Positions 1 to 64,000 of a stretch of 64,000 nucleotides of DNA are shown here, one piece after another. The notes beneath the pieces are model-generated. The model was not told where the DNA came from and did no database searches. It was given only the letters and a program-made list of their open reading frames with translations. A program made the position numbers and the translations under genes. The stretch is from Macrostomum lignano (lineage: Eukaryota), in NCBI GenBank assembly GCA_002269645.1, contig NIVC01002793.1:1-64000 (forward strand). The letters are read 5' to 3'. The number at the start of each line of letters is the position of its first letter. The first letter of the stretch is position 1.

Positions 1-3000
1 TATGGAGGATGACCACAGGACCGACGTGGTGAAGATTGTGCAGAATTTCCACACCAGCATTCGACTGCTGTCAGAAAAGTTTTGACGGAGATGGGACGTA
101 AAGACATACGCTGACGCCCACCTCCTATTTAGAGCTTATCCTCAGCTTCGAGGCCTCATCAATGTCCAAACAGGAGGAAACGATGCGCCAAAAGCGGCGC
201 TACGTCAATGGTCTGGACAAGCTGGCCTTCGCTGTGTGAGCAAGTGAAGGACATGCAGGAGAAGCTGGAGGCTCTGCAGCCGCAGCTGGCTGCAGGCCAG
301 CGCTGAGAACATTGAGCTTATGAAAGTTATCGAGCACGAATCGGTTTGTAGTTGCCGAGCAGGAGGACAAGGTGACCAAGGAGGAGGCGATGGTTAACGA
401 GAAGCGGGCCTCCTCGCGTGCGTTAAAGGATGAATGCGAAGCGGACCTGGCTGAGGCCCTGCCAGCTCTTGAGGCCGCCCTGGAGGCGCTGAATACCCCT
501 GAAGCCCAGTGATATCACCATCGTGAAAACGATGCAGAATTCCTCCGAAGGCGTAAAGATCGTGATGGCCGCCGTGTGCGTAATGCCGCAGGTGCCGCCC
601 GACAAGATTCAAGACCCGGCAGGCGGACCCAAAAAGGTGCTCGATTACTGGGGCCCGTCCAAGAAGCTGATCAACGACATGAATTTCCTGAATTATCTGA
701 AAGAGTATGACAAAGACAACATACCCGTCGCGGTTGATGACAAAGATCCGCAAGGAGTACATACCAAATCCCGAGTTCGAGCCCAGCAAGGTGTCACGTG
801 CATCGTCCGCAGCTGAAGGTCTGTGCAAGTGGATCCTCGCCATGGAGGTCTACGATCGCGTCGCCAAGGTGGTGGCCCCGAAGAAGGCCAAGCTGGCCGA
901 GGCCGAGTCTGAGCTGAAGAGCAACATGGAGATTCTGGCGCAGAAGCAGGGCGAGTTGCGCGCCGTGCAGGACAAGCTGGCCCAGCTGAAGCAGCGGCTG
1001 GAGACGCGCAGAATGAGAAGGCGCGCCTAGAGATGGAGGTCGATCTCTGCGCCAAGAAGCTGGACAGAGCCAAGAAGCTCATCGGCGGCCTTGGAGGGGA
1101 GAAGGACCGCTGGATCAGGCGGCCAAGAACCTGCAGAGCATCTACGACAACCTGCTTGGCGATGTGCTCATATCCGCAGGTGTTATTGCCTACCTGGGCC
1201 CATTCACCATGATCTACAGGTCCCAGACCACAACGAGTGGGTGAAGCTGTGCAAAGAAAAGAATATTCCCTGTTCGGATAATTTCTCCCTGACCGTCTGT
1301 CTGGGTGATCCCGTGCAGATCCAGGCCTGGAACATTGCCGGCCTGCCGAGAGACGCGTTCTCCATTGACAATTCGGTCATTGTGTCCAACTCAGGCGCTG
1401 GTGAGTGCTAAGCAATCGATTGTAATATACCATTTTGAATCTCGACAGTGCAAAGACGCACAAATTCGTTGGTTTTTTGCGTAAAAGCGTTGCTTCGATG
1501 GGATGCCGCAACTCCCCCAGTCCATCGATGGGATTCCGCAACTCCCCCAGTCCATCGATGGGATTCCGCAACTCCCCCAGTCCATCGATGGGATGCCGCA
1601 ACTCCCCCAGTCCATTGATGGGATTCCGCAACTCCCCCAGTCCATCGATGGGATGCCGCAACTCCCCCAGTCCATCGATGGGATTCCGCAACTCCCCCAG
1701 TCCATCGATGGGATTCCGCAACTCCCCCAGTCCATCGATGGGATGCCGCAACTCCCCCAGTCCATCGATGGGATGCCGCAACTCCCCCAGTCCATTGATG
1801 GGATTCCGCAACTCCCCCAGTCCATCGATGGGATTCCGCAACTCCCCAGTCCATTGATGGGATTCCGCAACTCCCCCAGTCCATCGATGGGATTCCGCAA
1901 CTCCCCCAGTCCATCGATGGGATGCCGCAACTCCCCCAGTCCATCGATGGGATGCCGCAACTCCCCAGTCCATCGATGGGATTCCGCAACTCCCCCATTC
2001 CATCGATGGGATTCCGCAACTCCCCCAGTCCATCGATGGGATGCCGCAACTCCCCCAGTCCATTGATGGGATTCCGCAACTCCCCCAGTCCATCGATGGG
2101 ATGCCGCAACTCCGCCAGTCCATCGATGGGATTCCGCAACTCCCCCAGTCCATCGATGGGATTCCGCAACTCCCCCAGTCCATCGAAGGGATGCCGCAAC
2201 TCCCCCAGTCCATCGATGGGATTCCGCAACTCCCCCAGTCCATCGATGGGATGCCGCAACTCCCCCAGTCCATCGATGGGATGCCGCAACTCCCCCAGTC
2301 CATTGATGGGATTCCGCAACTCCCCCAGTCCATCGATGGGATTCCGCAACTCCCCCAGTCCATTGATGGGATTCCGCAACTCCCCCAGTCCATCGATGGG
2401 ATGCCGCTACTCCCTGGTCTTCACCAAAGGAACTCAGTTGATTCTGCTGTCACGTGATTTAACGTAAGCTTACTATCGACACGTTTAGGCCGCTCATGAT
2501 CGATCCGCAAGGCCAGGCCAACAAGTGGATCAAGAACACATACAAGTCGACGCCAGGCTTCGCCGTGATCAAACTGAGCGACTCGAACTACATGCGCCAG
2601 ATGGAGATGGCCATCAGCTACGGCAACCCGCTGCTACTAGAGAATGTCGGAGAGGAGCTGGACCCCAGCCTGGAACCGGTGCTGCTCAAGCAGACGTTCA
2701 AGCAGAGTGAGTTTAGACACAATATTTCAGTAGGTTTTCTGCACTGCCTCGCGACAGTTCAAAGAACCGGCTTTTGTTTATTGAAGCTACAGGCACGATA
2801 GCTGAGACAAACCACCATTGTCTTTGATAATATAGTAATATCTAATTTTTGCTAATTAAAAACAAAACAGTAGCAAACCATATAATGCATGACAATATAT
2901 CTATTGGTAATGTCAGGAATGCATGTCTCTCATAATCATAACAGCATTACTAATCATTGAAAATAACAAACTTATCGAATATTTCAGCTAGAGGACAGAG

Positions 3001-6000
3001 TAAGACGATCATTTTTCCAGTTATAACAACAGATAGAATTATATTTGGTTACCATGCGAACAAAACCGTGTCACCTTAGTTTTGTTTAGTTCAATTTTTT
3101 CGAGTCGGCAATTCACAAACAGTTTGTGTGTGACTAGAGTTACGTATGTACGAGCATATACTGCATATATTGATTGAATACACCCAGCGGGCCACTCTAT
3201 AAGAAAAACTGTTCCCACAATAAAACTGAGCCAAGCACAAAGCGAATTATTCGTAGAATACCAAAGCTAATTTAATCTCGGCAAAAAATATTAGACGAAT
3301 CTCGAGCCAGCAGCGGCAGCCGGTACGACATCTCAGCGTCAGCCTCCAGCCTGACTCGCGGCCTCGGTGAGCTCGCATGTCGGCTCTACAAAAAGTACAT
3401 AATAACCAGCTGCACGGCTGCACGATGAGGCCGTCTGTCTGCGCATCCGGTGCATGAGCGGTGCATGAGCAGCTTCTTTGGTCCGCATGTGTTCGGTCTT
3501 GCATCTGCATGATTCCACTGGCGACAGATAATATAAACTACTAAATAAACTATCATAATTTATAATGCATGGAGTCGGGATAGAGGGCTGTGTCACCGAG
3601 CTGAGGATCGGATAGGGGCTGTGTCATCGAGCTGAGGGATCGGGATAGAGGGCTGTGTCACCGAGCTGAGGGATCGGGATGGATAGAGGGCTGTGTCACC
3701 GAGCTGAGGGATCGAGATAGAGGGCTGTGTCACCGAGCCGAAGGATCGAGATAGAGGGCTTTGAGAATTCCACCAAGGCACGATTCCTTAAGTTTGGCAT
3801 GTGAAGACTATTGGAGATTGAGTGTAAAAGTTTTGTGCACTCGTTCATCCCTTGAAATTCCATTTTCACAGAAGTCACTCACCTTTAATATTGAATTATT
3901 TCTTTTAGAGCAAAATATATTTTTTCATCGTTAATTTCATAGCTTTGCTTTGGAACGCACAGGAATGAGGAACATTTATTGCAGTTAGTTATACTCTAAA
4001 AATGATCGAATCCCTCTAGGTGGAGTCGACATGATCCGTCTGGGCGAAACCACCATCGAATACTCGAAAGATTTCAAGTTCTTCATCACCACAAAGCTGA
4101 GGAACCCGCACTACCTACCGGAGATCGCCGTGAAGGTGTCCCTTCTGAACTTCATGATCACGCCGGAGGGTCTGGAGGACCAGCTGCTTGGCATCGTGGT
4201 TGCTAAGGAGAAGTGAGTGGTGGTTTAGACACACCTGTTTTAGCTAGCTATGGCTGATTACTGTGAATTCTACTATCAGTAGGCTCAAACGCATTTTCCA
4301 ATTCAAATCAATCCCGCTAGGCCGGACCTGGAGGAGGAGCGGCAGTCGCTGATTAAGATGACTGCGCAGAACCGGCGCCAGCTGAAAGAGATCGAGGACA
4401 AGATTCTGGCCACTCTGGCCGAGGCCGAAGGCAACATCCTGGAGAACGAGAGCGCCATCCAGATTCTCGACTCTTCCAAGATCTTGTCCGACGACATTCA
4501 GAAGAAGCAGAAGGTGAGGCGGTGCTTTCAAGCATGTACACTTGTACTATGTCGCTAGCCTAGTGGCCTAGCGCATTCGCCACCACCACTACTGCAAAGG
4601 TTAAACAGAGTTGGTTACGGTTAGCATGCAGCTGAATAGCACGTTTAAGATGGCCCTAAATCTTAAACTTATCTGCGGAAGTCTAGAAGTTAAGAAATTG
4701 CTAATCAATACATTATATTAGTGATAAAATCAGCACAAGTCCTATGTCGCTAGTGAATTTTTATACTAACTGCACATTTGATATTTAATTTAGGTGGCAG
4801 AGAAAACTCAAGAGAAAATTGATGCGGCCCGCATGGACTACGCGCCAATTGCGAACCACTCATCGATACTGTTCTTCTCGATCACGGATCTGCCTAACAT
4901 TGATCCGATGTACCAGTACTCGCTGATCTGGTTTGTCAACCTTTATATCAGCTCCATCAATGAAAGGTGAGAATATTGGTGATTTTATTGCCTCCTTTGA
5001 AGCTCCTCCTTTCCTCACACAATATTGGCTAGAGAGTTCTAGTCTACAAACGTGATGCTGATTGGCTGGAAAAATGATGCCTAGTCGTTTTCTACCTCTC
5101 ATGGGCACCCACCTCACTCCACTCAAGCTGATTGGCTGTCAGATCAGTCAACTTCTCTCACGCGATGCCTATCATGTATATTTCAGTGCTTTAGTATTAC
5201 TACGAGTATCATACATCATGCATAACTTATATTTAATTTTATCGTTTGCATCACTTTTGCCCAAATGCACGCGTCACTGAAAGATGCATAAATTTAACTC
5301 ACAATATGTAATAAAGTCGTGCATTCAATCCATCACGAAGTTAAAACAATTAGTTAAAATAATTTTCAGCAACAAGTCAAAGATTCTGGAGCGCCGCATT
5401 CGCTACCTGAAGGACCATTTTCAGTACAATCTGTACGAGAATGTGTGCCGCTCCCTGTTCGCCAAGGACAAGCTGCTTTTCTCATTAAAGCTCTGCACCA
5501 ATTTAGTGATGTGAGATCGAGTTCATAATCCCAGCTCGTAGATATGGATTATGATGACGAAAGCTCTGAGGCCGAATCGATTTCGGCAATATGATTGCGG
5601 TCCCGCTAATCTAGCATTGATTGATTTTATTATTATTAATAACAATTAACCACGGCTATTAATCAATAATTATGTATATAATATACGCTTACTAACAGTG
5701 ATTAATTTGCTATTTAACTAACTATTAGTAGCTTAGTAGCGCCAGCCCGCCTGGCCAACGCTTTCCACCGTCATTTCAGTAACAAGAGCCGCATTCTGGA
5801 GAAGCGAATCCGCTATCTGATTGAGCACTTCACCATATCGCTCTATACTAATGTCTGTCGGTCGCTATTTGCCACCGATAAGCTGCTATTCTCATTCCTA
5901 ATGACCACCCAGCTCATGTCGTAAGTTCAGCCCCAACCCCCGGTCTAATGAAGCTTGGCAAGCTAATTTAGACTATTTTGAAATACTTCTTCTTCTTCTT

Positions 6001-9000
6001 CCGAGTTAAAATAGTTCTGTCTCTTCGCTGCTCCAGCCACTGTCCATGCTATACTTATCCAACCTGCCACTATAACACTGCGCTGTGAGGACTAATCTGA
6101 GCTTTTGTTGCTCTTTTTTGTTATTTTTAATTGGATGTTTTGTTAAGCACATTACCGATTGCAGTGCTTCATGTCACCTACCGGTACAGTTGTTTTGCAA
6201 TCAAATTTATCGGCTAGTTTGTATAAAACACTTTATATCACAATTGCCTAAGTTTTGTAAACAAAAAATATTCACAGTCTATATAATGCTCTATTGTAAG
6301 TAGTATACTTCAAGCACTTTGGTAGAGAGATTGAAAAAGCAAGAAAATCAGAGCTTGATTCACACAATCACGCAATCAATATGGTTGATTCACTAGTACC
6401 AGAACAGTTGGAACTGCTCTAGTCATCGCCATTGCTCAAAACCCATTTTGCAGTGCTCGAGGCGAACTTGACGAGAAGGAGCTGCTGTTCCTCCTCACTG
6501 GCGGAGTCGGACTGGAGAACAAGCTGCCCAATCCGGACCCGTCCTGGCTGTCCGAAAAGAGCTGGGACGAAATCTGCCGCATGTCTGACCTGCCCGCGTT
6601 CAAGGGATTCAGGTGAGAACGGGTGAACCCGGGTAACTCCGTGCAGGTGTATGCTGATCACTCAGGTATAGCTGGAAACAGGTGTGCTGATCACTCAGGT
6701 ATAGCTGGAAACAGGTGTGCTGATCACTCAGGTATAGCTGGAAACAGGTGTGCTGATCACTCAGGTATAGCTGGAAACAGGTGTGCTGATCACTCAGGTA
6801 TAGCTGGAAACAGGTGTGCTGATCACTCAGGTATAGCTGGAAACAGGTGTGCTGATCACTCAGGTATAGCTGGAAACAGGTGTGCTGATCACTCAGGTAT
6901 AGCTGGAAACAGGTGTGCTGATCACTCAGGTATAGCTGGAAACAGGTGTTCCTGGAGCGTATCTTCAGGTAATCCAACGAAGATCTTTACCTATGGAATC
7001 GGGGCAGCTGGTCAAAATCCGGTGTGCAAGGCCTGGAGAGCACACAGCCACTTCTGTTAATTTTCCAGGCAACACTTCTGCGACCACATCTCCGAATGGA
7101 AGCAGTTCTACGAGAGCAAAGATCCGCACGAGGCGACCCTGCCCGACCCGTGGCACACCAAGCTGGACGAGTTCAAGCGCATCATCGTGGTCCGCTGCAT
7201 CCGGCCGGACAAGATCATCCCAATGGTGACGCAGTACGTCAGAGAGAAACTCGGCCCAAAATTCGTGGAGCCGCCGCCGTTCGATCTGAGCCGCTCCTAT
7301 CAGGACTCGCGCCGCGACGTGCCGATGATTTTTGTGCTGTCGCCGGGCGCGGATCCCACCATGGCGCTGCTGAAATTCGTGGACGACATGGGCTTCAGCG
7401 GTAACAAGTTCGATTCGATCTCGCTCGGCCAGGGCCAGGGACCCATCGCGGCCAGGAAGATTGAGAAGGCCATGGAGGACGGCAGCTGGATCATGCTGCA
7501 GAACTGTCACCTGGCCGTCAGCTGGATGGGCGAGCTGGAGAAGATCTGCGAGGAGTGGCTGGCCAGGGAGAACACGCATCAGGACTTCCGCCTGTGGCTC
7601 ACCAGCTACCCGAGTCCGAAGTTCCCAGTCACGGTGCTGCAGAACGGCGTCAAGATGACCAACGAGCCACCGACCGGCCTGCGGCAGAATCTGCTGCAGT
7701 CGTACCTCAACGATCCAATCTCTGACCCATCATTCTTCAACGGCTGCCCCGGCAAAGAGGCCACGTTCGAGAAGCTGCTGTACAGCCTCTGCTTCTTCCA
7801 CGCGCTGGTGCAGGAGCGCCGGAAGTTCGGCCCGATGGGCTGGAACATCCCCTACGGCTTCAACGACTCTGACTTGAGCATCTCCGTGCGCCAACTGCGC
7901 ATGTTCGTCAACGAGTACGAGCAGGTGCCCTACGACGCCATCACCTACCTGACTGGCGAGTGCAACTATGGCGGCCGCGTCACCGACGACCGCGACAGGC
8001 GCTGCCTCATGACGATCCTGGCCGACTTCTACAACCCTGGCGTGGTCACCGAGCAGAAGTACAAGCTGAGCCCATCCGGCAACTACTACATCCCCAACAA
8101 GATGGACTACGCCGACTACCTGGAGTTCATCAAGAAGCTGCCGGCCTACCAGCACCCGGAGGTGTTCGGTATGCACGAGAATGTTGACATCAGCCGGGAG
8201 CTGCAGGAGACGCGCGGCCTGTTCGACTCGGTGCTGCTCACCCTCGGTCAGGCGGGATCGAGCAAGGCCGGCCAGAGCGACTCCTACCTGAACGAGATCG
8301 CCACCGACATTCTGAAGAAGCTACCGCCAAACTTTGACCTCGAGGCGGCGGTTCGCAAGTTCCCGGTGGTGTACACGGAGAGCATGAACACCGTGCTCAC
8401 CCAGGAGATGGAGCGATTCAACAAGCTGGTTGGCACGGTCCGCTCCTCGCTGCAGTCCCTGGAGAAGGCCATCAAGGGTCTGGTGGTGATGAACGCCGAC
8501 CTCGAGGCCCTCGGCGGCAGCCTGGCGGTGGGCAAGGTGCCGGCCCTGTGGATGCGCGCCTCCTACCCGAGCCTCAAGCCGCTGGGCAGCTACATCAACG
8601 ACCTGCTGGAGCGCCTAAAGTTCCTCAAGAAGTGGTACGACGAGGACAAGCCGGCGGTGTTTTGGATCTCTGGCTTCTTCTTCACGCAGGCCTTCCTGAC
8701 GGGTGTGACGCAGAACTACGCTAGGAAGTACACCATCCCCATCGACTTGCTCGGCTTCGACTTCCAGGTGCTGGCCGTGGACAGCATGTCCACCGCGCCG
8801 AAGGATGGCGCCTACGTTATTGGACTGTACCTGGACGGGGCCAGGTGGGATCGAGACAGGTGAGTCCGAGATGCTAGTAGATTTTAATGGCCATAAAAAA
8901 GAAAGTAGCTGCAGATTATAACAAAAATAAATCAAATATTTTAGTAACTGCTTCTATCACAAAATTTTAGTCTGTTGCAATAAGTAAACTCTGCAAAAAA

Positions 9001-10729
9001 GTTTAGGATCTTCTACAACCGGGGTCCGGGATTAGAACTCCAAACTCAAAGGCCAGGACTGCTTTTCTGAGTCTTTACTCTTCGTCAGCTGGTCTTCACC
9101 TATAAATACACTTGTTTGAAGTTCTGTGCGCTTGATATTTGCCCAAAATATAAAATATTGGCTTCTTTCGTACTTCGTACTTCGAGCTACTCTTTAGTAG
9201 GCGATACCTAATACAGTTCTCTAGCAGCAACCGGATTTTTGTAATAATAATCTAGGATTAAACTTCAGCTTATACCCATAGATAGTACTTACTAGTAGTT
9301 TAGCGATCAAGTAGACAAAAAAAGTTGAGATAGAAGCATATAAAGATGACGTCAAAAATAAGTTGCTTACAATATATTATAGATGGATTATATGTTACAG
9401 TACTCGCTCCCATCTCCCTCGTGTATTTTTACTGCACGGATTGTTCTCGTCCTTAAATAGTCTATGGTAAAACCCCATTGAATACTGTGCGCTTAAAAAT
9501 CTTTCCAGAGAATTTTTTAGACCAACTGTCCACACTACACTGTCTATGGTCCAAACCCCTTAGTCCAGCTTTTTACACTGTCTATGGTCCCGACCCCCCC
9601 CCCCTCAGTCCAGCTTTTTACACTGTCTATGGTCCCGATCCCTCACTCTAGCTTTTTACACTGTCTATGGTCCCGACCCCTCCTCAGTCCAGCTTTTTAC
9701 ATTGTCTATGGTCCCGATCCCTCACTCTAGCCTTTTACACTATCTATGGTCCCGACCCCTTAGTCCAGCTTTTTACACTGTCTATGGTCCCGATCCCTCA
9801 GTCCAGCTTTTTACACTGTCTATGGTCCCGATCCCTCAGTCCAGCTTTTTTACACTGTCTATGGTCCCGATCCCTCACTCTAGCTTTTTACACTGTCTAT
9901 GGTCCCGACCCCTCCTCAGTCCAGCTTTTTACATTGTCTATGGTCCCGATCCCTCACTCTAGCCTTTTACACTATCTATGGTCCATACCCCTTAGTCCAG
10001 CTTTTTACACTGTCTATGGTCCCGATCCCTCAGTCCAGCTTTTTTACACTGTCTATGGTCCCGATCCCTCACTCTAGCTTTTTACACTGTCTATGGTCCC
10101 GATCCCTCAGTCCAGCTTTTTTACACTGTCTATGGTCCCGATCCCTCAATCTAGCTTTTTACACTGTCTATGGTCCCGACCCCTCCTCAGTCCAGCTTTT
10201 TACATTGTCTATGGTCCCGATCCCTCACTCTAGCCTTTTACACTATCTATGGTCCATACCCCTTAGTCCAGCTTTTTACACTGTCTATGGTCCCGATCCC
10301 TCAGTCCAGCTTTTTACACTGTCTATGGTCCCGATCCCCAGTCCAGCTTTTTTACACTGTCTATGGTCCCGATCCCTCACTCTAGCTTTTTACACTGTCT
10401 ATGGTCCCGATCCCTCACTCTAGCTTTTTACACTATCTATGGTCCCGACCCTTCTAATTCAATTCAGAAATTGCCTAGCCGAGCAGCTGCCAAAGATTCT
10501 GTACGATCACGTGCCAGTAATCTGGCTTCGACCGATGAAACGAGAAGAGATTGACGAGAATTCAAATCGGTACACCTGCCCGGTATACAAGACCTCCGAG
10601 AGGCGAGGCGTTTTGTCCACCACAGGTCACAGCACCAACTTTGTGCTGCCAATCCTGCTCAACTGCACCGAGAAGCCGTCGCACTGGGTGAAGCGAGGCT
10701 GCGCTCTGCTTTGCCAGCTCGATGATTAA
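1..10729 (+). CDS. DNAH12: Axonemal inner-arm dynein heavy chain, C-terminal part (stalk/MTBD, AAA5, strut, AAA6, C-terminal domain); 5' end lies outside the window. Exons: <1-1400, 2489-2706, 4020-4212, 4321-4513, 4794-4966, 5370-5510 or 5780-5920, 6454-6612, 7069-8859, 10468-10729
   Basis: Spliced translation gives [82 protein letters not shown] and ends ALLCQLDD*. All junctions are GT-AG and in phase. C-terminus and AAA6 wording match DNAH12 as I recall it. The first 1.4 kb carries several 1-bp frameshifts. Confidence 0.88.
1495..2414. repeat. 30-bp minisatellite (~30 copies) in a dynein intron
   Basis: Unit TCGATGGGAT(G/T)CCGCAACTCCCCCAGTCCA repeated head-to-tail with no spacers; a few 1-bp C-run deletions. 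Confidence 0.97.
3575..3760. repeat. ~32-36-bp minisatellite (5-6 copies) in a dynein intron
   Basis: Unit GGGATAGAGGGCTGTGTCACCGAGCTGAGGATC with small variants. Confidence 0.9.
5370..5510 (+). CDS. Dynein alternative exon A (141 nt, phase 2-2)
   Basis: ttttcag|C AAC AAG TCA...GTG AT|gtgag; encodes [46 protein letters not shown]. Confidence 0.85.
5780..5920 (+). CDS. Dynein alternative exon B (141 nt, phase 2-2), paralogue of exon A
   Basis: atttcag|T AAC AAG AGC...ATG TC|gtaagt; encodes [46 protein letters not shown]. Missed by the ORF track because it has no start codon. Confidence 0.85.
6644..6949. repeat. 33-bp minisatellite (~9 copies) in a dynein intron
   Basis: Unit CAGGTGTGCTGATCACTCAGGTATAGCTGGAAA, near-perfect copies. 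Confidence 0.97.
9536..10452. repeat. ~37-41-bp minisatellite with higher-order structure in the last dynein intron
   Basis: Core TTTTTACACTGTCTATGGTCCCGA followed by alternating variants (CCCCTCCTCAGTCCAGC, TCCCTCACTCTAGC, CCCCTTAGTCCAGC); ends ~15 bp before the acceptor at 10467. Confidence 0.95.
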
Positions 10730-11529
10730 TACCGCGCTGTCACGTGACTGTAGCTTATATCAAACCGTGTAAAAGTACTTAATATTTTGTTGACTTTCAC
10801 CACAAAAACTATTTCTATTTTGGCTGCCTGCAAGTTGGTTTTTTAACTATCGAGAGAGGATTGACTATATGCCAGCTCCTACGATGTGAGTTTTATATAG
10901 CTTATATGTTTTGAGATTTTTTGAGATTCTGATTCCTACAGATTGGACCAGGCCATGTTGCTTGTTGGTTGTATAATAAAAAATAAAAGAAAATACTATA
11001 CGAAGACAATTGAATTTTTCCAAAGATTACAGAAAAAACTCGATTATAACAAAGAACATTAATTGACAAGCAACAGGTTTCCCTGAAAACTGCCCATAAA
11101 CTTAAGTGTTTTAATAATCTTAATTTACCTTATTACCATTTTTTCAAAGATAAACAACTTTGCTTCACAAAATCTGTTCAAAATATTCTGCCTAGCCTAC
11201 TCGAAGAATAGGCTACTCGAAGTTGGCCGATCGGGACGACATATTTCAAATTTTAAATATACACTCGTATAAAAAATTTCTTAAGCGATTTTTGTACGAT
11301 TCACGAAGCGTTTCTACTTTATTAAACTGGTGTTGAAGAAGCCAAGTCTGTTCGGCTGTGGAATCTCCATTGACAAAGAGAGGAAAAGGAGAGAGAAAAA
11401 TACAGAACCCTTCAGAAACTTGACTCTTCACAAGCTCGAAAATTTAAATCTCCACAAAAGTTGACCCTTGGTTTTTAATTTGATGAGTAATTCTACTTTT
11501 GAGATTTAGCTCTGTGACTTTCATGCGTT

Positions 11530-12010
11530 AGCAATAATTTCCTAGCAGTCTGGTGACGAGCACACCCGCACGGCAAGGGTCACGCGACCTGCCCCACATT
11601 CCCCAGGCACTTATTTTTAACAAATGTGCTTTATCAAATTTCAAACAACTTTTACAGGATTGCCTTGCGGTAACTGAGAGCATTTTTAAAGCATTGCCCG
11701 ACAATAAGCTGCTCCTAAAGGAGTTTTAATAGACTTGGTGCGTCGGCTACCCCTGTCTTTGCTTTTACGCACTTTGTTAAAGTTTCTTTGAAGATTAAAT
11801 CTAACCAATGCGATAAGACCCAATTTTACCCAAGGTCTTATCGAATTAGACTCCACGCATGTACTTATACGAGTTGAATAAGATGTTCAAAAGCTCTTCT
11901 GTGGACAAAAAAGATGCTCAAGAGGCTTTGCTGTTCCATCCGTTCGTCTGCGGCCTTCCCGAATCTGTGAGCTGGTAGACCTCAGAGCAAGCGCTTCAAA
12001 AAGCCCAGCT
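11530..12010 (+). mobile_element. Degenerate Ty3/gypsy-like gag fragment
   Basis: TGGTGACGAG (PBS-like) at ~11532, then a stop-ridden frame containing RMYLYELNKMFKSSSVDKKDAQEALLFHPFVCGLPESV, resembling retrotransposon gag (YxxEL...LxxxFxxGLP). Confidence 0.4.
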
Positions 12011-12840
12011 ACTGATGCAGCACAGCTCGCCAAGCATCCCAGCAGCAGCGGTGCAACCCCAAACGAGTTAATCCAGCGAAGTTCAGCAGCTGCGGTACAC
12101 TATGCAGAGTCTGCAGGCATCGGTGAGCACAAAATTCCCAGTTGCAGCAGCTAGCAGCCTGCAGAGTGAGAACAAGCATCACGACAAGACCGCATTGCCA
12201 GAGATTGCTACGGCAGGCGACAGCGGGAAACGCCAGAGGCTGGGGTGTGCGGGCCCGCAGCAACCCCGGCCTGCAGTAACTGCGGGCCCAGCAGCGCCGG
12301 CTTCAACGCCAGCCCTCATAGTCTTCAACGGGTGCAGCGTCGCGCCCGAAAGACTATCGCAGTGTGAGTGCAATCTTGATGACAGGATTGTGTAGGCGTT
12401 GAAGGCGCGACACCGGAAGCCAGCACTTTTGTAGACCGTGTCTACTGCGGAAGAAAGATTGAAGCCCCGAAAGAGCCAGTCGCTTCTATATATTTAGCAA
12501 GCACCGTACGCAAGCAACAAAGAACCTCGAGGGTCTCTCATACATGTACGCAAAGCAAAAGGGGCAAAAGGAAAAGGAAGGAACGAACAAGCAAGCAATG
12601 GGTGACGCATCGCGACAAAGAACAATCCTACCCCACTTCCCCTCAACCCCTCTCACACAACACAACTACACTGTACGTCATCACAAGCACTCACTAGTTG
12701 AGTCCAGCATCATGACAAAATCTCAGCTCAGACAGACAACCACAGCCAGAGTGCAACTTCATTCAGTGAACAAGCAGCCAATTAGCATAGAATTGCCACT
12801 CAATCAGCTCGGCAATTTTTTCGTTTTGTCAGGTTTGGTA

Positions 12841-15800
12841 TTGACTTAGCTCGTACTTTGACTCAGCCGCCAAGTAAGTGTCCATAGACACAGCGGGGAG
12901 GCGAGGGTCGCCCATTCCGCTAGCCCCTGAAGGCGTCTCGTCGTCTTGTCGCCAGAAGGAACTGGATGAGCCGTGGGATGCCCGAACCGACGGGTTCGGC
13001 CCGAGGTAGCGTAGCCGGTCTCTGGTAAAGAAAAGGCAGTGACAAACAAAGTGCTGAGCAACTTCATTGTCGTATTCGCAAAAAGGGCAAAGTTCACTCG
13101 GTCGCCTCGGAGGACGCAGTGCCTGGCGAGGTAGCCATGGCCGGTAAGGGTCATGACGAGGGTGCGAATATCCTTCCCATTTTGGTTCAGAGGATGTTCC
13201 TGAGTCTGCGTGTGAGAGGTGCACGGAATCGCAGCATGTGATGACTAACAGTCTGGGAGCCCACCTATCTGTCCCTGTGAAGGGAATCGGCCCAGGCATC
13301 GATCTGACGATTGATGATCGAGGGGCTGCGGGTCTAGTAAGGAGCCAGAGCAACCCTCTTGGCGAGGGTGATTCTCCGGAAACCCTGCGTGACCTGGGAT
13401 CCACTTCAGCCCGATAGTATTGCTACTGGCCAGGAGGTTGAGCTGCCGGGCGCAGTCAGCGAATGTCCGGGAGTTCGTAGTGGTGTAGCAAAGGTCCTGT
13501 AAGGACGCTTGGCTGTCAGAGTCTGCTCTGATCTAGATCTAGAGTCTGGTCTGGTCTGATCTGGTCTGGTCAGAGTCTGATCTATCTGGAAGATCATGGA
13601 GAGTCTGCCAGTGTGCTGGGCATGCGTGGCAATGACGCGACTGTTCATTATGATGCAGACCCAAAAGCCGGCGTAGCCGTCTTTGATGGATCTGTCCGTG
13701 TAATAGTGGACCTCTTGGAAATTCCAGTAGTCAGTGGCAGCACCCCTTGAGGGAATGGTGACCTTGTGGCGCTGAAAGAGAGTGCGGGTCCACCGTCAGA
13801 TAAGACGTGGAGCCCGCCGCCGTCTCTCAAGTCTTTGAGGCAGAGGTCGGTGTGAGGCAGGAGCTTGCGCTTTGCCATGGCGCTATGGGGCAGGAAACGA
13901 ATGCCAGCGTCAATCAGACCGCGGGCAGTCTAAGCAGCTTCACTGCGGACGAATATGTCCAGCGGGGGTGTTGAGGAAGGCGTTGAGGCCATCGTAAGGA
14001 GAAGACGGGGGCGCTCATGATCATGCGGCATGCGCGCCCTTGCGCTCTTCATCTGCAGGGCGCTAGCCCAGATCAGGCCGCCGTACAAGATTGCAGGCCT
14101 AACCATTACAGTGTAGATCCACCAGAGGCGCTTGGGGTGAGCCCCCAGGTGGTGCCGACGGCCCTGCTCAGCTGCGTGAGAACTGCGAGGGCCCTCTTGG
14201 CTTTTGTCTGAATGTGAGGTGACCAGTTCAGCCTGAGGTTTAGGGTAATCCCAAAACATTTAGTCTGCTTGCAGAAGGGGATTTCTCGTAAAGCGTGAGC
14301 GGCCGAATTTGCCACGTTGTCCTACTGGTGAACATGATCGCTGCGGTCTTAGTCTCAGAGAGTTTTAGACCGCAACGATCCACCCATTGCTCAGGGGCGC
14401 AAATGAAATTCTGGAGGAAGTCCCTGAGGGTGTCAGGGGACGGACCAGATGCCAACGCGGCGACATCGTCCGCATATCCTACTTTCAGGCCGAGTCAGGC
14501 CGAGTATCCGGAAGGAGCTCATCGATGACCATATTCCATAGAACTGGAGTCAGCATCCCACCTTGCGGGCTATCTTTGCAGACGAGGACCGTCCTCTGGT
14601 AGCCCAGCAAACTGGCAGTGGCCGTGCGATGGCTGATAATGTACATATTCCACCTGGTGAGATGCCGAGTGCGTTTTCCTCTCACAGAGGGCTCTCAGGA
14701 ACGCCTCGAAGGGAACGTTATCAAAGGCGCCGATGATATCAAGGAAGATCCCCAGAGTGAAGCCGTTTCCAAGCATAGCCTTCTCACGTTTACCGTCCAG
14801 GACGTGCAGCGCGCTTTCGGTGGAGCGACCCTCCCGAAAAGCGTGCTGGTTCTCGCTGAGAGGCTTGTTCTTCAGCTCCACAGAGAGAAGGCGCCAAAGC
14901 ACCAGTCTCTCCATCAGCTTGACCAGGGAGGAGGTCAGGCTGATCGGTCTGAAGGATTTGATAGAATGGTAGTCATGGTAGGCCTGGCTTAGGGATGAAA
15001 ATCACCTTTGCCACGGTCCAAGCCCGTGGGACGCATCCAAGCGTGATGCATGCCCGTAAAAGGCTGCAAAGTTTACGCAGGAAGCCTGGGCATTTAACCG
15101 CCCCTCTTAGGAGAAGCAGGTACAATACCGTTAGGTCCTGGAGCTTTGACGAGCTTGAATGAGGTAGCTGCTTTAACGATGCGGTTCTTCGTGATGATAG
15201 AGGCAGCGAGCGCGTGACCTCCCTCAGAGTGATCCGGGGTGGTCGGTTAGCCGGCTCGTTAGGGAAAAACTCAGAAAGAATTATATCAAGCGTTTCCCGT
15301 GGGTTATCCGTGGACGTGCCGGCGTTCTGAGGCTTACTTTTGAGGGTCCAGGGTTCCCAGACGAGGATGAGCCCCGGCATGTCGAACTCGGCATAACGCA
15401 TAATGTTGACAGAGGCTGTGACGCAGTGCTGCAGATTGATCTGAAAACACCGGAGTCCCTGGCTGCTGATCATTTTCACAGTTGGGGAATCGTGGAGCAG
15501 GTCATCCTCCTTTTCAGAGCTGGTTGGCCCGCAGACCTCCAATGCGAGTTTCAGCGTCCTCGGCAGTCAGGGTGGCTGTGGAGTCCTCCCCGGGCGTGAG
15601 CCCAGCGTGGACGTAACCGTCGCCTCCCCTACGTGCTTCGGTGCTGTCACTACCCAGACCCTCCGCCTCGTTGGTCAGGTCGATGCGGGTGACGCCAGCC
15701 TTCTAGTGAGTGACAGCCTCGAACCAGTCAGTCAGCGCCTCCCCGCTTTCAGCCCGACCTTCTGGCTGTTGGGAGCGCGAGAAGTGCGGACCCGTTCAAG

Positions 15801-17125
15801 ATGCGCCCGGAGGCTCCTGGCCTGGTCCAGCGCGCGATGAATCAGACCCGACCTTCGGGTGCTCCTGGCAGGTCTGCGGTTTCGGCTGCCGGTTTCAGCA
15901 GCGCGGACTGCCTTTCCGGGCTGGGGTCAGCCGCTTGTCTCAGCTTCTTTGTCGGAGGTGCCTGGGCCCCAGTTCCGGTTTCAGAAGCCTCAGCATGCTT
16001 CGTCAGCTTTTCGCTCCTCGCAACGGAGTATGGTCAGCTGAGTCAGACCAAGATGGATCGTGGACTTAGGCGGCAAGCGCTTAGCCCAATCGTGAGAGAG
16101 CCCTAAGATCACAGTGGCCCCCTTCTCCTTGCCGGAAGTGGCGTGGTGTAGGAGCCCGTTGACCTCGAGGTCAGGATGCAGCTTCAGCAGGACAATGGTA
16201 CTAAATGGCACTGCCGGCCGGGATACGCGAAAGCGCAGGGTCTTTTGTCGCTTGCCCTCGCTAACGAAGACGAGTTTGCCGAGCTTCTTAGGCCTGTTTC
16301 GGTAGAAGCTCGCGTAGACTGCGGCTGCTCTCCTCCGAGTTGCAACAGATGAAAATGTAGCCGTCGGTTTTGGCTGATCTGACTACACCCACGGAGCGGC
16401 CTGCCAGGAGCTGGTCAATAAGCGCTGCGTTGATGGTGCGCCAGGTACTGTCGAGTTGATCGGCAGTAAGGTCCTGCTCCTCCACCGGCTCCCGAAGGCC
16501 CGACTGCGCTGATGGAAGGTTTGCTGGGTGGCACACCAGCTGGGGGTGTTTCCTAAGGGGGGGTGGGAGGCAAGGGTTGCTATGGCTCCTTTCAGCTCAA
16601 CAGCAGTAGCCTCACCCTCTGAGGTTCCCCCTCCGCAGGTGGCCAGCCCGCAGCCTCCCTGTCGTGTCGTCGTCGCCGCTCGTTGCAGCGTGAAAGCGGA
16701 AAGGAGTGAGCAAGTCACAAGGAAGAGAAGAAAGGAACAAAAAAGGAGGACCGCTAGCGACCGGACTACTCCCGGCCTTCTAGCCCATCGGCGCGGTCAA
16801 ACACCTTAGGCATTAAGAGGGTACGTTAAGCAGTACCATGACCTGCGGACTGGCGAGCCAGACCAGCAAACCCAAGTTCCGCCAAAACCACTGGATGGTT
16901 AACCAGCGCCGGAGCCCAGACTGTCCAGCAGCCCTAGGGTCTCGCTTGAACATACGCGGGGACGAGTACCCTTCGGTCGACTTGCGAGACAGCGTGGGGG
17001 TCTGCGGCTGCCGGAGGCAAATAGAGGGTGCAGACCTCCCACCAGCCTTTACCTGCTAAAGATAGGGGCAGGCGTGGAGCATCGCAGACCTTAGTCCATA
17101 GGCCTGGTCTGTCTCATACGTGTAC
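12841..17125 (-). mobile_element. Non-LTR retrotransposon copy E1 (LOA/R1-like: ORF1 + APE-RT-RNaseH-CCHC), degraded
   Basis: Fragments: FQINLQH (APE start), NQHAFREGRSTESALH, PQGGMLTPVLWNMV, VRPAILYGGLIW, GGPALSFSATRSPF/DPSKTATPAF (frameshifted RNase H region), CPFCEYDNEVAQHFVCHC. Many frameshifts. 3' end GCTAAGTCAA and 5' end GTATGAGAC are shared with copy E2. Confidence 0.9.
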
Positions 17126-17596
17126 TTTACTGGCATGCTGAATACGCCTTCACGAGCTCGGGTTTCGTCTGCCTGTTATTGTTGGAGTCGACTTGGAAAA
17201 CGTACGGGAATGAAAATCTGAGCAGGAGACTATCTTTCAAAGGAGCAGTCCTCTAATGAACGGTTGAACGTGCATGTGTTTCGTTAATCTTACGAGCGTA
17301 ATTTTACGTCATTATTCACAGCGAATTTTCCATTTTGACTGCGCAACTCTACTCTCGTAAGTTACTGAATGCTTATTAAACTGGCAAAGTTCAGAGGCCA
17401 GCACTTTATCAGTCGTTCCATGGAAGTCTAGTATTCCATGACTGCAGGTGTAATTTAAGACAGGGTGGTTAAATTTGTGCTCTAAAGATAAGGCGGGATC
17501 GACTTGGAGTTTAGTTTAAATATTTAAACTCCGTTATACTCTGTTTTAACTCTATACTGAAACTCTATAGATACACTTGATTCTATTCTGAGACCG

Positions 17597-20500
17597 ATGG
17601 ACATGGAGACCAAACTCGTATTCTACGTTAATCAGATGAAGGTAAGCTTGGATTGAAAACTTTCTGCTGGATGGCCAATACTAATAGTTAGTGATAGTGA
17701 CAGCTTTAGTGCCAGGGCCGCCTAATTGAGTGCTAGGGGCGCCTAATTGATTTGTCACGACGCGCCTAATTGAGGGTCAAGGGCGCCTAATTAAGTGTTA
17801 GGTGGCATCTAACTGAGCGTCAGGGGTGCCTAATTGAGTGCCAAGGGCGCCTAATTGATAGTCAGGTGTGCCTAACTGAGTGTCAGGATAGGAGCTGCCA
17901 CTGTCTTGTACTCTTAGTTTTAGGGTCTGCGACAGCTACTCGCAGCCCCCCACCTGTTGTTATCGCTCGCTCTTTGAAGCGCCTCTATCTCGCGTTATCT
18001 CTCACTCAACTGTTAACCCCTAACCCATTATATAGCTCACTTGCGTACTGTAGGCTTGCAACCAGAGCTCATGAATTTATCGAACAAGCGCATCTTGCTC
18101 AAAATGTTCTTTTACGTTTTTCTTCGTTTTCAGTGCACTATAATTTGAGAATTCAACCTACAGTAACCCTAGAAACGATTTTATGTACTGTTATCAATTA
18201 CTTAGATAATTTAGTCACTGTGAAGACTCTAAAAAAAGAAACCAGGCATTGTGATAGCGTCATAATACTACTGTATGTTTTTGAAAAGTAGTACGAGCTA
18301 GCACTAAAATATTCTAATTATATATTTCCAGATCGTAGAACCCACACCGGACCCGGAAGAGACACTAATCTCGTATCTGAGGCGAAAATGTAATAACACT
18401 TGCTATTTTTGCTTGTTACTTATAAAAGTACACGGGCCCTTTCAATTGAACTGTAGATAATTCTACCAATACTCTATGTCCCAACACAGGCTAAACCCCT
18501 TTACACCAAATCGCTTTTCAGTACACATTGCCTTCATTCCCCCTCACAGCTCTATACATCCACCCGTCCGCAATGTACATTGCCATTCTAATCTCACAGC
18601 TCTACACCCATCCGTCTCCGTACACTATAAGTAGACCCGCCCACGCTTCGCCCCCAGTGCATCTCACCGGCACAAAGCTCGCCTGCGGAGAGGGCGGCTG
18701 CGGCGCCTGCACCGTGATGATCTCTCGATGGGACCGGCGGGCCGACTCGCCGCTGCACCTCGCCGTCAACGCCTGTCTGGCGCCCCTCTGCTCGGTGCAC
18801 GGCGCCTCCGTCACCACTATCGAAGGCATCGGGCGAAGCGGGGCGCTGCACGCTGTGCAGGAGCGCCTGGCCAGGGCGCACGGCTCCCAGTGCGGCTTCT
18901 GCACGCCCGGCGTCCTGATGTCCGCCTACAGCCTGCTGCGAGAGCGGCCACATCCTACAGACGCCGAGCTGACGGCCAGTCTTCAGGGCAACCTGTGCCG
19001 CTGTACCGGCTATCGGCCCATACTGGACGGCCTGAGGTCTCTGTGTTGCGGTGGCGGCGGCGACAGCAGCGGTTGCTGCGGCGGCGGCCGAGGCTCCTCC
19101 GGATGCTGCATGGATGCAAAGGGCTCCGGGGTGGCAACGGAGTTGTTTGACACGACCGACCTGCTGCCTTACGATCCCGGCCAGGAGCCGCTGTTCCCCA
19201 GCGAGCTGCAGGTTGTTCGATTTCGAACCGGGATTGAAAGCTGTGCATTTGTTCTGGAATTTAGTTTAATCAAATCGCCAATTTTAATTCATCTAGCTGA
19301 CGGACCGGTACGACGCCAGTGAGCTACGCTTCACCTCCGATCGGGTCACGTGGCATCGGCCAGTCAGCCTGGAGCGGCTTCTGCAGCTCAAATCTGAGCA
19401 CCCCGAGGCTAAGCTGGTTGTGGGAAATAGCGAGATTGGTGAGTTTTGGTTCACAGATCATGAATGCTTGCCAGTAGGATTACTGGTAGTTGGAATCTTG
19501 TAATTAGTACCGATAATATCAGTGGGTATCGTGTCAACAGTATCAAAATCTGTGGCTATCTTGTCAGTTGCACCAATATATGTGGCTTTCTTGTCAGTAG
19601 TACCAATATCATATCTGTAGAATGAATTTCAGTATCTTAGATAAATGCAATGCACCTCACCGAATGAACCATGCCCAGGCATCGAGACCAAGCAGAAGGG
19701 CGCCATTCATCCGCATCTAATTTGCACTTCCGGCGTGCCTGAGCTGACGTCAATCGAGGCGACACCCGCCGGCTTTGTGATTGGCGCCAGCGTAAGCCTA
19801 ACACGCCTGGCGCAGCTGTGCCGGCGCCTGTGCTCGGACGCCAAGGCCGGCGGGCTGTCCTTGGAGCACCAGAAGCGCGGCTGCCGGGCCCTGCTGGACA
19901 TGCTGGACCAGTTTGCCGGGCCGCAGATCCGCAACGTTGCGGTAATTGAGAGGGCTGTGGAACCAGCTCAAACTGCGAGTTAGCAGGGTAGCTCAGCGAT
20001 TAACGCGTTTGACGCGTTCGAAGTAGTTAGGCTCGATTCTGTGCGCAGCCACATGTAATTTGGGGCTCGAGCCCAACATGAATTAGGCTGTGATGCTTGT
20101 GCAGTTCTCGCCCATGAGGGCATCAGGGAATGTACTAAAGTAAATGGAAAAGCTTAGGGGTCAACGAAACGGGCAAGACTGCTTGACTCTTTGGTCTCTG
20201 TGAGTCGACTGTCGGCCTGATTCGCCTTCATCTGGAAACTGACCGACTTTTGCTTTTTCTGCAGGCAATCGGCGGCAATGTGATGACAGCCAGCCCGATC
20301 TCGGACCTGATTCCTCTTCTCGGAGCTCTAGGAGCCACCTTGACGCTGGCGTCGCTGCGTGAGTCTGAGCTGTTGTCTAAGCCATCTCTACGAGAACATG
20401 CACCGTTTCATTAAACCACATCATGTTCATAAACCGCAGAGCCCCATGACAACCCATAAGGACCCTTGCTTTGCCCGCAGGCGGAGAGCGCAACGTGGCA

Positions 20501-23500
20501 GCGGACCAAAGCTTCTTCGTCGGCTACAGACGCACGGCGGCCAGGCCTGACGAGGTACTGCGCAGTGTGTCGATACCCTTCTGCTCCGAGCGGCAGCACT
20601 GCTACGCCTTCAAACAGGCTCGGCGAAAAGAGGACGACATCGCCATCGTGAACGCAGCAATTTGGGTCGACCTGGGGCCCGGCGGAGATCAAGTAGCCGC
20701 CGCTCGTCTCTGCTTCGGCGGTCTGGCGCCAACTGTGCTGTCGGCTGGACAGGCCGCCGCCGCCATGGTCGGGCGCCGTTGGGAGGACGGCGACGCGCTG
20801 GAGGCGGGCCTGCGCCAGCTGAAGACAGAGGCTGCGGTCGCCTGGGGCGCTCCGGGAGGACAGGCCGCCTACCGGTCTACGCTAGCCGCCTCGATGCTTT
20901 TCCGCTTCTACCAGCGCGTCTGCCGCGACGTCGGACTTCCGTTCGACGTGTCCGCTGTAGACGAACTCGACCGACGACCACTGTCTGCAACGCAGGTGTT
21001 TGAGTCCGTCCCGGCAGACCAACCGATCGAGGACCTCGTGGGGCGGCCAGTTTCCCACGCTAGCGCTATCGCCCAGGTGACGGGAGAAGCCATGTACACT
21101 GACGACGCACAGGCGGCCACCGGCGAGCTGTTCCTGGCACCGGTGATGAGCGACCGGGCCAGAGCGACGTTGGTCGGCATCGACTTTACGGACGCCCTGG
21201 CGATGGACGGCGTGGCCGGTTTCGTGGACAGCCGAGACGTTCCGGGCAGCAACTTGTACGGCTACGCATTCGATGACGAGCCGGTCTTCGCAAGCTCCGA
21301 CGTGATGTTTACTGGCCAGTTCCTGGCGGGTGTGCTGGCCGCGGACCGCGACACGGCGCGTCGAGCTGCCCGTTTGGTGCGCGTGCAGTACGGGCCTGCG
21401 GCGGGCTCGCCTGTGGTCACCATCTCAGACGCGGCCGCCTACGACAGCTTCTTTCCGGAGGAACACTGGAAGCAGCTGACTGTTGGCAATGTTGACGAGG
21501 CGTTCGCCACGGCTGAGCACTGTGTTGAGGGCGAGATGAATGTCGGAGGCCAGGAGCACTTCTACTTCGAGCCCTTCTCCGTCCTGGTGGAGCCAAAGGA
21601 CGGCGGCTCGGAGCTGCTAGTTTACGCCACCAGTCAGAACCCGAGCGGCATGCAGAGCGACCTGTCCAAGGTGACGGGGCTGGCCAGGAATCGCATCGTG
21701 GTGAAGGTCAAGCGGATCGGCGGCGGCTTCGGCGGCAAAGAGACGCGGCCGAGCCAGCTCGCCACTCCGGCTGCGGTGGCCGCACTGAAGTTCGGCCGGC
21801 CGGTGCGGGCCGTACTGGACCGCTGGGACGACATGGCGGTGTCCGGAGGTCGTCACCCGGTCAAGGCGCGCTACAAGCTGGCAGCGGACAGAGATAGCCG
21901 GCTGACCGGGCTGCGCCTGCTCATCCTGCTAAACGCGGGCTGTACGCTGGACATGTCCGAGAACGTGGCCGGCCGGATGCTACGCGCATGCATGGAGACC
22001 TACCGGCTAGCCAGCCTGAGCATTGAGATCCGGCTGTGCCGCACCAACCTCGCCTCCAACACGGCCTTCCGGGCGTTTGGCACTCCGCAGGCCTGCGCCA
22101 TCATGGAGACGGCGGTGTCACACCTGGCCGAATCCATGGGCCTTTCGCAGTGCCAGATTCGCGAGCTGAACCTGTTCCGCTCCGGCGAGATCACGCCGAA
22201 CGGAGCTCCGGTGAAGAGCGACAACCTGTGGCGCTGCTGGCAGGAGTGCCTGGCCGCCTCCGACTATCATGGCCGCCTGCGCGAGCTTGAGGTCTTCAAC
22301 CGCGCCAGCCGGCACATAAAACGTGGCCTGTCTCTCTGCCCCATCGCCTACGGCATCGGCATGGGCAAAAAATTCCCCCTGCAGAGCGGAGCCACCGTCA
22401 ACATCTATCTGGACGGCTCCGTGCTGATTTGTCACGGCGGAGTGGAGATGGGCCAGGGGGTGCACACCAAGCTGCTCCAGGTAGCCGCCAGGGCTCTTCA
22501 ACTGCCCATCGGGCGGCTGTACATTGCAGAGACTTCCACGGATAAGGTTTGATTCTTTTGAGACAAAGGGACATTGCTTGAAGTTCTTCCATATGGAACC
22601 TAAGCATAGCTAAACGTATAAAGGCAGCTTATGAGCTAAGCATAGCAGAGACAGCACAGCGCAGGTTTGAGCATAGCATACGACTGCGTAGTAACGGTGG
22701 TCGATTTGGTTTGGGTTGAGAAGCGTTGGGACGCGCAATAGACCTACTAGTTATTAGAACAATTTTTATGATCTTGGCGAGCTCCAGCTCAAATGTTTCA
22801 AGCCTGAGCACATTCCAACATATATACTTAATACATATGAGAACTTGTGGCGGATCTGGCAATCTCATACACAGGACAGAACACAGGAGATAGAGCTTAC
22901 TGGTCGTATTACTTATGGCTGGCCGTTACTGGGTTAAATTGTTTATTGGTAGTAAAAGACCGTCAAACGGCACAGAGCAGGGCAAATCGCCACAGGAGCC
23001 CAAGGTAGCGAAGGGGGAGGAGGAGAACAGACGGCAATATAAATACCAAAAAAGGTTGGGGCGAGACAGCAGACGACTGACTGCCAAGCCCAGCCAATCA
23101 GCGCGCCGCGCAAGGCAGAGCTGATCGGCTGGACCAAGAGGAAGGGTCACTGAGAAGGTGGAGAGAGAAAAAGGGCAGGGAGAACTGGCCAATCAACTGC
23201 AGAAAAACTGGGGGGAAGGAAAGCCGGGTCCCAAACAGAGGGAGAGAAACTGAGAGAAACAGAGAGAGAGCGAGGGAGCCCCCGGACCAGCCAATCGACT
23301 GGCGACCAGCCAGCACGGACTAGAGCTGAAGGTTATCCAGCGCCAGCACAAGTGCGCAGGCACCCCAAATCAACAATAAGTGCGTAGGCACCACAATGTA
23401 ACAGGGCTTCTGAGACAGGCTATTCAGTGCATTGCAATAGATTTCAACACCTCTCCAGGTCCCAAACACAACGGCATCGGCCGCTTCCATAACAACCGAC

Positions 23501-24556
23501 ATCAACGCTCCGGCTGTTCTCGACGCCTGCCTGCAGTTGCGCCGACGCTTGGCGCCATTCGTCGAGGCGAACCCGACCGCCGCCTGGGAGGACTGGGTTG
23601 GTGCCGCCTACCTGGCCGGCGTCAGCCTCTCGGCCTGCGGCTTCTGCTTCAATCCGCCCAAGGAGGACGCGGACAGGCGCAGCGGCCGGGGCGACTCTGC
23701 CCTCTACTTCACCTACGGAGCCGCCTGCTCTGAGGTGGAAATCGACGCCCTGACCGGCGATCACGTGATCCGACGCTGCGACATCGTTATGGATCTCGGC
23801 GCCAGCCTCAACCCGGCTGTCGACATCGGCCAGGTGGAAGGCGCCTTCACGCAGGGCTGCGGCTTGTACACCATCGAAGACCTTCGCTACTCGCCCGATG
23901 GCCGCCTCCTGACCCGCGGGCCCGGCGCTTACAAAATTCCTGGCTTCTCCGACATCCCGGAGAAGCTGAACATCCGCCTGCTGAGAGGCAGCCGCTGCGA
24001 GCACCCCAAAGCCGTTCACTCGTCCAAGGCGGTCGGCGAGCCGCCGCTGAACCTGGCAGCCTCGGTGCTGACGGCCATCAGGCAGGCGGTGCTGGCGGCC
24101 AGGCTGGACAGCCAGGTCGAGCTTCCGAACGGTCATCAGGGCCAGCTCAGCTTCCAGCTGGACTCGCCGGCGACCTCGGAGCGAATCCGCCTGGCCTGCG
24201 GAGGTGGGCTGGTGGCTGAGGTGAGTGCCCGGGGAAACCCGTTGAGGGCTCATTTAGACCAAAACGATTTGTCTATGGCCAAAAGACGATTTATTCAGGG
24301 TAAAGCATGGTTGGGCCGGTGCAGCCTGTCAATATTACAGATGCTAAAAAATTGTCAAGACGTCGAGTTTCAAGAGCAGTGATTTGAAGTGACCCCATCC
24401 ATCACAATCCTTTTTTTATTCATCGTTGGCAATGTGAGAATAATAATTTTTGCAATCCTTCGCATCATTTTTACTCATGCCTTTACCCTCATCAATTGAC
24501 GCCAGGTGAGCAACACTGACGGAAGCGCCCCATGGGAGGTCCGGCCGTCCGACTGA
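17597..24556 (+). CDS. XDH: Xanthine dehydrogenase/oxidase-family molybdoflavoenzyme, copy 1; exons 17597-17641, 18332-18389, 18658-19211, 19297-19438, 19679-19941, 20265-20358, 20481-22546, 23459-24220, 24506-24556 (~1340 aa)
   Basis: 2Fe-2S motifs [35 protein letters not shown]; FAD domain [37 protein letters not shown]; Moco domain [54 protein letters not shown] junctions in phase, no internal stop. Confidence 0.93.
17716..17885. repeat. Irregular ~20-bp repeat (GGCGCCTAATTGAGTG-like, ~8 copies) in XDH copy 1 intron 1
   Basis: Direct inspection; paralogous array at 40265-40520. Confidence 0.85.
22846..23395 (-). mobile_element. Putative solo LTR in XDH copy 1 intron 7 (homologue at ~47120-47612 in copy 2)
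   Basis: TGTGG...CCACA ends, AATAAA on the minus strand near one end, purine-rich body, ~550 bp; no clear TSD. Confidence 0.45.
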
Positions 24557-25501
24557 GCTGCACGTGCCGCTGTGCTATTTGTAGAAAACTTGGCATGCTG
24601 GCTTTTAATTAGAATGCAATGCTCGTTTCTATGCAAGAAATCAGAGGCATATGCGTGAGAAAGGAACTTGTTGCACAAACATTTTTTGTTGCCGTGCTGC
24701 TTTAAGTTTTTTTAGGGGTCCTGGGACAAAAATTTATTTCATTTATTTATACGAGTAATTCGAGAATAAAAACTATACAAGGGAAGTTTTATATCTTATA
24801 AATAAACTTACTTTTGGTTAAAAGTATTTGCTAGGTATGAAATTAATTTGACTTCTTAGGTAATAAAATGAAGAAAAATATCATTAATTTAAATAAACTT
24901 TTTTCACTTGCTAATTGTTTTGTCAACCGATACGACAATGCTTTTTCCGTGATCTTTGTGTGTTAAATTTGTAAACGATACTTTCTGTGAACTCAGTCTC
25001 ATCCTGTGAGCAATATTTAATATGTTAACTGTTTTTTTTCTGGGAACCGTATTTACTTTTAAACTGTACTTAACAGTATAAAAGTGATTCAATAAGTCAA
25101 TCAATCCAGCGGATAGTACGTTCAATCAAAAATCAGCACACACACCAAGTGTAAAAATGAAGCTCTGAGACCAGAATACTTGGTTTAAAAGTCTCCACAC
25201 CTTTTCCGTTCAAATCAACAAATCTTGCATTCTATTTCGGCAAACTGACATTCGATTTCATCATTAGCTACTTCGATCAACCGTCATTCCAATTTTGATG
25301 GATATTCTATTTCATACCATAGTGACGGTGTCTATGGACAAAACTTGCTCCTGCATGCAGATTTCCCATTCAATTTCGGTATGCAGCATTGTCGTTTGAC
25401 CACAGCGTGCAGGAATGATTTTTTCGATTTATTATCGTGCAGGAATGTCTGTGTCTATGGTAGAAATCACTTGACATACGTTAGCTTATCGTGCAGGAAT
25501 G

Positions 25502-27334
25502 ACTTCATTCCTGCACGATTTAACAATTTATTTTTAGAAGCAACTGAATATGTAATCAATAACAATATGGAAGAACAAAAAGGATAATAAGTGGAACTAG
25601 GGAAACAGTTAATGAGTCTATAGACCTACTCACACCCCTCTCGGCATTTACTCGAAAATAAACTGCACAACATTCGTTTCGCCGTTTGCCAAAATCTTCA
25701 TCCGCTTAGTGGGGGCTGCTACAAGTGTGGTGGTCGATTCTTCAACAACCAGTGACTTCTTGACAGTTGACATTGACGCTGATCCGCACGGGTCGGTAGT
25801 CGCAACAGCCCTTGTAGGAGCGTCGCTCAGGGCGCACGGGTCGGTAGTTGTAACAGCCCTTGCAGGAGCTTCGCTCAATGTAGAACTCTGTGCCGGCATA
25901 GTTCCAGCTAGAGCGACTGTCAGCTGATCACTCATCCCTGCCATGATCGAGTCCCTCTTCTTGCCTCTCCGGATGTATCGTTCTACCGACGCGCTATTCT
26001 GTGAATAGAGGTGGTGTTTAATAAATTCCTTGTCCATGTGTCAATAAACTTACTAAGAATAAAGAATTGCTCACCTTGTGACCTGTCACCTTCGCAATTT
26101 TTTCGACAGAAAAGCCAGCTTCATGCAGCTCCGTAACAACTGTAGGTCGCACACAATGCGGAGTGTACAGCTTGGACAGGTTAGCATTCGAAGAGATCTT
26201 CTTGAGCAACGGCCCCAAAGTGTTGATTCCAACTGGTAATTTGGTGTACCAGATGCCATCCGCATTCACTCGTGGTTTCGGACGCAGAAAGAAGTCCTCC
26301 TGATTCCAACCCGGCACGGCAGTAATTTTCGACAAATAAAGCTGGAAGGCCTGAACTGGACAGTGCCTTGACTCCGGCTTGGCCACCATCAAGGCCTGTT
26401 TATTGTCGTCGCAGAGTCGCATGTCACTCGAGCCTTTTACATTCTTTGAGGTGCTGCCTTGCAACTCGATCGCCATAGCTCCGTTTGATAGGGCCTTCTC
26501 TCGGAATGAACGAACAGTGAGACCTCGTAGCCATTCTCTGCCGCGATTGCCGAAATAAAATAACACATTGAAATATACCTCTTCTTGCAAACGTGTTGGA
26601 GTGCTTCTGTCGAAGTAAGAAGCAAGCTTGACAAGGTCGTCCGACTCAATGGCTTCGTAATGCTGCACTCGACCACCGGACTTCAAATATGCATTGCAAA
26701 CATTCTTCACCATCAAATTCGCGCTATGAAAAGCCTCGTGAGCGATGATATTGAGGCCACGTAATTTCATAAAGTACCTGAACAGTGCGGTTCGAATTCC
26801 TTCGATTGTATTCGGCGAATAGAAGCTGCCGTCTGACTTATGCAGAGTCGCATAGAAGTAGCGGACCCATTTGGCAATTTCTTCCACCGAAGCAGTCGCG
26901 TAATCCACTTTTAAATTATTCTCCGCCAACCAGGCCGTCAAGCGGTTGATCACAGCTTTCTCCTTAGAGACAGTCGAATGACATTCGTTGTCGCGTTCCG
27001 GTTGAGCGGCCAGACTTTCCAATTCGTCAAGGTTACACAAGGTTTCCGGATCCGAGCTGAAAAGTTTCTCTAATTCCTCGCTGAACGTGCAATCCGCTAT
27101 CAGTGCAGTCAAATCGTCGCCCGTCCTCTCAAAGTTGCTGGACACACTTTCAATAAACATTTCGTCGCCACTTAATCCAGACACCGTAGCGTAGCGAAAA
27201 TCAATTAATGGAGGATTCAGAGCCGAGTCGATTACAGACGCCATAGTCAATAAGCTTTATACACTTTTCTATAAACTCTCCACTCAATTTTCATCTCTTC
27301 TTAACGTTTCTCGAAAACCGTGCAGGAATGACTT
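25502..27334 (-). mobile_element. Crypton-like tyrosine-recombinase transposon: ACTT-[CATTCCTGCACG ... CGTGCAGGAATG]-ACTT
   Basis: Perfect 12-bp inverted repeats at 25506-25517 and 27319-27330, each flanked on the outside by ACTT (25502-25505, 27331-27334); the YR gene lies entirely inside. Confidence 0.7.
25648..27250 (-). CDS. Crypton-type (DUF3504-like) tyrosine recombinase, 2 exons (27250-26075, 25998-25648), ~508 aa
   Basis: FGNRGRE (R), STSKNVKG (K), CPVQAFQLYLSK, WYTKLPVGINTL, TPHCVR (HxxR), VTGHK|gtgag...cacag|NSASVERY (H...Y). A 76-nt GT-AG intron restores the GHxxxxSxxxY motif. Confidence 0.88.
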
Positions 27335-27427
27335 TGTCTATGGTCAAAAGACAATGATTTTCCTACACGCAAACTCGTGCTTTTGCCATTGACGCACTCG
27401 TTTTCGTGCAGGAATATTACATTCAAT

Positions 27428-27637
27428 TTAAACATAAAGCCGAAGGTACGAGGGCAGATGCACAGGCGGCTTCTTGAGTTGCGCCAGATGGACATAATCC
27501 TGCCCGTTCTCGTGTGCGTCAAGAAGGTGGGCTCTGTCTCCATTAGGCATTCGTTCGTATAGCCCTCGGGGCTCAATCTCATCATCTTCGTCACCGATAT
27601 CTTCTTCTTCTGTTTCTTCGAACTTATCGTCGCTCAT
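27428..27637 (-). pseudogene. Fragment resembling the N-terminal HTH of an IS630/Tc1-like transposase
   Basis: DRAHLLDAHENGQDYVHLAQL resembles the first helices of such HTH domains; no DDE domain follows. Confidence 0.3.
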
Positions 27638-28189
27638 TTTTCTTCTTATTCGTTATATCTCTTCAAAAATGAAATCAGTGCATGCTCCCGTACATGAAGC
27701 TTCTGTCTTCTGGAAGCGAACTTCAAGGAGAGCACTCAGTTTAAAGAGGGGTGCTATAGAGAGGGCCATAGACAGGTACAGTATTGTTGTTTAGTTTGAG
27801 AGGGAGGCTGTTGAAGATTATACAGTACACTAAAACAGCGCGCCAAAGTGTTGTGCTGAAATTGACTGCTGCATGCCGAAATTGAATGCGAAATCAGGAG
27901 AAAGTTTTGTCCATAGACAGAATGAACTATCTTACTATGGTATGAAATAGAATATCTAATTGCCAAAATTAAATGCTGCTTGCCGAAATTGAATGGGTCC
28001 TTGGCGAACTCGAATGACGGTTGAAGTCGCTAAATGTAGAATAATGAAATCGAACATCAGCTTGCCGAAATAGAATGCGAGTTTTGTTTAAATTGAACGG
28101 AAAATGTACCGCATGCCATACCGAAAAACGGCCCAAAAGCCCAGAGATTCAAAAATTCCTATGGCATCAAAAACCATCTCCCCATTCAC

Positions 28190-28500
28190 TAAAGCAAGTG
28201 CCCAGTATGAAAAAGTCCATCATGTATTTCCATGTGATAAGACTGTTGAGAAACTCTTCAGTCAGGAAAGTGAAAGAAAGTCTGTTATACCCTCGTCTGT
28301 ATTCTCTGGTAGATCGATGTTTGGATTGATTGTCGAAAACCCTGGGAGTTTCGGCAACATGTAAGTCTAATAAGTTGTCATTTCCAGGGGCTACTTCAAC
28401 CCATTAGTCGCCTCATCTTGGCTCTCATCAGATTCTGAATCCATGCTTTCCGACTCCGTTTCTGACTCAATCTGCTTCGAGTCGTCCCTTGATAATGCGT
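28190..28500 (-). mobile_element. piggyBac-like transposase N-terminal relic
   Basis: Acidic tract ESETESESMDSESDESQDE, then LPGFSTINPNIDLPE...DFLSL/FLTEEFLNSLITW across a frameshift; parallels the N-terminus at 35257-35862. Confidence 0.4.
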
Positions 28501-28527
28501 CTTCCGAATCGGGAATCAACTTGACTT

Positions 28528-31500
28528 ACTTGACTTAGCTGCAGGGGGCGTCCGGCGGATGCAGCGAGGAGGCGGAGGAGACCGCCCATTCCGCTAGCCC
28601 CTGGCGACCAAAGACTTCCATCGAAGTGATGTCGCTCAGGGGGACCCGTCGGTCTCGCCTGCAGCGCGGTCCTCCTCACCGGCGGTGGGAAAGAGATCAG
28701 CTCGTCCCGTGTCCCTGAGGTACCGGGCGAGCAGCGGGATGCTCTCGGGCCTGCAAACGTCGGAGAGAACCGGGTTTGGCCCGAGGTGAGTGAGCCTGGC
28801 CCTGGTGAAAACCGGGCAGTGGCAGATAAAGTGCTCGGCGTTCTCACTGCCTGAGCGGCAGAAGGGGCAACGCTCCTCGGGTACTTGGCCCTGAAGGAAA
28901 CGGTGGCGAGAGAAGCAGCCATGCCCGGAGAGGGCCATGCTGACTGCTCTGAGGTCTCTGCGGTTGAGCCTGAGGAGGGCTCTACGCAGGAGAGGAGAGG
29001 GGCAGGGGACGGCCGCACGGGATTGCCTACAACTCCGGGTGTCGTGCCACCTGCGGAGATGCTCGGAGTCAGTCCAGCACTTAACGCGGGAGTTGATCAC
29101 CGAGGCGGGGATGGGGGCTCCCGGGCCCGGCCCCAGCAGCGCGCCGGCGGAGCCAGCCTTGGCCAGCAGGTCGGCGCGCTCGTTGCCGAGGAAGCCGGCG
29201 TGGCCCGGGATCCATCTGAGCTCCACCTGGTTGCCTAGCGCAAGCCCGTTGAGCTGGGTGTTGCAGTCCAGGACGGACCTGGAGCTGGCGGTGCTGCGGC
29301 AGAGGGCCCGAAGGGCTGCTTGGTTGTCAGAGTGAAAAATAAATTTCCGACCGCTAAGCTGCCTTCGGCGCAGCTCTGCCGCGCAGGAGCTGATGGCAAG
29401 CACCTCGCTCTGAAAAACACTGGAGTTGGGCCCAGTGTGCTGGGAGTAGCTCCACGCCACTTCTCCCTTGAAGAAGACGCAAGCTCCGAAGCCTGAAAGA
29501 CCATGCCTCATAGAGCTGTCAGTGTAACAGTGGACTTCAGAATCGCTCCAGCTGTCACTCGCCTCGTGTCGAGGCAGAACAGTGACCTTATACCTTTGGC
29601 TCAGGAGAAGGGTGGCTGGGATCGAGTCCGTGAGGATGTTGAGCCCGCCACACTCCTCGAGAGCCTTGAGGCAGAGGTCAGAGTGCGGGATAAGCGACCG
29701 CTTCTTAAAGGCCCGCACTTTTTTGAAGGCCAACCCAGCATCCAGAAGACGCCGGGTGCTCTTCGCCGCCTCTCCTTTGATATAAATATCCAGAGGAGGG
29801 GCACAGAGGAAGGCATTCATGCCTTCAAAAGGAGTAGAGGGTGGAGCGCCCATAGTCATGCGGCAAGCTCTGCCCTGGATTTTGTAGAGAGCGTCGAGGT
29901 TGCTCTTGACGCTCAGGCCGCTAGCCCACACGAGGCTGGCGTAACTAACTGATCGAGGGGCGGATGATGGCAGTGTAAATCCACCACAGCTTCCTGGGGG
30001 TGAGCCCCCAGGTGGTGCCCACGGCGCGCCTGATCTGGGCCAGGACAGCCAGGGCTTTTTTGGCTTTAGTTTGAATGTGCGGAGTCCAGTTAAGCCTGTG
30101 GTCCAGAGTGAGGCCCAGGCAGCAGACCTGCTTCTCCATGGAAATATTCTTTCCATAGAGGGTGAGGGGCTTAATGGTCCAGAGCAGTTTGTCGGTAAAC
30201 ATGACCGATGTGGTTTTCGACTCTGAGAGTCTAAGACCACATTGGTTTGCCCAACGCTCCGCTCGTCCCAGAAAGGCCTGCAGAAGGTCTCTGATGGTAT
30301 CAACCGAGGGGCCCGCGCATATCGCGGTCACATCATCGGCATAGCCCACCTTGAGAATGGGGTCGTGGAGATCACTGCAAAGCAACTCATCCATGACCAT
30401 GTTCCAGAGAACGGGGGTGAGAACGCCGCCCTGGGGGCCCCCTTTCAGGACAGGCACCGAAAGAGAGCTGCCGCTCAGGTGGGCCACAACAGTGCGGTTT
30501 CGGATCATGAACATGATCCACCGGACAAGGTGAGGGTGCGTGGCCCTGGATTCCAGGGCTCTGCAAAAGGCCTCGAAGATGACGTTGTCGAAGGCCCCTC
30601 AATGTCCAGGAAAAGCGAGAGGGCAAAGCCGCTGCCAAGAACGGCCCTCTCCAGGAAGTCAACAATGACATGGAGAGCACTCTCGGTTGACCTGCCCGCG
30701 CGGAAGGCGTGCTGGTTCTGCGAGAGTGGGAAGCGCTTCAGCTCGACCGAAAGTAGGCGCCAAAGCACCAGTCTCTCGAGGAGCTTGAGGCAGAAAGAAG
30801 TGAGGCTGATAGGCCTGAAGGCCTTCACCGATTGGTAGTCGCTCTTTCCAGGCTTGGGGATAAAGACCACCCGGGCCTCTCTCCATGCAACTGGTACATA
30901 GCCCAGCTCCACACAAGCTCGAAGGAGACGACAGAGCAGGTCCAGGAAGCGGTGGTTTTTCACCGCCTCGTGCAAGAACGCTGGGTAGATGCCGTCGGGC
31001 CCAGGCGCCTTGAACGGGTTAAAGGACCTTGCCGCTCTAATAATGCGGTCTTTGGTGATCATAGACTTTGCTAGGCCTTGCCCTGTCACGGTGTGGTCAG
31101 GCGGGCCCTGCTGAGTCGGAGATTTAGGGAAGAAACTGTTGAGAATTAGCTCTAGAGTCTTTTCCGAGCTCTCTGTGACCGAGCCATCAGGTCTCTTCAC
31201 AACAGAGAGTTTAGAAAAACGGTCATTAGTGAGTGCCTTAACCACGCGGGCTACGGGGCGAGAGCCCTCCAGCCCTTCGCAGTATTGGCGCCACTTGGTC
31301 GTCTTGGCCCTTCTGACTTGGTCCTTAAACTCTTGGATCGCACGGGTATAGGCCTCTCTATCAGATGGGTCTTTGGTTTTGAGCGCTCGCCTTTGGAGGG
31401 TCCTGGCTCGGCGCCGAAGGGCCCCGAGCTCTGGGTTCCACCAGGGAGCAGATTTCTTGCCTTTGTAGGCCTTTAGAGGGCAGGCTGCTTCAAAGGCAGT

Positions 31501-34271
31501 GGTGATCGCCCCGCCCAGGGAGGAGGCGAGATCATCCACCACCTGGAAGTCAGAGAGGTCACTGGGGGGGGGTCAAGATCCCGAAGGCCGCGGCTCAGCT
31601 TCGAGCCAAAGGCGGCCCAATCGGTGTTCCTGACGTTCCGACTCCAAGTGACCTTGGGCTTTAGCTTGGTCGGCCCAATGCAAAAGCGGACAAAGCGGTG
31701 GTCCGAGAGCGAGTCCTCGTCCCACACTCGCCAGCCCGTGACTGCGGAAAGCAGTCCGGGTGAGGCGATGGTGGTGTCGATGACTTCGGCCCACCGCCCA
31801 TTATTGAACGTTGGTGCATTGCCCACGTTACAGAAATTGAGGTTTGTGCTGCTGACGTAGGCCAGCAGCTCCTCGCCTCTGTTATTGGTGTTCTTGCTGC
31901 CCCAATGCAGGTGGTGTGCGTTCACATCCCCTGCGATGAGCAGCTCGAACCGACGGGACGCGGCGTAGTCAATGAGGTTGACTAGTGCGCCGCAGACTAC
32001 TGGGGCATCGCCTGGGAAATAGTCAGATGCTACCAGCACAGGTTTATTTGGAATGAAGTTATTGATTTGAACAACACAGATGTCCCCAGTCGAGAGATCA
32101 GGTCTCATCCATGCCTCTAAAACTTTTGCAGCAAAGACCAGAGATCTTGGGCGAGGCTGAGTGTCCGCCATGCAAAAACAGTGGTAGCCAGATGGCACAT
32201 TATTTGGCTTACCTTTAGTCATCCAGGGCTCCTGCACGAAGACCAGGCCCGGAAGCTGTTGCTCTGTCGTGCGCATCAGGTTGACTGACGCCGCCACGCA
32301 GTGCTGGGTGTTGATCTGCAGACACCAGGTACCGGTGGCATCAGTGCAGATCGGGCGTTGCAGCCGCCAGGAGTTCCTCCTCCTCCTCGGCGCTCACCAG
32401 CTTCGGGTCGGGGTCGCCGGTGTCCATGGGCTCCTCTTCAGCAAAAGGCCCCCGATTGGTCGGAAGGCAGTAGGCAGCGTTCGCCGCCCTTCGCCAGCCG
32501 GCCACGGGGTCCTCCGCTTCAGACTGGCCCAATGCCCTGGAGCAGCCAGCCGCCTGGGCAGGCGGGTCCGTCTCCAGTCGGCCCTGCCCCAAGGGGTTGG
32601 GCCAAGCTGGGACGTCCCCACCCTCCCTGGACGAGCTGGTGCGCCTAGGCGTCCCGGCGACCTCTCTCCTCAGCTGGGTGATTTTAGCGGTGCGGACCGC
32701 CTCAGCTGCGCGCTGGTACAGGCCGCGCCGCTTGGTGCTGCGCGCCGGGGCGTCGGTCTTCTCCGCCTTCAGCAGCGCGTTCGGCTTTACCCGCGCGGCC
32801 GTGCTGCCGGGCGGGGCGGTTTGCTTTGGCAGCCTGAGCAGAAGCTTGCGCCTCGGCCCCGGCCGCCTCCGCATTCCGCCCGCCCTGCTCACTGCCACGG
32901 GGAGGGTCAGCCTCGTAGGAGCGGATGCGCAGCTTCCAAAGGCCGACGTTGATGAAGCTGCCGTGTGGATAGCGCCTCATCCAGGCGTCCGACAGCCCCA
33001 GGATGGCTGTAAAGCCAGTGCCATCGGTGCGCTTAAGGGTGTCATGCACCACTAGGCCCGCGGCGGGAAGCTCTCGGTTGACTGCTAGCAGTCCTTTCCG
33101 GAGCTCGTCAGCAGAGATAACGACGCTCCTGGCCCGAACCCAGATTCGATGCCTCTTGGTCCGGGGCGCTCGTCCTCTCTGCAGAAGGCTAATTGAAGTC
33201 CCAGCTCTGCTCGGGCAGCAGCTCAAGGAGCCGCCGACCCGAGTCAGCATCACTGGGCCAAATGAGAAGGCACGAGTCCCTCGTCGCATTCGAATGAATG
33301 TTCAGAGGCGTGCCCTTCAGAGTTTGCTTCCACAGGAGGCCATCAACGGCACCTCTCACCTGCTTCAGCTGGTCGGGAGACAGGCGCGCGTCCTTCCCCA
33401 GAATGACAACCGCCGGTTGCCTCTTTGCCGCATCAGCGTAGGAGGCCCGAGGGTCGGTGGAGCATTCTTCAGGTGGGCTGTCCACCCTCCCGGCTGCATC
33501 GGCCTCCCTATCCTAGGCAGGGACTTCAGTGGGCTCGAGGCCCTCTTCCCCCACCGCCCCAGATTGGGAAGCTTCCACTGCCGCGGGCCGTTGGCCCCTG
33601 GCGCCGGTTTGGCTTCCGCCCTCCTTGGCCCGCCTCGCCTTGTTAAGTCGACGGCGGGCAGCTCCAGAGGTGGTGCTCAGCTGCTTGGCAGCTGGAGTAG
33701 CAGGTGTCTTCTCGGAGGCACCGCTCAGAGTTGGCTCCACGGGTCTCGCCGAGCGTCCCCGATGGTAGCAGGTGGTATGGCCGCGGAGTCCACGGCCCCA
33801 GCCGAGGCCGGAGGCACTGTGTCATCCACAGCCGATTGGGTAATTCGGTTAGAAGCCATTGGCTGGAAGTAAAAAGGTGGGACTTCCTGTACAACACAGG
33901 CAAAGAGCCGCAAGGCCGCAACCCCAAACCAAGCGGCAGGCCCCCAAAAAGCAAAATACCACCCTGCGGGGGGACCCAAAAGCGCAAGGGGAACCGTTAG
34001 TGACCAGACTACTCCCTGGCCAAGCGTCCATCAGCACGGAGTTACACTGGGACATCAGAGGGTGCGTTTATATGATCACACCAGGACCCGGCGCCAACGA
34101 ATCAGCTCGGCAAGGCCCAAGAGCCTGCCTTAACACCCACGGGACGAGTACCCTTCGAAGTGCGCCTTGCAAGGTGAAAAACAGGAGACAGAGTCTCTTG
34201 AGCTATCAGCCCGCCAGGGGAGGCAGGTGTGAGCATCGCTGGCTGGGATAAGGGCCATACCAGTCTCATAC
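28528..34271 (-). mobile_element. Near full-length non-LTR retrotransposon copy E2 (LOA/R1-like)
   Basis: 5' UTR, ORF1 (~33740-32270, frameshifted), ORF2 (~32340-28636, about 3 frameshifts): APE (FVQEPW, IAGDVNAHH, SDH), RT (KAPGPDG, FRPISL, QGGVLTP, YADD), RNase H (CYTDSS, VFQSEVLAI, HSDNQ, WIPGH, GNERADLLAK) and CPFC...HFICHC. 3' end is short TAAGTCAAG repeats. Confidence 0.93.
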
Positions 34272-34864
34272 TGCACAGATAGTTCACCACGCCATTGCGT
34301 GCAGGACCTGGGGTCCTGGGGGCAACAGCCCCGGCAATCGGGAATCGAGTTCCATGTAGTCTGTGCAAGGCGTCCTTTTTTAGCTTTTCTTTTCTTCACT
34401 TCCTTTTCTTTAAAACCACGAGTTTCCCGTTGGCAGAACTGCTGCCGCAGCTCATATATACTTGCCTCCCGCAGCTGGGGAGTGAATTTTGTGTCTATGG
34501 CTTGCACGATCGCATCCAAGCAGCCCCGTTCTCTCCCGTAACGGCAGTTGAGCTGCCACAGTAGTATTTCGAAATTATTTAGATTTAGACATAGCAAAAA
34601 GTATTTATCACTTACAAAAGATAGTCGCTTGTTTGTGTTATGCTTTCATGCATTAGCATTTCAATGCAGTTAAATGTTCATATGTTCTCTACGTTAACAC
34701 GTCAGAGTTATATAAAATCGATTTCATTGCAATTTGCGATCAAGACTCACAAATCCGACAAATTACTAACAGTGATTGAACTGTCATCTGAGGAAGAGCT
34801 GTTCGCATGCAGAATTTATTGGTTACACGCAATGAAAAACAGCATTGACTCATAGAAATTCAAA

Positions 34865-35870
34865 CTAACAGAACATGTAGGTGCACGCAATGACAAAAAA
34901 GAGCATTAGCTCATAGAAATAGGATAGGATGTCACGTGACAGTTCAACAACGATACGTTCGGAGAGCGACAACTGCGGTGCATCTTGGCCGAATAAGTTG
35001 TTGTGGGCCTGCACCGTTATATGAATAAGAAAGTTCCATAAGTAGCCGCTGCTTGATTCCGCCAGACAGTATAACTTGATGCCAAGTTTCGCTTTCTTGT
35101 TCGGCATGTACTGGCGAAAATGAAGCCTGCCTTTGAAAATTATCAATGACTCGTCGATCGAAATGTTCTGCTGTGGCATATATTTGTTCTGGCAGATCGC
35201 CTGCAACCAACTTCAGAAATGGTCGAATATTGCACAAAGGGTCAGCCTCGTCAACCTCAGCACAGTTGTAGCAACGAAACCAAGTCAATATAAGTTGGAA
35301 TCTGTTTCGCGAAAGGCAGGACTGCGCAGGATAAAAATCCTGGCGATACAGGATCCATTGACCAGTATTGGCTGATATCAGGCTTTTGCACCAGACCCAT
35401 GTCTAGCAGGATGCGAATAAGCTTTTTCATCTCGTTCATATTGCAAGGTTTCCAGCTACGCAGTTTCCATGGCAACTCTTCGCTACCCTGCTGAACCTGT
35501 TGAATCTCCATAGCTGCTCTGCTATTTGTCCAGTCGCACAAGGACTGTACGAAGCTGTCAGGAAGGAACTGTCCAATGATAGCCGAGATTCTATTCTCGA
35601 TGTCCCCTGGCACTATGAAGTTTGGATGTAAGCCAGATGTTCCGAAAAATTCGGGAACTGGGTTTGGCCGAATATCAGTTTCCGTGCTTTTATCATGCCA
35701 GTTTTCGTCAGCTTCTGCTTGCTGAGCTTCGGCAGGACCTTCAGGACCGCTGGCCTCGCTATCGTTTGATTCATCATCATTGTCAAGTGCGGTCGCAAAT
35801 GAGTCATCATCTGAATCACTGTCCAAGATGAAGTTCTGTAGATCTGAGCCGGCGGCTTGCATTGTCTCAT
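34865..35870 (-). mobile_element. piggyBac-like (PGBD4-type) transposase, truncated and frameshifted
   Basis: FLPDSFVQSLCDWTN, WKPCNMNEMKKLIRILLDMG, ISQYWS, ISIDESLIIFKGRLHFRQYMPNKKAKLGIKLYCLAESSSGY; stops after the first catalytic Asp region. Confidence 0.88.
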
Positions 35871-36891
35871 GCGCAGCTGGCCAAGGCGATTTTTATATAT
35901 GATCTGCTGTCTCTGTTACTGGTCTAATTGATTCATAGACTGTTTGCTCTAAACTAAATTCGATGCTATGTACAAATAGGCAAGGCAGTCACAAACCTGA
36001 TATCTATGGTAATTACTGCTCTCTTTGAAATTGCATAGATTTCATAATTGAACAGAGAAAAGAAAATCAATATTGCAGAGTGTCTGGGTTATTGGCCATA
36101 GACTATCTGAATTTGACTCAACAATTTTTTTTCTTCAGCAACCTACCATCTGGCATCTACTCTGGTAACATATTCTACTCATACTACTTACTTTTTGGCT
36201 CTAAAAACTGTGGGAGGGTAAGGGAGTGAGACGTGCCTCAAGTTTTATTAAATGCTGCTTGTAAACTATGGCAGCAGAGCTGCTGTGGGAGGTAACGGGT
36301 GTGAGCAAAAATAGGCGCGGGAGGCTAGTGGTTTTAAGCTTCACTTTTAGAATACATTTGTGGGTAAGAAAGGTTTAAACAGAAACTAGCAGAACTCTGT
36401 GGTATAATTTACTTCTGGGCTTTTAGGGCGTGCCCGGCCCTGATTCAGCAAAAAAGACTAATTTGTCTGTGACCTGCTTTGCAGGCCTTTGGGATTTTAA
36501 GCGATCTTTCAAAACCAAGCTTGGGCGCGAAGTAGGCTACCAGGTTCTCAGATCCTCAATAGCTGGGCCACCATCCCAGATCCTAAGCAACTTGGTTTGG
36601 CTCTGCAGTCTGTCTGAGAGTACAGCGGGGAATTTCGAGCTGCCCAGTTCATTGGCTTTATTGTCCATGGCCGAGTGCACAGTTCTGTTGCGACTTTTCT
36701 CGACTTGACTTTTGCAAAACTTAGGTCGAAACATAGGTACCGTGCCTTGCTTAGTTCATTTGTAATAAAATAAAGTTTAGTTTTTTCTACTTTATGTGTC
36801 AATGAGTCTACTCAACTCATAAAAATCATAAAATGTATAAAATCAAACTGCTGTCATATTTCGGCAAATTAAGGCATCAAGTTGAAGCGGC

Positions 36892-37713
36892 GTGGGATGG
36901 ACTGGTCCTGCGAACTTGGTGAGAAGTGGGATAGACTGGTCCTGCGAACTTGGTGAGAAGTGGGATAGACTGGTCCTGCGAACTTGGTGAGAAGTGGGAT
37001 AGACTGGTCCTGCGAACTTGGTGAGAAGTGGGATAGACTGGTCCTGCGAACTTGGTGAGAAGTGGGATAGACTGGTCCTGCGAACTTGGTGAGAAGTGGG
37101 ATAGACTGGTCCTGCGAACTTGGTGAGAAGTGGGATAGAATGGTCCTGTGAACTTGGTGAGAAGTGGGATAGAATGGTCCTGTGAACTTGGTGAGAAGTG
37201 GGATAGACTGGTCCTGCGAACTTGGTGAGAAGTGGGATAGACTGGTCCTGTGAACTTGGTGAGAAGTGGGATAGACTGGTCCTGCGAACTTGGTGAGAAG
37301 TGGGATAGACTGGTCCTGCGAAACTTAGTGAGAAGTGGGATAGACTGGTCCTGTGAACTTGGTGAGAAGTGGGATAGACTGGTCCTGTGAACTTGGTGAG
37401 AAGTGGGATAGACTGGTCCTGTGAACTTAGTGAGAAGTGGGATAGACTGGTCCTGCGAACTTGGTGAGAAGTGGGATAGACTGGTCCTGCGAACTTGGTG
37501 AGAAGTGGGATAGACTGGTCCTGCGAACTTGGTGAGAAGTGGGATAGACTGGTCCTGCGAACTTGGTGAGAAGTGGGATAGACTGGTCCTGCGAACTTAG
37601 TGAGAAGTGGGATAGACTAGTCCTGTGAACTTAGTGAGAAGTGGGATAGACTGGTCCTGCGAACTTGGTGAGAAGTGGGATAGACTGGTCCTGCGAAACT
37701 TAGTGAGAAGTGG
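36892..37713. repeat. 34-bp minisatellite (~24 copies)
   Basis: Unit GAACTTGGTGAGAAGTGGGATAGACTGGTCCTG(C/T), no spacers. Confidence 0.97.
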
Positions 37714-38399
37714 CGCAGCTATCAGGAGAAGATAAATTTTTAAAAAAGGCCAGCTAAATTCTATAGCAAAGTCTATAAATTCCCAACTTAGAAATCGAAT
37801 TTTCGCCAGCTCTAATCTTTACAGGCTTATATTCTGTTTCGGGCCACTCAATTTAATCCGGGGGGCACTTATTTCGCGTATTTATTTTAAAAGCTCTTAC
37901 TTTTAAAGAAAAGTAACTTTCCTCCAACATTTGCAGCAGCGTGTTTGTGTGCATCTCTCCAAGTCCCTCGGGCGCCCTCTGATTTTCCCATTAACGCCCT
38001 TAAAGCATGGGTATTAATGTACTATAGCATTTCCCGGTCAATTTGGTCCTAGAATCACTCTATTTAATCCGCAATGGAGAATTCCAATTCATTCCGCCGT
38101 CACTAAAGATGTCGCCGCTCGTGTATCGCCGCTCCTATCTATGGCCATTACCATGTTTTCTCACTTCCAGCTAACTTCATTGGTTAATTTTTCCATCAGG
38201 ATCCGAGTGGGAAGAGGGAATGGGAGTGTGGGGGCGAAGCCCGCCACTTGCAACCATAGACTATTTTATTTAACGCTCATAGACTCGTTCGTTTTCTAAA
38301 ATGATATCCCGGTAAATTGCTTTATTGTCAATTTCAAACAATGATCGGTCATTGCTTGACATGTCATTGTAATTATACTTTTACCCAGACGCAATGAAA

Positions 38400-39600
38400 A
38401 AACATTTTGGCCATTATTCCACAGTTTTGATGTGTACCATAGACATTTGGATTGAAAAAATCCATCGCTCAGTATTTTTGTTAATAAATACAGAACAACA
38501 AGAAGTAAATGAACAAAAAGGAAAAATCATTAAAACTAAAGTACCAGCTACACGAAAAGAGTTAATAATAAATGTCACAGCTAGTGCAGTTTATCAGTTT
38601 GTAGTCGAAATTTGACTATGTAAAAATCAATTTGTCACCCAAAGTGAAACATGCACGGTTCTCAAAGCCGCAGTTTCCAAAGATGCTCGACACTTTAGCC
38701 TGATGATTTGGCACTGCAAAAGGAGTTGGTCTATGTTGAATTTTTTCTATGAAAGAGAAATACAGGTGCTCAAGTATAGTTGCCGAACTTACCATTTGAA
38801 ATATGCACGACTTGGTTAAGTTGGTATGCGACTGATGAGCTTCGTCTGATGAGCTTCTTTGGTACCGCAGTATCCAAGCTGGGATTCTTTGGGACTGTCG
38901 GCTGCTCGACTGAATCGATTGGCCGCTTTCAGGCATCGTTTATAGCCGTCGAGGCGTTGAGGACTGCATGGTCGCGTTTTCTTCCTAGGTAGCGCCGCAC
39001 GGTTCGTTCAGTCGTCGACAGGAAGATTTTTTCAATTAATATGCGCGGCTATTTGACGAGATGCACCAGCCATTAGTTGTTTGACAAGACAAATAGCTTT
39101 TTCTCGCATTACTCGCTTTCCTGATTTCTTGCAAGACGCAAGCAAAATCAGCACTCATCACAGTGTTGTCTATGGTCAAACTAAGCCACACAACTCAGTC
39201 GTCTATGGGTAAAACAACTCTTAAAACAGCCAATTGAAGCATGATAAAAAGTGGGGAATAATGGCCGCAAAAGTGTGGAATAATGACTGAGCGCTGAGTG
39301 AAAGTATAAATACAATGCACTTGTATAGTATGCAACTGAGTTGAATAATGGCCATAGACACTCGTGCGCTACGCAATACAATACATTACAATACTATACA
39401 ATCTACCATTGCCTTAACGTAAATTACCATAGACATTTTGAACAATGACGCATTAATGCACGCTAATTGATCTTTTATATGGTCTTCTCAACAGTTGGCT
39501 ATACCAGTCGGCAATTCGATAGATGCACGGCTTGATCTTGCAATAATGCCATAGACACTCGTGCGCTAACGCGCACTCGTGGTCTAGGCATCGTTACACT
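38400..39600. mobile_element. Possible non-autonomous Crypton-related repeat(s)
   Basis: Dense GTCTATGG/CCATAGAC copies; TTGTCTATGGTCAAA (39166-39180) identical to 27334-27348; ACTCGTGC-n-GCACTCGT at ~39557 as at ~27373; GTGGAATAATG inverted between ~38412 and ~39275. Boundaries undefined. Confidence 0.35.
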
Positions 39601-40152
39601 CTCAAGCCGTGCACTATCTCTCCATTGGTGAGTAAGCATTAGTGGGTAAACATTGGTGGGTAAGCGTCGGCGGGTGGGTAACACCCGGTGGGGAAACGAC
39701 TCGTGAGTAAAGTATCGGCTGGCAAATAGGTACATTCCATGGAACTTAAATGCACTTTAATTGCGTACAAGGAATGAAAAAATAGGAATTTAAAAGCCGA
39801 TTATCATAAAACGAGAGAGCAACGAACACTGAGCGAAGACTAGCACGCAGAAGAGTAATTTAACTGGCAAGTGGTTCGTTATCTTATAGCTGCTCTAAAT
39901 CTAAGCGCAGTTACTTTAGCAGTCATTCTCCTAGGGCCACTCATAAGGCGGCGACGCACACAGCCACTCTTATGCAGGGCCCTACAAGATGCATGGGGGG
40001 GGGCAAGCCAAACGTCTCTAAGCTTAGTATTTCATGACTACAGATAAAAGTGGGATTGACTTAGAGTTAGTTTAAATATTTAAACTCTCTGTCATACTCT
40101 TTTTTAACTCTATTGAAGCTCAATCGATACATCTGAATCTATTCGGAGACCG

Positions 40153-43100
40153 ATGGACATGGAGACAAAACTCGTATTCTACGTTAATCAGATAAAGGTA
40201 AGTTTGAATTGACGAATTTCTACGGATGGGCAAACCCAGGGTTAGTATTAGTAACAATTTTAGTGTCAGGGGCGCCTAATTGAGTGCCACAGGGCGCTTA
40301 ACTGAGTGTCAGATGCATTTAATTGTCAGGGGCACCTAATTGCTAGAGGACGCCTAATTAAGTGTCAGGGGCGCCTAATTGCCAGAGGGCGCCTAATTAA
40401 GTGTCAGGGCGCTTAATTGCCAGAGGGCGCCTAATTAAGTGCCAGGGGCGTCATTGAGCGTCACGGGGCACTTAACTGAGTGCCAGGGGTACCTAATTGA
40501 GTGTCAGGGGAGATTAATTGGGAGTCAGTGGTGCCAAACTGTGTACTGCACGTTTGCACGCTGAGTTCATGAATATTATCGACCCAGAACGTCGCGCTGA
40601 AAATTTTCTTTTTCGTTTTTCTTAGTTTCTAGTGCACTTCTATAGCTTGGGCCTTCAAACTGCAGTGACCCTAGGAGCTGGAAACCATTTTATGTAGTAT
40701 TATCAGCTACTTAAATAAATTAGTCTCTGTGAATACTAGAAAAAACAAAACAGGCAATATGATAGGTCATAAAACACTACTGTTTTTTGTGAAAGTAGTG
40801 CGTATAGAGTATCGTACTTCTATTTTTTCAGATTGTGGAATCCGCACCGGATCCGGAAGAGACGTTAATCTCGTATCTGCGGCGAAAATGTAACACTTGC
40901 TATTTTTTATTGTTATGCATAAAAGTACACGAGCTATTTTAATTGAACTTTAGATAATTCAGCCAATACTCTAATACGAATAATTTCTAAAAGACATTCT
41001 ACACCCTTCTACACAAAACCGTTTCCCAATTTAAATTGCCTCCAACGGCGATTTGACAGCCAAGCCGTCTTCGTACCGCAAACGACACCATTTTCGCTCT
41101 CTCATGTGAGCGTGCAGTTTTGTGTTTTTACTCAGGGTACATTGGCTAGGGTCGTACATCGGTGGCAGCGGTCTCTAACTCGAGCCGGCTCACTCATGGC
41201 GCATGTAAATGAACTTTTGCCACCTAATTTTTTGTGTGCAGACGATGCCAACATTAACATGTGGCTGCAGATGTTCGAAGATTTTGTAGCACTGCTACCT
41301 AGGGAGAATTCTCGAAGTTTTACCGAAAGAGCCCGATTGTGACAAAGTCAGCTCTGAAATTGAAGTGCATCTAAGTTCCATGGAATTAACCTATTTGCTA
41401 CAAAGCTGAAGAGCATCGGCAGCAAGGAAGCCTCTGCAAGCGTTGATATCAGTTAGCAATCAAGTATCTGATCGACTGGAGCAGATGCAGGAGCAGTTGG
41501 CAGACCTGGCCGCGACTAGTCACCACAATCAGCAGCCGCGGCAATTCACGTGAAAGAGGAAAAGGAGCCAGACGCAAGGGCAGCATCCAGGAAGATTCTT
41601 CAACTGATTCTAGGTGGCTATCCAACATCTGCACGCCAACGCTTGGAGTATCCAGGGAGTGCAACGCTGGCCTGCCGCCGGTGGTCTGCCGCCAACAGAG
41701 CATCAGCGGACGGTGGTTGTCGATATCGAACAGAAATGCCTACTCTGCTTCGACGCCATCGGCAAGATGTGCTCAAGTTTCATAGTGGACCTCCGGATGT
41801 CTTCTGTTCAGCTTGGGTCAACCAGGATCTCCATTTTTCATGATAGAAGCCCCGCGCCAGCCTGCCGAGTGGTGCCCAAATGATTTGCCAGTACTGTGAC
41901 GATACCTGTCTGCGTCATAATCCCGGTAAAGGTGCCGTCGTCCGTCGAGCAGGATCAGTTCAAGCCCAGCTCTGATTTCGTCGACAAGACGGGCCTGCTG
42001 CCGAACAGGGCGCTCGTAGTGTCCAGCGTTGATGGCAACCTGCCAGTGGACGTCTGCAATCTGAGCGCCTGAGTTTGGAGCTCTAATCAGGCAATTAACA
42101 AATTTGAAGCTGCAAAGCTTCAAGGATCTGGTGAAGAAACTGATAAATAGGTTGGATTCAAAATCAACCCGGAGCTGAGTACCTGGGACACAAAACATCT
42201 GCCAAGGGAATTCAGCCAACTCAGAACAAGATCTGCGCCATCCAGTCCATCCCAACTCCTGATTGCGCCGAAGACATTCATCGGCTTGTTGGTACGTTGA
42301 GCTTCTGCCCAATTCGTCCCACACTTCGCTAATCCACTACATCAAACAGCTCAGAAGGGGCGGCAGCTACGGTGAACAACGGAGTGCAAACTGGCCCTAC
42401 AGAAACTGAAGTCAGCACTTTTCGGCGCCTCCAGTGCGGAAGATTCCGGAATTCTACAAGGGATTCCGTCTGTACTGTGATAGCAGCAGGGGGGCTTTGC
42501 AGGCGTCCTCAGCCAGCTGCACGAATTTCCCATAACATACGCGTCCGAGTCCTGAACAAGGCAGAGCGGGCCCGCATGCAGCAGAAGACGGTCGGCCGCC
42601 CAGTACTGTTTATGCACGACGGACCTGACGAACTGCTGGACGAGTCGACGACTGCTGGGCGTCGTCGCTCTGAGAAGAATCGGAGACCGCCTAATTTTTT
42701 TGTTAGGCAGTTCAAGTCGAACAAACCTTTCGCCGCTCGCATTGGAACATTAGTTAAATCTGCATTTTTATCCTTTGTTCATTCTCAATTAGGAAACATC
42801 ATCTTCGTTCTCCTGTGCTCGTCCACTCATTTGTTTTATTCTCAGTGTACATTCTCTAGCGTAGATGGCACTATAAAATATAAAATATCTCGCTTAGCTT
42901 TAGCCACTTTGTCTTTTCTCGGACTAGCTTAAACCTGGCCTTATGCCAAGTTAACAGTAAATTGCCCTTCACCCGCTCCGCCCCCAGTGCATCTCACCGG
43001 CACAAAGCTCGCCTGTGGAGAGGGTGGCTGCGGCGCCTGCACCGTGATGATCTCTCGATGGGACCGGCGGGCCGACTCGCCGCTGCACCTCGCCGTCAAC

Positions 43101-46100
43101 GCCTGTCTGGCACCCCTCTGCTCGGTGCACGGCACCTCCGTCACCACTATCGAAGGCATCAGGCGAAGCGGGGCGCTGCACGCTGTGCAGGAGCGCCTGG
43201 CCAGGGCGCACGGCTCCCAGTGCGGCTTCTGCACGCCCGGCGTCCTGATGTCCGCCTACAGCCTGCTGCGAGAGCGGCCACATCCTACAGACGCCGAGCT
43301 GACGGCCAGCCTTCAGGGCAACCTGTGCCGCTGTACCGGCTATCGGCCCATACTGGACGGCCTGAGGTCTCTGTGTTGCGGTGGCGGCGGCGACAGCAGC
43401 GGTTGCTGCGGCGGCGGCCGAGGCTCCTCCGGATGCTGCATGGATGCAAAAGGCTCCGGGGTGGCAACGGAACTGTTTGACACGGCCGACCTGCTGCCTT
43501 ACGATCCCAGCCAGGAGCCGCTGTTCCCCAGCGAGCTGCAGGTTGTTCGATTTCGAACCGGGATTGAAAGCTGTGCATTTGTTCTGGAATTTAGTTTAAC
43601 CAAATCGCCAATTTAAATTCATCTAGCTGACGGACCGGTACGACGCAAGTGAGCTACGCTTCACCTCCGATCGGGTCACGTGGCATCGGCCAGTCAGCCT
43701 GGAGCGGCTTCTGCAGCTCAAATCTGAGCATCCCGAGGCTAAGCTAGTTGTGGGAAATAGCGAGATTGGTGAGTTGTGGTTCACAGATCATGAATTCTTG
43801 CCAGTAGGATTATTGGTAGTTGGAATATTGTAATTAGTACCGATAATATCAGTGGGTATCGTGTCAACAGTATCAAAATCTGTGGCTTTCTTGTCAGTAG
43901 TAGCAATATCATGTCTGTAGAATGAATTTCAGTATCTTAGATAAATGCAATGCACCTCACCGAATGAACCATGCCCAGGCATCGAGGCCAAGCAGAAGGG
44001 CGCCATTTATCCACATCTAATTTGCACTTCCGGCGTGCCTGAGCTGACGTCAATCGAGGCGACACTCGCTGGTCTTGTGATTGGCGCCAGCGTAAGCCTA
44101 ACACGCCTGGCGCAGCTGTGCCGGCGCCTGTGCTCGGACGCCAAGGCCGGCGGGCTGTCCTTGGAGCATCAGAAGCGCGGCTGCCGGGCCCTGCTGGACA
44201 TGCTGGACCAGTTTGCCGGGCCGCAGATCCGCAACGTTGCGGTAATTGAGATGGGCTGGGGAACCAGCTCAAACTGCGAGTTAGCAGGGTAGCTCAGCGA
44301 TTAACGCGTTTGACGCGTTCGAAGTAGTTAGACTCGATTCTGTGCGCAGCCACATGTAATTTGGGGCTCGAGCCCAACATGAATTAGGCTGTGATGCTTG
44401 TGCAGTTCTCGCCCATGAGGGCAGCAGGGAATGTACTAAAGTAAATGGAAAAGCTTAGGGGTCAACGAAACGGGCAAGACTGCTTGACTCTTTGCTCTCT
44501 GTGAGTCGACTGTCGGCCTGATTCGCCTTCATCTGGAAATTGACCGACTTTTGCTTTTTCTGCAGGCAATCGGCGGCAATGTGATGACAGCCAGCCCGAT
44601 CTCGGACCTGATTCCTCTTCTCGGAGCTCTAGGAGCCACCTTGACGCTGGCGTCGCTGCGTGAGTCTGAGCTGTTGTCTGAGCCATCTCTACGACAACAT
44701 GCACCGTTTCATTAAACCAAATCATGTTCATAAACCGCAGAGCCCCATGACAACCCATAAGGACCCTTGCTTTGCCCGCAGGTGGAGAGCGCAACGTGGC
44801 AGCGGACCAAAGCTTCTTCGTCGGCTACAGACGCACGGCGGCCAGGCCTGACGAGGTCCTTCGCAGTGTGTCGATACCCTTCTGCTCCGAGCGGCAGCAC
44901 TGCTACGCCGTCAAGCAGGCTCGGCGAAAAGAGGACGACATCGCCATCGTGAACGCAGCAATTTGGGTCGACCTGGGGCCCGGCGGAGATCAAGTAGCCG
45001 CCGCTCGTCTCTGCTTCGGCGGTCTGGCGCCAACTGTGCTGTCGGCTGGACAGGCCGCCGCCGCCATGGTCGGGCGCCGCTGGGAGGACGGCGACGCGTT
45101 GGAGGCGGGCCTGCGCCAGCTGAAGACAGAGGCTGCGGTCGCCTGGGGCGCTCCGGGAGGACAGGCTGCCTACCGGTCTACGCTAGCCGCCTCGATGCTG
45201 TTCCGCTTCTACCAGCGCGTCTGCCGCGACGTCGGACTTCCGTTCGACGAGTCCGCTGTAGACGAACTCGACCGACGACCACTGTCGGCCACGCAGGTGT
45301 TTGAGTCCGTCCCGGCAGACCAACCGATCGAGGACCTCGTGGGGCGGCCGGTTTCCCACGCTAGCGCTATCGCCCAGGTGACGGGAGAAGCCATGTACAC
45401 TGACGACGCGCAAGCGGCCGCCGGCGAGCTGTTCCTGGCGCCGGTGATGAGCGACCGGGCCAGAGCGACGGTGGTCGGCATCGATTTCACGGACGCCCTG
45501 GCGATGGACGGCGTGGCCGGTTTCGTGGACAGCCGAGACGTTCCGGGCAGCAACTTGTACGGCTACGCATTCGATGACGAGCCGGTCTTCGCAAGCTCCG
45601 ACGTGATGTTTACTGGCCAGTTCCTGGCGGGTGTGCTGGCCGCGGACCGCGACACGGCGCGTCGAGCTGCCCGCTTGGTGCGCGTGCAGTACGGGCCTGC
45701 GGCGGGCTCGCCTGTGGTCACCATCTCAGACGCGGCCGCCTCCGACAGCTTCTTTCCGGAGGAACACTGGAAGCAGCTGACTGTTGGCGATGTTGACGAG
45801 GCGTTTGCCACGGCTGAGCACTGCGTTGAGGGCGAGATGAATGTCGGAGGCCAGGAGCACTTCTACTTCGAGCCCTTCTCCGTCCTGGTGGAGCCAAAGG
45901 ACGGCGGCTCGGAGCTGCTAGTTTACGCCACCAGTCAGAACCCGAGCGGCATGCAGAGCGACCTGTCCAAGGTGACGGGGCTGGCCAGGAATCGCATCGT
46001 GGTGAAGGTCAAGCGGATCGGCGGCGGCTTCGGCGGCAAAGAAACGCGGCCGAGCCAGCTCGCCACTCCGGCTGCGGTGGCCGCGCTGAAGTTCGGCCGG

Positions 46101-49100
46101 CCAGTGCGGGCCGTACTGGACCGCTGGGACGACATGGCGGTGTCCGGAGGCCGTCACCCGGTCAAGGCGCGTTACAAGCTGGCAGCGGACAGAGATGGCC
46201 GGCTGATCGGGCTGCGCCTGCTCATCTTGCTGAACGCCGGCTGTACGCTGGACATGTCCGAGCAGGTGGCTGGACGGATGTTGCACGCATGCATGGAGAC
46301 CTACCGGCTAGCCAGCCTGAGCATTGAGATCCGGCTGTGCCGCACCAACCTCGCCTCCAACACGGCCTTCCGGGCGTTTGGCACTCCACAGGCCTGCGCC
46401 ATCATGGAGACGGCGGTGTCACACCTGGCCGAATCCATGGGCCTCCCGCAGTGCCAGATTCGCGAGCTGAACCTGTTCCGCTCCGGCGAGATCACGCCGA
46501 ACGGAGCTCCGGTGAAGAGCGACAACCTGTGGCGCTGCTGGCAGGAGTGCCTGGCCGCCTCCGACTATCATGGCCGCCTGCGAGAGCTTGAGGTCTTTAA
46601 TCGCGCCAGCCGGCACAAGAAACGTGGCCTGTCTCTATGCCCCATCGCCTACAGCATCAGCATGGGCAAAAAATTCCTCTTGCAGAGCGGAGCCACCGTC
46701 AACATCTATCTTGACGGCTCCGTGCTGATTTGTCACGGCGGAGTGGAGATGGGCCAGGGAGTGCACACCAAGCTGCTCCAGGTAGCCGCCAGGGCTCTTC
46801 AACTGCCCATCGGGCGGCTGTACATTGCAGAGACTTCTACGGACAAGGTGAGTTTCTTTTTATCGAGAGACCGCGATAGCAGAGGCAGGGTTTGAGCATA
46901 GCTGAGACAGAATAGCTGAGCATAGTAGATGACTTTCTAGTAACGAAGGTTAATTTGGGTTTTCAGCCCCAGTACTATAAAATAAATTAGTGTTACGATG
47001 GTATGAACGAGACATTGGGACACCCAGGCGATCAAATATAATAAGGTATACGGTGACCCTATCATAAATACGAGAGACCGCGTATACGAGAGATCTCATA
47101 CATACATGTATGAGACCTAGTAGCGGATCTGGCAATCCCGAAAGATCGCAAGAGACAGAGCTTACCGGTGGCTGTTACTGGGTTCAATTGTTTATTGGTA
47201 GTAAGAGACGGTTAATGCGGCACAGTCGCAGAGCAAATCGCCACGGGAGCCCAAGTTAGTGGACTGGGGAACCCAGACGGCATAATAAATACCCAAAAGG
47301 GGGAAGGGGAGAGAGCAGACGACAGTCAAGCCCAGCCAATCAGCGCGCCACGCAGGGCAGAGCTGATCGTCAGGTAAGGGGGGTCACAGAGAAGGGTGGA
47401 GGGAGAGAAAAAGGACAGGGAGGCATGGTTCGCCTAAAACTGAGGTGGGGAAAGGTCGGGTCGCAAACACTATGAGAGAAAGTGAGAGAGAGAGAGCGTG
47501 TTGCGCCTCAGCCCAGCCAATCGAAAGCCAAAAGAACCGGCTGGAGACAAAGTTTACCCAGCGCCAGCACAAGTTCGCAGGCACTCTACGTCAGCAAAGT
47601 GTGGGCGCCACAACAAAACACTGAATAATTCCTACTCGCTGCGTCAATGATAAAAACAACGAATCACGAGTTGTACGAGCTACAATTAAAGTAAACTCAC
47701 GGCGCAGAGAAATTAGGTGCTAAAGAAGCTGTAAAGCAAAAATAAACCGAGTAACTGATTTTGTGGATAGAATGGTCGTGCTCCGCCCCTATACCCCCGC
47801 CAGACGCAAGAGGGCTGAGCGTCCCCTTGACCCTGGAATGCTGCCTGCCTCTTACGGTTTCGTATAAAAATGATTTCTATCTACTTTTTCGTTTGGTCCA
47901 ATTGAAATCAGTTATACGGTGGTATTGATACTCGTAAGAAAGTGCGCTGATTTCATGAAGATTGTGAAATTGAAAAAGGTAAGAACGATAAACTTACGCA
48001 AATTTACGGTCTGATGTACAAATTTCTTATCTACATAAAGAGATCAATCGACAATGGAATTCAAACACGGTCACTCGTACTCGCGCTTTTGTCATTGATG
48101 CACTCTTAAGCGTCCGGGAATAATTCAGTGCATTACAAATAAATATCAGCGCCTCTCTACAGGTTCCAAACACAACGTCATCGGCCGCTTCCATAACAAC
48201 CGACATCAACGCTCCGGCTGTTCTCGACGCCTGCCTGCAGTTGCGCCGACGCTTGGCGCCATTCGTCGAAGCAAACCCGACCGCCGCCTGGGAGGACTGG
48301 GTTGGCGCCGCCTACCTGGCCGGCGTCAGCCTCTCGGCCTGCGGCTTCTGCTTCAATCCGCCCAAGGAGGACGCGGACAGGCGCAGCGGCCGGGGCGACT
48401 CTGCCCTCTACTTCACCTACGGAGCCGCCTGCTCTGAGGTGGAAATCGACGCCCTGACCGGCGATCACGTGATCCGACGCTGCGACATCGTTATGGATCT
48501 CGGCGCCAGCCTCAACCCGGCTGTCGACATCGGCCAGGTGGAAGGCGCCTTCACGCAGGGCTGCGGCTTGTACACCATCGAAGACCTTCGCTACTCGCCC
48601 GATGGCCGCCTCCTGACCCGCGGGCCCGGCGCTTACAAAATTCCTGGCTTCTCCGACATCCCGGAGAAGCTGAACATCCGTCTGCTGAGAGGCAGCCGCT
48701 GCGAGCACCCCAAAGCCGTTCACTCGTCCAAGGCGGTCGGCGAGCCGCCGCTGAACCTGGCAGCCTCGGTACTGACGGCCATCAGGCAGGCGGTGCTGGC
48801 GGCCAGGTTGGACAGCCAGGTCGAGCGTCTGAACGGTCATCAGGGCCAGCTCAGCTTCCAGCTGGACTCGCCGGCGACCTCGGAGCGAATCCGCCTGGCC
48901 TGCGGAGGCGGGCTGGTGGCTGAGGTGAGTGCCTGGGAAACCCGTTGAGGGCTCATTTAGACCAAGGAGATCATGGCAGATCATGGCCTAGCTGCCGCCC
49001 ATTCAGCTAGCCAGTCAGGGGCGGGTCCTGAGGTCCTTCCTGTACAGCTTGTTCTGATTGCTAGGGTTGCTAGGGTACAAATCCAGTCCGGTTGCTCTGA

Positions 49101-49561
49101 CGAACCTTACCACGAACCTGTTCTGGGGTTATCAATATATGGGGCTGGCCGCATTCACCTCAGGGTAAAGCCCTGTCGCATTATTAGTCCTGGCATATTA
49201 CAGGTGCTAAAAATTGTCGGGTCTCACTGGAGGAGCGGTGATTCGAAAGTCGAATTTCGTTTTAATCGAGCTTTCATAAGTAACAGCGAGTTTTTTTTTA
49301 CAATTTGGTTTGAGCAAGTAGAAGTGACTGAATTTTTCTGTTTTCGAAGATGTAAAATTTCAATCTTGTGCAGCTTAGACTTTGCGAAGTTTCAGCTTAA
49401 GAAGGTGATCCTGCCTGTTACGACAGGTGATCCTGTCTGTTTTTGTTTAGTGTCGGTCATGTTAGAAACCACCTTTTCGCAGTTATTTGCATCATTTCAC
49501 TTATCGCCAGGTAATCAACACTGACGAAAGCGCACCATGGGACGTCCGGCCGTCCGACTGA
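40153..49561 (+). CDS. XDH: Xanthine dehydrogenase/oxidase-family gene, copy 2; exons 40153-40197, 40832-40889, 42988-43541, 43627-43768, 43979-44241, 44566-44659, 44782-46847, 48163-48924, 49511-49561
   Basis: Same exon structure and motifs as copy 1; all splice sites intact; no internal stop; ends PWDVRPSD*. Confidence 0.92.
40265..40520. repeat. Irregular ~20-bp GGCGCCTAATT repeat (~12 copies) in XDH copy 2 intron 1
   Basis: Paralogue of 17716-17885 with a different copy number. Confidence 0.85.
41041..42957 (+). mobile_element. Internally deleted Ty3/gypsy relic in XDH copy 2 intron 2
   Basis: gag-like [13 protein letters not shown]...[11 protein letters not shown]; linker [12 protein letters not shown]...[11 protein letters not shown]; RT end GFKINPE...[28 protein letters not shown]; pol end [12 protein letters not shown]. 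Absent from copy 1 intron 2 (268 bp vs 2098 bp). Confidence 0.8.
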
Positions 49562-50224
49562 GCTGCAGTTGCAACTGCACGGCTGATGTGCCTTTTTTAA
49601 CTCAGAAAGTTGGCTTTTAAAATGCAAGGCTGCTATGCGAGAAATCAGATGCATGTTCGAAACAATTAAACGAAAATTATTGAAATTTTGTTACAGTACT
49701 GGTTAAAGTTTTGTTTCGGATTCTAAGACGCATTTTTTTTCATAATTGGAACAATAAAAATATAAAACTGAAGCTTTATATCTTATAAATGTCGCTAGCA
49801 GCAAACTGTTACTTTTGGCTTCTCCGTGAATAAAATGATTCCCTTTGTTCCTTTTAAATACGTTTTTAACTAGCCCAATACTTGTTCAGTGAACTTTATT
49901 TATTTCTTAAACTCTATTTCACATTATGCCGGTACAAGCCAGTCAAGCCAATCAATCAAGTGGATAATTCCAATAAAATCAGCGACAAGTGTCAGGAATG
50001 AAGTTCTGCGTCCTGAATACTTGCTTTAAAATTTTCTACTTTATTGTCTTCTAACCAGAGAGCAGAATCTAAACAAGCTTGGCTTGGCTTGCAGTCTGTG
50101 GGAGAGTGCAGGTTGGAGTTTCGAGCTGTCCACTTCATCGGCTTCATTGTCGATGGCCGAGTGCAGTTCGACGGCAGTGGCTGCTGCTGCTGCAGGAAGT
50201 TGGGATATTACCCACTGTCCTGGG

Positions 50225-50858
50225 ATTCTTTTGGTTGGGGACGCTGTTTCTTGGTTGGGGACGCTGTCACTTGGTTGGGGACACTGTCTCTTGGTTGGGG
50301 ACGCTTTCATTTGATTAGGGACGCTGTCTCTTGGTTGGGGACGCTGTCACTTGGTTAGGGACGCTGTCTCTTGGTTGGGGACGCTTTCAGTTGATTAGGG
50401 ACGCTGTTTCTTGGTTAGGGACGCTGTCACTTGGTTAGGGACGCTGTTTCTTGGTTGGGGACGCTTTCACTTGATTAGGGACGCTGTTTTTTGGTTAGGG
50501 ACGCTGTCACTTGGTTAAGAACGCTGTCTCTTGGTTGGGGACGCTTTCACTTGATTAGGGACGCTGTTTTTTGGTTAGGGACGCTGTCACTTGGTTAAGA
50601 ACGCTGTCTCTTGGTTGGGGACGCTTTCACTTGATTAGGGACGCTGTTTCTTGGTTAGGGACGCTGTCTATTAGTTGGGGACGCTGTCTGTTGGTTAGGG
50701 ACGCTGTCTCTTATTTCCGAGGACGCGGTCTCTTGGTTAGGGATGCTTTCTCTTGGTTGGGGACAGTGTCTCTTGGTTGGGGACAGTGTCTGTTGGTTGG
50801 GGATGCTGTCTCTTGGTTGGGGACAGTGTCTCTTGGTTGGGGACACTGTTTCTTGGTT
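50225..50858. repeat. 20-bp minisatellite (~30 copies)
   Basis: Unit TTGGTT(G/A)GGGACGCTGT(C/T)TC with variants. Confidence 0.95.
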
Positions 50859-51339
50859 TTCTTGGGGTCCTGGGGGCAACAACCCCGGCCATCGCCGCCA
50901 CACTAGCATGATACACAGGGTAGGTCTCCTGCAGTCCCAGTCCTTGTCTAAATTCCCCCTGACTAAATTCCCCCTGATTTATTTTTGAGTTCTAGGACTG
51001 TATTGTGCTCGCGTTCTGTGGCCATTTGATTTGCAATGTAAATTTTCCTCATTTAAAAGAGCTTGTGCTGGATAATCCAGGCCACAGTTGACACACTTGA
51101 AGCCCGTGTCATTCGGGCAGTCGTTGGAAAAGTGATTGCCTGCAAAAAGTTCAACCTCATTCCTGTGAAAAATTTATGAGAAGTTTAGTTGCCTGCGAAG
51201 CATACTTGAAAATAAATGAATTATAAATAAAGACCAATGCGCGTACAGACAAGACCACTATACGTTTGACAACATTTTACGCGTCACAGACGATGTTCTG
51301 AAGATGCTCCAACTTAAGAACTACACCATTGGCGTCTTC

Positions 51340-51800
51340 CTGACGTCAAGGGTGCCTTTGACGGAGTCTGACATAATTATCTTAGGCGATTCCTTGAATG
51401 CGATATTCCTTAAGCCAGCAGCTGGCGTCTCTCAGGGCGGCGTGCTGTCCCCCTCCTCTTCATTATCTACGTCAGCTCGATTCCAAGGCCTCTGGACAAT
51501 AGGGTCAAATTTAGCCATATCTCAGACGATCTTGCTGTCTGGGCTTTGGCCAGAAAGTCCCGTATGTCTGCCAAAAGACTCAATGGGTACTTCATAATTT
51601 TGAATAAATGGCTGGGCATCTCCAACCCGACCAACGGAAAGGCAGTCTCTTTCTTCAAACACAAAGGTGATCGCATTGCAGGCCCTGAAAAGCCTTCGCT
51701 CAAATTAGGCAAGGATGACATCCAGTACTGTGACTCTGCAACCTTCCTGGGTGTCACTCTCGACAAGGAGCCAAATTTAAAGCAACACTTCTCCGGGCTG
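51340..51800 (+). mobile_element. Degraded non-LTR RT fragment (domains 4-7; Jockey/I-like)
   Basis: AGVSQGGVLSP / LLFIIYVSSIP...SDDLAVW...ATFLGVTLDK across a frameshift. Confidence 0.7.
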
Positions 51801-52059
51801 GCATCACCATTGCCAAACTCAACACATTGAGAAGGATTTCCGCAATACCAGGATTTCCCAACTTGCTCGTAGGCTCATCCACAGGTCATACATTGAATTC
51901 GCAGGTCATTACATAGAATGATCTACATGCCGAATAATTAATTATGTAAATAATCAATATAATAACAATAAATATCTGCACTAATTCTATAACTGCATCT
52001 ACTAATGTGTTCACTAACCTGCTACTACAATAATAATGGTGAGCCAACGTTAGCTATTT

Positions 52060-53300
52060 ACTCTTTGTAACAAGCAGCTCGTCCATGACTAAATTCCAGA
52101 GGATCGGGCTGAGTACTCCACCTCCGCCTTTCTAGACTTACACAGAGCGCGAGTGTCCCAGGAGGTGGCAGTACGATGGGAGACCATGTACATGATCCAG
52201 CGAGTGAGGTGCTCGTGCGTGCGCCGGGATTCCAGGGCCCGCTTAAAGGCTTCAAAGAGCACATTATTAAAAGCACCACCATCAATGTCGAGGAAAAGCG
52301 ACAGCGCGTATCCACTGCCAAGTACGGCGCGCCCCAGCTTGTCGACAATTGCGTGCAGCGCACTTTCGATGGAGCGTCCAGGACGAAAGGCGTGCTGATT
52401 AGGGGAGAGCGGGGAGTTCCTCAGCTCTACGAGGAGAAGGCGCCAGAGCACCAGCCGTTCCATCAGTTTGAGGAAGAAAGACGTCAGACTGATAGGGCGG
52501 TAAGCTTTAGCAGAGTGATAGTCTCCCTTCCCTGGCTTGGATATGAAGACTACCGTAGCCTCTTGCCAGGCTTTTGGCACGTACCCGAGGGTAATGCTGG
52601 CCTTGAAGAGGTTGCAGAGGGGGCCGAGAAACCTGTCATTTTTAACTGCCTCATGAAGGAAGGCAGGATAAATGTTGTCAGGACCCGGAGACTTGAAAGG
52701 AGAGAAGGATTTTGCGGCGCGAGCCGTCCTTTCTCTAGTGATGATGGTCGAAGCCAGGATCTGTCCGCCCGGAGAGTGGTCCGGTGGGCCTAGCTGCGGT
52801 GCGGCACGTGGGAAAGAGCTGGTGAGCATAATGTCCAGCGATTCCCCAGGGTTCTCAGCGAGCCGGCCGTCCGGTCTTTTAATGACTGAGAGCTTTGACA
52901 TTTTGTCGAGGGTGAGAGCCTTAACTACGCGCGAAGTAGGGCGGGTGCCTTCTAACTCCGCGCAGTATTGGCGCCATTTGTCGGACTTGGCTTTCCTGGC
53001 TTCACGCTTAAAGTCGCGGATCGCTTCTTGGTAGGCGGCCAGGTCAGCTGGGTCCTTGCTCTTGCGAGCTTTCCGTTGGAGGCACTTTGCCTTGCGCCGG
53101 AGGGATCCAAGCGCCGGGTGCCACCAGGGGGCCAGAGGTACCTGATACGTACAGGTTCACTACCGGGCGAAGCCCGTACCCAACTTGGCCAACAGGCCAC
53201 GGATGGGTTGCCGCCGCCGGAGCCCAGTCAGTCCAGCAGCCCTAGAGCTGCCTTGAACACATGCGGGGCGTGAATCCCTGGGTCGGCTTGTGAGTCAGTA
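52060..53300 (-). mobile_element. LOA/R1-like copy E3: 5' UTR fused to the ORF2 linker and RT N-terminal half, 3'-truncated
   Basis: 53300-53150 aligns with the E1 5' UTR; then APWWHPALGSLRRKA, KSPGPDNIYP, YRPISLTSF, NQHAFRPGRS, GGVLSPILWNLVMDELL. Confidence 0.88.
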
Positions 53301-53343
53301 GAATGCATGAGGGGGCTTCTGGGACAAAATTTTTCACCTCCTC

Positions 53344-53552
53344 CATAATCCACCTAAATCCATCTATATTATCCCCGACAGAATCAGAAAAAAAGGGGGG
53401 TCGCACTCGCTCACAAAACGTCCTCCATAATCCCATTAAATCCATCCATATTATCCCTGACAGAATCATGAAAAAGTGGAGGGGTCGCACTTGCTCCGAA
53501 AACTTCGAACATAATCGTATTAAATCCATCCATATTATCCCTGACAGAACCA
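53344..53552. repeat. Three ~88-bp imperfect tandem repeats, possibly within the Polinton terminal inverted repeat
   Basis: CATAATC....TAAATCCATC.ATATTATCCC.GACAGAA x3 near the left edge of the element; partner TIR not visible. Confidence 0.65.
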
Positions 53553-53762
53553 GTGCATAACAGATGTCCACTAACACCTGTTATGTTCATTGACACAGAC
53601 ATAATCCACCAACATCCACCCATAACATTTCTAAAACAATCAGAAAATAATCTGCATTCTTCTCCCCACATTCAATTTGCAACGCGAAACCACATCCCTA
53701 AGACTTTAAATCATCAGCGCAGGGTCCTTACCCATTGAAAAAAATCTAATTTTTCTCTAAAA

Positions 53763-53999
53763 ATGTTTCCAGTTGTCTCTCCAGGTTCTTATTACAAAAC
53801 GCACGAGCCTAATTACAAGAGTAAGTACCGATGCAAACTTGAATGCAGCGAATACATGAGAAAATATTGGCCCGACGTTCAAATCAATGTCCCTAATATT
53901 AATCTAGCTCTCCAAAGACATTGGTTTCATAAGTATGGAGTAGTCATTAACGATTACGACAGCTACTATAACTTTGCAGAAATCATTAGGCAATTGTAG
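53763..53999 (+). CDS. Small hypothetical protein (78 aa), Polinton accessory
   Basis: ATG-started, aromatic-rich ORF preceded by an A-run like other genes of the element; no recognisable domain. Confidence 0.4.
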   Translation: MFPVVSPGSYYKTHEPNYKSKYRCKLECSEYMRKYWPDVQINVPNINLALQRHWFHKYGVVINDYDSYYNFAEIIRQL

Positions 54000-54210
54000 T
54001 TGCCAACTACGAGGTTGTACCTTGTAGAGTGTGGACGTAAGTTCTAAAAATAAAACCCATGCCATGTGTTCCACACATGCTTTCCAATCTCTTTCCGCTT
54101 TGGCAACCCCAATCAACCATTAATAGAAAATCATACCTATAAATAGAAAATCTGCAGGTTCCCCTTCTAGAATTCGAATTCTAGAATATTCTAGAACAAA
54201 AAGAGAATCC

Positions 54211-55205
54211 ATGGATTCCCGAGCCCACACCAATGGTATATATACAGCCGATTCACACCGCCCCTCGCCCCACCTGCTCCGCCCGACTCGCCCTGCCTCG
54301 CCTAGCCTCACCTTGCTCTCTTCTGTCATGAATTCGAAGGTGAAACAGCAGCCGACAAAAATTATCGATACAATTAAAAGTATCAGTAGCAAAGACATCG
54401 CAAGCACGGCTGTCGCGATTGCCGCCATTAACGAAGAGGAGCAGGCCTCACTGTTTGAATGCTTGCAAAAAATCGATCGTGAATCGTTGAAAAAAGAGAA
54501 ATCCGACGAGGCCAAGCGCTCCAGTAATGACAAGGAGCGCCGAGAAGCACGCTTCATAGCGCGTCTAAAAGAGAGTCTCAAAAAAATTAAAAATGAGCAG
54601 ATTGACATCAAGACGCGGTAAGTTTTTTTGCTTATTCTATTATTTGCAATCCTTGACTTGGTTAAAACGTGATTTAAATTACTTAAGGCTTTTATGATTT
54701 CTTGAAAGCGAAACATATTTTACATTATGATTCCATGTTATTGCTTTTTTTTAGTTTCTACAACGCTAAAGCGTTATGCTTGGCCGATGTTCAAACGGAT
54801 GTGGACGGAATGTTGACGCAGTTCGCCAGTTTAGAGTCCTTCATTGGGGACTTGGAGGTGCTCACCTGTCTGGCGAGAAAAAAGCAGGCGGAGATCCTCG
54901 CGTCTATTAAGACCCAAGGTCTCTCAACAGAAGGAGCCGCCAAGCGACTGGACATCGACCCCAAGTTCGCCGAACGATTGTACACCTTCCATGGGTTCAT
55001 CACGAAGTACCCGAATTTAGTCTTCTCCGGGTACTCGTTCGAGTCGCTGCTCACATACAAAAGAGCGATCGAGAAAGAGGCGGAGCAGGACGACAACTTC
55101 TGCTGCAAGTTGGAGACCGATATTACCATCGTGTTTCAAGGAGAGGACGAGGACGCCTTGCTGGAGGAGACTACGATGGAGTTGGAGACTGCATCAGTCG
55201 ACTAA
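54211..55205 (+). CDS. Spliced hypothetical protein in the Polinton (exons 54211-54617, 54755-55205)
   Basis: ACG CG|gtaagt ... tttttttag|T TTC TAC joins two ORFs in frame (…IDIKTR-FYNAKALC…); 137-nt intron with a T-rich acceptor. Confidence 0.6.
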
Positions 55206-55274
55206 GCCAAGGATGAATAAACTAAGCAAATTGTAACGTAAAAAATTTCATCCTGTTATTTTACCTTGAAAACT

Positions 55275-55585
55275 AGTTTACATTGATAAAATCCTGAAAA
55301 AAAATCCTGGAAAAAAATCCTGGAGATCCAGGAAAGTGTTTAGAAGACTACTATGAGTAGCTTACATTGATAAAATCCTGGAAAAAAATCCTGGAAAAAA
55401 ATCCTGGAGATCCAGGAAAGTGTTTAGAAGACTACTATGAGTGGCTTACATTGATAAAATCTTGGAAAAAAATCCTGGAGATCCAGGAAAGTGTTAGAAG
55501 ACTACTATGAGTAGCCCACATTGATAAAATCCTGGAAAAAATCCTGGAAAAAAATCCTGGAGATCCAGGAAAGTGTTTAGAATTT
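55275..55585. repeat. ~75-85-bp tandem repeat (4 copies) with internal AAAAATCCTGG subunits
   Basis: TACATTGATAAAATCCTGG(AAAAAAATCCTGG)nAGATCCAGGAAAGTGTTTAGAAGACTACTATGAGTAG. Confidence 0.9.
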
Positions 55586-55782
55586 TTTCGAAGCTAAGCC
55601 TACTCATAGTAGTTTTCAATGCAATAATAACTGAATGAATTAACTAAGCAAATTATTATATGTAACTTTGAACAACTTTGTATTAATGTTTTTTGCTTAT
55701 AAACATAAAATAAAATATTTAACCAAGCTCTTCACTTATTAAAATTTAATATCGATGAGTCTTTTTTTAAATCCTTCCCGAC

Positions 55783-56283
55783 TCAAGCGTCTCTCTCTAC
55801 CCCCATATCTTTCAAAAGTCTTCCCATTTGTTTGTTAGGAGCGCACAAAATAAACCCCGCTCCTGAGCCTCCGCCCTCTCTCCTCGTGCACCAGCCCTCT
55901 CTCCCTGTGCACCCGCCCTCGCCTTCAACCCCGAACCCCAACTTTGTTTTACTAAAAATAACAGCTTTAACTAGCTTCCGAGCGATCGACTCACGAAATC
56001 CGCTTGAAGCCCCTATATTGTCTAGTCTCTTAAGCATTTCTTTGTCCCAGCGATTCTTCTCCTCAGGAAAATCTCTATATTTAACATCGTGCCACATGCA
56101 GACAGAGTCTAGCTCGTTCACAGGCTCATGCCCAGGATTTGGATTATCGTTTGTATCTAACTGTATTTCAAGTGGATTCAAAGGCCCGCAATATTTATAG
56201 CCGGGAAGTGTCCAGCCTTTGTTTGGATGAGGAAGCTTTTCTATCAGTCCATGTGAATCTAACTTACCACCAGAGTGTTGCAT
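55783..56283 (-). CDS. Parvovirus-type phospholipase A2 domain protein
   Basis: LPGYKYCGPLNPL (Ca-loop-like) ... PVNELDSVCMWHDVKY (catalytic HDxxY). Confidence 0.85.
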   Translation of the reverse strand: MQHSGGKLDSHGLIEKLPHPNKGWTLPGYKYCGPLNPLEIQLDTNDNPNPGHEPVNELDSVCMWHDVKYRDFPEEKNRWDKEMLKRLDNIGASSGFRESIARKLVKAVIFSKTKLGFGVEGEGGCTGREGWCTRREGGGSGAGFILCAPNKQMGRLLKDMGVERDA

Positions 56284-56312
56284 ATTTTTATTTTAAATTT
56301 TATTTAAAAAAA

Positions 56313-57350
56313 ATGACAGATCAGAAACTTAAAAAACTCTACTACAGCGACAAAGGATTCTTTGTAGGAAAAAATGCAGTCACCAAACTCGCAGAACTAA
56401 GCAAGGAACCAAAAGCTAGAGTAGAAAAGTGGCTCTCTAAGCAGGCTGTCTTTCAAGTCTATTTCCCACCAGTAAAATTTACAAGACCTCGCTTTAGCAT
56501 CTATAAACCTAATGAAGCGCACCAAGCAGATCTTTTGTTTCTCCCCAATGACTCGGGCTACAAGTATGCTCTCACAATTACAGACGTTGCTTCCAGATAT
56601 AAGGAAGCTCGCCCACTCAAGACGAAGAAGTCAGAGGTTGTTGCCAGCGCACTGCAAGATATTTATAAAAACTCACCCCTTAGTTACCCTGAAATGTTCA
56701 TGACCGACCCGGGTAAGGAATTCATGGGTGCAGTGAAATCCCTTATGGAAAAGCACAATACAGAGATTCGCTATGGCAGAACAAACTTGCACAGAGACCA
56801 AGCGTACGTTGAGAGATTCAATCTAACTCTAGCCAAGAGGCTATTCACTAAGCAGACAGCTGAGGAGCTGAAACTAAAAAGTGGTCAGTACTATTCAAAA
56901 TGGACAGACCGGCTCCCCACTGTTATAGAGCAACTGAACAATGAAGTCACACGTATGACTGGATTGAAACCGTCCCATGCAATTAAACAAGACACTGTCG
57001 AACTTAAGTCATCTCATAAAACAGACAACAACACGACAACCCCACACAACACACACAACACAAAACACACCTCGAACTACCCTAAGCTTCCAGGAGTTGA
57101 ATCACCATACATACTGACAAACTCTGAGTTTCTACGCTTTTTATATCTACCTGGAGAGCTAGAGAAAGACACCAAAAGAAGAGCTACAGATCCATACTTC
57201 AGCCTTGATGTACATAAAATAGACAGACATTTTACCTCCGACTCCAGTGACTATTACTTTTTATCTCAGGCCTTTAACCCTAAATCCCCCACACGGTCAT
57301 TCACTAGAGCTGAACTCCTAGTGATACCAGCTGACACGGAAATTAATTAA
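56313..57350 (+). CDS. Retroviral-like (rve) integrase of the Polinton, intact ORF
   Basis: HQADLLFL (D), ITDVASRY, MTDPGKEF (D), VERFNLTL (E), LNNEVTRMTGLKP. Confidence 0.93.
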   Translation: MTDQKLKKLYYSDKGFFVGKNAVTKLAELSKEPKARVEKWLSKQAVFQVYFPPVKFTRPRFSIYKPNEAHQADLLFLPNDSGYKYALTITDVASRYKEARPLKTKKSEVVASALQDIYKNSPLSYPEMFMTDPGKEFMGAVKSLMEKHNTEIRYGRTNLHRDQAYVERFNLTLAKRLFTKQTAEELKLKSGQYYSKWTDRLPTVIEQLNNEVTRMTGLKPSHAIKQDTVELKSSHKTDNNTTTPHNTHNTKHTSNYPKLPGVESPYILTNSEFLRFLYLPGELEKDTKRRATDPYFSLDVHKIDRHFTSDSSDYYFLSQAFNPKSPTRSFTRAELLVIPADTEIN

Positions 57351-57366
57351 AATATTAAAATAAAAA

Positions 57367-57720
57367 ATGACAAAGATTGAAACCAGAACCATCAATAAAC
57401 TCAATAAAATCATTGAATCAAAGAAACCAGGTCTTATTTCAATTAAAGGTATCAAAGTTAAGGTTGATCCCACACAGCAAATAGTTGAGTGTAATGAGCA
57501 AAGACACAGTATCACAGATGAAAAGTCAGGAGGAATCCTACCATTAGCAGCTCTTATTCCGATCATTGCAGGCGCTGTAAGTGCCGCAGGTGGTGTAGCT
57601 GGAGGTGTAGCAACTGCTGTTAAAGCTGGGAATGATAGAGCCCACCAGCTAGAATTGCAAAAGATTGCAAGAGACAAAGGTATAACAATTAAGGCAGGAG
57701 ATGGTTGCCCTGATTCGTGA
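57367..57720 (+). CDS. Adenovirus pX/core-like small virion protein
   Basis: GGILPLAALIPIIAGAVSAAGGVAGGVA resembles the adenoviral pX hydrophobic motif (GGxLPxLIPIIAAAI); basic N-terminus. Confidence 0.6.
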   Translation: MTKIETRTINKLNKIIESKKPGLISIKGIKVKVDPTQQIVECNEQRHSITDEKSGGILPLAALIPIIAGAVSAAGGVAGGVATAVKAGNDRAHQLELQKIARDKGITIKAGDGCPDS

Positions 57721-57937
57721 TGATTGTGAGCATGAAAATTCTGTAAGCAAGTCTGACATTGTCAAAGCCATCATGACACTGCACAATGCTGGGTTTACAA
57801 TAATGCGCATGTGATGAGGTTTAAAACCCCACTTTATCCAGCTTCATAAACCTAACGCTACTTATAGGATGTAGAAACAGTTCAACTTTTCTATCAGGGT
57901 GGTCACCCTCAAAATTTTTTTTATTTTAGAGAAAAAA

Positions 57938-60900
57938 ATGCCAAAAGCTAATCCAGCAAAAGATTTAGTCAACAAATATTTTTCAAAAGGCGTCTCATTT
58001 CAAGACAAAAGTAATTTACTAAGAGAAGCATGCAAACAAAAGTTTAACACCGACCCTGGTCACCTGGGAAGCTATGAAAAACAGTTGGAAATCATCAATC
58101 AATTAGAATCCAACCAGTATGCGCCTATAAAAAATCTGCAAAGGAACACCAAGAGAGGAGTCGCAACTTAGTTAACAAATACGAAACTCTCACTGGTGAA
58201 AAAGCAAAGTACCCACAAAATAAGCAGGAACAAGAGAAATTAGAGCAATTAATCCATTTAAAAGAGTCGGAGCTTGCCATTGAAGAGATTAATTTTGCAC
58301 AGAGGAAGTTTACAGAACATTACATAGAGTACACAATCCCAATTAAGGATACCACCGCAAACATCTACGACTATAAAGACAGCATCCAATCAGTTGTTGA
58401 TCACACACTCAAAACACGCAAGACCTTTAAACTACAGATATCATTCAAGATTGCGTTTTATATGCCTGCAAAACCCACTGAGCATCTCGAGTATTACATG
58501 ACAACAAAGGCGAAGCCATTCACCCCTACTGACACACTGGATCCTTTCCTTCAAGATGTCACTAAGAAAATTGAAGCGTTTACATCCAGAGGTTCCGGAT
58601 GGGTCGTGGGAGGGATTCAAAGAGCGACTGTCATGGTCATGAAATATGACCCACTTAAAGCCTCCTCTTATATAGAGCTCCCGCATAAGCTAGCCGGCAA
58701 AAAAGCTTGCATAAATGTTAAAAATAAAGACAATTGCTGTGCTCTATGGGCAGTTCTTTCTGCACTTCTTCATGATAGTGTCCCTCACCACCCCGAAAGA
58801 ACCTCAAATTATCAAAATTATTTCAACTACTATCTCATCGAATGCGAAAAGAAGGGAATCAGGTTTGACAAAGGAGGCTTGGCGATCTCTCAGATCCCAA
58901 AGCTAGAAGAAGTGTTTAATAACAAAATTAGAATCACAGTCTTTGAGTGGAGTGAAAAAACTGAGAAGTTCAACTGGTCAGATGTAGCAAAGACGTTTTA
59001 GATCCTGAGGGGAAAAGGCGGACTGAAGTGGATCTTCTAGTGATTGGTAATTTACTAGAGGAGGCTCACTATGTTTGGATTAAAGATCTTTCAAGACTCA
59101 TTCACAAGCAGTTGAATAATCATCACGAGGCTGTTGCCATCTGCCGCTTGTGCCTTAAGCATTACAGTGGACCTGAACGCTTTGAAAAACTAACAGAGCA
59201 TGAATTATCATGCGAGGATCACCCAACAAACTGCTCTCTTCCTTCAGCTGAAGAGAAGTATCTCCGGTTTAAGAACTATCACAAGATGGAGAAGCTCCCA
59301 TTTGTTGTATATGCTGATTTCGAATGCTCAATCATGCCAGAAACTCAAAAACATGTCCCCAATTCAGTAGCATATGCCTTTATTAATACAAAAGGACTTG
59401 TTGAGTATAATTATTTCTTTGGAGAGCAGTGTGTGGAGCAGTTTATTGCCAGAATGTTAGAGTTGCAAAGAGTGATTAGCACCCTTCAACCTGTTCCAAT
59501 AATGATGACTGAGGAGGATGAAAGTAATTTCCTATCAGCAACTCATTGCCACATCTGCAGGAAACATTTAACTTGCACTAATATTAAAAACCCCACCGTT
59601 AGGGACCACTGCCACTTTACTGGGAAATTTAGAGGTGCAGCGCATAACACCTGTAATCTAAAGCTAAAATCGAACATTCATGATCTAACGATATTTTGTC
59701 ACAACGCAAAGAACTATGACATGCATTTAATAGTTGAAAAAATCGGCATGATTCCAGACATACACCTTGACTGCATCGCAGAGAACAAGGAGAAGTTTAA
59801 GTGTGTTGATATTAAACAGGATAATTCGGGTAAAGGTAAAATAAGACTGAAGGATTCATATCAATTTCTAGCTGCCAGTCTAGACGAACTAAGCAAGAAT
59901 CTAAAAGATGAACAATGTACATATACAAAGATGTTTGCAAGTAAAATTAACAACAGTGATGAATCATTTAAACTCCTGAGAACCAAAGGCTTCTACCCCT
60001 ATGAAAATATTACTGGGTATCACGTATTTGAAGAAGGTTTACCACCACAGGAGAAGTTCTTTTCAAAGCTAACAGACTCTGGAATCTCTGACAAAGACTA
60101 TGAGCACGCGAAGCATGTCTATAATTACTTTAATTGTCAAAACTTCTTCCAGTATCACCTGCTTTACCTCTACACAGATGTGTTTCTGCTGGCTGATGTG
60201 TTTGAAACCTTCAGATACACCTGGTACACAGCATATGGCCTCGATCCAGCACATTATGTGTCTCTGCCTGCCACTAGCTGGGAATCTTTGCTTAAAATGA
60301 AATGGGATCAAGATCCAGATTGGTACATTGAACTTCTTACAGACATTGACATGTACAATTTTGTCGAATCGTCAAAGCGAGGGGGATCTCAATTTGCAAC
60401 AGGTATGCAAAAGCAAACAATCCCTACATTGAATCTTACAATAAGGAGCAGCCCTCAAACTACATTACTTACTTGGACGCTAATAATCTCTACGGGTGGG
60501 CGATGAGTCAAGATCTTCCAGTTAGAGATTTTCGATGGCTACCCTCATCAGAATTCAAACGGGACTTTTCATTGGCTGCCATTTATGAGTTGATGTTTAC
60601 ATTCCACCAGAGCTTCACGACTATTTCTCTGACTTTCCACCCTTCCCAGAGAACATCAAGTGCCCGAAAATAATCGAAACTCCCAATGATAATAATGGAA
60701 CTTGGCACCTGTCAGGAACAGAAAAAGAACATACAGAGAAACTAACACAGAATCTAAACAACAAGACACGTTACAAAATCCATTACAAACTGCTTCAGTA
60801 TTTTATCTCACTTGGTTGCAGGGTCACCAAAGTTCACAGGGCTCTTACATTTACAGAGGAAGCGTGGATGAAACCCTACATTGATAAGAACACCCAGTTT

Positions 60901-61785
60901 AGGACCAAAGCAACCAACGACTTTGACAAGAACCTCTTTAAGTTGGCCAACAACTCTGTCTATGGCAAGACTCTTGAGAATGAGCGGAAAAGAACAAACC
61001 TGAAACTTGTTACCTCATCAGAGCCTGCTGTTATTCAGGCAAATATGTCAAAGCCAACATTCAAAGAACTCCATATCTTTAATAGCTACTTAGGTGTGAT
61101 CATATTTTACAAAACCAAGGTGACGCTGCGCAAGCCGATCTATACAGGTGTCACTGTTCTCGACGAATCAAAACGTCTGATGTACCAGTTCTTCTATGGC
61201 ATGAAGCAGCAGTACAAGGATAAAATGAAACTCTTGTACACTGACACAGACAGTTTTATTATGGACATTCAAACAGAAGACATTTATCAGGACATGCTGC
61301 AGCAAAAAGATTTGTTTGACTTGTCTGAGTATGATGAATCTTTCAGGACACAGAATGGCGATCAAGTGTTTGACGCCACTAACAAGAAAGTGATTGGGAA
61401 AATGAAGGACGAGATTGCTGGTGACATAATCACTGAATTCATTGGGTTGAGAGCAAAGTCCTATTTTGTAAAATGTGAGTCGTCAGACCCAATTAAAAAA
61501 TCAAAGGGAATTCCGAAACGTGTGGTTAGGAAGGAAATTAATGAAGCTGAATACAGAGACGCCTTGAATTGCAACAAAAAGACATCACATGAGTTCTCAA
61601 AGCTACAATCTAAAAACCATATTATTCACACAATTCAGCAAAAGAAGATTGGACTGTCAGGTGCAGATAACAAGAGATTCATTTTTGATGACAATATTAA
61701 CAGTCTACCGTTCGGGCACTGGAGATTAGGTTTAGGAGGTGGGTTAGATTCGGGTGGAGTTAGGAGATTAGGAGATTGGGTTTAG
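57938..61785 (+). pseudogene. Protein-primed family B DNA polymerase, interrupted by several 1-bp frameshifts
   Basis: GSGW, YIELP..L..KKACINVKN, YADFEC (ExoI), RDHCHFTGKFRGAAHNTCNL, HNAKNYD (ExoII), DANNLYGWAM, KLANNSVYGK, YTDTDS, KSKG, DNKR. Confidence 0.92.
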
Positions 61786-61818
61786 GTTTAAGAGAAAGTT
61801 TAATAAACCTCATAAAAA

Positions 61819-62217
61819 ATGACGACAAATAACTTTCTTGAAGATTTGGCTAACGAACTGGAAATCCCAAACTTTAGAGGAATATTTATGAGGGACACTC
61901 TGCCTGATTTTCCTCTAAGAAAGAATGCGGCATCATGAACTTTGACACCACCGATAAGCCAGGATCTCATTGGGTTTGCTGGGTGATTGATCCCGATCGC
62001 AAGCACAAGTGTTATTACTTCGATAGCTATGGGACGGCAGTACCAGAAGAGCTAAGAAATTATATGAAGGGAAAAAAATAAAAAAATTTATCGCTCAGAC
62101 TTTATTCTCCAAGGTCTTAGCAGTGATATTTGCGGTGAGCTGTGCATGACTGTTTTGTATGCAATGACCAAAACACGAAAGACCTACAAGGAAATTATTC
62201 TTGGCTGTGTTTCATAG
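61819..62217 (+). pseudogene. Adenain-like cysteine (maturation) protease, ~2 frameshifts
   Basis: Manual translation across frames: FRGIFMRDTLP / ECGIMNFD...GSHWVCW...YFDSYG / Q...SDICGELC (His-Asp-Cys). Confidence 0.85.
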
Positions 62218-62220
62218 GGT

Positions 62221-62935
62221 TCATTGTGCATTTCTCGTTGTCCTTCTCGTTGTCCTTCTTTCCACATAATGTTGAAGAACTTTCTCGAGTTCATTTCTCA
62301 GCTGACTCATGTCATCAGTACCGACCATGTTCAAGTTCATTCGAATTGATTGTTCATAAAGATCCTGAATGGTTTTGAACTCATCCTCTGAAATGAACTT
62401 ATCCTCGATTGCCCTTGAAATGTACCCTATGATTGATGTGTGCACCCCTTTCTCTTTTACTTGCTTCTCCTGTAGCTGCTTTAGTTTTTTTCGCCTGTTT
62501 CGCGCTAATGCTCCAGTAATTGCTGAAATAAGTCCACATGCAGCACCACAGAGCCGAGCGGATTGCGATTGGGGCTGTGATGGCTGGCAACACTGAGACA
62601 GCTGCAGCAGACCCAGTTAGAACAGACACAGATCCTAGAATCATATTGCTGTAGTCAAAAAATTTACAGTGGCTGTCATAGCGCTTAATTTTCTTTGTGT
62701 TGTGGAAAATATTTTTTTCAAGATCATCGCGCATTTTTTGAATCTCCACCAGTCGAAACTGTTGAGAGTTACAAGTAATGACGGGGTAGAGTTTTTGTTG
62801 CTCATATTGGGGTGCATTCAGATTCGGTGCATTCAGGCTTTGTGTGTTCGAATTCGGTGCCATTGAGTTTGGTGCTGTCGGTATTTTAGGTTCAACGTAT
62901 TGAGACTGATCGTATAGAGAATTTTGTTGGGCCAT
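62221..62935 (-). pseudogene. Conserved Polinton/adintovirus membrane-type protein ('GasderminX'-like), one frameshift
   Basis: LYP...FRLVEIQKMRDDLE..KKIKRY, two small-residue hydrophobic segments, then KK..., ISRAIEDKFISEDEF; pattern recalled from Polinton ORFs. Confidence 0.55.
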
Positions 62936-63235
62936 TTTTTTCTCTAGAAAAAATAATAAAAAAATTATAAAACTATCCGGTTGAAAGATCTGTTTTCTTT
63001 TTGATAATTCCATCTGCACCGCCGGTTGTCTAGGCGGCTCTCGTGACGCCGGAGGATCGCGAGTCCAGCAGGCAGCGGCTGGGCGGCTGACGTTTGAGAG
63101 CGTGCCGGATTACTCCGGCGGGGTCCAGAGCTCCTTCTACTCGATCTGTAGACATGACCGGACGAGCAGCAGATTCTGCTTCATCAATAGCAATATCACG
63201 AAGATTGAGTGTTCTCTCCAGACGATTAAGCCTCC

Positions 63236-63838
63236 TTAGTATTTTACCCCAGAGCTATACATTCCGTTTAGATAGCTACTGTGTGATACATCCTTTCTCT
63301 TTAATGCTTCAAGTCTTTCTTTGATTCGATCATGCAACGATGTTGACTGAGTCATGAACTCTTCTAAATTCCTCACTTTACCTGTGTTGGTTGCGACGTT
63401 TTCTTTAATTCTATCATGCAACGCTGTTGACTGGTTCATGAACTCTTCTAAATTATTTACTTTAGCTGTGTTTGTGAAAACTCCTCCTTCGAGAATACGC
63501 ATCCGTCTATCAGTGGAATTTCCCAGAAGATTAACTGATGATCTCAAGCCGTTGATTAGCGAGACTATCGAAGTTATTTCTGACCTTAGTTCATTAGTTG
63601 CGTTTAACAACGGCACATAAAGCTTATCACTTTCAAACTTCTGCCTAGCTACTTTAAGCCTGAGATCTTCCATGTTGATTTGCAACTGGTGCATGGAGCG
63701 CTCTAGGGCTTTCAGTCTGTTTTTATTCAGTTTGATCTCTGGGATCTCTTCATCAATGTTAATGTAGCGCTTGTCAAGGAAGGAAGTTGTGAGAGTGCTG
63801 TTGCCTGTAGTTGACTCACCTGCAAAGTTTATCGACAT
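63236..63838 (-). CDS. Coiled-coil protein with a 27-aa internal repeat (possible fibre-like virion protein)
   Basis: Heptad-rich; TNTAKVNNLEEFMNQSTALHDRIKENV / TNTGKVRNLEEFMTQSTSLHDRIKERL. Confidence 0.55.
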   Translation of the reverse strand: MSINFAGESTTGNSTLTTSFLDKRYINIDEEIPEIKLNKNRLKALERSMHQLQINMEDLRLKVARQKFESDKLYVPLLNATNELRSEITSIVSLINGLRSSVNLLGNSTDRRMRILEGGVFTNTAKVNNLEEFMNQSTALHDRIKENVATNTGKVRNLEEFMTQSTSLHDRIKERLEALKRKDVSHSSYLNGMYSSGVKY

Positions 63839-63854
63839 CTTTTAATAGCAAATT

Positions 63855-64000
63855 TTAAATTACAGTTCTTTTTTCTTTGCTGATAATCACAAACTGGTAA
63901 GGCTGATTCCACTTGTCATAGCAAAGATTAACGAATTCCTCTTGTGAAATCTTTCTGCTTGAGTTTTTTGTTGGATTTATGAAATAGGCAGGCGCAATGA
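63855..64000 (-). CDS. Probable C-terminus of the A32-like packaging ATPase (partial)
   Basis: …QEEFVNLCYDKWNQPYQFVIISK* resembles the EEF...PY.F..ID tail of Polinton ATPases; the P-loop is outside the window. Confidence 0.45.
   Translation of the reverse strand, partial: IAPAYFINPTKNSSRKISQEEFVNLCYDKWNQPYQFVIISKEKRTVI

What the first reader, a model, noticed from the sequence alone, without database searches (positions are those of the whole stretch)
5370..5920. Tandem duplicated 141-nt exons: candidate mutually exclusive splicing in a DNAH12 motor domain
Two exons have identical length, identical phase (2-2) and intact splice sites, share 31/46 amino acids and differ heavily at synonymous sites, which points to an old duplication under purifying selection. 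They encode the helical segment after the strut, before AAA6. Either exon alone gives the normal protein; both together would duplicate the segment. The 269-nt intervening intron is too long for simple steric exclusion, so a regulated mechanism is implied, possibly giving cilia-type or sperm-specific dynein isoforms. Exon B is invisible in the ORF track.
Basis: partly seen in the sequence, partly recalled or inferred. Interest (0 to 1): 0.72.

Follow-up and report, generated by a model that had tools for sequence, protein, structure and literature searches.

The report
Ancient either/or exon pair in dynein
Two neighbouring 141-base exons in the inner-arm dynein gene (DNAH12) of the flatworm Macrostomum lignano are a real, old pair of alternatives that tapeworms, ribbon worms and molluscs also carry and are annotated as using one at a time; this gives two versions of one small helical part of the motor, which is a tidy example of a known kind of splicing rather than something new.

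Summary
Exon A (5370-5510) and exon B (5780-5920) are both 141 nt, in the same phase, with intact AG/GT sites. They share 31/46 whole codons, with dN/dS 0.21 and dS 1.8.

The window is not from an insect. It is Macrostomum lignano: 99.5% identical to GCA_002269645.1, and the protein matches PAA47942.1. The gene is the DNAH12 orthologue.

The pair is ancient. The layout upstream exon, "Q-type" exon (= A), "T-type" exon (= B), downstream exon, each alternative 141 nt, is also found in a tapeworm, a ribbon worm and an oyster. Amphioxus, a coral and a starfish have only the T-type exon.

In more than 15 mollusc species, a ribbon worm and a tapeworm, annotated equal-length isoforms swap exactly this 47-residue segment. 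A structure model shows it is one helix-turn-helix just after the strut.

In M. lignano, RNA-seq-derived models use A only and ab initio models read through A+B. No B-only model exists, so use of B here is inferred from selection and orthologues, not shown.

Steric, U12 and reading-frame explanations for exclusivity are ruled out. No convincing RNA docking/selector pairing was found.

The parts
4794..4966 (+). Constitutive upstream exon (end of the strut plus two AAA5 small-domain helices). It ends with two bases of a split Ser codon; donor AAAG|GTGAGA.
   Evidence: tblastn E 2e-30 to the orthologous exon
4967..5369 (+). Intron 1 (403 nt). It contains a direct repeat GCTGATTGGCTG at 5057 and 5127.
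   Evidence: Folding z -0.9. 5 difference events against copy L003.
5370..5510 (+). Alternative exon A, 141 nt, the 'Q-type' (derived) copy. It encodes [46 protein letters not shown]. This is the exon used in the RNA-seq-derived gene models.
   Evidence: 38/46 identical to the Lineus Q exon and 39/46 to Cichlidogyrus. No differences among the M. lignano copies.
5511..5779 (+). Intron 2 (269 nt) between the alternatives. It has a branch-point-like TACTAAC at 5690-5696. There are no differences in the copies L002 and L003. It folds better than shuffles, with its 5' splice site pairing to the pyrimidine tract before exon B.
   Evidence: longest difference-free run is 5349-5783; MFE -64.5 kcal/mol, z -2.46, 2/200 shuffles
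5780..5920 (+). Alternative exon B, 141 nt, the 'T-type' (ancestral-like) copy. It encodes [46 protein letters not shown]. It is absent from the A-only models and read through in the ab initio models.
   Evidence: The only two differences among the M. lignano copies are synonymous (5783, 5897).
5921..6453 (+). Intron 3 (533 nt)
   Evidence: 13 difference events against L003; folding z +0.47
6454..6612 (+). Constitutive downstream exon ([17 protein letters not shown]...). It starts with the third base of the split codon.
2489..10729 (+). 3' part of the DNAH12-orthologue gene. Exons: 2489-2706, 4020-4212, 4321-4513, 4794-4966, [A|B], 6454-6612, 7069-8859, 10468-10726 plus TAA. The 1043-residue reading frame is open with either exon.
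   Evidence: (AAA_9, Dynein_heavy, AAA_lid_11, Dynein_C)
1..1400 (+). Stalk / microtubule-binding-domain coding region of the same gene. In this window it carries single-base indels that break the frame.
   Evidence: 17 of the 20 differences from the other assembly L001 in this stretch are 1-base indels, so these are assembly errors.

Best explanation
The two exons are a cluster of two mutually exclusive exons in the Macrostomum lignano orthologue of DNAH12, a single-headed inner-arm axonemal dynein. Each mature mRNA is expected to carry A or B, not both.

The choice swaps one 47-residue helix-turn-helix of the AAA5 small (lid) domain. This element lies directly after the strut/buttress coiled coil, which links the ATPase ring to the microtubule-binding stalk. 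The result is two motor variants.

The pair arose by tandem exon duplication before flatworms, ribbon worms and molluscs diverged. B is the ancestral-like 'T-type' that every animal outgroup examined has. A is the derived 'Q-type', recognisable by K/R14, Q/E18, D/E23 and A31.

Shown: the anatomy, the homology, purifying selection, the conserved architecture in four genomes from three phyla, absence of the pair in three non-spiralian genomes, and exclusive use in annotated isoforms of orthologues.

Inferred: that B is actually spliced in M. lignano, presumably in a minority of ciliated cell types; that the two forms differ in motor properties; and how exclusivity is enforced. Length-, spliceosome- and frame-based mechanisms are excluded. 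That leaves trans-acting factors or RNA structure in the unusually conserved intron between the two exons.
For: Anatomy and selection:
- Searches give the exon anatomy; dN/dS is 0.21 and neutral simulations reach the observed identity in 0 of 20,000 runs.
- Among the M. lignano gene copies, exon B differs only at two synonymous third positions, while neighbouring introns differ by about 2.4%.

Gene and organism:
-.

One copy is the norm:
-.

Same layout, 141 + 141 nt, order Q then T, AG/GT intact:
- Lineus L004: 25759-25899 and 26422-26562.
- Spirometra L005: 40858-40998 and 41218-41358.
- Magallana gigas L006: 28488-28628 and 29341-29481.

Single exon in outgroups:
- Amphioxus, Orbicella and Asterias loci have one copy.

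Equal-length isoforms that swap only this segment:
- M. gigas XP_065937691 vs XP_065937692.
- Lineus X1/X3 vs X2/X4.
- Liolophura, Haliotis, Gigantopelta, Mytilus, Ostrea, Mya, Physella, Biomphalaria, Pecten, Mizuhopecten.
- Dreissena, with three variants.
- Spirometra KAL7064912 vs KAL7064913.

Orthology of types:
- Copies from one species never group together in NJ bootstraps, and there are type-specific positions.

Transcript support for A-only:
- The A-only models PAA47942.1, PAA61647.1 and PAA47634.1 come from a StringTie/RNA-seq annotation (PMC5730564).

Structure:
- The segment is helices 263-285 and 288-305 of the P0272 model, with pLDDT about 90.
Against: - No B-only protein model exists for M. 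lignano. The nine members of its 90% cluster are A-only, A+B or lack the region. However, the GenBank set was filtered, and whether it keeps more than one protein per gene was not checked (my assumption is that it does not), so this is weak evidence.
- Exon B is more diverged than T-type exons elsewhere: 31/46 to human, and it carries Ala at the otherwise near-invariant Glu31.
- The isoforms in other species are computational RefSeq/GenBank models whose read support I could not inspect. One of them (Saccostrea echinata X3) contains both exons.
- The peptide tree is poorly resolved. The key groupings have 44-66% support, and cestode Q copies do not join the other Q copies.
- No mechanism for exclusivity was found. 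Intron-intron duplexes are not better than shuffles. The stable fold of intron 2 is not seen in Spirometra (z +1.3) and is weak in Lineus (z -1.45).
Confidence: 0.72

Rival explanations
1. Exon A is constitutive in Macrostomum, and exon B is a silent relic of the ancestral alternative exon that is no longer spliced in.
For: - Only A-only models come from the RNA-seq-based annotation.
- B is the faster-evolving copy in this lineage and has lost the conserved Glu31.
- Schistosome models likewise show only a Q-like exon.
Against: - B has an open frame, a consensus GTAAGT donor and a pyrimidine-rich acceptor.
- It keeps the family's most conserved residues, in particular the near-invariant core NVCRSLF..DKLLFS.
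- A-versus-B dN/dS is 0.21, which cannot be reached if B had drifted neutrally for most of the time since duplication.
- The two B differences among gene copies are both synonymous.
- A very recent loss of use cannot be excluded.
Confidence: 0.17
2. Both exons are spliced in together, giving a dynein with a tandemly duplicated helix-turn-helix, as in the UniProt models A0A1I8J266 and A0A1I8JJN8.
For: - A+B keeps the reading frame (1090 residues, no stop).
- Two M. lignano models, and several cestode and mollusc models, contain both copies.
Against: - Based on their names and sources rather than any check here, those models appear to be ab initio or 'hypothetical protein' predictions.
- The RNA-seq-derived M. 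lignano models skip B.
- RefSeq isoforms in many species carry one or the other.
- An extra hairpin would have to fit into a tightly packed AAA5 lid.
Confidence: 0.04
3. The alternatives are not strictly exclusive. B behaves as an optional cassette, or both exons can be skipped, and the aberrant in-frame products are simply rare noise. There is no dedicated exclusivity mechanism.
For: - All four combinations are in frame.
- No steric, U12 or NMD constraint applies, and no significant docking/selector pairing was found.
- Saccostrea echinata X3 carries both exons, and Mytilus galloprovincialis X8 (47 residues shorter than X3, no copy of the segment found) may lack both.
Against: - Equal-length isoform pairs dominate the annotations.
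- Intron 2 is completely conserved among gene copies and folds unusually well in M. lignano. This hints at regulation.
Confidence: 0.07

Closest known systems
The orthologous DNAH12 isoform pairs annotated in RefSeq/GenBank for other Spiralia (e.g. Magallana gigas XP_065937691.1 / XP_065937692.1; Lineus longissimus XP_064633434.1 / XP_064633435.1; Spirometra KAL7064912.1 / KAL7064913.1)
   Same: It is the same gene, the same 47-residue segment, the same 141-nt exon length and phase, the same order (Q-type then T-type), and the same flanking exons.
   Different: In M. lignano only the Q-type (A) form, or a read-through A+B form, is annotated. Its T-type exon is more diverged. I found no paper describing the pair in any species.
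The mutually exclusive exon in the cytoplasmic dynein heavy chain of Schistosoma mansoni (SmDHC1), the test case of Pillmann et al. 2011 (PMC3228551); see also the remark in Kollmar 2016 (PMC5100056) that some DHC genes have alternative splice forms in the motor domain
   Same: Both are tandem homologous exons of identical length with split codons at both ends in a flatworm dynein heavy chain. In both cases exclusivity is inferred from the fact that all other dyneins have one copy.
   Different: [quoted passage not shown] No deep conservation across phyla was reported for it.
Arthropod muscle myosin heavy chain (Mhc) clusters of mutually exclusive exons
   Same: The logic is the same: small structural modules of a motor domain are swapped to give isoforms with different mechanochemistry (as summarised in PMC3228551).
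   Different: It is a different motor family, with several clusters and up to many variants per cluster. Functional differences have been measured there but not here.
Docking-site / selector RNA competition (Dscam exon 6 type)
   Same: It is a mechanism that enforces one-of-N exon choice when introns are too long for steric exclusion, which is the situation here.
   Different: No docking/selector pair stands out. The best intron 1 x intron 2 duplex has dG -25.9 kcal/mol, z -1.7. There is no cross-species conservation to test.

Membership tests
Cluster of mutually exclusive exons (criteria of Pillmann et al. 2011, PMC3228551) | Neighbouring internal exons of the same or nearly the same length | tested here: met
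   Both are 141 nt, separated by one 269-nt intron.
Cluster of mutually exclusive exons (criteria of Pillmann et al. 2011, PMC3228551) | Conserved splice sites and the same reading-frame phase at both ends | tested here: met
   AG|...|GT at both exons, phase 2-2. Each exon joins the same flanking exons in frame.
Cluster of mutually exclusive exons (criteria of Pillmann et al. 2011, PMC3228551) | Sequence homology: both exons encode the same structural element | tested here: met
   31/46 residues identical. Both align to the same helix-turn-helix (residues 257-304 of the P0272 model).
Cluster of mutually exclusive exons (criteria of Pillmann et al. 2011, PMC3228551) | Mature transcripts contain exactly one of the exons | tested here: inconclusive
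   A-only models are derived from RNA-seq. No B-only model exists in this species. Exclusive use is annotated in orthologues of more than 15 species. No reads were available here.
DNAH12 (single-headed inner-arm axonemal dynein heavy chain) orthologue | Best match to DNAH12 rather than to the paralogues DNAH7, DNAH3, DNAH1 or DNAH6 | tested here: met
   PDB chains: DNAH12 907 bits, DNAH7 781, DNAH3 734, DNAH1 574. Most named proteins among the 120 best full-length hits are called DNAH12, while some flatworm and mollusc entries carry 'heavy chain 7' names; identity is 64-71%. No reciprocal search or tree was made.
DNAH12 (single-headed inner-arm axonemal dynein heavy chain) orthologue | Dynein motor domain architecture | tested here: met
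   AAA_9, Dynein_heavy (D6), AAA_lid_11 and Dynein_C are in the window. The full set of domains is in the M. lignano gene L001.
Exclusivity by steric hindrance | Intron between the alternatives, or the donor-to-branch-point distance, too short for a spliceosome (about 50-60 nt or less) | tested here: not met
   The intron is 269 nt, and the TACTAAC at 5690-5696 is about 180 nt from the donor. The same intron is 219-712 nt in the other three species.
Exclusivity by U2/U12 spliceosome incompatibility | One U12-type and one U2-type splice site flanking the middle intron | tested here: not met
   All donors are GTGAGA or GTAAGT and all acceptors are YAG with U2-type tracts.
Exclusivity by frame shift and nonsense-mediated decay | Including both exons, or neither, shifts the frame | tested here: not met
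   141 = 3 x 47. The A+B (1090 residues) and skip-both (996 residues) products are open.
Exclusivity by competing RNA pairing (docking site / selectors) | A conserved intronic docking sequence complementary to a selector next to each alternative exon | tested here: inconclusive
   Inverted repeats are 22 nt or shorter at 73-87% complementarity. Best local duplexes have z -1.7, +0.5 and +0.1. The intron 2 self-fold has z -2.46. There is no variation among copies to test covariation.

The most novel reading that the evidence does not exclude
This is the flatworm representative of a Spiralia-wide two-exon switch in the AAA5 lid of DNAH12 that appears to be undescribed in the literature. On my own estimate (not a tool result) it is more than 500 million years old.

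Under this reading, the derived Q-type and the ancestral T-type encode functionally distinct inner-arm motors used by different ciliated cell types. Candidates are gliding epidermis, protonephridia and sensory cilia, and in other phyla sperm or larval bands. Flatworms have made the derived exon the default. The fully conserved, well-folding intron between the exons, whose 5' splice site pairs with the pyrimidine tract of exon B, is the element that blocks A-to-B splicing.
Probability: 0.3. Interest if true: 0.62.

Novelty: new member of a known kind. Interest (0 to 1): 0.45.

Why it matters
Axonemal dynein diversity is usually explained by gene paralogues (seven or more heavy chains per repeat). 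Here one inner-arm dynein gene makes two motors by swapping a single helical hairpin next to the strut. That is the element coupling ATP-ring movements to microtubule binding. The switch has been kept across flatworms, ribbon worms and molluscs.

This gives a natural, minimal pair of variants for asking what the AAA5 lid contributes to motor tuning. It also gives a marker for cilia-type specialisation in animals that glide, filter and swim with cilia.

There is a practical point as well. The current M. lignano gene models are wrong or incomplete at this site: they are A-only, or an A+B read-through that adds a spurious 47 residues. Several cestode and mollusc models have the same read-through error.

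Tried and rejected
1. I first took the window for a mosquito or other dipteran, from its codon usage and repeats. This was rejected. No arthropod appears among the best 120 full-length hits, and the window is 99.5% identical to M. lignano contig NIVC01004282.1.

2. The first protein search returned only fragments of 552 residues or fewer and no close relatives. I inferred that hits are limited to about 1.75x the query length. A tripled query timed out (not counted). A 1091-residue query raised the cap to 1903. Padding with 1319 X residues exposed the full-length proteins.

3. An exact look-up of the 558-residue ORF of the large exon found nothing.

4. I considered that the gene might be a pseudogene because of about 10 frameshifts in window 1-1400. 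This was rejected: they are single-base indels absent from the other assembly, and the rest of the gene is intact.

5. Whole-intron RNAduplex energies were uninformative because the duplexes span the full length (z +0.1, -0.9, +0.7). Windowed duplexes were not significant.

6. The stable fold of intron 2 is not conserved in Spirometra or Lineus.

7. The NJ tree of 46-residue peptides has too little signal to prove a single origin for all Q-type exons.

8. Literature searches for a description of this pair (Dhc62B, axonemal dynein plus mutually exclusive exons) found nothing specific.

9. I recalled that Macrostomum sperm lack axonemes, which would argue against a sperm-specific isoform here, but I could not verify this in the library.

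10. The Schistosoma haematobium locus could not be fetched because the gene exceeds 100 kb. Whether schistosomes still have a T-type exon is therefore unknown.
Full report
**What is in the sequence**

Reading 4800-6700 and checking by script confirms the finding as written.
- Exon A is 5370-5510 and exon B is 5780-5920. Both are 141 nt.
- Both are preceded by a YAG acceptor and followed by a GT donor (GTGAGA and GTAAGT).
- Both enter after the two bases 'AG' left by the upstream exon (end 4966). Both leave two bases that are completed by the 'T' at 6454.
- The translations share 31 of 46 whole codons (32/48 with the split codons), but only 84/141 bases.
- Eighteen identical residues use different codons. 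Differences fall 13/11/30 on codon positions 1/2/3.
- Nei-Gojobori gives dN 0.39, dS 1.84, dN/dS 0.21.
- In 20,000 neutral simulations to the same nucleotide divergence, none reached 32 identical residues (mean 16, maximum 25) and 83% acquired a stop.
- tblastn finds exactly two copies in the first 11 kb.

**The gene**

I assembled the downstream part of the gene from GT-AG sites and frame continuity. The exons are 2489-2706, 4020-4212, 4321-4513, 4794-4966, A or B, 6454-6612, 7069-8859, and 10468-10726 plus TAA.

This gives an open 1043-residue frame with either exon. The frame also stays open with both exons (1090 residues) or neither (996 residues), because 141 is a multiple of three.

Pfam finds AAA_9, the D6 P-loop domain, AAA_lid_11 and Dynein_C.

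Against solved structures, the best match is DNAH12 (8J07 chain g1 and 9FQR chain PW, 907 bits). DNAH7 scores 781, DNAH3 734 and DNAH1 574.

**The organism, and a quirk of the search tool**

The first protein search gave only fragments of 552 residues or fewer at about 50% identity. From the sharp cut-off I guessed that hits are limited to about 1.75 times the query length.
- A 1091-residue query moved the limit to 1903.
- A query padded with X residues to 2410 exposed the full-length proteins.

Among these, PAA47942.1 (BOX15_Mlig003862g8, Macrostomum lignano) is identical to the window's protein around the exon pair. Its contig (GCA_002269645.1, NIVC01004282.1; locus L001) matches window 1-11000 at 99.5%.

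The window is therefore the free-living flatworm M. lignano, not an insect. No arthropod appears among the 120 best hits. The next-best are molluscs, a ribbon worm, parasitic flatworms, then deuterostomes and cnidarians at 64-71% identity.

**Is one copy the norm?**

Yes. Nearly all of about 500 homologues contain the segment once. These comprise 120 fragments, 150 cluster representatives, 120 partial proteins and 117 full-length proteins. One exception is P0271 (Schistosoma bovis), whose second copy lies about 540 residues from the first and reflects a large-scale duplication in that model.

The other exceptions are informative. Gene models of Sinanodonta, Biomphalaria, Pomacea, Taenia, Echinococcus, Schistocephalus and two UniProt models of M. 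lignano itself (A0A1I8J266, A0A1I8JJN8) carry two tandem copies. This is what a gene predictor produces when it reads through a pair of alternative exons.

**The pair is old and is used one exon at a time elsewhere**

Cluster members show many species with isoforms of identical length that differ only in this 47-residue stretch, with identical flanks:
- Magallana gigas X1 against X2/X4.
- Ostrea edulis, four Mytilus species, Mya, Pecten, Mizuhopecten, Haliotis, Gigantopelta, Physella, Biomphalaria.
- Dreissena, which has three variants.
- The chiton Liolophura.
- The ribbon worm Lineus longissimus (X1/X3 against X2/X4).
- The tapeworm Spirometra (KAL7064912 against KAL7064913, both 2591 residues).

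Two types recur.
- The 'T-type' reads ...SDHFTY(N/S)LYCNVCRSLFEKDKLLFSF...
- The 'Q-type' reads ...KDHF(Q/S/E)Y.LY(D/E)NV.RS.FAK(H/D)K...

Window exon A is Q-type. It is 38/46 identical to the Lineus Q exon and 39/46 to the monogenean Cichlidogyrus. Exon B is T-type with the flatworm signature EKRIRYLI, and is 33/46 identical to the Spirometra T exon.

At the DNA level the same layout holds in three other genomes: upstream exon, Q (141 nt), T (141 nt), downstream exon, all AG/GT. These are Lineus, Spirometra and the oyster, with middle introns of 522, 219 and 712 nt.

The amphioxus, coral (Orbicella) and starfish (Asterias) loci hold a single T-type exon, and nothing similar sits in the flanking introns. 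All deuterostome, cnidarian and sponge proteins seen are T-type.

The simplest reading is one tandem duplication in the stem of Spiralia, with T ancestral-like and Q derived.

A bootstrap NJ tree of the 46-residue peptides never pairs the two copies of one species, but it is weakly resolved. Support is 66% for mollusc Q, 66% for Mlig A + Cichlidogyrus, and 44% for Mlig B + flatworm T. Cestode Q copies do not join the other Q copies. A single origin is therefore likely but not proven.

**What is known for M. lignano itself**

Three GenBank models (PAA47942.1, PAA61647.1, PAA47634.1) use exon A and skip B. That annotation was built from RNA-seq with StringTie/TACO and a mapped de novo transcriptome (PMC5730564). 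The junctions 4966>5370 and 5510>6454 therefore have transcript support.

No B-only model exists. I assumed, without checking, that the submitted set holds only one protein per gene; if so, this absence is weak evidence.

Support for B being functional is indirect:
- The dN/dS value above.
- The intact sites, with a better donor and pyrimidine tract than A.
- Comparison of the assembly's other gene copies: L002 is 99.3% identical and L003 97.5% identical over the 2 kb around the exon pair (window 4700-6700). Exon B differs at only two positions, both synonymous third-position transitions (AAC>AAT, TTC>TTT), while the neighbouring introns carry about 2.4% events.

**Where the segment sits**

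I made an AlphaFold model of orthologue P0272 from a 55-sequence alignment (mean pLDDT 84).
- It shows the long antiparallel pair H136-169 / H178-214, which I take to be the strut, followed by two short helices.
- Then come H263-285 and H288-305, with pLDDT about 90. These two helices are exactly the swapped 47 residues.
- The AAA6 strands start near residue 443.

Seven positions are type-specific: 14, 18, 23, 31, 33, 36 and 43 of the peptide.

**How exclusivity might work**

Three textbook mechanisms are excluded.
- The middle intron is 269 nt, with a TACTAAC about 180 nt from the donor, so there is no steric block.
- All sites are U2-type.
- Every combination of exons is in frame.

For RNA competition I found only weak leads.
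- Inverted repeats are short and imperfect.
- The best local duplex between introns 1 and 2 (5053-5082 with 5584-5618) has dG -25.9 kcal/mol and z -1.7, matched by 2 of 25 shuffles. The other intron pairs are at or above the shuffle mean.

Two observations single out intron 2.
- It has no difference at all in the copies L002 and L003. The longest difference-free run against L003 is 5349-5783, covering exon A and the whole intron.
- It folds better than shuffles (z -2.46, 2/200). A closing helix pairs the 5' splice site after exon A with the pyrimidine tract before exon B. By comparison, introns 1 and 3 give z -0.9 and +0.5.

The same intron does not fold well in Spirometra (z +1.3) and only mildly in Lineus (z -1.45). 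I treat this as a lead, not a finding.

**Comparison with what is known, and verdict**

Mutually exclusive exons in dynein heavy-chain motor domains are known in principle. SmDHC1 is the worked example of Pillmann et al. 2011, and Kollmar 2016 notes alternative motor-domain forms. The arthropod myosin heavy chain is the classic case of tuning a motor this way.

The DNAH12 pair itself is present in automated RefSeq annotations of many molluscs and a ribbon worm. I found no paper describing it.

It is best filed as a new member of a known kind. The added points are its antiquity (Spiralia-wide) and the mis-annotation in M. lignano and several other species. Use of exon B in this animal, its cell-type distribution and the exclusivity mechanism remain to be shown.

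Noticed in passing
window 1-1400: The stalk / microtubule-binding-domain coding sequence of the same dynein gene changes frame about 10 times. 17 of the 20 differences from the other M. lignano assembly (L001) in this stretch are single-base indels. The window therefore looks like an unpolished long-read assembly patch, not a decaying gene.
   Followed up: yes
window 1495-2414, 6652-6949, 9536-10452 (also 3575-3760): There are large minisatellites inside dynein introns: 30-nt unit x 31 copies, 33-nt unit x 9 copies (100% identical), and 38-nt unit x 24 copies. They create long spurious ORFs on both strands.
   Followed up: partly
window 18495-22549 and 42933-46892 (+ strand): Two near-identical copies of a xanthine dehydrogenase / aldehyde oxidase-like gene (CO_deh_flav_C, Ald_Xan_dh_C, MoCoBD_1/2) lie about 24 kb apart. 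This is a segmental duplication within the window.
   Followed up: partly
window 56085-61782 (+ strand): A run of long ORFs includes an rve-type integrase (56085-57347) and a protein-primed type-B DNA polymerase (DNA_pol_B_2, 58965-60503). This combination is typical of Maverick/Polinton-like elements. Only single ORFs were scanned; the element was not assembled or delimited.
   Followed up: partly
window 12832-15566 (-) and 52092-53156 (-): Reverse-transcriptase (RVT_1) ORF fragments are present, probably non-LTR retrotransposon remains.
   Followed up: partly
proteins P0584-P0605 (Ptychodera, Apostichopus, Asterias, Patiria, Anneissia, Antedon): In hemichordates and echinoderms, which have a single T-type exon, annotated isoforms differ immediately after this segment by a short optional insert (e.g. 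...NILIAEGEQHADKKEM... against ...NILMDKKEM...). The same exon boundary is therefore an alternative-splicing site in another clade.
   Followed up: no
proteins P0563, P0417, P0575 (Dreissena polymorpha X1, X2, X3): The zebra mussel has three different versions of the segment in equal-length isoforms. This implies a three-exon cluster (a further duplication of the T-type exon).
   Followed up: no
L002, L003 (M. lignano NIVC01002011.1, NIVC01004384.1) against window 4927: The window copy encodes SLIWF where copy L003 and nearly all other dyneins have SLTWF (ATC against ACC). This is the only non-synonymous difference among the copies in the four exons compared.
   Followed up: partly
tool behaviour: the search for homologous proteins returned no hit longer than about 1.75 times the query (552 for a query of 315, 1903 for 1091). 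Short queries from very long proteins therefore miss all full-length relatives, including the source organism. Padding the query with X residues lifted the limit.
   Followed up: yes
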